Both the position numbers and the translations under genes were made by a program. A stretch of DNA of 27,508 nucleotides from IMG/VR virus record IMGVR_UViG_2690316076_000006; one strand, written 5' to 3'. This document shows, in pieces, positions 1 to 27,508 of this stretch. A model generated the notes under the pieces. It searched no databases. It worked only from the letters and a program-made list of their open reading frames with translations, and was not told the origin of the DNA. This stretch comes from a virus (taxonomy: Duplodnaviria; Heunggongvirae; Uroviricota; Caudoviricetes). Each line of letters begins with the position of its first letter. Position 1 is the stretch's first letter.

Positions 1-1362
1 ATGTTTAAACCGGAACTCCTTTCCCCGGCGGGAACGCTGAAAAATATGCGTTACGCTTTCGCTTATGGCGCAGATGCTGTTTATGCGGGCCAGCCGCGTT
101 ACTCCCTGCGTGTGCGCAACAACGAATTCAACCACGAAAATCTTCAGCTCGGCATCAATGAAGCCCACGCGCTGGGGAAAAAGTTTTATGTCGTGGTCAA
201 CATTGCACCGCACAACGCCAAGCTGAAAACCTTTATCCGTGACCTGAAACCGGTGGTGGAAATGGGGCCGGATGCGCTGATTATGTCCGATCCAGGGCTG
301 ATTATGCTGGTGCGTGAGCACTTCCCTGAAATGCCGATCCACCTCTCGGTGCAGGCTAACGCCGTAAACTGGGCGACGGTGAAATTCTGGCAGCAAATGG
401 GCCTGACCCGCGTGATCCTCTCTCGCGAGCTGTCGCTGGAAGAGATTGAAGAGATCCGCAATCAGGTGCCGGATATGGAGATCGAGATCTTCGTTCACGG
501 CGCACTGTGCATGGCCTACTCCGGTCGCTGCCTGCTCTCTGGCTATATCAACAAGCGCGATCCGAACCAGGGTACCTGCACCAACGCCTGCCGCTGGGAG
601 TACAACGTCCAGGAAGGGAAAGAAGATGACGTTGGCAACATCGTACACAAGTACGAGCCGATTCCGGTGCAAAATGTTGAGCCGACGCTGGGTATCGGCG
701 CGCCAACCGACAAAGTGTTTATGATCGAAGAAGCCCAGCGTCCGGGCGAGTATATGACCGCGTTTGAAGATGAGCACGGCACTTACATCATGAACTCGAA
801 AGATCTGCGCGCCATCGCCCATGTAGAACGCCTGACCAAAATGGGCGTGCATTCGCTGAAAATCGAAGGCCGTACTAAATCTTTCTACTATTGCGCACGC
901 ACCGCACAGGTTTACCGTAAAGCTATCGATGACGCCGCTGCGGGCAAACCGTTCGATACCAGCCTGCTGGAAACTCTGGAAGGTCTGGCGCATCGTGGCT
1001 ATACCGAAGGTTTCCTGCGTCGTCATACTCACGACGATTATCAGAACTACGAATACGGTTATTCAGTTTCTGACCGCCAGCAGTTTGTTGGTGAGTTTAC
1101 CGGTGAGCGCAAGGGGGACCTCGCGGCGGTAGCGGTGAAAAATAAATTCTCCGTTGGCGACAGCCTTGAGCTGATGACGCCGCAAGGCAACATTAACTTT
1201 ACCCTTGAGCACATGGAAAACGCCAAAGGTGAAGCGATGCCGGTCGCACCAGGCGATGGTTATACTGTGTGGCTCCCGGTCCCGCAGGATCTTGAGCTCA
1301 ATTACGCTCTGCTGATGCGTAATTTCTCCGGGGAAACCACGCGTAACCCACACGGTAAGTGA
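1..1362 (+). CDS. yegQ: U32-family peptidase-like tRNA hydroxylation protein (YegQ/TrhP), complete 453 aa
   Basis: Full-length ORF from position 1; translation matches my memory of E. coli YegQ (453 aa); chromosomal GC content and codon usage; lies upstream of cyaR as in K-12. Confidence 0.92.
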   Translation: MFKPELLSPAGTLKNMRYAFAYGADAVYAGQPRYSLRVRNNEFNHENLQLGINEAHALGKKFYVVVNIAPHNAKLKTFIRDLKPVVEMGPDALIMSDPGLIMLVREHFPEMPIHLSVQANAVNWATVKFWQQMGLTRVILSRELSLEEIEEIRNQVPDMEIEIFVHGALCMAYSGRCLLSGYINKRDPNQGTCTNACRWEYNVQEGKEDDVGNIVHKYEPIPVQNVEPTLGIGAPTDKVFMIEEAQRPGEYMTAFEDEHGTYIMNSKDLRAIAHVERLTKMGVHSLKIEGRTKSFYYCARTAQVYRKAIDDAAAGKPFDTSLLETLEGLAHRGYTEGFLRRHTHDDYQNYEYGYSVSDRQQFVGEFTGERKGDLAAVAVKNKFSVGDSLELMTPQGNINFTLEHMENAKGEAMPVAPGDGYTVWLPVPQDLELNYALLMRNFSGETTRNPHGK

Positions 1363-1396
1363 TTAATTTCGATTATTTTTCCCGGATGGAAAATTC

Positions 1397-1439
1397 TTAG
1401 AAACCGATCACATACAGCTGCATTTATTAAGGTTATCAT
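1397..1439 (+). promoter_or_regulatory. cyaR promoter: CRP-like site TTAGA-N6-TCACA (1397-1412) and -10 TATCAT (1434-1439)
   Basis: Half-site TCACA at 1408-1412 with an imperfect partner 6 bp upstream, centred about 42 bp before the inferred cyaR 5' end; -10-like hexamer 8-13 bp upstream of 1447. CyaR is known to be CRP-activated. Confidence 0.5.
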
Positions 1440-1446
1440 CCGTTTC

Positions 1447-1533
1447 GCTGAAAAACATAACCCATAAAATGCTAGCTGTACCAGGAACCACCTCCTTAGC
1501 CTGTGTAATCTCCCTTACACGGGCTTATTTTTT
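1447..1533 (+). ncRNA. cyaR: CyaR (RyeE) small regulatory RNA, about 87 nt, ending in its intrinsic terminator
   Basis: Sequence gctgaaaaacataacccataaaatgctagctgtaccaggaaccacctccttagcctgtgtaatctcccttacacgggcttatttttt matches my memory of E. coli CyaR; terminator stem cctgtgtaa/ttacacggg followed by a T6 run. Confidence 0.85.
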
Positions 1534-1534
1534 A
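1507..1534. repeat. att core, left copy (cyaR-proximal/ogr-proximal junction): aatctcccttacacgggcttatttttta
   Basis: Exact 28-bp direct repeat of 26991-27018; reverse complement matches the P2 attP core as I recall it (AAAAAATAAGCCCGTGTAAGGGAGATT); overlaps the cyaR terminator. Confidence 0.88.
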
Positions 1535-1596
1535 CGCGTAATACAATGAAATAAAAGGATTTATTTCTGGTCACGTCCACACATTGACCACATCGA

Positions 1597-1630
1597 CAAA
1601 AAAGCCCCTCGACTGAGGGGCTTTCTGTTT
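1597..1630 (-). terminator. Intrinsic terminator downstream of ogr (possibly bidirectional)
   Basis: 8-bp stem agcccctc/gaggggct (1603-1622) with a 4-nt loop; the minus-strand transcript is followed by a U-run (A-run at 1598-1603 on the plus strand); T-rich on the plus side as well. Confidence 0.6.
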
Positions 1631-1634
1631 GTAA

Positions 1635-1853
1635 TTACATCCACATAATTTGCTGCCCTGACGGCAACGGGTGCGGCCTCACGGCATGGACTTCTCCCGG
1701 CTTCACGATGTATCGCTGTACCGACTCATAAGTGATGAACGTGGCGCTGCAATTCACGTTCTGGCACTGATGATAACGCTCTTTTGTCGTGTCAGTGATA
1801 TAGCGGCTTGTACGCGCATGTGCGGCATGCTGGCATAAAGGACAATGAAACAT
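1635..1853 (-). CDS. ogr: Late gene transcriptional activator Ogr (zinc-finger), 72 aa
   Basis: Translation MFHCPLCQHAAHARTSRYITDTTKERYHQCQNVNC... matches P2 Ogr; the true start is the internal ATG at 1853 of the 93-aa track ORF. Confidence 0.9.
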   Translation of the reverse strand: MFHCPLCQHAAHARTSRYITDTTKERYHQCQNVNCSATFITYESVQRYIVKPGEVHAVRPHPLPSGQQIMWM

Positions 1854-1934
1854 CGCGAGCACCTCTTCCGGTTTTGTTGATGGTGCCATTTTAGTTAATT
1901 TATCCTTATAAAACAAACAGATAAAATAAAAACA

Positions 1935-3098
1935 TCACTCATCATCTTCTGTTTCATACTCCACATCAGAAAGCCTGACCTCAAGCTCTAAGGACGTCGT
2001 GAAGCCGCTATTATTCAGAAAATGTGTCACCTTAGTGATTGTCCAGTCCTGCTCGTCTATGACGCGCTTAAAGCCTGACACTTTAACCGGTGTTTCCGTG
2101 TAAATATCTGCACGACCGGTAGCCAGGATGATGGAGAACTCCGCAACGCCCCGTTGCAGTTTATCCCACTTCGCCTGAGCAGCACGCATGGCCTGTGCTT
2201 TCGTGGCATATACCGTGGTCAGGGCAAAAACGTTGTCAGCCTCACCGGCCATGTATTCACCTTCGCGCGCTTCCGGTACTTTTGGCGCTTTCTTCTGCGT
2301 GACTGGTTTCGCTTTCGGGTGCTCCAGTGCGCGCAGGTGTTTTTCTTTCTTTTTGCGTTTCAGTTTTACCTTCTGCTTTTGCGGCTTCGGGTCTTTGGTG
2401 TGAAGCCACTTTGCCGTTACGCCGGTATAGGCTCCACGGTCAGCAATCGCAAAATGATGGCGGTCGCCGTCGCTGCGGGTTATGGTGACCTGCGGGATTT
2501 TTTTACCGCTGGCCGTCACCCCCTGCCCCGCTTTGAGAAACAACAGTTTTCCCATTTTTACCGAGACCTCACCGCCGTTGCGTTCTGCAAGACGGGTCAG
2601 GAATTTCGCATCAGACTCCTGCGACTGGTCGATGTGCGGGATTTTAATTCCGGCCAGTGACGGAGCGACACTGGCTTCCAGCCTGTTACGGGAGGCTATC
2701 GCCTCAACAATCGCACCGAGCGTGGTGTCATGCCAGGAGCCTTCCCGGCGGGAATTGAGCGTCCCGCGAAAATCTGCACTCCGGGCGCGGATGGTGACCA
2801 CATCCGGAGCGCCCCGGTGTTCAACCTCATCAACGGTAAATTTCCCTTTGCATACCAGGGCAAAACCTTTCCAGCCGATATAAACCGTCAGGACAGCGCC
2901 ACGAACCGGCAGCCCGACCTGCCCGTCGGCATCGTTCAGTTCAATATCAAGCTGGTCAGCCTCAAAGCCCCGGTTATCCGTCAGGGTCATACTCATCAGA
3001 CGGTCGCTGATATTGCCGGTAATATCCCTGCTGTCGAGCATCAGCATGTAATCCGGCGTCAGCGTACTGCCTGCATCAAATGTCAGCGCATCCAGCAT
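1935..3098 (-). CDS. D: Tail protein gpD, 387 aa
   Basis: Length and position (between U and ogr) match P2 gpD; start codon overlaps the U stop (ATGA). Confidence 0.9.
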   Translation of the reverse strand: MLDALTFDAGSTLTPDYMLMLDSRDITGNISDRLMSMTLTDNRGFEADQLDIELNDADGQVGLPVRGAVLTVYIGWKGFALVCKGKFTVDEVEHRGAPDVVTIRARSADFRGTLNSRREGSWHDTTLGAIVEAIASRNRLEASVAPSLAGIKIPHIDQSQESDAKFLTRLAERNGGEVSVKMGKLLFLKAGQGVTASGKKIPQVTITRSDGDRHHFAIADRGAYTGVTAKWLHTKDPKPQKQKVKLKRKKKEKHLRALEHPKAKPVTQKKAPKVPEAREGEYMAGEADNVFALTTVYATKAQAMRAAQAKWDKLQRGVAEFSIILATGRADIYTETPVKVSGFKRVIDEQDWTITKVTHFLNNSGFTTSLELEVRLSDVEYETEDDE

Positions 3099-3577
3099 TA
3101 TCCCGCCCCCGTCATACCCGTGAATTTAGTCGCCATACTGCCAGCCTTACCGATGAGCGATTCCGCCTGTTTACCGATATCGCCATAAAGCGCGGCCAGT
3201 GATTCATCAACGCGGGTGAGTGACAGCGTAAAATCAATTTTCCGGGGTGTGCCGTCTGCAAAGAAAATACTCCCTGTTTCACTCACCTTGCTGATGACAT
3301 ACATGCCGTAAATCATGCCGGTGCCATCCAGCAACGGCCACGCCCGGCCTTCCTCTGCCATCAGCCTGAGCGTGGTCATCGTCAGCTTGCCTCCGGTCAG
3401 TTCGGGATAAAGCACGCCGGCAAGCGTAATGTTTTCCTCACCCACACCGAGAAACTGAAAGGCATCCCGTTTACCGATACGGGAATTTGACGGCCAGCGA
3501 TAATCTGATTCACGCTGCATGGTCTGGTGTGGCAGCGTCTGGCGCATAAAAACAAACATACCTAACGCGAGCATCAT
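3098..3577 (-). CDS. U: Tail protein gpU, 159 aa
   Basis: Length and synteny match P2 gpU, immediately downstream of the tape measure gene. Confidence 0.9.
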   Translation of the reverse strand: MMLALGMFVFMRQTLPHQTMQRESDYRWPSNSRIGKRDAFQFLGVGEENITLAGVLYPELTGGKLTMTTLRLMAEEGRAWPLLDGTGMIYGMYVISKVSETGSIFFADGTPRKIDFTLSLTRVDESLAALYGDIGKQAESLIGKAGSMATKFTGMTGAG

Positions 3578-3591
3578 TTTTCGTCACCTCC

Positions 3592-6039
3592 TTAACCGTC
3601 ATGCATCATGCTGGCACGGGCGCGCGCACGTTTATCCCGCTCGTATTTTTCGAGCGCATCCTGTAACTGGCGGTCGAGCTGAGTCCCCGGCGCAGTACCG
3701 CCCGTCAGACTGATGTGATATTCGTTTTTACTCTGGTCCACATAAGAGCGGCCAGCCGGTGCCGTAACCGGCTGATAAGCCTGATAGCCTGCATAAGAGC
3801 TGGTCGCCGGAATATAACCACCGGTGCCATACGTGGCGGCATGAGTTCTGGCGGCGGTCTGGTCAAGTGTGTCTGACTCTTTGTTGATAACACCGAGTTT
3901 TTCCAGTACCCAGTCAATACCACTGCGCAGTTTGTTGAACGCATTAAGCGGCAGCATCAACGCGTCAGCCAGTGCCTGCCCGAACATGACGCCCGTGTCA
4001 CGGCAACGGTTCAGGGTGTCCTGGGTGGCTTTGACCGGGGCAATCAGGTTTTTAAACCACTGCCACGCGGCCTGTAACTTTTCACCCAGCCAGTCAAACA
4101 CCGGTTTAAGTGGCGTGAACAGTTCCCCCACCGGCGCAAATGCCGCTTTCAGCCCTTCAATCACACCGCCAAAAAATGCGCTGACAGGCTCCCAGTATTT
4201 ACGGATAAGTAACGCCCCGGCGACAATGGCGGCCACCACGGCCACAACCGGCCAGCTAATCGCTCCGATGGCGGTCATAACAGCACTGCCAACCGTCGTG
4301 AAGATTGCCCCCATTGCGCCTGCTGCCGCGATGATGGCATTGATGCCGGTGATAACCGGCCAGGCTACGAGGCCAATGGCACCGATGACACCAATCAGTG
4401 CCAGTGCACCACCGACAATAAGTCCGATGGTTGACGCCAGTGATTTGTTTTTCTGGATCCAGCCGTCGAGTTTTAACACATACTTTGTGGCCGTCTGCGT
4501 GAGCTTACGCAGTGCGCCTTCCTGCTGGTCAAACAGGTCAGTCCCCACCGCCTCATAAGCGGACTGAAACTCTTTAAAGTCACCGCCGAGGTTGTCCTGC
4601 ATGATATTTACCAGCTCGGCGGTCTTCCCGTCTGAGGCTTTAAACGCAGCGGTCAGTTTGTCCAGCTTTCCGGTTGAGGCGGCAGTCATCAGCACGGCGG
4701 CGGCTGAGCTGGCCTCCTCCCCGAAAATGGTTTTCATGTATTCAGCCTGCTGGGCAGTACCGAGCTGGTTTTTCTCAAAACTGGCCTGCATTTCTTTCAG
4801 AATGGTAAATACTGGTCGGGTATTCCCCTTACTGTCTGAGGTTTTTACGCCAAGCTCTTTGAGTGCATCCCATGCTTTTCCCGTTGGTGCCTGCAGGCGA
4901 CTTAACACGGCACGGCTTCCCGTCCCCGCCATTGAGCCTGTGATTTTTGCATCATGCAGCGCCCCGACCATTGCAGCGGTTTCTTCAATGCTGACACCGG
5001 CATTTTTTGCCACAGGTGCGGCATAGGTCAGCGCATCGCTCATGCCGTCAAAATCGGCGGCGGTTTTGTTCATCGTCATGGAGAGAACATCCCCGATATG
5101 AGCGATCTTATCGTTTGAAAGCTGAAAGGCGGATTTCATCCCCATCAACAGGGCGGCGTTTTCTTCCATCGTGCGACGGTTCGCCAGCGCCATATTCAGC
5201 GTGACCGGCGTTGCCGCCTGAATGGCATCAACATCCCCACCGGCTTTTGCAATAATAATCTGCGCACCGGCTGCATCATCTGCCGAGGCTGCGGTATTGT
5301 CGCCGAGCTGACGCGCCTGCTTGCGTAGTGCAGCCATTTCGGCGGAGTCTTTTGCCACACCGAGCACAGCCTGTAATTCTGAGTTTTTCTGCGCAAATTC
5401 ATAACCGGGCATCAGCAGCTTAACACCGGCCATCGTTCCCGCCGCCGCAATCCCCACACCGGCAGCGCCCACTGAGGCCATATTTCCGGCCAGCTCCTTT
5501 CCTGCCTGATAACGCTGTTTTACTGCGTTAAGTTTTGCCTGTTGCGCACTGACACGCGTCAGCGCGTCACGCTGCCGGTTAAGCTGTGCGGTGGTTTCAC
5601 TGATACGGTTTTTCAGCCCCTGCTCATCATGTGCAAGATTGCGGGTATTAATTCCCACAGCGGCCAGTTCCCGCTGCTGGCGTTTAACGGAATCCGTCAG
5701 GCGGTTATATTTCGCCTGTAAGTCCTCCGCCGCACGCTTTGCGGATTCCAGCACTTTCGCCTGAGCACGGGTCGGACGTTCAGTGTTTTTAAACTGTGTT
5801 GCAAGGGCTTCGGCCTCCTGCCGTGCCTTTTCAAGTGCATGACCAGTCACGGCAAGCTGTGCACTGGTCTTGCGGAATCCCTCAATACGGGATGCCTGCC
5901 CGTTCAGCTCGCGCAGTGATTTTTGTGTTTCCCGGATATCCCCCGACAGCGACTTACTCGCTGTGCGGATGGATTTAAACGGGCGGGATGCCTGGTCAAC
6001 AGCCCTGAGCAATACCTGTAATTTTACATTGTTACTCAT
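3592..6039 (-). CDS. T: Tail tape measure protein gpT, 815 aa
   Basis: 815 aa as in P2 gpT; Ala/Gly-rich, coiled-coil-rich N-terminal region with a hydrophobic central segment typical of tape measure proteins. Confidence 0.92.
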   Translation of the reverse strand: MSNNVKLQVLLRAVDQASRPFKSIRTASKSLSGDIRETQKSLRELNGQASRIEGFRKTSAQLAVTGHALEKARQEAEALATQFKNTERPTRAQAKVLESAKRAAEDLQAKYNRLTDSVKRQQRELAAVGINTRNLAHDEQGLKNRISETTAQLNRQRDALTRVSAQQAKLNAVKQRYQAGKELAGNMASVGAAGVGIAAAGTMAGVKLLMPGYEFAQKNSELQAVLGVAKDSAEMAALRKQARQLGDNTAASADDAAGAQIIIAKAGGDVDAIQAATPVTLNMALANRRTMEENAALLMGMKSAFQLSNDKIAHIGDVLSMTMNKTAADFDGMSDALTYAAPVAKNAGVSIEETAAMVGALHDAKITGSMAGTGSRAVLSRLQAPTGKAWDALKELGVKTSDSKGNTRPVFTILKEMQASFEKNQLGTAQQAEYMKTIFGEEASSAAAVLMTAASTGKLDKLTAAFKASDGKTAELVNIMQDNLGGDFKEFQSAYEAVGTDLFDQQEGALRKLTQTATKYVLKLDGWIQKNKSLASTIGLIVGGALALIGVIGAIGLVAWPVITGINAIIAAAGAMGAIFTTVGSAVMTAIGAISWPVVAVVAAIVAGALLIRKYWEPVSAFFGGVIEGLKAAFAPVGELFTPLKPVFDWLGEKLQAAWQWFKNLIAPVKATQDTLNRCRDTGVMFGQALADALMLPLNAFNKLRSGIDWVLEKLGVINKESDTLDQTAARTHAATYGTGGYIPATSSYAGYQAYQPVTAPAGRSYVDQSKNEYHISLTGGTAPGTQLDRQLQDALEKYERDKRARARASMMHDG

Positions 6040-6459
6040 TCGTGTTTCCGCTTCGCCTGAGCGCCTTTTCGCGCCATGTGATGAGTTCGGTCAGGCTCAT
6101 GGGATACAGTTCTGATGGCGGCCAGTGAAATACCACTGCCACATCCGCCATCAGGTCATCGACCGAGAGATTTTTCGGAAACGTCACTGCACCGAGTTCG
6201 GCGACAAAAAACCGACCACCTTACCGGCCAGCGCCACAAGGTCAGGCAGTTCCAGCGCGGCGACTTCCTGCTCGGTCAGCATCGGTGCCGTCATGCGCGG
6301 CAGCACCTTAATCAGTGCATCGACTTCGGAGTTCGCGACCGCTGCCAGACTAACACCGCGCAGCGTCCCGGCATTGGGTTTCATCAGCGTGACCTGTTCG
6401 ATAACCTGCTCACCACGTTTGACCGGATTGTCCAGGGTAATGACATTTTCTTTGTTCAT
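6032..6459 (-). CDS. gpE+E' programmed -1 frameshift product, about 142 aa; slippery site TTTTTTG at 6205-6211 (minus strand)
   Basis: Hand translation of the -1 frame after the T_TTT_TTG heptamer gives an open frame (VAELGAVTFPKNLSVDDLMADVAVVFHWPPSELYPMSLTELITWREKALRRSGKHNE) ending at TAA 6032-6034, overlapping the T start; 142 aa total matches P2 E+E'. Confidence 0.75.
6184..6459 (-). CDS. E: Tail assembly chaperone gpE, 91 aa
   Basis: 91-aa ORF between FII and T as in P2; contains the slippery heptamer near its 3' end. Confidence 0.88.
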   Translation of the reverse strand: MNKENVITLDNPVKRGEQVIEQVTLMKPNAGTLRGVSLAAVANSEVDALIKVLPRMTAPMLTEQEVAALELPDLVALAGKVVGFLSPNSVQ

Positions 6460-6514
6460 GGTTTTCTCACTTCTGAATCGGGGTTACCGGTCAGCCTGGC
6501 TGACCGGATGAAAA

Positions 6515-7033
6515 TCACAGGCCGATATTGCGGCGGTGTTGCTCCAGTCGGTCGACGCCGTTCACCTTCTCAATCATGTTGATGGTGTCAATTTCGACCA
6601 GCTCCTTACCGTCCATCGTCAGCCGGAAATAGGTGCAGACCACGGAGATTTTCGACTCGGTGTCTTCTCCCTGTTTACCCTCGCCGGTGTCGATTTCTTT
6701 CTGACGTCCACGCATGACCACTTCAACGGCCACCGTTTCGCCGGTATCGTCACGCTGGTAAGAGCCTGCAAAACGAATCGGCACAGCATCCACACCGGTT
6801 GCGGCGTAAAGCTCCCAGATAACCGAATCAGGGAAACCACCGAGCGACCACTCCATTGACAGCGCATCGTCATCAAGGCCGAGGTCTACCGGTGCGCTGC
6901 CGTTCATCCCCGCACCGCGATAGTTTTCGAGTTTACGGGTCAGTTTTGGCAGCGTGACGGACTTTGCAACGCCCTGATAGCTGTAGCCGTTCAGAAAGAC
7001 GTTCATTAACTTGAGTTTGCGCGGCATTGCCAT
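6515..7033 (-). CDS. FII: Tail tube protein gpFII, 172 aa
   Basis: Length and synteny match P2 FII. Confidence 0.92.
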   Translation of the reverse strand: MAMPRKLKLMNVFLNGYSYQGVAKSVTLPKLTRKLENYRGAGMNGSAPVDLGLDDDALSMEWSLGGFPDSVIWELYAATGVDAVPIRFAGSYQRDDTGETVAVEVVMRGRQKEIDTGEGKQGEDTESKISVVCTYFRLTMDGKELVEIDTINMIEKVNGVDRLEQHRRNIGL

Positions 7034-7045
7034 CGGTCAGGCTCC

Positions 7046-8236
7046 TTAATTGCTGTTAACCGAGGTGACCAGATTTGCCAGGTATTTATCGGTAATACGC
7101 TGGCGCAGGGTCAGGTTTTCGAGAGGAGGCACCGGGGTATAGTCGTAGTCGATATACAGTTTTCCGGCCTTGAGGGTTTCCGCATCGTTGGATTCTTCGC
7201 TGAACCAGCAGGTCGCATCCACGATATAGCCGTTTGTTTTCAGCTCACGGAATTTGGCATTGATGCCGTCAACGATGTCGCGAATCAGCGTTGCGGTGAT
7301 GGGCTTGTCCACCGCCCACATGTGCGCCTCAGCCATCGTATCGGCCAGCACCTGCGCGGTGCGGGTGTAGTTTTCAAAGAGGAACAGCGGGTCATCAGAG
7401 CAGGTACGGTTACCCCAGAAGCGGAAACCATCACGGCGAATCAGCGTTGTGACACCTGACTCATTCAGCAGGTCAGCATCGGTGCCGGACTCCTGCAAAT
7501 CCCAGAATACAGAGGCACTGATGCCGGTAACACCGTTTACCCCGACATTGGACAGCGTTTTATGCCAGCCCTGCTCCTGGTCGATTTTAGCGCGCAGACC
7601 CAGCGCACGGGCGGTGGCATACGCGGTGGCGGTGGTGCTGCTGACCGTATCCCATGCGAGGAAATCCGGCCAGATGACCATCAGCTCACGCTGGCTGAAA
7701 TTCTGGCGGTAGGCTTTCACCTCGGAAATGGTTTTACAGCCCCATGCGCTGATATACCCGAAAGCGCGCAGCTTCTGACAGACTGATGCCAGTGCAACAG
7801 CCACCTCTTTGGTGTCCAGTCCCGGCACGCCGAGAATACGCGGTTTAACACCGGTTACCGACTCTGCCGCCAGCAGGGCTTTCAGTCCGGTATACTGACC
7901 GTTTTCGTCAGTGGTGCCGATGATATTGGAAACGGTCTGCGCGAGTTTCGTTTCTTCGTCGTCGCCGGTGCCGTCTTCAACACGCACGACAACGGTAACC
8001 GGTTTTGACTGGTCAGCGATGGCCTGCAACGATGCCGCCAGCGTGCCTTTTTTACCGGCCTTTGCAATTGCGCTCTGCACATTGGTAATCAGCACCGGTT
8101 TATTGAGGGGGAAGGTTTCCGCATCCGCATCGCTGGCCGTACAGACCATGCCGACAATGGCAGTGGATACGGTGGAAATGACGCGGGTGCCGTCGTTAAT
8201 CTCCAGCACCTGCACGCCGTGATGATAGTCACTCAT
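7046..8236 (-). CDS. FI: Contractile tail sheath protein gpFI, 396 aa
   Basis: Length and synteny match P2 FI. Confidence 0.92.
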   Translation of the reverse strand: MSDYHHGVQVLEINDGTRVISTVSTAIVGMVCTASDADAETFPLNKPVLITNVQSAIAKAGKKGTLAASLQAIADQSKPVTVVVRVEDGTGDDEETKLAQTVSNIIGTTDENGQYTGLKALLAAESVTGVKPRILGVPGLDTKEVAVALASVCQKLRAFGYISAWGCKTISEVKAYRQNFSQRELMVIWPDFLAWDTVSSTTATAYATARALGLRAKIDQEQGWHKTLSNVGVNGVTGISASVFWDLQESGTDADLLNESGVTTLIRRDGFRFWGNRTCSDDPLFLFENYTRTAQVLADTMAEAHMWAVDKPITATLIRDIVDGINAKFRELKTNGYIVDATCWFSEESNDAETLKAGKLYIDYDYTPVPPLENLTLRQRITDKYLANLVTSVNSN

Positions 8237-8295
8237 CCGTTTAACTCCGTGGTTAATGGGTGAGTGATATTTTCAGTTGTGCCGGAGATGTCAGG

Positions 8296-8889
8296 CTATT
8301 TGTCCCGGTTGGCTAAGGGATGACACAATTTGTTCTTTGTCGCTGATGAGGGGAATTTTTTATAGAGCGTGGACAGGCCAATATCAAAAATCAGCGCCAC
8401 GCGTTGACGTGATTCACCCGCAGCCAGCAACCGTCCTGCCTGTTCCCACTCACTCGCGGTGAGCTTCGGACGTCTGCCACCAATACGACCTTTGGCTCTG
8501 GCCGCTTCCAGTCCGGCGCGAGTCCGCTCAACAATGAGTTCTCGCTCCATTTCAGCCAGGGCACCCATCACATGAAAGAAAAAACGCCCCATCGGCGTGC
8601 TGGTATCAATGGCATCCGTCAGGCTGCGAAAATTAATGCCGCGTTCGCGCAGCTCCTCAACCAGAATGACCAGATGCCGCATACTACGCCCCAGCCGGTC
8701 CAGCTTCCAGACTACCAGTGTATCCCCCTCCGATAATGTCCTGAGCAGTTTTTTCAGCCCCGGCCTGTCGGACTTCGTGCCGCTGATTTTATCCTCAAAA
8801 ATCAGCTCACATCCTGCGCACTCCAGCGCGTTACGCTGCAATTCCGTGTTCTGGTCATTTGTTGACACGCGTACATAGCCAATAAGCAT
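8296..8889 (-). CDS. Serine-recombinase DNA invertase (Gin/Pin/Cin/Hin family), about 197 aa
   Basis: Translation MLIGYVRVSTNDQNTELQRNALECAGCE...GDTLVVWKLDRLGRSMRHL...PMGRFFFHVMGALAEMERELIVERT closely resembles Gin/Pin, with the catalytic serine in the YVRVS motif; start taken at the second ATG (8889), which has AGGGG 6 nt upstream. Confidence 0.9.
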   Translation of the reverse strand: MLIGYVRVSTNDQNTELQRNALECAGCELIFEDKISGTKSDRPGLKKLLRTLSEGDTLVVWKLDRLGRSMRHLVILVEELRERGINFRSLTDAIDTSTPMGRFFFHVMGALAEMERELIVERTRAGLEAARAKGRIGGRRPKLTASEWEQAGRLLAAGESRQRVALIFDIGLSTLYKKFPSSATKNKLCHPLANRDK

Positions 8890-8944
8890 GAGCATCCCCC
8901 TGAATAAAAACCGGAGATGATGCCAGTTGCCCGTTATCTCTGCA

Positions 8945-8970
8945 TTTTCATAAACGTTGGTTTGGGGGAA
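8945..8970. repeat. Invertase crossover site, left (gix/pix-like 26 bp): ttttcataaacgttggtttgggggaa
   Basis: 21 of 26 positions identical to the reverse complement of the site at 10751-10776; resembles gix/hix sites; next to the invertase gene and encoding the GLGE motif of the tail fibre. Confidence 0.7.
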
Positions 8971-9306
8971 TTGGCTCTGGCTGGCGCAACAACCGGCGCT
9001 ATGTTGGTGAATGGGTATGTAGCAATTCCATTAATTATTTCTGGCGTTCGGAGACCACTTATTATCCAGTGGGGAGTGGGGCAGTTTGGGGGAAGTCTGG
9101 GGGATGATGCGGGATATTTAAACAATTTCCCTTTCGCTTTTCCGTCGGCGTGCTACGTGATGGTTGCCAGCCACGTGGGGCATACACCTTCGGGTGCCGG
9201 AATACTATCTGCTTCCGCAATCACAAAAAGCGGCTTTCGTGGTTTTTCCAGCGTAGTGACTGCCGCAAATCCTGTATCGGGCTGTTATGTTGCTATAGGA
9301 GGGTGA
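8947..9306 (+). CDS. Alternative (currently silent) tail-fibre C-terminal variable cassette Hv'
   Basis: Open frame runs through the crossover site (FINVGLGELALAGATTGAM...) to a stop at 9306; it shares the GLGE junction motif with H and would be fused to the constant part of H after inversion. The track ORF extends to an upstream ATG at 8917. Confidence 0.6.
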   Translation, partial: FINVGLGELALAGATTGAMLVNGYVAIPLIISGVRRPLIIQWGVGQFGGSLGDDAGYLNNFPFAFPSACYVMVASHVGHTPSGAGILSASAITKSGFRGFSSVVTAANPVSGCYVAIGG

Positions 9307-9307
9307 T

Positions 9308-9742
9308 GTGTTTTTTAGTCCATCTTTAAATATTTTTGTGAATCCTGCGCTTAAGGATGACTACATCAATGTAAATTCATGGCCAGATGATGCTGTTGAA
9401 GTTGATGAGCAGGTGTATATTGAGTTTTCCGGATTACCGCCGAAAGGAAAAATCCGTATCGCTGGGGAAAATGGTTTTCCTGCATGGTCTGAAATTCCAC
9501 CACCAACGCATGAGGAACAGATTGCCGCAGCCGAATTGAAAAAACAGCAATTGATTAATCAGTCCAACGAATATATGAATACCAAGCAATGGCCTGGTAA
9601 AGCGGCTATTGGTCGTCTGAAAGGTGAGGAACTGGCGCAATATAATTTGTGGCTGGATTATCTGGACGCACTGGAACTGGTTGATACCTCCAGTGCTCCA
9701 GATATTGAATGGCCTACGCCTCCGGCAGTTCAGGCCAGATGA
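9308..9742 (+). CDS. Tail fibre assembly chaperone, alternative cassette (Tfa'), 144 aa
   Basis: C-terminal DIEWPTPPA motif typical of tail fibre assembly proteins (P2 gpG / Mu U family); follows Hv'; convergent with, and overlapping, the other tfa gene. Confidence 0.8.
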   Translation: MFFSPSLNIFVNPALKDDYINVNSWPDDAVEVDEQVYIEFSGLPPKGKIRIAGENGFPAWSEIPPPTHEEQIAAAELKKQQLINQSNEYMNTKQWPGKAAIGRLKGEELAQYNLWLDYLDALELVDTSSAPDIEWPTPPAVQAR

Positions 9743-10307
9743 CATCCGGCGCGGTGCTCGTATCTGTTGCCGTCACCGCGTCAATGTAATCAAGCACGGC
9801 GTTAAGCCGGGTGGTTTCTGCCTGCGTCAGCTTCCGCCCGGCCTGTAATTTCAGCTGAATCAGACTGATGGAAGCCATTGCAGCATCAATCAGTGACTGG
9901 CGCTGTGCTTCTGCCGCTTCTACTGCGGCACCGTGTTGTGCCTCAGTATCTGTCACCCATTTCTCACCATCCCATTTATCATATGGCGTTAACGGTGAAA
10001 GCGTGACATAACCGTTTTTGATGGCACCGATATAATCCACTGTAACAGCAGCACCATTTTCGATTGAGTAAACAGTCTCATTGCGATGGTCTTCTTCATG
10101 GCTCCATCCCTTACCTGTAAATACTGCCACTTTTCCCGGAATGTTTTCGCCCGGGTCAATACCAGTGGAACAGGCGGGCATACTTACACCAGTATTAATA
10201 TATTCATCAGACCAGCCCGTATATTCATACGTTACTGCATCATAATAAAAACAACGCATATCACCCGGCACTGTAGCCAGTCCATTTTCATCAAAAACAG
10301 GTTTCAT
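9714..10307 (-). CDS. G: Tail fibre assembly chaperone (gpG-like), active cassette, 197 aa
   Basis: C-terminal APDVIWPELPEA motif; immediately downstream of H on the minus strand. Confidence 0.85.
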   Translation of the reverse strand: MKPVFDENGLATVPGDMRCFYYDAVTYEYTGWSDEYINTGVSMPACSTGIDPGENIPGKVAVFTGKGWSHEEDHRNETVYSIENGAAVTVDYIGAIKNGYVTLSPLTPYDKWDGEKWVTDTEAQHGAAVEAAEAQRQSLIDAAMASISLIQLKLQAGRKLTQAETTRLNAVLDYIDAVTATDTSTAPDVIWPELPEA

Positions 10308-11590
10308 TATTTAGCCCTCACCAGAAAGTTAAATGCAATGTTACGTGGTCTGACGGCAATAAAATTAACACCATCTCCTACTGAGTTACTGGTGTACTGA
10401 AATCGAGAGAAACCTGGTTGGTGTGCTGATATTCCATCGTAATCAGCAATCGCATGGCCGGACCCTTCTGGATAATTACCGCCAAATTGCGATAAAGCTG
10501 TTGCTGCCTGCCAGCTTAATAATGCTCGCCCACTGTCCGCCCCTCGCCCATCATCCCAGATACGAATGAAATCACCGCGGGCTTCAGGTAATACCAGCGA
10601 AGGAAACACTTTTGCCAGCACAGGGTAATCAGAGGCAGAAAATTTCGCCCCGTTGAACTTCAAAAACACCATACTGGACCAGCTATCGATTACAGTATTT
10701 GGCATTGCAGCGGACGGCCAGAAGAACGGAACGCCAATAGCTGGAGCACCTTCTCCCAAACCAAGGTATGTGAGAAGACCAGCTACATCCTTTCCACTCA
10801 AATGAGTCAGCGTATTGTCCAGCGGTTGTTTACCTGCCAGCGCATTGTTAATGGTGGTACTGAATTTCGGGTCATTGTTGATAGCTGCGGCAATTTCTTT
10901 CAGTGTGTCCAGCGTGTCAGGGGCACCGTTAATCAGAGCGGTAATAGCGGCCTGTACAAACGCAGTGGTCGCAATCCGCGTGGTGTTATTTCCTGCGGCA
11001 GGCGTCGGCGCTTTTGGTTCTCCGGTAAATGTCGGATTATGTTTCTGTGCATACTGGGTATGAGGATCCTGTGCGGCAATGTGGTTTCTCATCTGGTCAT
11101 CCACATACAGCTTTAATTCCAGGACTTTATCATCCACGTATTTACGGGTCGCCAGTACCACCGACGGGTCGATTTTCAGCGTGATGGCTTCGGTATTCGT
11201 GACAACCAGAATCATGCGGATAGTCTGGGTACGACCACTGCCTTCCTGCAACTGCGGTTTGTACGTTTCCGGGCAGTTCGCCACCGCAATGAGTACGCCT
11301 TCATCATCATAAAGCCCAATCTCACGGATCCAGAATCCTCCCTCGTTCTCAGGGATGATTTGCTCCGCAATAATCTGGCTCTGGTTGTTCGGGTCAACAC
11401 TCAGAAGATTCAGCGGCGCGATGCGTTTCTGGTTAATCAGTTTTGTCTGTGCCGGGTCTGGTGTCGGCAAGACACCATTCGCATCACCAACGGCCATTTG
11501 CGTCAGATTCAGCTTACTGCCGAGCATCGTCGCGTTAGCCAGCCGTGCTGCGCCCTGATTAGTCAGAATGGCGTAGTATTTCACTGTCAT
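10307..11590 (-). CDS. H: Tail fibre protein gpH (constant N-terminal part plus currently expressed variable C-terminus), 427 aa
   Basis: N-terminus resembles P2 gpH (MAVGD...GGFW.RE.GLYDD.G.LIAVAN...YKP...EGSG); position between I and the tfa gene; the C-terminal ~150 aa lie inside the invertible segment. Confidence 0.88.
   Translation of the reverse strand: MTVKYYAILTNQGAARLANATMLGSKLNLTQMAVGDANGVLPTPDPAQTKLINQKRIAPLNLLSVDPNNQSQIIAEQIIPENEGGFWIREIGLYDDEGVLIAVANCPETYKPQLQEGSGRTQTIRMILVVTNTEAITLKIDPSVVLATRKYVDDKVLELKLYVDDQMRNHIAAQDPHTQYAQKHNPTFTGEPKAPTPAAGNNTTRIATTAFVQAAITALINGAPDTLDTLKEIAAAINNDPKFSTTINNALAGKQPLDNTLTHLSGKDVAGLLTYLGLGEGAPAIGVPFFWPSAAMPNTVIDSWSSMVFLKFNGAKFSASDYPVLAKVFPSLVLPEARGDFIRIWDDGRGADSGRALLSWQAATALSQFGGNYPEGSGHAIADYDGISAHQPGFSRFQYTSNSVGDGVNFIAVRPRNIAFNFLVRAK
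10751..10776. repeat. Invertase crossover site, right (inside gene H): ttctcccaaaccaaggtatgtgagaa
   Basis: Inverted copy of the 8945-8970 site (21/26 identical, identical central TT); encodes LTYLGLGEGAP in H, which marks the constant/variable junction. Confidence 0.7.
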
Positions 11591-12198
11591 GCGTTTACTC
11601 TCATGTTATCAATTAAATGAATGGCCGAGGCCGGGAAATAATCCCCTCCGACAATAATGGCCTCCGGGGTGTAGGGATAAACCGTCAGGGCGTCGCCGTG
11701 ATAGCATCCCGCACCGGCAAAAATGTTGCCGGTTGTACTTAAACTGATAGCCAGTCCCGTCAGATGGCGGCTTGCAGGTTTTGCATCAGCAACGAGACGC
11801 TCCAGCTCCTGATACATTTCCTCGGTAATACCCTGCTCAAGCACGCCAACAACGATGCGGAACGTCCCCGGCTCCTCGTTGAGCTGCCACCACTCCCTCA
11901 CCTCAATCAGATAGCCGAGCGGCTCCACCACACGGCGAATCGCACCAATAGTGCCCTTATGGCAGTGAATGAAATACGCATCGCGGATAACAGCGCGTTT
12001 TGTCGCTTCCGGCCACTTATCATCCCAGCGGTCAACCGAAAATGACCACGCCAGCCACGGCAGCAGATTTGCCGGACAGGTATCCGGGTTCCACAGCTCA
12101 CGAATACTGACCGGCGTTTTTTCAATTTCCGCACAGGCTCTTGCGGCGGCGACTTCAAGCGGTGATGAGCCGGTCGGCAGCAGGCGCGAATCACTCAT
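11587..12198 (-). CDS. I: Baseplate protein gpI, 203 aa
   Basis: Synteny (between J and H) and sequence recall of the P2 gpI N-terminus (MSDSRLLPTGSSPLEVAAA...). Confidence 0.85.
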   Translation of the reverse strand: MSDSRLLPTGSSPLEVAAARACAEIEKTPVSIRELWNPDTCPANLLPWLAWSFSVDRWDDKWPEATKRAVIRDAYFIHCHKGTIGAIRRVVEPLGYLIEVREWWQLNEEPGTFRIVVGVLEQGITEEMYQELERLVADAKPASRHLTGLAISLSTTGNIFAGAGCYHGDALTVYPYTPEAIIVGGDYFPASAIHLIDNMRVNA

Positions 12199-13099
12199 CC
12201 GAGCCTCCGGTCACGACGCTGTATTCGGTGCAGAAAGACGCCTGCGTACTGTTGAGCACAATGTCAGCCAGAGGTGCAGTCAGTTCGACACGTTGCACGC
12301 CTTCCACATGCAAAGCGGCATAAATGGCAGACAGACGGATGTCGCGCCCAAGCCGGTGCTGTGCCGTGATGTACGCTTCCAGTTTTTTCACGGCAGCAGC
12401 GCGGATGGGTTCGCTTTCGGGACCTGGGTAAAGGTAAAGCGTGGCGTTTATCTGATATTCAACAATGGCGGCAGACTGCACGGTCACGCGGTCGGCCACC
12501 GGCCTGACGTCCTCGCCATTAAGGGCGTTACGCACCACGGCCAGCAGGTCTTCGGATGCGACGCCGTTATTTTCACGTGACAGCACGGAGATAGTGACGC
12601 AGGCCGGAGACGGACTGGTGACAGAGATATCCGCGACACGCCCGTCGGCACTGCGACCATGATACTGATAGGCTCCCACAGACCCGGCGACGCTTAAGCC
12701 CTCAAACGCCTGCTGAATACGCAGACGATAATCGGTGTCAGACTCCATCACTGCCGGTGTCGGCGGGATGGTCGAATCATCTGCCGGGGTGATAATCAGG
12801 CGCGTGGTGTTGTAATTGGCACCAATCACATCAAGGTCATTACCGGCGGCACAGGCCAGCATCACCGCCCGTGCGGCCTCATTCACACGCTGACGCCAGA
12901 TAAGCTCACGATAAGCGTTTTCCTCCAGCAGTTTGACGAGAGGCTCGGATTCCAGCGTCAGGGTACGGGCGACCGCCTCCTGCTGGTCTTCCGGGTAAAG
13001 GGAAATCAGTGTCGCCTTGCGTTCGGCAAGAATGGTTTCAAAGTCCAGCTCCTCGACCACATCCGGTGCGGGTAGCTGGTTCAGGTCGATAATCGGCAT
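12191..13099 (-). CDS. J: Baseplate assembly protein gpJ, 302 aa
   Basis: Length and synteny match P2 gpJ. Confidence 0.92.
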   Translation of the reverse strand: MPIIDLNQLPAPDVVEELDFETILAERKATLISLYPEDQQEAVARTLTLESEPLVKLLEENAYRELIWRQRVNEAARAVMLACAAGNDLDVIGANYNTTRLIITPADDSTIPPTPAVMESDTDYRLRIQQAFEGLSVAGSVGAYQYHGRSADGRVADISVTSPSPACVTISVLSRENNGVASEDLLAVVRNALNGEDVRPVADRVTVQSAAIVEYQINATLYLYPGPESEPIRAAAVKKLEAYITAQHRLGRDIRLSAIYAALHVEGVQRVELTAPLADIVLNSTQASFCTEYSVVTGGSDE

Positions 13100-13103
13100 G
13101 GTT

Positions 13104-13451
13104 TCAACTCACAGGGATGGTTAACGAAAGTGGCTGGCCGGTGTCGTTGTGCTGACCGGTTAACGTGACCGTCATTCGCCCGTCAAAACTGCGCGCCGTG
13201 GTGACGGATGACAGGGTGACGCGGGGTTCCCATTTCAGTACCGCCATGTAACAGGCGACCTTAATCTGCAACTCAAGCGCCGGAGTCTGCGGCTGGTCAA
13301 TCATTGATGCCAGCAACGAGCCGTAATCACGACGCATCACCCGTGAGCCGACCGGTGTACGCAGGATATCGCCGATACTCTGGCTGATATGCTCAAGGTC
13401 AGTGACAGTCAGGCCATTACTGCGATTCATTCCGAGATAACGCGCTGTCAT
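13104..13451 (-). CDS. W: Baseplate wedge protein gpW, 115 aa
   Basis: Length and synteny match P2 gpW. Confidence 0.9.
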   Translation of the reverse strand: MTARYLGMNRSNGLTVTDLEHISQSIGDILRTPVGSRVMRRDYGSLLASMIDQPQTPALELQIKVACYMAVLKWEPRVTLSSVTTARSFDGRMTVTLTGQHNDTGQPLSLTIPVS

Positions 13452-14083
13452 AAAGGACTCCCGGTTGTACCGCCGCTGTCGCCGGGGTGTTTGTGGGTAT
13501 GCAGTACCTTACCGTTTGATGAGAGTTCACCGCCGGTGTGTTCAATGTTGCCGCGCATCGTCCCGCCCTTCTGCACTTCCAGCGTGCCGGTAGTCAGTTT
13601 GTTAGTGCAGACCACTTCCGGTGTGTCCAGGGTGACACGGGTTGACGCTTTCACCGTGACCATCGGCACCGTGGCAGTAACAGAATCAGAAGCCGTCACG
13701 CTGGCCGTTTTAATTCCGCTTACCGTGAGTGCACTGGTTTCGGGTTCATACTCAATCACCGCCCCGTCAGGGAAACGGATATGCAGGGCATCCGCCGACG
13801 CAGACGGCGCGGGGTTATCGCCGGAATAAATCCCCGGCAGAACAAACGCCGTGTCAAGTTCACCGCCCACGGCCAGAATCAGCACCTGCTCCCCCACGGA
13901 AGGTGCCCACCATGTGCGCGAACGCCCGGCACGACAGGTCAGCCACTGAAGCCAGTCGGTGCACATGCCGCCGGTCTGCACACGGCAGCGACCGGCTTTA
14001 AGGTTGGTTTCGACGACAAGGCCGGTGCGAATCATGTTGCGCAGTGCGCGCGCGAGTTCCTGGATATTTGCGAGAGTGTTCAT
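13448..14083 (-). CDS. V: Baseplate spike/hub protein gpV, 211 aa
   Basis: Length and synteny match P2 gpV. Confidence 0.92.
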   Translation of the reverse strand: MNTLANIQELARALRNMIRTGLVVETNLKAGRCRVQTGGMCTDWLQWLTCRAGRSRTWWAPSVGEQVLILAVGGELDTAFVLPGIYSGDNPAPSASADALHIRFPDGAVIEYEPETSALTVSGIKTASVTASDSVTATVPMVTVKASTRVTLDTPEVVCTNKLTTGTLEVQKGGTMRGNIEHTGGELSSNGKVLHTHKHPGDSGGTTGSPL

Positions 14084-14149
14084 AACGGGAAGGATGCCGC
14101 CGGGTCATACCGGCGGCAATGTGACGATGAGGTGTCGGGAATGGCACAA

Positions 14150-14569
14150 CTAACGGTCGAGGTGAGCCAGAATAATCTCTTCAATCATCTGCACATCCTC
14201 ACCGGTAAAGCCGAGCAGAGGACGCGCCGGATAATCAATTTTCTTACCGTCTTTCCGGTTTTCTTCCGACAGACCGAACTGATGCACACTGGCGATTTTC
14301 GGTGACTTCCCGCCGTAAAATTCCATTGCTGCCTGTTCCGGGCTGGCGCGGATATGCAAAAAACGACTGGTGATAAGTTTCGCAAACATTTTTCGCTTAA
14401 CACGACCGGTCTTTTTTCTGGCGCTCTGCTGCTGGCGTGGCGCATAGGGTGTGCCGTCCGGGGCTTTCTGTGCCATCACCCGGCGCTGCTGACTCTGCCG
14501 CAGACGTTTCGCCAGTTCTGCACTCAGTCGCCGACGCCCTGACGGTGACAGCGACTCAATCAGTCCGGT
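14150..14569 (-). pseudogene. S: Tail completion/virion morphogenesis gene S, 5'-truncated at an internal deletion junction
   Basis: C-terminal ~135 aa (…QKAPDGTPYAPRQQQSARKKTGRVKRKMFAKLITSRFLHIRASPEQ…ILAHLDR) match the P2 gpS family; the N-terminus is replaced by out-of-frame N-derived sequence; the track ORF starts at TTG; the only in-frame ATG is at 14476. Confidence 0.7.
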
Positions 14570-14822
14570 CACCGGCGGTGTCGGTGGTGCTGGCGATGGA
14601 GCCGGTGACACCAATACCAATTTTTTCCCCTTTCATTTCGCTGACCGGCACAATGTTGATGCGGGTCAGAAAGTCAGAGGACTCCTGCATGGTGTTCATC
14701 AGGGTCTGGGTGACCGACGGTTCAACGGTGAATTTTTTCGACACATCACCGGCGTCGATGCCGTTCAGTTCGGCAACACGGGACAGGTAGGCATTAAATT
14801 TAAAGCGGGTTTCCTGGCGCAT
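14556..14822 (-). pseudogene. N: Major capsid protein gene N, truncated after about 84 codons (88-aa remnant)
   Basis: MRQETRFKFNAYLSRVAELNGIDAGDVSKKFTVEPSVTQTLMNTMQESSDFLTRINIVPVSEMKGEKIGIGVTGSIASTTDTAG matches the P2 gpN N-terminus as I recall it, then runs into 4 unrelated codons and a stop; full gpN is about 357 aa. Confidence 0.8.
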
Positions 14823-14880
14823 AGTTTTTCCTGAAATTAAGGGTTAATCGTGAAGGTTTTCCCGGACTGACTGACGCCGG

Positions 14881-15735
14881 TCAGCAGTTCGTCATCAGGG
14901 CGTCACCGCCACCGCCGGTGGCTTTGCTGCGGCGCTGCTGGGTCAGACTTTCGGTGTGGTCGAGACTGTTTTTCAGGCGGGTGAATGCCTGACTAGTTTC
15001 ATCCGCCCTGTCAGTCACATCCTGCTTAAGTGCCGAAAAGGCGGTTTCCATCTCAGCAAGGCGCTGCTCAGTGGCGCTCAGTTTTTCCTGCACATGCTCA
15101 GCGACAGCGGTCACCGCTTCATGCACGTCATTCAGACGGGCGTCATCGCTGGCCTGTTTGCGGCCAAAAATGGATTTCACCTTTTCGGTCAGGGCGGTGA
15201 ACACGGTTTCAGGCAGGTCTTCAAATTCCAGCTCAACAGGCGTTGCCACTGAAATCAGGTTTTCAGGGCTTAATTTGAAGCGGTTCAGAGGGTTGTGTTT
15301 TGCCGTGCGGCAGAATTCCAGGTATTCCGTGCCGAGGCTTGCCGGGTCATCGGTGACGGCCAGACCCACCAGATAACATTTGCCTGTATTGGCAAAGTTC
15401 GGCTGAATTTCCATTGAGGTATAGACCTTCTGCGCGGCCTTGTTCATCGCGATAAGGTCATCGGTCGGGGTGATTTTCGCAAACAGCGCCCATTTGCCTT
15501 TCAGCGCCGAATCATCGTCAATCTTTTCGGCCTTCAGTTCGGCCACATCGCCATAACGTTTAAAAATACCGTCAGGCAGGATGCCGCGCAGATGTTCCAG
15601 GTTAATGCGGCAACCATAGACACGCGGGTCAAAGGTTTCGGCCATTTCCTGAATATCCTGCGCACTGATGACACGCCCGTCACAGGTGTCACCCTCAACG
15701 CCGATACGAAAGAATTTTGAGACTTTTTTTGCCAT
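14881..15735 (-). CDS. O: Capsid scaffolding protein gpO, 284 aa
   Basis: Translation from the internal Met (MAKKVSKFFRIGVEGDTCDGR...) matches P2 gpO; the track ORF is N-terminally over-extended. Confidence 0.9.
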   Translation of the reverse strand: MAKKVSKFFRIGVEGDTCDGRVISAQDIQEMAETFDPRVYGCRINLEHLRGILPDGIFKRYGDVAELKAEKIDDDSALKGKWALFAKITPTDDLIAMNKAAQKVYTSMEIQPNFANTGKCYLVGLAVTDDPASLGTEYLEFCRTAKHNPLNRFKLSPENLISVATPVELEFEDLPETVFTALTEKVKSIFGRKQASDDARLNDVHEAVTAVAEHVQEKLSATEQRLAEMETAFSALKQDVTDRADETSQAFTRLKNSLDHTESLTQQRRSKATGGGGDALMTNC

Positions 15736-15908
15736 TGTCAGGAGTCCTGAATAGTGATTAGAGGAGTCACATGTCGGCATCAGTTTCCCGACGATGCGCA
15801 TCCTCCGCCATCAGTCCCGGATGGCTTATCACTGACACAACAGCACCTTAGCGAATCGCGGGGCGCGACTCAGTAGCCTTGCCGTGTATTCATCACGGCG
15901 AGGTATTC

Positions 15909-17681
15909 ATGACCATCACCACAGACACCACTCTTTTACACGACCCGCGTCGTCAGGCGGCGCTGCTGTACTGGCAGGGATTTTCCGTGCCGCAGATTGC
16001 CGCCATGTTGCAGATGAAACGCCCGACGGTGCAGAGCTGGAAACAGCGCGACGGCTGGGACAGCGTTGCCCCCATCAGCCGTGTCGAAATGAGTCTGGAA
16101 GCGCGGCTGACCCAGCTCATCATCAAACCGCAGAAAACCGGCGGTGACTTCAAGGAAATTGACCTGCTCGGACGCCAGATTGAACGACTGGCACGGGTCA
16201 ACCGTTACAGTCAGACCGGCAACGAGGCAGACCTTAATCCGAACGTCGCTAACCGCAACAAAGGCGGGCGTCGCAAACCGAAAAAGAATTTTTTCAGTGA
16301 CGAGGCCATCGAAAAGCTGGAGCAGATTTTCTTTGAGCAGTCTTTCGAATATCAGTTGCACTGGTATCGCGCCGGGCTTGAGCACCGCATCCGCGATATC
16401 CTGAAATCCCGCCAGATTGGCGCGACGTTTTATTTTTCCCGCGAGGCGCTGCTGCGCGCCCTGAAAACCGGTCATAACCAGATTTTTCTGTCGGCCAGTA
16501 AAACGCAGGCGTATGTGTTCCGCGAATACATCATCGCCTTTGCCCGGCTGGTTGACGTTGACCTGACCGGTGACCCGATTGTCCTGGGCAATAACAGCGC
16601 AAAACTGATTTTTCTCGGCACCAACTCCAACACCGCACAGAGCCATAACGGCGACCTGTACGTCGATGAGATTTTCTGGATCCCGAATTTTCAGGTACTG
16701 CGTAAGGTGGCATCAGGTATGGCCTCACAGAGTCACCTGCGCTCGACCTATTTCTCCACCCCGTCCACGCTGGCGCACGACGCCTACCCGTTCTGGTCGG
16801 GTGAACTGTTCAACCGGGGTCGCGCCAGCGCCGCCGAACGCGTGGAAATCGACGTCAGTCATAACGCCCTTGCCGGAGGTCTTCTCTGTGCGGACGGCCA
16901 GTGGCGGCAGATTGTCACCATTGAGGACGCGCTGAAAGGCGGCTGCACGCTGTTCGACATTGAGCAGCTCAAACGTGAAAACAGCGCCGACGATTTTAAA
17001 AACCTGTTCATGTGTGAATTTGTTGACGACAAGGCGTCGGTGTTCCCGTTCGAGGAGCTGCAACGCTGCATGGTCGACACGCTGGAAGAATGGGAAGACT
17101 ATGCGCCGTTTGCCGCGAATCCGTTCGGCTCCCGCCCGGTATGGATTGGTTACGACCCGTCACACCGTGGCGACAGTGCCGGATGCGTGGTGCTGGCACC
17201 GCCGGTGGTGGCCGGTGGCAAATTCAGAATACTTGAGCGTCACCAGTGGAAAGGCATGGACTTTGCCACTCAGGCTGAATCCATCCGCAAACTCACCGAA
17301 AAATACAACGTCGAATACATCGGTATTGATGCCACCGGCCTCGGTGTCGGCGTGTTCCAGCTCGTGCGCTCGTTCTATCCCGCCGCGCGCGACATCCGCT
17401 ACACGCCGGAAATGAAAACCGCAATGGTGCTCAAGGCAAAAGACGTCATCCGCCGTGGCTGTCTGGAATATGACGTCAGCGCCACCGACATCACCAGCTC
17501 GTTTATGGCTATCCGCAAGACCATGACCAGCAGCGGACGCAGCGCCACCTATGAGGCCAGCCGCAGCGAGGAAGCCAGCCACGCCGATCTCGCCTGGGCG
17601 ACCATGCACGCCCTGTTAAATGAGCCACTCACCGCGGGTATCAGCACTCCGCTGACATCCACCATTCTGGAGTTTTACTGA
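15909..17681 (+). CDS. P: Terminase large subunit gpP, 590 aa
   Basis: MTITTDTTLLHDPRRQAALLYWQGF... matches P2 gpP; divergent from O as in P2; the track ORF is over-extended by 10 codons. Confidence 0.92.
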   Translation: MTITTDTTLLHDPRRQAALLYWQGFSVPQIAAMLQMKRPTVQSWKQRDGWDSVAPISRVEMSLEARLTQLIIKPQKTGGDFKEIDLLGRQIERLARVNRYSQTGNEADLNPNVANRNKGGRRKPKKNFFSDEAIEKLEQIFFEQSFEYQLHWYRAGLEHRIRDILKSRQIGATFYFSREALLRALKTGHNQIFLSASKTQAYVFREYIIAFARLVDVDLTGDPIVLGNNSAKLIFLGTNSNTAQSHNGDLYVDEIFWIPNFQVLRKVASGMASQSHLRSTYFSTPSTLAHDAYPFWSGELFNRGRASAAERVEIDVSHNALAGGLLCADGQWRQIVTIEDALKGGCTLFDIEQLKRENSADDFKNLFMCEFVDDKASVFPFEELQRCMVDTLEEWEDYAPFAANPFGSRPVWIGYDPSHRGDSAGCVVLAPPVVAGGKFRILERHQWKGMDFATQAESIRKLTEKYNVEYIGIDATGLGVGVFQLVRSFYPAARDIRYTPEMKTAMVLKAKDVIRRGCLEYDVSATDITSSFMAIRKTMTSSGRSATYEASRSEEASHADLAWATMHALLNEPLTAGISTPLTSTILEFY

Positions 17682-18715
17682 TGAGCAAGAAAAAAGGGAA
17701 AACACCGCGACCAGCGGCAAAAAAAATGACCGCCAGCGCCCCGAAAATGGAGGCATTCACCTTTGGTGAGCCGGTGCCGGTACTCGACCGCCGTGACATT
17801 CTGGATTACGTCGAATGCATCAGTAACGGCAGATGGTATGAGCCACCGGTCAGCTTTACCGGTCTGGCAAAAAGCCTGCGTGCTGCCGTGCATCACAGCT
17901 CACCGATTTACGTCAAACGTAATATTCTGGCCTCGACATTTATCCCGCATCCGTGGCTTTCCCAGCAGGATTTCAGCCGCTTTGTACTGGATTTTCTGGT
18001 GTTCGGTAATGCGTTTCTGGAAAAGCGTTACAGCACCACCGGTAAGGTCATCAGACTGGAAACCTCACCGGCAAAATATACCCGCCGTGGTGTGGCAGAG
18101 GATGTTTACTGGTGGGTGCCGTCCTTCAACGAGCCGACAGCCTTCGCGCCCGGTTCCGTGTTTCACCTGCTGGAGCCGGATATTAATCAGGAGTTGTACG
18201 GCCTGCCGGAATATCTCAGCGCCCTTAACTCTGCCTGGCTGAATGAGTCGGCCACGCTGTTCCGCCGCAAGTATTACGAAAATGGCGCACATGCCGGATA
18301 CATCATGTACGTCACCGATGCCGTGCAGGATCGCAACGATATCGAAATGCTTCGCGAAAACATGGTGAAGTCAAAAGGCCGCAATAACTTTAAAAATCTG
18401 TTTCTCTATGCCCCGCAGGGGAAAGCCGACGGCATTAAAATTATCCCGCTCAGTGAAGTGGCGACGAAGGACGATTTTTTTAATATCAAAAAAGCCAGCG
18501 CCGCTGACCTGCTGGACGCACACCGCATCCCCTTTCAGTTGATGGGCGGCAAGCCGGAGAACGTCGGGTCGCTGGGTGATATTGAGAAAGTGGCAAAGGT
18601 CTTTGTCCGCAATGAGCTTATCCCGTTACAGGACAGGATCCGCGAGATAAACGGCTGGCTCGGCCAGGAGGTCATCCGCTTTAAAAACTACTCACTGGAC
18701 ACTGACAACGGCTGA
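17681..18715 (+). CDS. Q: Portal protein gpQ, 344 aa
   Basis: Length and synteny match P2 gpQ; start overlaps the P stop. Confidence 0.92.
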   Translation: MSKKKGKTPRPAAKKMTASAPKMEAFTFGEPVPVLDRRDILDYVECISNGRWYEPPVSFTGLAKSLRAAVHHSSPIYVKRNILASTFIPHPWLSQQDFSRFVLDFLVFGNAFLEKRYSTTGKVIRLETSPAKYTRRGVAEDVYWWVPSFNEPTAFAPGSVFHLLEPDINQELYGLPEYLSALNSAWLNESATLFRRKYYENGAHAGYIMYVTDAVQDRNDIEMLRENMVKSKGRNNFKNLFLYAPQGKADGIKIIPLSEVATKDDFFNIKKASAADLLDAHRIPFQLMGGKPENVGSLGDIEKVAKVFVRNELIPLQDRIREINGWLGQEVIRFKNYSLDTDNG

Positions 18716-18720
18716 ACATC

Positions 18721-18742
18721 GCCGCCTGCGGGCGGCTTTTTT
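18721..18742 (+). terminator. Intrinsic terminator after Q
   Basis: GC stem gccgcc/ggcggc with a 4-nt loop, followed by T6, 6 bp after the Q stop. Confidence 0.6.
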
Positions 18743-18883
18743 ACATCCCGTCATCACGCCCTCACACACTCACCACCGCACAAAACAGCCCGCAGGCAAA
18801 CCAACGCCCAACGGACAGACTAAGCGCCGTCACGACGCGCTGAGACGCTGAAAAAATAAAATCAGCACCACCGCCAGCGCGCA

Positions 18884-18902
18884 GTGCTTTCCCCGCCTCG
18901 CC
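18884..18902. other. cos site (19-nt cohesive end sequence)
   Basis: gtgctttccccgcctcgcc is the reverse complement of the P2 cohesive end GGCGAGGCGGGGAAAGCAC as I recall it; sits next to Q as in P2. Confidence 0.85.
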
Positions 18903-19352
18903 CGCCCGCTTCGTGGGGCTGTTTTAATGCAGTTGCATGAACACTCCAAGAGCACGCCAGCACTGGCGGCGCTCACACGTAACGGGGAAGGAAAACGCAT
19001 GCGATTCGATGCAGTACTGCATGCGGAGCTGAAAAAGGCAGAAAATACTGAAAAAACGCATAAAAAACCGGCATTCAGGTCACCGGTTTGAGTCAGCTTC
19101 ATTGTGGTTACTTGTCGCGCAATGCGCCAATAATACTAGTAAGGCAACAAGTGGCAACAATCAGCAAAAAAACCGTTGTCCACGGATTCTCATAAACGAG
19201 AGATAACATATTGATATTGATCCTTTTATTGGTACATTATAATGCGACATTATCGGTCTTTAACAACCTGGCTGAGTTCTATCTTACCAATTTTCGTGAT
19301 AAGCATTTAATCAATTACGTAGTATGGTTAAAGGCACACAAAGGAGAAAAAT

Positions 19353-19403
19353 ATGCGAATGCATTTTTTAGACAACCGACTTCCAAAAATCTTTTCAACG
19401 TAA
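19353..19403 (+). CDS. 16-codon mini-ORF (MRMHFLDNRLPKIFST) with a consensus Shine-Dalgarno, upstream of the cargo gene
   Basis: AAGGAG at 19341-19346, 6 nt before the ATG; lies in the AT-rich leader about 110 bp downstream of a -10-like TATAAT (19238-19243). Function unknown; could be a leader peptide or spurious. Confidence 0.3.
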   Translation: MRMHFLDNRLPKIFST

Positions 19404-19609
19404 TACAGAAAATCACAAACATCTATCAATTACAAATTAACAAACATCAACGCTACCAGCTTAATTGCAGCAAAGATCAGGAGATAACATCACTACAACA
19501 ATAAATCAAAAACTGTTAGATTTGGCCAGAAATGCCAACTCCACACATAACTTCACGCAGATACATAGTTCATAATTAAACAATTTATCGACTTGGAGCG
19601 AATAGAATA

Positions 19610-20614
19610 ATGTCAAAAGAAAACACACCAATGGAACCAAGCATAAATATAAAGGCAGACTTCACTGAGATATTAAATTCATCGCCAAAGGGCGTTAAGT
19701 ATATATTCAATATTCTCTTCGGAAAAAAACACGCAGAGGCCGAGAGAAGGATTAGGCTATCGAACGCTCAAGATTATGCAGATATGAAAAAAATCATATC
19801 TGGAGAAGCAACATATGATAATGAGAAGAACCAAATAACACCTTCTAACCAAGACATTAAGTCATTAATTGTTAGCGCATTGCAGGATGAGGAAATTACA
19901 AATCTTATAGGCTGCATCAGAAGCGCCTCAGAATACATTAAAGATGATACTGATAACGATGGTGGTCCATCCCAAGACTTTATTAACAGATGGCGAAGCG
20001 ATGCGAAACTAATCAGTGAACAGTCTATCCAGTACGTTTGGGGGCGAATTCTAGCGGAAGAAATAAACACACCTCAAACTGTAAGCGTAAGAACCCTTGA
20101 TGTAATAAAAAACCTATCAAAAGAAGAGGCTGAATATTTCTCAGAGGCACTTGACTTTATATTTTACGATTCTTATTTGATTGATAATGGAGATACCAAA
20201 AATCCATTCATCTCACCAGGAAAAGGTCATAAATTGAGAGATGCAGGATTAATAGTTACTTTTACTCCTGGAATGTATCGCTCCGGGACATGGGATACAC
20301 AACGTTTTGTTCTCAGCGGAGCCACCATACCAAAAGTATTCTACATCAGCAGTTCTGATAAGTATTACTTTATCGATGCAGGCAAAATAACTGACGACCC
20401 TAAAATTCTGGTATGGGAGTTAACAAATGCCGGCAAAGAATTATATGAAATTCTAAAGAAAGATCATAAAACCAAAGAAGAATCAGTAAAAAAAATTATT
20501 GACTGGATATTAAATAGCACTAAAGCTTCTGAGTTTTACTATGGAGATATTGTTAAGCATTCAGACAATAGCCTGTCAGTTGAGAACTTACTGACTATAA
20601 GCAGAAATAGATAG
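19610..20614 (+). CDS. Hypothetical protein, 334 aa, low-GC cargo gene at the P2 cos-A (old/tin) variable locus; candidate phage-defence/exclusion protein of unrecognised family
   Basis: Long ORF with GGAG 11 nt upstream; markedly AT-rich codon usage relative to the rest of the prophage; occupies the position of P2 orf91/tin/old; no P-loop or other motif I can recognise by eye. Confidence 0.8.
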   Translation: MSKENTPMEPSINIKADFTEILNSSPKGVKYIFNILFGKKHAEAERRIRLSNAQDYADMKKIISGEATYDNEKNQITPSNQDIKSLIVSALQDEEITNLIGCIRSASEYIKDDTDNDGGPSQDFINRWRSDAKLISEQSIQYVWGRILAEEINTPQTVSVRTLDVIKNLSKEEAEYFSEALDFIFYDSYLIDNGDTKNPFISPGKGHKLRDAGLIVTFTPGMYRSGTWDTQRFVLSGATIPKVFYISSSDKYYFIDAGKITDDPKILVWELTNAGKELYEILKKDHKTKEESVKKIIDWILNSTKASEFYYGDIVKHSDNSLSVENLLTISRNR

Positions 20615-21053
20615 AACATCAAAACAAGACCCCATATCTAATCAGTATACGAACAGGCAAGAACATCCGTTTTTGTCTGTTCCTTTCAAAACAACTACCC
20701 GCATTTCCATAATACTAAAAGATATTTTTCCCTTTATTCAAACCCACAATAATGTTTACGCTCAATAATAAAAAACATCAGAATATTTTTTAACTCCTAC
20801 ACAGCTTGTTTCTCAATCCCGTTGTGTATATCATCAGGACCAAGACATTTCACACCAGTGTTATCCATCACTTGTTCAGAAATCATCGCTACTTTTATGA
20901 CAGAGTAGTGACTCTATATACTAAGAATTACGACCATCCTTATTATCCTGACTTTCATCAATAAAGAAAATAATACCGCCAGCTTTATCTCTTGGTGAAT
21001 AAGGAGGGCCAGCGCTAACCAGATAACTGCCTATATGAATTAACTTGTTGTCA

Positions 21054-23339
21054 TTAGCTCCACTCCATTTCTGTTGAATACCCCGGCCACTCATCAGCGA
21101 CCGGATACGTGAATGTTTTCCCGTCATAATTTACGGTCGCGCCACGCGCCAGCGCCTCAAGCTCCCATCGCTGCGGCCTGATACCGTTCTGAGCAAGGTC
21201 AACGCGGACACGGGTAATTTGCATTCTTTCCGACCGGGTCAGTCTGGCCGATGGTGCAATTTCATGTGGTTTTAACGGGCTTCCGTTTCTCTGCTGACGA
21301 TTTGGTGTTCTCAGCCCGTATTTTAATGCGCCCCTGAGCGCCCTCACGACCTCCGGGTCATTCCATTCGATAACACCGTCATCTACCAGATTAAGCACTG
21401 CTGCGGCGTGCTCAGAAGGTGTGGGAGCCGGTAACGAAGTATCGCCACAGGTGAGCTTTCCACAGTTATTGACAGGACTCCGAGGCGCGGCGATGCCGCT
21501 TTTTAAAGTCAAAGGCTCAACGACCGGAACTTTCGGCACAATGCGCCAGTCCGTCGTTCTGGTGATATGAATATGACGCGCGCCGAGATGCGGCGCGTAA
21601 ATGCCGACCACTCTCTCGACTTCTTCCTCGTACTCGTTAACGTCATCCGACAGACTACGGGCGACCCTGACAGTCTGACAATCGCGCGGGACATTTGCCC
21701 CGCCCTGCGCGCTGATATACAGCGCAAAATCACCACTGTCTGCGGCGGCGCGTGCAGCCTCGACGCGCTCGTCAAACTCATCAGCAATGCTGACGCCGCG
21801 AGGCAATTTGCGTAGTTCACGGTAAGCCCCCATTGTCGGCAGGCCAACCGTTTTAAATTGCGGAATGCGCCACGTTGACGCCCATGCGGTAACAGCCGCT
21901 GCAGTGTCTTTCAGCGGCCTGCCGGTGTCGTTATCGAGCTGACCATCCAGTGCATAGCCGTCGATGTTTTTTGAAATGTATTTCGCGATATATCCCGCAG
22001 CACCGCCCCGGTTAAGGTGTTTTGCCTGAAAACGGTTTCGCGCGGCTCCTCTTTCGTCGCCATCCTCTTTGAGCGCATAGCGACGCATGATTTCGATAAT
22101 CTGGTTACGCTGGCGTGGATGACAAAAAAGCATCATATGCCAGTGCGGCGTTCCGTCGTGGTGTGGCTCGACGACTCGCAAACCGTAGACCTGTAAATCA
22201 TTATCCTTGAATGCCGTGCGCATCAGGCTCCAGATACGGCAGAGATAACGCTGCGCATCCTTTGGATTAAATGCCTCATCGTTCCAGCCGTGATTAAGCT
22301 GAACGGTTTTACTTTCGCCTTTTCCGACCTGACGTGTCGGGTGATACTTTGACGGCGCGGTCAGCGTGATAAACATCCCCACATCACCCTCTGCGGCGGC
22401 GTAACGCTCAATACCGGCAATGGTGTTCATCAGCTCCATCCGGCGAATTTCAGGATTAGAAATACTGCCCATCACCTTACTGATAAGGTCGATGCGCTCG
22501 CCGGTTTCCCTGTTTTCAAGGTCACACGATTTAAGAAATTCCAGATTTGCCTGGCGGCGCGCACGCACATCACGAATGGCGTGTTTACTGGCATAAGGAG
22601 AACGGTCTTTATTGACCTCCCCGACAGCTATCAGTAACGCCTCATGCCAGCGCATACGCTGGCCTTTAAGCTGATGAGTCCACCACTCATCGTTAAACAG
22701 GCGGGCAATGGCAGAATATGCCTGCCTCGTGGTCATCTGTCCTTTACGGTATTTTTTCCAGTAGAGCGGGGAAATATTGAAAGCACGTGCAGCGCCAGCA
22801 ACATGACCATACAGGTGAGCCTGCGCCTCATCCGTAAACAGCGATTCTTTTTCACCATGCGCATCAACCCATGCATCGCAGAGTTCCTCATACATCATGA
22901 AAAGCTGCGATGAGATACGGGCGGCAAACTTTTTCAGCTCCTTGTCATTCATTCCCGGCAGGCGCGCATAGTGGTCACGCTCTGCCAGAAACAACAACGA
23001 CGCGTCGGTGTTCATTTCATGGCGCTGATTCACACGCTCAATGCGCGGCCATAAACGACGCTGAAAAGTGGATGTGAGGAAATAAAACCCGTGCACCGGG
23101 CTTTTATTGCGCCGGATGTATTCATAGCGTGAAGTAAACAGCGAGCGCAAAAAGTAAGGCAGGCGGTTAATCGTGGATAAAACACCTTGCACCTGACGCA
23201 TCTCGTCACGTGTAAGGGGTCTTTCGCGCCCGACGGCCTCGCGTGGCGCGTTCCATGCATAAGCACCGGTAAACGTCTTACCGGTGCCTGCGGCAAATGC
23301 TGACGGAGGGACAAAATGCCCGGAGGCTTTAACGGCCAT
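21054..23339 (-). CDS. A: Replication initiation protein gpA (rolling-circle nickase), 761 aa
   Basis: Translation from the internal Met (MAVKASGHFVPPSAFAAGTGK...) matches P2 gpA across its length. Confidence 0.93.
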   Translation of the reverse strand: MAVKASGHFVPPSAFAAGTGKTFTGAYAWNAPREAVGRERPLTRDEMRQVQGVLSTINRLPYFLRSLFTSRYEYIRRNKSPVHGFYFLTSTFQRRLWPRIERVNQRHEMNTDASLLFLAERDHYARLPGMNDKELKKFAARISSQLFMMYEELCDAWVDAHGEKESLFTDEAQAHLYGHVAGAARAFNISPLYWKKYRKGQMTTRQAYSAIARLFNDEWWTHQLKGQRMRWHEALLIAVGEVNKDRSPYASKHAIRDVRARRQANLEFLKSCDLENRETGERIDLISKVMGSISNPEIRRMELMNTIAGIERYAAAEGDVGMFITLTAPSKYHPTRQVGKGESKTVQLNHGWNDEAFNPKDAQRYLCRIWSLMRTAFKDNDLQVYGLRVVEPHHDGTPHWHMMLFCHPRQRNQIIEIMRRYALKEDGDERGAARNRFQAKHLNRGGAAGYIAKYISKNIDGYALDGQLDNDTGRPLKDTAAAVTAWASTWRIPQFKTVGLPTMGAYRELRKLPRGVSIADEFDERVEAARAAADSGDFALYISAQGGANVPRDCQTVRVARSLSDDVNEYEEEVERVVGIYAPHLGARHIHITRTTDWRIVPKVPVVEPLTLKSGIAAPRSPVNNCGKLTCGDTSLPAPTPSEHAAAVLNLVDDGVIEWNDPEVVRALRGALKYGLRTPNRQQRNGSPLKPHEIAPSARLTRSERMQITRVRVDLAQNGIRPQRWELEALARGATVNYDGKTFTYPVADEWPGYSTEMEWS

Positions 23340-23604
23340 GTGAGCCAAAAGCCTCTGAACAACGCTTGCTGAGTTGCTCAACCTGCGCGTTTAAATCAGC
23401 AAAAGACTTTGCGCTTCCGGTAAGAATATCGTGATGCATCATGCCGGAAACGAGCTGGCTTAATTTCGGGTAATAACCAACCACCGCCAGCCATTCCTGA
23501 CCGGCGTTTTTACCGCTTTCAGCTCTCTTTTTCTCGTGGAGAATAAACTGAAAGCTGTCACTGGTAACGACATAACGTTCGCCAATTTCAATACGAATAC
23601 TCAT
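23329..23604 (-). CDS. P2 early-operon small protein (orf82/83-like), 91 aa
   Basis: MSIRIEIGERYVVTSDSFQFILHEKKRAESGKNAGQEWLAVVGYYPKLSQL... recalled as a P2 early ORF immediately upstream of A. Confidence 0.75.
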   Translation of the reverse strand: MSIRIEIGERYVVTSDSFQFILHEKKRAESGKNAGQEWLAVVGYYPKLSQLVSGMMHHDILTGSAKSFADLNAQVEQLSKRCSEAFGSHGR

Positions 23605-23825
23605 GCCATTCTCCGGTAATGCTTGTTTTTTGCTTCAAAGACTGACTGGCAGGAAACACAACGCGTGGCTGACGGATAAGCCGCACGACGGGCAGCAGGT
23701 ATTGGCGCGTCACACTCTTCGCAAACCAGCGCAGAAGCACCGCAATGTTTTACCCTTGCCGCGTTAATCTGGCGCTCCAGTAATTCAGCCTGTTGTGCCT
23801 GAATAAAATCTACGTTGTCCGGCAT
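23601..23825 (-). CDS. TraR/DksA-family C4 zinc-finger protein, 74 aa (P2 early-operon ORF)
   Basis: Four cysteines in CxxC...CxxC arrangement (CEECDAP...CVSCQ); position in the P2 B-to-A operon. Confidence 0.75.
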   Translation of the reverse strand: MPDNVDFIQAQQAELLERQINAARVKHCGASALVCEECDAPIPAARRAAYPSATRCVSCQSVFEAKNKHYRRMA

Positions 23826-24130
23826 TACCAGTTCCTTTTGTCGTTAAGGTTTTTAAATTCATCAGCGCAATAGCTGGCGATTTCTGTCGTTAATTTCGTC
23901 AGTTCATCCACGGAGGAGATTTGCTTGTGAAACACAGCGCGTTTAACAAGCAAATTGACCACATCAGACAGGAGGTTTAATTCGTTCTGATAAATCGCGA
24001 TAACAGACTCAGTTATTTCGCGTTTTTCTTTATCAAGACCAAGTTGAATAAGAGACAAATCGCCATTTTTCATAACGGCGATTTTTAAGGCGTTATTCAG
24101 TAATACAACTGAACGAGAACAGGACATCAA
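23825..24130 (-). CDS. Hypothetical early-operon protein, 101 aa
   Basis: ORF with start/stop overlaps to its neighbours (operon-style coupling); P2-like position between B and A. Confidence 0.65.
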
Positions 24131-24351
24131 AGCACCTCCCCGCGAGACAATCCGATATTGTGAAATTTTTCCGACTCCTGACTGAGCAGCTCGACTATCT
24201 CCACGCGGGATAACTCCGCCTTTGTGATGTGGCGAATCATGGCATCAAGATGAGAAGAAAAGCGCGTCGCAGCGTCGGCCTGTGCTTCGGTTCTGGCCTG
24301 TTGCAACAGTAATGCGTATTTACCGCACTGATTTTCAGAAACTGTATGCAT
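24127..24351 (-). CDS. Hypothetical early-operon protein, 74 aa
   Basis: ORF translationally coupled to the downstream gene (ATGA overlap); P2-like position just after B. Confidence 0.65.
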
Positions 24352-24414
24352 AACTTTCTCCAGGCAAAAAGAAGCCCCGCACGATTAAGTGCGTTAAAAA
24401 CTCTGGTTAATTAC

Positions 24415-24915
24415 TTAATGCAGATATTGCTCTGGTTTTACCGACGTCAGAATTGTCGGTGCATACTCAAACAGGCTGAATAATTCACGTAATGCACGGA
24501 ATAAAGCATCACGCCAGTAACATGACTCTTCATTAATTCGCCAGTATGGCTGGTTAAATTCTTTTTCAGTCAATCCGGCATGCATAAATAAAGTACGACG
24601 CTGACTGACTGTTAAAAAACTAATATATGCATACTCACTTGCACCGACCTGACGACGTTTTGAGAATGCCCCACGCAATTCATCAATTGCACATACCAGT
24701 CGTTCACGTTCGACGTCGTTCATTTCTTCAAAACGCATCGTTGCGTGACGCTGTTTTAACTGCGCATGAAAGCAAACTGTTAGCCGTTCGCGCTCCATCA
24801 TCTGATTATAATAATCACATGTATCCTGCCAGCGAGGAACGGCAAGATGCTTACCAATTATCCGGCGCATAGCTGCTGGCTGTTTTTCAACGAGATTGAG
24901 CGTCATCACTGTCAT
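24415..24915 (-). CDS. B: Replication protein gpB (helicase loader), 166 aa
   Basis: Length and synteny match P2 gpB; start taken at the third codon of the track ORF to give 166 aa. Confidence 0.85.
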   Translation of the reverse strand: MTVMTLNLVEKQPAAMRRIIGKHLAVPRWQDTCDYYNQMMERERLTVCFHAQLKQRHATMRFEEMNDVERERLVCAIDELRGAFSKRRQVGASEYAYISFLTVSQRRTLFMHAGLTEKEFNQPYWRINEESCYWRDALFRALRELFSLFEYAPTILTSVKPEQYLH

Positions 24916-25106
24916 TTCCATACCCTCCGGCTTTTCAGAAAGGTCAGAGCCTTTTTTAACGGACTCTGTTTTTTGGTGCGGATAATGATTCCCTTACGCC
25001 CCTTACCGTGGGTGATGGTGAAGTCAATCGCCCTGGGGCTTTCGTTACGCAGTAACTGAGCAATACAACGAGGCTCATTCATACGGTTCTCCTTAACGTG
25101 GTTCAC
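24912..25106 (-). CDS. Small basic hypothetical protein, 64 aa, between cox and B (possible P2 orf78 counterpart)
   Basis: ORF overlaps cox by 14 nt and B by 4 nt; Lys/Arg-rich; P2 has a small ORF at this position. Confidence 0.5.
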   Translation of the reverse strand: MNHVKENRMNEPRCIAQLLRNESPRAIDFTITHGKGRKGIIIRTKKQSPLKKALTFLKSRRVWK

Positions 25107-25368
25107 CGAGACCTAACCACATCAACCAGCCGTCACGAATCTCTTTAGGTCGGCTTTCATAAGCCAGTTTTAGTCCGTTATTCCATGCCGGAAGGTATAC
25201 CCAATATTCACCTGCACGACCTGAAGCTGATTGTGGATCGGTCATATCAATTACAGGCAGCTTTCCTTTATCGATCATCCGACGAACCGCTCCTGTCGAT
25301 TTTCCTATTAGTTTTGCGAACTCCTGATAAGGAATCGCATCAGTCATGAGTGTTACTTGCTTGCTCAT
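25093..25368 (-). CDS. cox: Cox: excisionase/directionality factor and Pc repressor, 91 aa
   Basis: MSKQVTLMTDAIPYQEFAKLIGKSTGAVRRMIDKGKLPVIDMTDP... matches P2 Cox. Confidence 0.9.
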   Translation of the reverse strand: MSKQVTLMTDAIPYQEFAKLIGKSTGAVRRMIDKGKLPVIDMTDPQSASGRAGEYWVYLPAWNNGLKLAYESRPKEIRDGWLMWLGLGEPR

Positions 25369-25482
25369 GTCGTCCTCTAGCCCTCATGAATTGCGTTTAA
25401 TGTCTTATAATGCCTTTTAGTGCCCACATCCAAGCACTAAACAATCTACATCTAAACTAAATACTATTGAGATCTAAACACC
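25369..25482. promoter_or_regulatory. Immunity switch region: divergent early (Pe, toward cox) and repressor (Pc, toward C) promoters with operator repeats
   Basis: 114-bp AT-rich cox-C intergenic region; three copies of (t)ctaaac at 25437-25443, 25451-25457 and 25473-25479; TATAAT at 25406-25411. Assignment to Pe or Pc is by analogy with P2. Confidence 0.5.
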
Positions 25483-25782
25483 ATGTCAAACACGATAAGC
25501 GAGAAGATAGTCTTAATGCGAAAATCAGAGTATTTGAGCAGACAACAACTTGCTGATTTAACAGGGGTTCCGTATGGCACGCTGAGTTACTATGAAAGTG
25601 GTCGTTCAACACCTCCAACAGATGTCATGATGAACATCCTGCAGACCCCACAATTCACCAAATACACTTTATGGTTCATGACCAATCAGATCGCTCCTGA
25701 GTCCGGGCAAATTGCGCCCGCTCTCGCACACTTTGGGCAAAACGAAACAACGTCGCCCCACTCCGGTCAAAAGACTGGTTAA
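25483..25782 (+). CDS. C: Immunity repressor C, 99 aa
   Basis: MSNTISEKIVLMRKSEYLSRQQLADLTGVPYGTLSYYESGRSTPPTDVMMNILQTP... matches the P2 C repressor. Confidence 0.9.
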   Translation: MSNTISEKIVLMRKSEYLSRQQLADLTGVPYGTLSYYESGRSTPPTDVMMNILQTPQFTKYTLWFMTNQIAPESGQIAPALAHFGQNETTSPHSGQKTG

Positions 25783-25897
25783 CAATTCATCGTGAATATA
25801 TTCATCACAAGTGCCTACTATTGGTGGCTAAATTTCAGCCACCACGAAAAAAGCGATTAGTAGTCGCAAAAAAACACACCACTCGGAGGGTTTTCTG

Positions 25898-26911
25898 ATG
25901 GCAATCAAAAAACTCGATGATGGTCGATATGAAGTGGACATCCGCCCTACTGGACGTAATGGAAAACGCATCCGTAGGAAGTTTGATAAGAAAAGCGAAG
26001 CTGTCGCTTTCGAGAAATACACGTTGTACAACCACCACAATAAAGAATGGCTATCAAAACCAACAGACAAGCGACGTCTGTCGGAGCTGACACAGATCTG
26101 GTGGGATTTAAAGGGTAAACACGAAGAGCATGGGAAATCTAATCTTGGAAAAATTGAAATCTTCACAAAAATAACGAATGACCCATGCGCATTTCAAATT
26201 ACGAAATCGCTTATCAGCCAGTACTGCGCCACCCGAAGAAGTCAGGGTATTAAACCTTCGAGTATCAATCGTGATTTAACATGTATTAGCGGCATGTTTA
26301 CAGCCCTGATTGAAGCGGAGTTATTCTTTGGTGAGCACCCTATCAGAGGGACAAAAAGGCTTAAGGAGGAAAAACCAGACACAGGCTATCTCACGCAGGA
26401 AGAAATTGCCTTACTGCTTGCTGCTCTTGACGGCGACAACAAAAAGATTGCGATTCTTTGCCTGAGTACTGGAGCACGTTGGGGAGAAGCAGCTCGTTTG
26501 AAAGCAGAAAATATCATCCATAACCGCGTCACGTTTGTTAAAACGAAAACAAACAAACCACGCACCGTCCCGATCTCAGAGGCTGTTGCCAAAATGATCG
26601 CGGATAACAAACGAGGTTTTTTATTCCCTGATGCTGATTACCCTCGCTTCAGACGAACAATGAAAGCAATAAAACCGGATTTGCCAATGGGGCAAGCCAC
26701 ACATGCACTAAGGCACAGCTTTGCCACTCATTTCATGATTAATGGAGGAAGTATTATCACGCTACAACGGATACTAGGTCACACGCGGATTGAGCAAACT
26801 ATGGTTTACGCTCATTTTGCGCCAGAGTACCTTCAGGACGCCATTTCTCTTAATCCGCTAAGAGGTGGTACTGAGGCCGAGAGTGTCCACACAGTGTCCA
26901 CAGTAGAGTAA
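25898..26911 (+). CDS. int: Tyrosine integrase, 337 aa
   Basis: 337 aa as in P2 Int; C-terminal catalytic-region motifs (HALRHSFATHF...LGH...YAH) typical of tyrosine recombinases; about 80 bp from the right att core. Confidence 0.93.
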   Translation: MAIKKLDDGRYEVDIRPTGRNGKRIRRKFDKKSEAVAFEKYTLYNHHNKEWLSKPTDKRRLSELTQIWWDLKGKHEEHGKSNLGKIEIFTKITNDPCAFQITKSLISQYCATRRSQGIKPSSINRDLTCISGMFTALIEAELFFGEHPIRGTKRLKEEKPDTGYLTQEEIALLLAALDGDNKKIAILCLSTGARWGEAARLKAENIIHNRVTFVKTKTNKPRTVPISEAVAKMIADNKRGFLFPDADYPRFRRTMKAIKPDLPMGQATHALRHSFATHFMINGGSIITLQRILGHTRIEQTMVYAHFAPEYLQDAISLNPLRGGTEAESVHTVSTVE

Positions 26912-26990
26912 CGTTTAAGGGCTTTCAGTGGTAATTTATGCCGCTCAAACCCGCATTGTACCGTTGAAAGCCCCTACTGGTGACACCCTA

Positions 26991-27018
26991 AATCTCCCTT
27001 ACACGGGCTTATTTTTTA
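26991..27018. repeat. att core, right copy (int-proximal junction): aatctcccttacacgggcttatttttta
   Basis: Exact 28-bp direct repeat of 1507-1534. Confidence 0.88.
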
Positions 27019-27175
27019 TGCATAAGCCCTATCCCTGGTCACCGTCTTCCATTGACCACATCGATAGAATCTCCCTTCATAGCACGATGCCTTTCACGTA
27101 ACGGCATCGTGCTCGCACAGGTTCCGGCTAAGCACAACCAGAACGCGCATATTTGACGCTTACCAAAAAATATTC

Positions 27176-27493
27176 TCACTCTCCACATTTGAATGTCAGA
27201 CGAGCGACGCCATGTAATCCTGCACCTTCTGTCTTCAGGTCAACTATCTGCATTTTTTTGCCCTGAGTAACACAGAAATGGGCTGCATCATTTTTTACTA
27301 TATTTTCTGCACCAGATATTCTACCCCTGGCTAAAGAAGCTTCGGCTTCGGTGTAGTATTGGTTATCGAGTTTACGCTGAATATTACTTTTATATGCAAG
27401 GCCAAATTTACCGATACTTGTCTCATCATTATGCACAGCACAACCAGACATAAGAAAAACACTAATTAATGATATAGCAGCTATTTTATTCAC
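27176..27493 (-). CDS. yegR: Putative lipoprotein YegR-like, about 105 aa (start probably GTG at 27493; an ATG 5 codons upstream is the last codon of the window)
   Basis: Signal peptide with lipobox (ISLISVFLMSGC); locus position after cyaR and the P2 site as in K-12; identity to YegR is from memory. Confidence 0.65.
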   Translation of the reverse strand: MNKIAAISLISVFLMSGCAVHNDETSIGKFGLAYKSNIQRKLDNQYYTEAEASLARGRISGAENIVKNDAAHFCVTQGKKMQIVDLKTEGAGLHGVARLTFKCGE

Positions 27494-27508
27494 CTCACCT
27501 TCCCCCAT

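Follow-up and report, generated by a model that had tools for sequence, protein, structure and literature searches.

The window, by which we mean the whole 27,508-nucleotide stretch of DNA analysed here, very probably carries a Pin-type invertible tail-fibre switch of the Fis/enhancer class, located in a P2-like prophage integrated beside yegQ. The preliminary description had proposed a Gin/Pin-type switch with gix-like sites; the assignment to the Pin type holds, but the closest relative is the P segment of the e14 element and not the Gin system. A switch of this kind is already known and well described, and it brings no new biology. It is nevertheless a clean, checkable case of textbook phase variation in a very common family of Escherichia coli prophages. 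The features on which this reading is based are collected in Table 1.

Table 1. Elements of the invertible tail-fibre locus and its P2-derived flank (positions in the window)
Feature	Position	Strand	Evidence
Late promoter region pF of P2, with the stretch that P2 annotation gives as activator-binding site	8237..8316	-	aligned to P2 17530-17665; P2 annotation of activator-binding and transcription start sites
Serine DNA invertase, Pin/Gin type	8296..8895	-	Pfam Resolvase E=3e-52, HTH_7 E=1e-12
Candidate recombinational enhancer, 5' end of the invertase gene	8805..8868	-	two Fis-like 15-mers
Invertase-proximal crossover site	8945..8970		TTTTCATAAACG-TT-GGTTTGGGGGAA, core 8957-8958
Silent alternative tail-fibre C-terminus, 115 aa, StfP-like	8959..9306	+	Pfam Gp53-like_C E=2e-12
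Silent tail-fibre assembly chaperone Tfa', 144 aa	9308..9742	+	Pfam Caudo_TAP E=3e-35
Chaperone G, expressed position, 197 aa, TfaE-like	9714..10307	-	Pfam Caudo_TAP E=2e-27
H variable C-terminus, expressed position, 151 aa, StfE-like	10307..10762	-	e14 StfE 40% identity
Distal crossover site, within gene H	10751..10776		TTCTCCCAAACC-AA-GGTATGTGAGAA, core 10763-10764
H constant N-terminal part, outside the invertible segment	10777..11590	-	Pfam Phage_tail_fib N-terminal domain E=6e-63

A serine invertase had been placed next to a segment of about 1.8 kb, and the gene is indeed present as an intact, full-length ORF. Its translation likely starts at the ATG at 8889 (MLIGYVRVS...), 56 bp from the proximal crossover site, to give a protein of 197 aa. 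The protein retains its catalytic Ser, in YVRVS, as well as the DRLGR motif, and it has the organization of Din-class recombinases, with an N-terminal catalytic domain containing the nucleophilic Ser and a C-terminal helix-turn-helix. A structural search recovers Gin (3UJ3) at E=1e-94, and the protein shares 158 of 181 residues (87%) with e14 PinE and 145 of 181 (80%) with Mu Gin, while its counterparts in many intact prophages are 97-100% identical to it. At the positions corresponding to Gin H106 and M114, where Fis-independent mutations map, the invertase has the wild-type Gin residues.

The two 26-bp inverted sites reported earlier were recovered by recomputation. The proximal site and the reverse complement of the distal one agree at 21 of 26 bases, and the pair is the best-ranked inverted repeat in a scan of 7000-12500. 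When the whole window was searched with the consensus of Din (Hin/Gin/Cin/Pin) crossover sites, TTNTCNNAAACCWWGGTTTNNGANAA, allowing up to three mismatches, these two sites were the only matches, with two mismatches for the proximal and one for the distal site; 100 dinucleotide shuffles of the window gave none. The same scan of the window found no third crossover site of the kind present in the four-variant system of enteropathogenic E. coli (EPEC). Each site consists of 12-bp imperfect inverted half-sites around a 2-bp core. The central dinucleotides read TT and AA on the + strand: both cores are the same asymmetric dinucleotide, in inverted orientation. The proximal site departs from the consensus at two positions of its reverse complement, 12 (G) and 15 (C); e14 and most relatives show both departures, and the site as a whole matches the pin-proximal site of e14 at 25 of 26 positions. 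Of 72 related loci that were scanned, nearly all carry a site at 80-81 nt before the start codon of the invertase. Related P2-like loci also have an inverted distal site of the same type 1.6-2.6 kb upstream of the invertase, and the complete architecture of proximal site and inverted distal site is found in 52 of the 72.

The organization of the segment is that of an invertible fibre cassette, in which the fibre gene contains the distal site and the C-terminus is exchanged in frame together with its cognate Tfa chaperone. As the preliminary description had noted, both crossover sites encode a GLGE motif, and we find that ..GLGE is read in the same frame from each of them. Inverting the segment in silico converts the 427-aa H into an H' of 391 aa, in frame and with no frameshift, thereby exchanging 151 aa for 115 aa and swapping the chaperone as well; this bears out the predicted replacement of about 150 aa of H. 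The alternative cassette is also where it had been proposed. Its fibre part appears as an orphan ORF (8917-9306, + strand), 39% identical to e14 StfP, and is followed by Tfa', which begins at a GTG preceded by AGGAGG and is 58% identical to TfaP. Tfa' and G are convergent genes that overlap by 29 nt, and G is 63% identical to TfaE. A Caudo_TAP gene accompanies the fibre part in each cassette, and e14 has homologues of both cassettes.

The two C-termini of H are unrelated in sequence and match different domains. The one in the expressed position weakly resembles the Collar domain and the region of T4 gp37/gp12, at scores under the Pfam cut-off, with a weak match in the PDB to T4 gp37/short fibre (E=0.002). 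The silent one gives weak matches to the foot of R-type pyocin fibres, 6CXB/6CL5 (R1 pyocin fibre, E=0.03). The comparison with known receptor-binding domains called for earlier therefore yields weak structural matches, from which no receptor can be assigned.

By analogy with Hin and Gin, invertase dimers would bind both 26-bp sites and assemble with a Fis-bound enhancer located in the 5' end of their own gene. Cleavage at the central AA/TT dinucleotide, followed by rotation, would then invert the stretch from 8958 to 10763. Because the distal site lies inside H and the ..GLGE.. frame is the same at both sites, each flip would change the partner joined to the constant 276-aa N-terminal part of H. 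In the state found in the window, this part is joined to the StfE-like C-terminus, followed by the TfaE-like chaperone; in the other state, it would be joined to the gp53-like C-terminus, followed by the TfaP-like chaperone. With two joined states, a population of lysogens would therefore yield particles of two receptor specificities.

Both orientations of the segment occur among near-identical prophages. A 3501-nt sequence inverted in silico is found in one piece in four complete chromosomes of enterotoxigenic E. coli (ETEC), with 100% coverage and 99.5% identity, whereas the best match of the region in its present orientation is 96.4% identical. Of the complete E. coli genomes that cover at least 80% of the query, 25 have the present orientation and 27 the inverted one, a ratio of about 1:1. 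In ETEC1730, where the locus is 99.5% identical, the flank is collinear with the window and the segment is inverted. The single base that distinguishes the inner half-sites has travelled with the segment and the outer half-sites have stayed put, as a central crossover predicts. This places the breakpoints within the 26-bp sites, after the last diagnostic base of the outer half and before the first one of the inner half. The prophages of E. coli W and B-766 show no differences over 6.2 kb after the segment is re-inverted. We considered whether W and 'B-766'/'DH5alpha CP026085' represent one strain in two states, and rejected this idea given that the outer flanks differ at 35 positions and that the CP026085 assembly contains indels; they are near-identical prophages only, and our claim stops short of a single clone. 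Taken together, this comparative evidence from other genomes points to inversion of the segment by crossover at the centre of the sites.

It could be argued that the opposite orientations found elsewhere result from RecA-dependent homologous recombination between the repeats, or from assembly errors, and not from the invertase. Differences in orientation among assemblies cannot by themselves name the enzyme, and some draft contigs around this locus (L011 and L015) look chimeric. Perfect runs of about 10 nt are too short to serve as a RecA substrate, and this is the longest run shared by the arms, which agree at just 21 of 26 bases. The position of the breakpoints inside the sites and the even split of orientations across finished genomes also argue against this idea. 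Finally, at P2-like loci of this kind, both orientations have been shown experimentally to coexist in clonal cultures (PMC4272514). We thus consider recombination by RecA or misassembly as extremely improbable and favour site-specific inversion by the invertase.

In Din systems, the recombinational enhancer lies early in the invertase gene, at about 100 bp from the proximal site, and comprises two Fis sites with a spacing of some 48 bp. In the window, two Fis-like 15-mers are found at nt 22-36 (8854-8868) and nt 71-85 (8805-8819) of the gene, at distances of approximately 97 and 146 bp from the middle of the proximal site. The second of them (nt 71-85) conforms to the consensus GNNYRNNWNNYRNNC, as do its counterparts in pinE and gin, but the upstream one fits poorly. 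As the strict consensus thus accounted for only one of the two expected sites, we turned to conservation at synonymous positions. Across 61 unique genes for related invertases, the third base of the codon hardly varies in codons 9-13 and 25-31 but does so between these stretches, which defines two islands of synonymous constraint 48-50 nt apart, where the Fis sites of an enhancer would be expected. The islands are visible at single-codon resolution, whereas a 10-codon entropy profile displays only a broad gradient. For Hin, the enhancer has been located within the invertase gene (PMC3798978). From the homology of position and the conservation, the 8805-8868 region is a candidate enhancer, and the switch may depend on Fis; inversion in Din systems requires host Fis and DNA supercoiling.

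The surrounding prophage is of the P2 type. Its late genes are syntenic with those of P2 (ogr, D, U, T, E, FII, FI ... H, I, J, W, V), it carries pF, Pfam matches support FI, H and I, and the window is collinear with the annotated P2-like prophage of ETEC1730. The region 8200-8316 is 98% identical to P2 by BLAST, and P2 homology resumes within the end of the invertase ORF, over its last seven or so codons and stop codon (8296-8316). The activator-binding region of the pF/F operon overlaps this end of the ORF. A scan of the region for promoters and terminators gave results no better than shuffled sequences.

The prophage has suffered a 4.6-kb deletion, which leaves 83 codons of the truncated capsid gene N and takes away M, L, X, the holin and lysin genes, lysB/C, R and the 5' part of S. 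The deletion is private to this prophage: its junction was found in none of 5426 complete E. coli genomes, in no GTDB representative genome and in no IMG/VR sequence. The prophage therefore no longer has all the genes essential for morphogenesis and lysis, and this copy alone cannot make a virion with either fibre. As capsid, lysis and tail-completion genes are lost, any effect on host range is latent in this copy. The preliminary description was right to invoke a known class of host-range mechanisms, but switching cannot alter the host range of phages issued from this copy alone.

This deletion, together with the single orientation visible in the window, raises the question of whether the switch is frozen, i.e. 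a relic with an ancestral repeat and invertase whose segment no longer flips, or flips without consequence here. We regard this as unlikely. The invertase is full length, has kept its catalytic motifs and remains nearly or fully identical to those of many intact prophages, and both sites have kept consensus half-sites and matching cores. Moreover, measurable flipping occurs in the P segment of e14 (PMC4272514), even though this element is itself defective. A functional switch that would also be active in this strain is thus a better description of the locus.

Alternatively, the invertase might mainly serve targets in trans, namely the switch sites of other prophages or inversions of the chromosome between prophages, which would explain its retention in a defective prophage. 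Din invertases cross-complement, and 3786 of 5426 E. coli genomes contain matches to parts of the 3.5-kb query, at a median of two places per genome. In two contigs, L015 and L033, a segment is bordered at either end by an invertase-proximal flank; these odd contigs may, however, be assembly artefacts. The window needs no such explanation, as its local sites make up a complete, canonical pair. A main role in trans therefore seems quite unlikely to us. That the invertase has been kept for this purpose, flipping the fibre segments of other prophages or inverting large chromosomal segments between prophages, appears very unlikely; if it were true, transcription of the invertase gene into the pF/F operon would be a side effect. 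We thus retain a switch acting in cis on its own segment.

This reading has practical consequences for annotation. At this locus, orphan ORFs described as 'gp53-like domain-containing protein' and pseudogenes described as 'partial phage tail protein' should be annotated as the halves of one switchable gene and not as signs of decay. In addition, assemblies of such loci may freeze, or chimerise, a population of mixed orientation.

The nearest known system is the P segment of e14 in E. coli K-12, with its invertase gene pinE and the stfE-tfaE and stfP(ycfK)-tfaP cassettes; it is nearer than Gin. Goldberg et al. (2014, PMC4272514) measured inversion-driven phase variation in e14 as well as in P2-like EPEC prophages. 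Like the window, e14 presents the constant fibre part, a site, the StfE/TfaE-like cassette, then the TfaP/StfP-like cassette, a site and the invertase. It also shares convergent tfa genes with an identical 29-nt overlap, a proximal site upstream of the invertase start codon (by 80-81 nt) and its defective state. The cassette proteins of the two are 39-63% identical, with diverged N-terminal parts. The window differs by its P2-like, myovirus backbone (H, I, J, FI), e14 being lambdoid, by the outer half of the distal site (TTCTCACATACC versus CTCTCGAAAACC) and by an invertase C-terminal tail 15 aa longer, the end of which derives from P2 pF DNA.

The Mu G segment with Gin belongs to the same mechanistic class, with two 26-bp inverted sites, a 2-bp core and a Fis-consensus 15-mer at nt 71-85 of gin as in the invertase gene of the window. 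Its inversion likewise exchanges the fibre C-terminus and chaperone (S/U versus S'/U', as annotated in NC_000929). However, the Mu segment is 3 kb long, its gix half-sites have a different sequence, its core is GA/TC instead of AA/TT, and the cassette proteins are unrelated save for the Tfa fold. In the literature, the P1 C segment with Cin is grouped with the Mu system.

P2 itself (NC_001895) shares the late-gene backbone and syntenic tail genes, and its pF and the start of FI are 98% identical to those of the window. Its order is H-G-terminator-fun(Z)-pF-FI, without an invertase or second cassette, in agreement with the earlier statement that the switch is absent from P2 and takes the Z/fun position. 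Invertases have been reported in this hotspot (Egorov et al. 2024, bioRxiv 10.1101/2024.10.15.618418), and P2-like prophages commonly carry one there, as has already been published. The locus in the window shares its location between G and FI, its gene order and its annotation with other P2-like invertible loci, such as those of EPEC E2348/69 and of Peduovirus records including KC618326 and pro483. The EPEC E2348/69 locus has three sites and four variants as opposed to the two-site window. The window stands apart from these loci by its pair of cassettes and by the 4.6-kb deletion elsewhere in the prophage.

The longest inverted repeat in 7000-12500 is the pair 8945-8970/10751-10776 (I1), lying beside a serine recombinase gene and within the tail-fibre gene H, respectively. 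The first site matches the reverse complement of the second at 21 of 26 positions, as the preliminary description had claimed. Scanning the whole window with the crossover-site consensus TTNTCNNAAACCWWGGTTTNNGANAA, with up to three mismatches allowed, returned exactly these two sites, and no match was found in 100 dinucleotide-preserving shuffles. Their plus-strand central dinucleotides are TT and AA, so that the asymmetric cores are identical and inverted, a geometry for inversion, not deletion. Both sites encode a ..GLGE.. motif in the same frame, again as described. Inverting 8958-10763 in silico creates an uninterrupted H' of 391 aa, in which the last 151 aa of H give way to 115 aa from an orphan ORF, and the 197-aa downstream chaperone G is replaced by the 144-aa Tfa'; the proposed swap of about 150 aa of H together with its chaperone was therefore reproduced.

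Features around the invertible segment
Feature	Coordinates	Strand	Remarks
FI sheath	7046-8236	minus	
Serine recombinase	8296-8895	minus	199-aa ORF
Orphan ORF	8917-9306	plus	Gp53-like_C domain
Tail-fibre assembly gene (Tfa')	9308-9742	plus	Caudo_TAP
G, tail-fibre assembly gene	9714-10307	minus	
H, tail fibre	10307-11590	minus	427 aa
I	11587-12198	minus	

The recombinase harbours Resolvase and HTH_7 domains, its YVRVS serine and DRLGR motif are intact, and Gin crystal structures align with it end to end (3UJ3, E=1e-94), in keeping with the invertase assignment made earlier. Its ORF exceeds PinE, the invertase of the e14 prophage, by 15 aa, and the start is probably the ATG at 8889 (MLIGY...). 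That the enzyme might act in trans is improbable; nothing requires such a role. It is possible but unlikely that the switch is a frozen relic that no longer flips, since both enzyme and sites are intact. A weak terminator-like hairpin (8909-8928, minus), followed by TTTTTATT, is found between the proximal site (8945-8970) and the invertase start and faces the direction of H-G operon read-through. It may have arisen by chance, because such hits are in no excess here (7 versus 3.9 +/- 2.2 in shuffles).

To look for the other state, we searched other genomes with a 3501-nt query (8200-11700) carrying the segment inverted in silico. Four complete ETEC chromosomes matched its full length (100%) in one piece, with 99.5% identity; the best match of the window's own orientation reached 96.4%. 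Relative to the near-identical P2-like prophage of ETEC1730, the flanks are collinear and the middle is inverted, with breakpoints inside both 26-bp sites. The single base that differs between the inner half-sites (G versus A) has travelled with the segment, and the four that distinguish the outer half-sites have not moved, the pattern predicted by crossover at the site centre. RecA-mediated inversion between the arms is very unlikely, as their longest perfect run is only about 10 nt. A sister prophage occurs in opposite states in E. coli W and strain B-766, with 0 differences over 6.2 kb once the segment is re-inverted. Among complete E. coli genomes with at least 80% query coverage, 25 have the present orientation and 27 the inverted one. 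Among 72 related loci taken from IMG/VR and from reference records, a proximal site with an AA core is paired with an inverted distal site with a TT core, 1.6-2.6 kb upstream, in 52; most of the others are truncated by contig ends. Coexisting orientations have been measured in clonal cultures for e14 and two P2-like EPEC prophages, one EPEC P2-like prophage being a three-site, four-variant version (PMC4272514). Every detail of the original observation was confirmed, and its reading as an inversion switch is supported.

Some records depart from this arrangement. The draft contig IMGVR_UViG_2693429599_000001 (L011), whose invertase is 100% identical to that of the window, contains both junction types at once, in the order rc(window 10361-8957), window 10751-11303, rc(window 9384-4800). 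Its two crossover sites are thus in direct orientation, and the simplest explanation is a chimeric assembly of a culture with both orientations. Direct-oriented pairs are also present in loci L043 and L051. In contigs L015 (376-1699 versus 3420-4743) and L033 (1207-1699), the invertase-proximal flank, comprising the FI 5' end, invertase and site, is found on both sides of the segment. The second invertase copy of L033 is only 84% identical, so a simple duplication artefact does not account for it. Recombination by the invertase across two different prophages could explain these loci, as could misassembly. RefSeq gives the pieces of the switchable fibre gene one of two labels according to the assembled orientation: pseudogenes marked 'incomplete; partial in the middle of a contig', or a stand-alone 'gp53-like domain-containing protein' (E. 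coli W, L003, 5141-6424; L006; L002, 14754-15215). This labelling is an artefact that the switch causes in annotation and does not reflect decay of the gene.

The P2 reference has the order H, G, terminator, fun(Z) on the opposite strand, pF activator-binding site and FI, and no invertase. P2 homology restarts at ~8316 (98% identity over 8200-8316), within the invertase ORF's 3' tail. The last ~7 codons and stop of that ORF (..PLANRDK-stop, 8296-8316 minus) coincide with the stretch annotated in P2 as pF activator-binding. The module hence occupies the Z/fun hotspot, which bears out its proposed location and absence from P2. Invertase and F operon are co-oriented, 59 bp apart, and KC618326 and E. 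coli W share the invertase/pF join. This is probably the point at which recombination joined the module to the backbone, and read-through into FI could occur across it. An invertase at this position is not unusual: many Peduovirus records have one annotated there, and DNA invertases often occur in the hotspot with adjacent genes inverted (Egorov et al. 2024, bioRxiv 10.1101/2024.10.15.618418). The switch belongs to a well-known family, and its position is already in the literature.

The P2-like prophage adjoins chromosomal yegQ, with its late genes encoded by the minus strand. It lacks 4.6 kb present in the ETEC1730 prophage: capsid gene N ends after 83 codons, fused out of frame to S (..TTDTAG/DRTD-stop), and M, L, X, holin, endolysin, lysB/lysC, R and the start of S are absent. 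The junction (~14570-14575, region 14083-14900) shares a 6-nt overlap and was not found in 5426 complete E. coli genomes, GTDB representative genomes or IMG/VR, so that it either is restricted to the source strain or arose in assembly. Unless the latter holds, the prophage looks defective; it would yield no particles, and the switch would be mechanistically complete and phenotypically latent. Cargo absent from ETEC1730 occupies 18940-21082, at the P2 old/tin hotspot position, flanked by genes Q (portal) and A (replication). The product of its ORF 19610-20614 (+), 334 aa long, has a DUF2806 domain (E=7e-19) and may serve an accessory or defence function of the hotspot.

In Hin, the enhancer contains two Fis sites and is located ~100 bp from one hix site (PMC3798978). 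Across 61 unique related invertase genes, the third positions of codons 9-13 and of codons 25-31 form two near-invariant islands, and those in between vary freely. With a spacing of 48-50 nt, these islands correspond to window ~8805-8868, roughly 97-146 bp from the proximal site centre. The window's invertase gene, pinE and gin each have, at nt 71-85, a 15-mer that conforms to the Fis core consensus. Together, the 15-mer and the synonymous constraint favour a putative enhancer, which would be embedded in the 5' part of the invertase gene.

As for named systems, of the Gin/Pin-type affiliation first proposed the Pin part stood, while Mu G is not the closest: the invertase is identical to PinE at 158 of 181 positions and to Mu Gin at 145 of 181. 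The distance of 80-81 nt from proximal site to start codon is common to the window, e14, Mu and nearly all related loci. The nearest relative is the P segment of e14. The proximal site matches the e14 pin-proximal site at 25 of 26 positions, and, if the deletion is real, a complete but latent switch would be a further likeness. Homologues of the expressed cassette are StfE/TfaE (40% and 63% identity), those of the silent one StfP/TfaP (39% and 58%), and the tfa genes are convergent in both systems, with an identical 29-nt overlap.

Follow-up and report, generated by a model that had tools for sequence, protein, structure and literature searches.

The window, that is, the whole stretch of 27,508 nucleotides that was analysed, contains a P2-like prophage inserted into an E. 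coli chromosome, with yegQ/cyaR on one side and yegR on the other. As shown by BLAST against P2 (NC_001895), the early and late regions of the element form colinear blocks of 94-98% nucleotide identity with the reference, and gene order and sequence are colinear as in P2-like (Peduovirus) prophages. The genes are arranged in the order ogr-D...V, S', N', O / P, Q, cos, cargo, A...cox / C, int, in which N' and S' are the stump of the capsid gene N and the remnant of the tail-completion gene S. The 28-bp attP core is doubled, with one copy at each end of the prophage, as integration by P2 Int leaves it. Both host flanks, yegQ and the yegR side, were 100% identical to many E. coli chromosomes. The insertion position at yegQ/cyaR is the classical P2 locI. 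The boundary features are as follows.

1-1362, yegQ, host flank
1445-1530, cyaR small RNA gene (Rfam CyaR_RyeE, 100.7 bits)
1507-1534, attL core, 28 bp (AATCTCCCTTACACGGGCTTATTTTTTA), direct repeat equal to P2 attP 24355-24382 and overlapping the 3' end of cyaR
1507-27018, minus strand, integrated P2-like prophage, with the late genes on the minus strand
26991-27018, attR core, direct repeat of the attL core; P2 homology ends here at P2 24355

In all, 28 P2 proteins were matched in the window by tblastn, full-length with the exception of N, S and a diverged H. Amino acid identity of the full-length counterparts was 82-100% overall and 94-100% for all except I. The genes kept by the prophage are listed below.

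1638-13451, minus strand, the late genes W, J, FI, FII, E, T, U, D and ogr, full-length, 98-100% amino acid identity (tblastn, Pfam)
within 1638-13451, minus strand, I, 175 of 176 amino acids matched, 82% identity
13448-14083, minus strand, V, baseplate spike, intact, 211 of 211 amino acids, 94% identity
14884-15735, minus strand, O, capsid scaffold/protease, intact, 284 of 284 amino acids, 99.6% identity, opening the truncated late operon O-N'-S'
15909-17681, plus strand, P, large terminase, intact, 590 of 590 amino acids, 99.7% identity
17681-18715, plus strand, Q, portal, intact, 343 of 344 amino acids, 98.8% identity
18884-18902, cos, joined 19-nt cohesive ends, equal to P2 19-1; the stretch 18884-18931 equals P2 33593-33546, and cosL and cosR are annotated in the P2 record
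19610-20614, low-GC cargo gene with DUF2806, intact
21057-26908, early region, A, orf83-80, B, orf78 and cox on the minus strand, C and int on the plus strand, full-length, 96-100% amino acid identity

The prophage resembles P2 in its gene order, its attP core, its type of integration site (locI at yegQ/cyaR) and its proteins, except for the tail-fibre gene H. This is a diverged allele that was aligned to P2 H over the N-terminal part only (about 42-47% identity, tblastn), and an invertible segment follows it where P2 has G. Unlike P2, the prophage carries this other tail-fibre allele, the invertible segment and the DUF2806 cargo gene, and it is without the non-essential genes orf30, fun(Z), tin, old and orf91. 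The gap between V and S' measures 66 bp in the absence of orf30, with equal spacing in the relative NZ_CP027587.1 (locus L004). No convincing match for the DUF2806 protein was obtained with PADLOC or with tblastn against phages. The prophage further lacks N from codon 85 to codon 357, the genes M, L, X, Y, K, lysA/B/C and R, and the first 11 codons of S; at the site of this loss the two remnants and the junction between them are found.

14150-14572, minus strand, S', tail-completion/virion-morphogenesis gene without codons 1-11
14556-14822, minus strand, N', major capsid stump of 88 amino acids, made of 84 of 357 codons followed by DRTD and a stop read from out-of-frame S DNA
14570/14571, deletion junction with a 2-bp microhomology, CA on the plus strand and TG on the coding strand

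The first-pass annotation had proposed an internal deletion fusing a capsid N stump to the tail-completion gene S, with a junction near 14560-14575. Two abutting BLAST blocks confirmed this, window 14148-14575 corresponding to P2 9369-8941 (S) and window 14570-18902 to P2 4332-1 (N', O, P and Q). The junction was placed at 14570/14571 by base-by-base three-way alignment with the complete P2 genome, which gave the exact breakpoints and the TG microhomology. The alignment was repeated with NZ_CP027587.1, of the intact relatives found in complete E. coli genomes the closest, which carries N-M-L-X-holin-endolysin-lysA-lysB-lysC-R-S in P2 order, and both references agreed. Relative to both of them the missing segment is 4,615 bp (P2 4333-8947), so that the earlier estimate of roughly 4.5 kb was essentially right, the measured size being nearer 4.6 kb. 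N does end as an 88-aa remnant: residues 1-84 are 100% identical to gpN 1-84, with Pfam Phage_cap_P2 matched at positions 1-78 of 327. S had been described as broken in the middle, which was not the case. Homology restarts at codon 12, the break lying at codon 11/12 of 150, and 139 codons are kept at 97% identity (tblastn, gpS 11-150), with Phage_tail_S (PF05069) matched at positions 14-147 of 148.

S' is in a different frame from N', as had been noted, one base out. It was also said to have no proper start. Its own start is indeed lost, but two candidate starts lie in frame. The junction itself makes a GTG at 14572-14570 for S codon 12; it has no Shine-Dalgarno sequence, and the NCBI annotation starts the 140-aa S' product there. 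The open frame also reaches upstream to a TTG at 14620, preceded by the Shine-Dalgarno-like AAAGGGG (duplex -7.8 kcal/mol, in the top 8.6% of background in the start-codon/Shine-Dalgarno scan). With X and R gone, an S' protein, if made, would probably not help tail assembly. For annotation, N' and S' should count as pseudogenes.

On the coding strand the junction reads ...ACCGCCGGTG/ACCGGACTG..., N supplying the sequence up to GCCGGTG and S that from TGACCGG (here and below a slash marks the join). The TG is the sole exact microhomology, and the flanking likeness of CCGG-TG to CCGGCTG is imperfect. All bases at the junction could be assigned to N or S, with no filler DNA, no inserted bases and no IS, and a repeat search of the window found no repeat family spanning the junction. 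Two distant genes abut, both are cut and nothing is inserted between them, as in an internal deletion. The homology at the join lies within the approximately 1-10 bp of microhomology-mediated illegitimate recombination products, and no recombinase site, IS end or long repeat is involved. The 2-bp microhomology without filler or mobile-element scar is the signature of RecA-independent illegitimate recombination, which in E. coli resembles MMEJ when mediated by microhomology (PMC11372144). Judged by the anatomy of the junction, a single 4,615-bp deletion inside the O late operon, joining N codon 84/85 to S codon 11/12 at the TG, would have made the prophage defective by this RecA-independent route.

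Several statements about the gene content had been made from the first reading, and most of them held. The rest of N and M, L, X, Y, K, lysA/B/C and R were said to be lost, and tblastn with all P2 proteins found none of M, L, X, Y, K, lysA, lysB, lysC and R in the window, which takes in the whole prophage from attL to attR. Neither capsids nor lysis were to be expected, in agreement with the missing capsid, holin, endolysin and LysA/B/C genes, and int, cox, C, the replication genes, portal, large terminase and scaffold were reported as kept and proved full-length. The claim of a complete tail and baseplate module was mistaken: X and R are deleted and S is without its start, and tail assembly should fail too. 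The late operon now consists of promoter-O-N'-S', and the gene products gone from it are the major capsid protein, the small terminase, the head-completion protein L, the tail proteins X and R, holin, endolysin and LysA/B/C. X, R and S are marked as essential tail genes in the P2 record. The full essential late set of a plaque-forming P2-like phage is not present, with N cut at codon 84, S without codons 1-11, and M, L, X, Y, K and R missing altogether. Because the capsid, small terminase, L, X, R and lysis genes are absent, the element is predicted, from its gene content and the essentiality notes in the P2 record, to be unable to make heads or finished tails, to package DNA, to lyse the cell or to act as a P4 helper.

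The genes and sites that appear intact are C, int, cox, attL, attR, A, B, cos, portal, large terminase, scaffold, most tail genes and the cargo gene; the gene content is that of P2 minus one block. Since C, int, cox, the att sites, A, B and cos are kept, P2 immunity should persist, and the deleted prophage may still excise and replicate. The element as such is a known sort of defective prophage, and defective P2-like prophages that have kept cargo and defence genes are on record (PMC13586616). Apart from the recurrent S-side end of its deletion, it is an ordinary defective prophage and a case of ordinary prophage decay.

The S-side breakpoint at P2 8946-8948 (GACCGGCTG/ACCGGACTG; CTG/ACCGG), at S codon 11/12, recurs in at least seven other independent P2-like remnants. 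Beyond this window there are six leftward deletions with differing left ends and one rightward deletion, all at P2 8946-8948. The same breakpoint with a short-microhomology junction was seen in TB06052 (NZ_CM129848.1), Z217-4 (NZ_CP159628.1) and GCA_047729915.1, as well as in IMG/VR 2541047936_000006 and in the metagenome contigs SKEK01001325 and SKEE01001285. The left partners, given as P2 gene and position, are as follows.

P 2434, locus L013, complete genome TB06052 (NZ_CM129848.1)
P 2514, loci L006-L008, three data sets, likewise at yegQ
P 2595, locus L136, metagenome
N 4332, this window
N 4980, locus L010
M/L 5948, locus L104, IMG/VR
Y 6932, locus L137, metagenome

All seven left partners are joined to TG/ACCGGACT at P2 8946-8948. 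The microhomologies at these junctions are 1-7 bp long, 2 bp being the commonest, and the leftward deletions span 2.0-6.5 kb. Over the eight independent events the partner position varies across 4.5 kb and the fixed end agrees within 2-3 bases. The rightward event is that of Z217-4, a complete genome (NZ_CP159628.1), in which R and the first 11 codons of S are present as far as ...GACCGGCTG, where they are joined to the tail-fibre gene. The remnants differ from the window in their left partners, which lie in P, N, M/L or Y, and several of them are more decayed, with extra deletions (P internal, V to D/FI, FI), whereas the window shows a single deletion.

The first hot-spot remnants were found by look-up of the exact 140-aa S' product, and DNA searches added the others. 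As a matched control we used S' forms of the same allele whose start lies at another CTG codon in the 5' part of S (codons 14, 18, 26, 30 and 34). No mid-contig junction was found at these five CTG codons, against three junction classes at codon 11. The control forms were absent from the collection or lay only 8-16 nt from contig ends, where CTG had evidently been taken as the start. The three classes came from the 140-aa S' look-up, which can succeed only where the junction supplies a start codon at this point; L136 and L137 were picked up by a start-codon-creating pattern, which leaves out C before TG. L013, L104 and Z217-4 were found with neither a protein look-up nor a start-codon-creating DNA pattern. 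The sole unbiased sample, 120 IMG/VR contigs with an S anchor, contained 119 wild-type sequences and one hot-spot junction. Among the P2-like loci of complete E. coli genomes the share of hot-spot remnants is well below 1%, and left-flank and right-flank matches in these genomes numbered 1,784 and 1,759 places, a count without power for the hot-spot frequency. Scans of IMG/VR for reverse-direction and CTG-type junctions returned SNP variants only, and an S' look-up with CTG translated as Leu gave no match. No literature description of a recurrent S breakpoint was found in searches that were not aimed at it specifically. On this evidence, which is partly ascertained, the S-side end is not random and the site behaves as a deletion hot spot.

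We found no structural or sequence feature that accounts for the hot spot when likeness to ori, Chi, folding, type IIS sites and CRISPR were checked. Nicking by P2 gpA at a pseudo-origin was ruled out, as the ori nick site and the S site are without similarity, and so was Chi-limited RecBCD resection, P2 having no Chi site in either orientation. A hairpin or cruciform was rejected because the folding energy at the S site equals that obtained after shuffling (z = -0.29 and 0.04), and the one inverted repeat detected, of 8-11 bp, has a loop of about 72 nt. A type IIS cut of the form GAAGAC(2/6) fits the S site exactly, and none of the other listed endpoints lies at a GAAGAC/GTCTTC cut position, so the fit was taken as coincidence. 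CRISPR self-targeting was not supported: in 5,426 complete genomes, P2 8915-8990 was never matched by a spacer alone. Selection for a new start of S was not supported either: the ATG or GTG in 7 of 7 leftward junctions was largely forced by the search patterns, and the P/S junctions moreover remove the late promoter region.

The explanation that survives best places the preference in the joining itself. The G+C-rich tandem GACCGG-CT-GACCGG would pair exceptionally well, though imperfectly, with a large number of CCGG/GGNTG partners, and no special break would be needed. The stretch in S that is the candidate determinant of the clustering is GACCGGCTGACCGG. In favour of this reading, the left partners all resemble CCGGCTG(ACCGG) at 5-7 positions. 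The fetched loci gave 22 clean deletion-junction classes, and near-coincident endpoints in independent remnants are also seen elsewhere (FI 18028/18031; FI 18220/18224/18225; P 2594/2598). A CCGG is found no more than 6 nt away from 15 of the 38 distinct deletion endpoints in these loci (expected, 5.2), an enrichment that is partly circular, as the partners were picked by homology to a site containing CCGG. However, P2 has 253 CCGG and 9 TGACCGG sites, yet the S site dominates. We put the chance that such a preference suffices at slightly below even. Microhomology-mediated illegitimate recombination strongly preferring the tandem GACCGG-CT-GACCGG is the most economical reading, and a site-specific break or stall at the S site is possible.

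Under this second explanation, a site-specific break or a replication stall at S codon 11/12 starts the deletions, one end staying fixed and the other being resected or switched to a variable microhomology. Agreement of eight independent events within 2-3 bases, with a partner varying over 4.5 kb, speaks for a break or stall, as do the use of the site in both directions and the lack of use of other CTG sites in S. Candidate triggers are a nuclease, CRISPR-Cas3 self-targeting through an AAG PAM at P2 8937-8939, or a replication stall. The nick that type I-E Cas3 makes in the non-target strand falls at about protospacer positions 6-9, after which DNA is degraded away from the protospacer. The junction would be at positions 6-9 after the AAG PAM, and the direction of Cas3 degradation would agree with the leftward deletions, but the rightward event is at odds with a strictly unidirectional Cas3. 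The absence of a CRISPR-spacer-only match in the complete genomes also argues against a break or stall, as do the lack of likeness to the ori nick, the absence of Chi from P2, folding no better than shuffled and a GAAGAC(2/6) geometry confined to the S site among the listed endpoints. We consider a break or stall unlikely as the cause. The wider proposal, that the S codon 11/12 site (GACCGGCTG/ACCGGACTG) is a genuine fragile site of P2-type phages at which a break or stall repeatedly costs neighbouring genes, and that the deleted prophage could persist and be mobilised by a helper, is offered tentatively and seems to us rather doubtful.

It could also be presumed that the deletion was selected, lysis and morphogenesis functions that kill the cell being shed while immunity and cargo are kept. 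The lysis cassette is gone with C, int, cox, A, B and the cargo gene (19610-20614) intact, all 7 of the 7 leftward hot-spot deletions take out at least K, lysA/B/C and R, and conserved defence genes are known from defective P2-like elements (PMC13586616). Against such adaptive domestication, the junction occurs in one isolate only and shows no sign of spread, and P2 is not SOS-inducible (PMC2669165), so the gain from losing lysis genes would be small. Selection also leaves the nucleotide-level precision of the breakpoint and the rightward Z217-4 event unexplained. Domestication is quite an unlikely cause of the deletion.

The exact 88-aa N' product is on record solely in GCA_001285265.1 (contig CYBK01000018.1, 91 kb) and in the Logan assembly of run ERR137787. 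At 100% identity, the first follows the window for 20 kb and the second for 14 kb, and both may come from one library. The N'/S' junction was covered by none of 50,697 phage records and none of 5,426 complete E. coli genomes, and exact-pattern scans of IMG/VR, JGI metagenomes and GTDB representatives found none. On these counts the idea that N and S are naturally adjacent in some phage lineage was rejected, and an intact phage with such an arrangement, which would have spoken against a deletion, was not seen among these records. P2-like loci occupy a median of 2 places per genome in the complete E. coli genomes, many of which have more than one. Confined as it is to the data of one isolate, the deletion looks like a private event. 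It is probably recent, the sole ground being that the retained genes show no other truncation.

A source that is a short-read draft assembly with a 91-kb contig, and a junction present in no complete genome, raise the question whether the N'/S' join is a mis-join or collapse in the assembly of a prophage that is in truth intact. The two sides, however, have just 2 bp of exact homology in common, and a de Bruijn or k-mer assembler joins such sides only when reads hold junction-spanning k-mers. The identical junction over 14 kb in the independent Logan assembly of ERR137787 and the S-side breakpoint in unrelated data sets, two complete genomes among them, likewise argue against an artefact, which we regard as very improbable. 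A tailocin in the making, that is, a head-less P2 derivative kept for phage-tail bacteriocins, is hardly credible even with intact sheath, tube, tape measure, baseplate and fibre genes and an invertible fibre segment, for X and R (essential tail genes in the P2 record) and the lysis cassette needed for release are deleted and Q, P, O, int and the replication genes are still there. Like the window, R-type pyocins and tailocins possess sheath, tube, baseplate and fibre genes of P2 type and do without a capsid gene. Tailocin clusters keep a gpX homologue and the lysis cassette and are without portal, terminase, integrase and replication genes; the window shows the reverse pattern, X, R, Y and K being absent and Q, P, O, int, A and B present.

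We hold with confidence that this is a P2-like prophage at locI which was inactivated by one microhomology-mediated deletion of 4,615 bp, with its S-side end at a recurrent breakpoint. A related case is Sp13 of E. coli O157:H7 Sakai, a defective P2-like prophage that excises, replicates and is packaged with the help of other prophages (PMC2669165). Both elements are P2-like, have lost morphogenesis genes and have kept early functions. Sp13 is without most morphogenetic genes, whereas in the prophage of the window, known here from sequence, the loss is confined to a single block of 4.6 kb, and Q, P, O and the majority of the tail genes are still there. With cos, int, cox and A kept, its mobilisation by a co-resident P2-like helper is conceivable. 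The prediction is that the strain would neither release P2 particles nor give P4-type satellite help from this locus.

At least eight independent P2-like deletions at one site are a testable example of non-random prophage decay. Should the hot spot have a defined mechanism, this would bear on how bacteria inactivate or domesticate their prophages, and NTG/ACCGGACT in place of CTG would be a simple sequence marker for disarmed P2 prophages. If the S site is truly fragile, a host nuclease or CRISPR-Cas, a phage-encoded activity, or replication that stalls at the tandem GACCGG might be the trigger. Lysis, head or tail genes next to the site would then be lost repeatedly, and P2 prophages of different E. 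coli lineages would be disarmed alike. The deleted prophage described here, with cos, int, cox and A, would in that case be an immunity and cargo element that a co-resident P2-like helper could mobilise.

The S-side breakpoint of the deletion, at window positions 14569-14572 (P2 8946-8948), was common to at least seven further independent deletions in P2-like remnants. Besides the deletion of the window, six leftward deletions ended at this breakpoint, their partner sites differing and lying in P, N, M/L and Y. A rightward deletion was found there in the complete genome Z217-4. The remnants with a breakpoint at P2 8946-8948, listed as fetched P2-like loci, are L006-L008, L010, L013, L104, L136, L137 and L178. 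No mid-contig junctions were detected at five matched control CTG sites examined in S.

Near-coincident endpoints were also present elsewhere among independent P2 remnants (loci L006-L013, L078, L104, L134 and L178). In P2 coordinates, these were located in FI (18028/18031 and 18220/18224/18225), P (2594/2598) and V (10668/10685). CCGG lay within 6 nt of 15 of the 38 deletion endpoints versus 5.2 expected, an enrichment that is partly circular because many partners had been picked by homology to a CCGG-containing site.

Many draft assemblies (L009, L011, L012, L138-L149) contained "complete" S proteins of 140, 133, 125 or 121 aa, which are annotation artefacts. The contigs end 7-23 nt upstream, and a CTG codon was annotated as the start. 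Of the eight contigs listed with the 133-aa form, seven stop at one and the same base, as might be expected if they share a repeat boundary inside the S 5' region.

In the window, the junction between the capsid-gene stump N' and S' turned S codon 12 into a GTG in frame with S (14572), upstream of which the S frame was open as far as a TGA at 14635. A TTG at 14620 in this open frame is preceded by a Shine-Dalgarno-like AAAGGGG. Judged from these sequence features (14572-14635), translation could yield an S protein that is truncated or has a substituted N-terminus. The gap between S and V was 66 bp (14084-14149), and no counterpart of P2 orf30, its terminator or the annotated pV activator site was found in the window between the two genes. 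The intact relative NZ_CP027587.1 has the identical S-V arrangement, which differs from that of P2.

The tail-fibre region is invertible and comprises the following features, together with two fibre-assembly genes in opposite orientations:
8296-11590, invertible tail-fibre segment
8296-8895, serine invertase with Resolvase and HTH_7 domains
8917-9306, alternative C-terminal cassette for H
8945-8982 and 10739-10776, inverted repeats
10307-11590, fibre gene H

The Logan contig of sequencing run ERR137787 stops in the middle of the right repeat, at window position 10755, which suggests that the culture used for sequencing contained the segment in both orientations. At the left end (1445-1534), the sRNA gene cyaR and the attL core overlap, and the 3' end of cyaR therefore comes from the prophage end.

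The P2 old/tin cargo position is occupied by a low-GC segment (18932-21044, 34-39%) with a sole ORF:
19610-20614, + strand, DUF2806 ORF, 334 aa

Past its first 345 nt, none of 5,426 complete E. coli genomes gave a near-DNA match to the segment, and tblastn of the ORF against 50,697 phage records gave no match. PADLOC returned marginal matches only. The ORF may represent a defence or cargo gene that is still uncharacterised.

Follow-up and report, generated by a model that had tools for sequence, protein, structure and literature searches.

What occupies the space between the cos site and replication gene A of a P2-like prophage, where about 2 kb of AT-rich DNA carries a long gene, and does that gene protect its host against phages? 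The DNA analysed, referred to here as the window, comprises 27,508 nucleotides. The P2 setting assigned to it in the preliminary description was correct: the terminase gene (15,879-17,681) and then the portal gene (17,681-18,715) lie on the plus strand, an exact cos 19-mer is present, and gene A (21,054-23,381) lies on the minus strand, all in the expected arrangement. The elements that frame the AT-rich segment are these:

17,681-18,715, plus strand: portal gene (gpQ), a 344-aa ORF, with PF04860 (Phage_portal) at the same place in orthologous loci
18,884-18,902, no strand assigned: P2-type cos core, the reverse complement of GGCGAGGCGGGGAAAGCAC, exact over 19 nt
21,054-23,381, minus strand: replication gene A, a 775-aa ORF, with PF05840 (Phage_GPA) in orthologous loci and E. 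coli matches annotated as replication endonuclease

The 19-mer is the P2 cos sequence, and the cos region is kept across P2-like prophages of E. coli and Enterobacter. The portal gene, with an intrinsic terminator (18,721-18,736) on its 3' side, marks where the backbone borders the hotspot discussed here on the left; gene A does so on the right. Located at the yegQ-cyaR locus, the prophage is a defective P2-like element, and its host is most likely Salmonella enterica. Most of its capsid gene N has been lost, together with the whole of M, L, X, the lysis genes and R.

The AT-rich segment sits between the cos core and the gene A stop (21,054), a position between portal/cos and gene A at which content differs between related prophages. 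Among 5,426 complete genomes of E. coli, 2,162 match the flanks and none matches the cargo of the window, and the same slot in Enterobacter prophages holds orthologues of its long gene. The gpQ-gpA locus has been defined as a defence hotspot (Rousset et al. 2022, PMC9122126), and a gene of the same family, DUF2806, had previously been listed within an E. coli P2 hotspot. The segment is best explained as horizontally acquired cargo of this gpQ/cos-gpA defence hotspot.

Its base composition had been described as strongly AT-rich against a GC-normal backbone, and this was borne out. GC is 0.372, 0.364, 0.360 and 0.342 in the four 500-nt intervals of 19,001-21,000; the remaining intervals of this size have a mean of 0.527 (sd 0.048, minimum 0.422), which places the insert at a z of about -3.5. 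Flanking values of 0.52-0.60 on either side compare with 0.34-0.37 over about 19,000-21,053. In a 100-nt profile the left edge is stepped, with GC at 0.60 up to 18,999, 0.43-0.45 at 19,000-19,199 and 0.33 from 19,200, and on the right GC rises again at about 21,050-21,100. The long gene itself has a GC of 0.363 and a GC3 of 0.33, compared with a GC3 of 0.56 for gene A. The cargo is made up as follows:

19,210-19,609, plus strand: AT-rich upstream region, with a conserved block at 19,200-19,400 and a variable proximal part
19,610-20,614, plus strand: DUF2806-family gene, candidate defence gene, 334 aa with an ATG start; Pfam PF10987
20,615-21,053, no strand assigned: downstream AT-rich DNA, 439 nt from the DUF2806 stop to the gene A stop, without a conserved ORF

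The 334-aa ORF exists as first reported, and it is a real gene, with a dN/dS of 0.08 against the Enterobacter orthologues of the same slot (0.08-0.18 overall). Its family had been called unrecognised. However, the Pfam profile search proposed as a check returned a known family, DUF2806 (PF10987), at 68.9 bits against a gathering cut-off of 24.5 (E 7.3e-19). This is the sole significant Pfam match of the protein, and it covers residues 96-183, corresponding only to positions 15-101 of the 221 in the model. Homologues named by their source are all 'DUF2806 domain-containing protein', save a few labelled 'hypothetical protein'. There are 55 direct homologues and, in a profile search (E up to 1e-3), 8,343 homologue clusters at 50% identity; one Salmonella protein cluster, with 76 member sequences, is 99% identical. 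In hundreds of proteins 290-360 aa long the profile matches run from about position 1 to 330, indicating a shared full-length architecture of about 300-350 aa with N-terminal helices, a helical core and a C-terminal domain bearing DAGLI and LT.AG.EL motifs. The conserved helical core reads RW.x.A..IS...Q..WG.ILA.E..P.S.S.RTLD...N.S..EA..F ... DAGLI ... LT.AG.EL. Its conserved residues include R127, Q141, W144, E151, S159, R161, D164, E173, D211-G213 and G275; R161 never varies and W144, E151, G213 and G275 hardly do (43-59 sequences).

The protein (38 kDa, pI 5.3) has no transmembrane segment (maximum KD19 0.93) and is soluble and acidic; its AF2 model has a pLDDT of 75 overall and above 80 over residues 90-334. 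A Walker A motif was sought and is absent, in agreement with the earlier statement that there is no P-loop, and the protein carries no recognisable enzymatic motif. A sequence search of solved structures gave a best E of 0.039, which is spurious, and did not recover PDB 3H35. The NCBIfam model TIGR03899 scored 58 bits, under its cut-off of 155.65, and none of 50,697 records of isolated phage genomes contained a full-length homologue.

One DUF2806 protein, Belisama, is a single-gene defence validated by experiment and found as a cassette in the chromosomal integron of V. cholerae N16961 (Darracq et al., bioRxiv 10.1101/2024.07.02.601686). Belisama protects V. cholerae, with strong unrecoverable lysis and no phage amplification at an MOI of 10, and is toxic on over-expression (bioRxiv 10.1101/2024.07.02.601686). 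Its authors' criterion for similarity to the N16961 protein is a BLASTP match with E below 1e-5 and coverage of 50% or more. It is now a DefenseFinder system; PADLOC-DB 2023 is without a Belisama model, and the best matches of the 334-aa protein in PADLOC (E 0.004) and PHROGs (E 0.057) were not usable. Over 292 aa the window protein shares 32% identity (E 9e-31) with P0204 of Desulfovibrio piger, which is encoded at 947,792-948,751 of strain FI11458 (CP169273), inside prophage FI11458_P3 (937,985-975,773), and DefenseFinder reports Belisama in that prophage. Homologues occur in mobile elements and defence islands: as solitary accessory genes in P2-like, Mu-like and HP1-like prophages, at prophage ends in Yersinia and Halodesulfovibrio, next to type I R-M systems, adjoining VbhA and SIR2-HerA, and within an island with resolvases.

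Since the DUF2806 member Belisama has been shown to kill phage-infected cells, the cargo gene is probably a defence gene of a known kind and not a new one. The earlier guess of a single-gene defence or abortive-infection function is supported by the hotspot position, the DUF2806/Belisama homology and the contexts of homologues. The high novelty drawn from an unrecognised family is not supported, as family and hotspot had both already been described. The interpretation favoured here, and one we hold with reasonable though far from complete confidence, is that of horizontally acquired defence cargo, a Belisama-like stand-alone abortive-infection gene in the P2 hotspot. Family assignment, position, purifying selection and the settings of homologues are observed here; a protective role and its abortive character are inferred by analogy with relatives.

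In such a scheme the DUF2806 protein would act as a stand-alone sentinel, leaving phage adsorption unaffected. Once a sensitive phage begins to develop, the infected cell would lyse early or without recovery, or would die, and no progeny would be released. More speculatively, the conserved helical core, which is winged-helix-like, may be the sensing part. With neither a membrane segment nor a recognisable enzymatic motif, the protein would have to kill indirectly, for example by upsetting the timing of holin and endolysin or the energisation of the membrane; for the same reason, and because no solved structural relative was found, the mechanism is modelled on that of relatives. Expression in the lysogen may be dampened by H-NS, since the cargo DNA is 36% GC.

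A winged-helix-like fold would also suit a DNA-binding regulator. The gene could in principle be a prophage accessory gene with such a non-defence role, one that modulates lysogenic conversion or the expression of host or prophage genes and leaves infected cells alive; this is considered unlikely.

The DUF2806 gene had been described as the single ORF of the segment, which overlooked a conserved ORF close to cos and within the coordinates given for the segment:

19,108-19,209, minus strand: 33-aa hydrophobic membrane ORF, MLSLVYENPWTTVFLLIVATCCLTSIIGALRDK, conserved and usually unannotated
19,062-19,091, minus strand: terminator-like hairpin (AACCGG..CCGGTT, then TTTTTT), downstream of the 33-aa ORF

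The hairpin has an 8-bp stem followed by a T run (-11.1 kcal/mol for the surrounding 50 nt, RNAfold) and is also kept in E. coli loci; it was missed by the terminator scan because its loop exceeds 8 nt. Peptides of the Enterobacter and E. coli loci are 84-100% identical, with mostly conservative substitutions, and in one locus (L035) the gene has been called as such. The peptide matches no family in Pfam or NCBIfam, and its assignment to a known toxin family was rejected on this basis. On the other side of its start, the five-locus alignment of the upstream region shows long invariant runs to about 19,400 and indels after that. Promoter-like sites at 19,211-19,240 and a perfect TATAAT at 19,238-19,243 fall within the conserved block, and a GGAG ribosome-binding site stands 11 nt ahead of the DUF2806 ATG. 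Resemblance to loci with other cargos stops at about 19,244, and the AT-rich upstream region has no match in E. coli genomes. A 97-aa ORF with a TTG start (19,211-19,504) was rejected as a second gene, as it is not conserved across loci.

These features raise the idea of a two-part unit, in which the DUF2806 protein would be the sensor and the divergent 33-aa membrane peptide a lysis effector or type I-toxin-like element. In every P2-like locus with DUF2806 cargo, the peptide and about 190 nt past its start immediately precede the DUF2806 gene and are highly conserved, and an effector in the membrane would fit both the lysis phenotypes of Belisama and Abi-alpha (see below) and the lack of a membrane segment in the DUF2806 protein. 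However, the 33-aa ORF also accompanies unrelated cargos, in E. coli as well as in phages: it is found with a Fic protein in phage FSL SP-004, with a retron in E. coli CE0021a and with other genes in NZ_OZ038535, and phage Midge has it beside another cargo. Moreover, among 27 loci searched by tblastn the peptide is present in P2-like loci only, and Belisama is described as a single-gene cassette. The ORF is a semi-core gene beside cos and is not specific to DUF2806 cargo, and the two-part unit is improbable. Two points suggest that this enterobacterial P2-borne subfamily may not be a plain copy of Belisama: its C-terminal half has diverged too far to match the Pfam model, and V. cholerae proteins are absent from the matches listed for the window protein (a scan of genome contigs returned 10 loci, none of them from Vibrio). 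Even so, there is just a slim chance that a distinct sensor, the 33-aa peptide and the non-coding block by cos form a new two-part lysis-triggering module.

Coding sequence is absent from about 44% of the cargo proper (19,245-21,053), and a search of the island against Rfam found no known RNA family. Neither genomes nor plasmids of E. coli contain a match to the 439-nt downstream region, which could not be aligned by blastn to Enterobacter loci; in the closest relative (L034) only 92 nt separate the DUF2806 stop from the gene A stop. A gene remnant was considered in this region and rejected, the sole trace being a weak 12-residue match to a 56-aa Enterobacter ORF. That the insert is an inert, H-NS-silenced relic in a decaying prophage, its function gone, would be in keeping with the gene losses of the prophage, the large non-coding share including 439 nt without a relative, and the transcriptional silence possible for AT-rich P2-remnant cargo, but is very improbable given an intact ORF 99% identical to the Salmonella cluster, strong purifying selection on it, and orthologues in the same slot of apparently complete P2-like prophages (L011, L016 and L034).

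For the window, the main outcome of reading the gene as Belisama-like defence cargo is that a supposed orphan is re-labelled as a member of a named family in an already described hotspot. If the gene is protective, it would add a P2-borne representative from Salmonella/Enterobacter to the Belisama/DUF2806 group, which is very large (>8,000 clusters at 50% identity) and has no solved structure, catalytic motif or known trigger. The mechanism would be easier to study in an enterobacterial member, for which large phage panels and genetics exist. Since H-NS can silence AT-rich P2 cargo, tests that rely on the native promoter may come out negative.

Among known systems, old and tin of P2 exclude other phages. 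The window gene resembles them in lying between gene A and cos, on the strand opposite gene A, in AT-rich accessory DNA, whereas its protein has no sequence or domain similarity to theirs. The earlier view that it is neither Old nor Tin holds: with no Walker A motif and no AAA or Toprim Pfam match in the 334-aa protein, Old/Tin-like cargo was rejected. The Retron Eco1 cargo in the P2-like remnant of E. coli BL21 is AT-rich and H-NS-silenced and offers a parallel as low-GC cargo in a defective P2-like prophage, although its genes (reverse transcriptase, ncRNA and effector) are unrelated to the window gene. DUF2806 genes at the mcr-1-pap2 insertion site of IncX4 plasmids share the Pfam family, carriage on a mobile element and occurrence in Enterobacteriaceae, but only the core of the window protein (residues 113-210) aligns with them, at about 30% identity.

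Abi-alpha (EF2833 of E. faecalis V583 prophage 6), which brings lysis forward by about 10 min (PMC6356687), is likewise a prophage-borne single gene without a known motif, but has 272 aa and a Firmicutes origin. Its authors noted similarity to PF10987 and mention PDB 3H35 (PMC6356687). The window protein does not match its Pfam family (Abi_alpha, PF14337, formerly DUF4393) at E up to 10. All 59 diverse relatives examined match DUF2806, and 14 of the 59 also give weak Abi_alpha matches in the region of the conserved helical core, below the gathering score (best E 7.8e-5; for example 17.3 bits against 29). The relation between the two families is thus distant, at best at superfamily level, and does not amount to membership.

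Belisama is the closest counterpart. In both cases one long cargo gene with DUF2806 as its only recognisable domain is carried on a mobile element. However, Belisama is an attC cassette, whereas the window gene has AT-rich flanks of its own and sits in a hotspot of a P2 prophage, and just the first half of the Pfam model is matched by its protein. The link between them runs through P0204, the 32%-identical relative within the D. piger prophage in which DefenseFinder reports Belisama.

GC content in the four 500-nt windows across 19,001-21,000 is 0.372, 0.364, 0.360 and 0.342, against a mean of 0.527 (sd 0.048, minimum 0.422) in the remaining windows, so the AT-rich island and GC-normal backbone of the preliminary description are borne out. 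In a 100-nt profile, GC falls from 0.60 through 18,999 to 0.43-0.45 at 19,000-19,199 and to 0.33 from 19,200, and is back up near 21,050-21,100. The 334-aa open reading frame (ORF) described there exists (19,610-20,614, plus strand), with a GC3 of 0.33 compared with 0.56 for gene A, and its assignment to the P2 cos-A locus was right, with terminase, portal, cos and gene A all in place:

15,879-17,681, plus strand: terminase, part of the P2-type arrangement
17,681-18,715, plus strand: portal, with a terminator after the gene
18,884-18,902: exact reverse complement of the P2 cos 19-mer, by sequence match
19,062-19,091, minus strand: terminator-like hairpin, downstream of the 33-aa ORF on the same strand
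19,108-19,209, minus strand: conserved 33-aa hydrophobic ORF, MLSLVYENPWTTVFLLIVATCCLTSIIGALRDK, beside cos and left of the cargo border
21,054-23,381, minus strand: gene A, part of the P2-type arrangement

A megablast search with 18,700-21,400 matched the flanks in 2,162 of 5,426 complete E. coli genomes, and no match among the 5,426 covered the cargo; the matched genomes carry DUF3850/ASCH, GNAT, DUF6864 and other genes instead. Since these flanks are shared while the cargo is absent and other genes are in place, the slot is variable, as had been proposed and in agreement with the gpQ-gpA hotspot of variable content described by Rousset et al. 2022 (PMC9122126). Comparison with loci bearing other cargos puts the left cargo border at about 19,244. 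Between the stop codons of the 334-aa gene and gene A lie 439 nt of AT-rich DNA (20,615-21,053, GC 0.35). This stretch contains no conserved ORF, and neither the E. coli genomes and plasmids nor any other set searched yielded a match to it; the closest relative (locus L034) has just 92 nt in its place.

The prophage itself is defective. Capsid gene N is reduced to its first 85 codons (14,822-14,568), which stand immediately before gpS (14,150-14,620), the affected site being 14,568-14,881. A tblastn search detected nothing of M, L, X or a lysozyme gene, and gpS and gpO are only 260 nt apart, too close to accommodate the other lysis genes or R. The head genes are also gone from an Enterobacter hormaechei locus (L015) that keeps its DUF2806 cargo. 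Between the sheath gene and the tail-fibre assembly gene G, a serine invertase and inverted tail-fibre pieces (8,296-9,742) look like an invertible host-range switch, and the yegQ-like gene followed by CyaR/RyeE at the window start (1-1,530) places the prophage at the yegQ-cyaR locus:

1-1,362: U32 peptidase gene, yegQ-like
1,445-1,530: CyaR/RyeE sRNA (100.7 bits), after the U32 peptidase gene
8,296-8,895, minus strand: serine invertase (Resolvase and HTH_7)
8,917-9,306, plus strand: tail-fibre C-terminal fragment, inverted, beside the invertase
9,308-9,742, plus strand: second tail-fibre assembly gene, inverted, beside the invertase
25,898-26,911: integrase, at the opposite end of the prophage from yegQ-cyaR

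The 334-aa protein had been described as belonging to no recognised family, a view that does not survive its assignment by Pfam to DUF2806 (PF10987; E 7e-19; score 68.9 bits, cut-off 24.5). The match is confined to residues 96-183, corresponding to model positions 15-101 of 221. A match to TIGR03899 falls below the family cut-off, and PADLOC-DB 2023 and PHROGs returned nothing useful. The first protein search gave 55 relatives, led by a 99% identical 'DUF2806 domain-containing protein [Salmonella enterica]' and followed by Enterobacter proteins at 75-78% and those of Pseudomonas, Achromobacter and others at 35-45% identity. A 43-sequence profile matched 8,343 clusters (50% identity) at E up to 1e-3 and 1,634 at E up to 1e-30, nearly all of them 290-360 aa and aligned across their whole length. 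The family shares the core motif RW.x.A..IS...Q..WG.ILA.E..P.S.S.RTLD...N.S..EA..F, then DAGLI and a C-terminal LT.AG.EL; R161 is invariant and W144, E151, G213 and G275 are nearly so. We consider the gene probably to encode a Belisama-type single-gene abortive-infection protein, after the validated DUF2806 defence of Vibrio cholerae.

Among the alternatives, an accessory protein that binds DNA and has no part in defence is unlikely, though it fares best. Weak matches and the motif pattern suggest that the core (LRTLDVIKNLSKEEAE.F ... L.DAGLI ... W.LT.AG.EL) may be a winged helix. An AlphaFold2 model from the 43-sequence alignment (mean pLDDT 75, above 80 from about residue 90, poor for residues 1-90) begins with helices, continues with a helical core at residues 84-183 and ends in an alpha/beta domain. 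Foldseek gave zero PDB matches below E 1e-3, a PDB sequence search found no relative, and BFVD yielded a single unnamed viral protein.

A module of two parts, the DUF2806 protein and the 33-aa peptide, is improbable. The small ORF could encode a small membrane protein or a type I-toxin-like product, and it has no Pfam or NCBIfam family. Among the 5,426 E. coli genomes 19 have it, in one example together with a retron; it is also found in Enterobacter, in phage Midge and, alongside a Fic protein, in Salmonella phage FSL SP-004. Because it accompanies unrelated cargos, it is a cos-adjacent gene of a subset of P2-like phages and not specific to DUF2806. The records inspected leave it unannotated, but gene prediction picked it up in L035, a metagenomic P2-like prophage. 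Among DUF2806-bearing loci, strong conservation of the 365 nt preceding the DUF2806 gene extends to about 19,400 and gives way to variability beyond. A block of ~190 nt (19,210-19,400) is non-coding, has long invariant runs in five such P2-like loci and is more conserved than the protein gene. A perfect TATAAT lies at 19,238-19,243 and the other strand also reads TATAAT; the block, which has no Rfam match, may serve as a divergent promoter region or form the leader of the small-ORF transcript. Least probable is an inert relic, as purifying selection on the gene is strong (dN/dS 0.08 against the two Enterobacter orthologues and 0.18 for that pair). Because H-NS silences low-GC cargo in a P2-like remnant (bioRxiv 10.64898/2026.09.05.749240), absence of an effect with the native promoter alone would not be decisive.

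In Enterobacter cloacae, E. hormaechei and two contigs of metagenomic or read-archive origin, the portal/cos-gpA slot holds orthologues at 75-84% identity, and an E. coli P2 hotspot with 'RVT_1 + hypothetical + DUF2806' is already tabulated by Rousset et al. Distant members are solitary accessory genes in Mu-like prophages of Ignatzschineria (among tail genes, on the opposite strand) and Desulfovibrio piger. In Yersinia enterocolitica and Halodesulfovibrio, members are located where HP1/P2-like prophages end. In defence islands, one member adjoins VbhA and a SIR2-HerA pair (Achromobacter), and another has type I restriction systems as neighbours, its island lying beside smpB. A further one shares an island with resolvases (P. 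putida). The collection of 50,697 isolated phage genome records held no full-length homologue. On IncX4 plasmids a distant DUF2806 gene is the mcr-1 insertion site, as reported for the mcr-1-pap2 cassette. Such a gene, alike in the core only at ~30% identity, is present in about 300 plasmid records, which come from E. coli, Salmonella and Klebsiella; 296 are typed conjugative and those inspected are ~33 kb, the size of IncX4. L035, which shares the DUF2806 cargo, also has a 479-aa AAA_15/AAA_21 ATPase and a 188-aa protein between portal gene and cos (3,257-5,255), with cos separating them from the usual hotspot.

The Belisama-type reading draws on work by Darracq et al., in which 88 cassettes from the chromosomal integron of V. 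cholerae N16961 were tested (bioRxiv 10.1101/2024.07.02.601686). Cultures carrying Belisama lyse strongly at MOI 10 and do not recover, and the phage is not amplified; full induction of Belisama is toxic, and homologues occur in 70 genera of Pseudomonadota (bioRxiv 10.1101/2024.07.02.601686). DefenseFinder reported 'Belisama on 11458_P3' in D. piger (PMC12724379). Strain FI11458 is CP169273, and its Mu-like prophage FI11458_P3 (937,985-975,773) contains the gene (947,792-948,751) for P0204, a 'DUF2806 domain-containing protein [Desulfovibrio piger]' that is 32% identical to the window protein over 292 residues (E 9e-31). From this, membership of the Belisama group is likely, though not proven. 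The killing step would probably be indirect, because the protein has no membrane segment (maximum Kyte-Doolittle 19-residue mean 0.93) and no catalytic motif; it is soluble and acidic (pI 5.3), and the absence of a P-loop noted earlier was confirmed, with no Walker A motif found.

A more distant relative, Abi-alpha (EF2833 of Enterococcus faecalis V583 prophage 6; Pfam DUF4393, now Abi_alpha), brings lysis forward by ~10 min and the cells die, and its authors had already noted the resemblance to PF10987 (PMC6356687). All 59 diverse relatives match DUF2806 and 14 of them weakly match Abi_alpha (best E 7.8e-5), the window protein itself having no such match; in P0229, the only member examined individually, the match falls on the conserved helical core. 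How DUF2806, Belisama and Abi-alpha proteins work is a general question, not particular to this locus. DUF2806 already has a name and one validated member, the system is among those that DefenseFinder reports, and a P2 hotspot with DUF2806 has been tabulated before.
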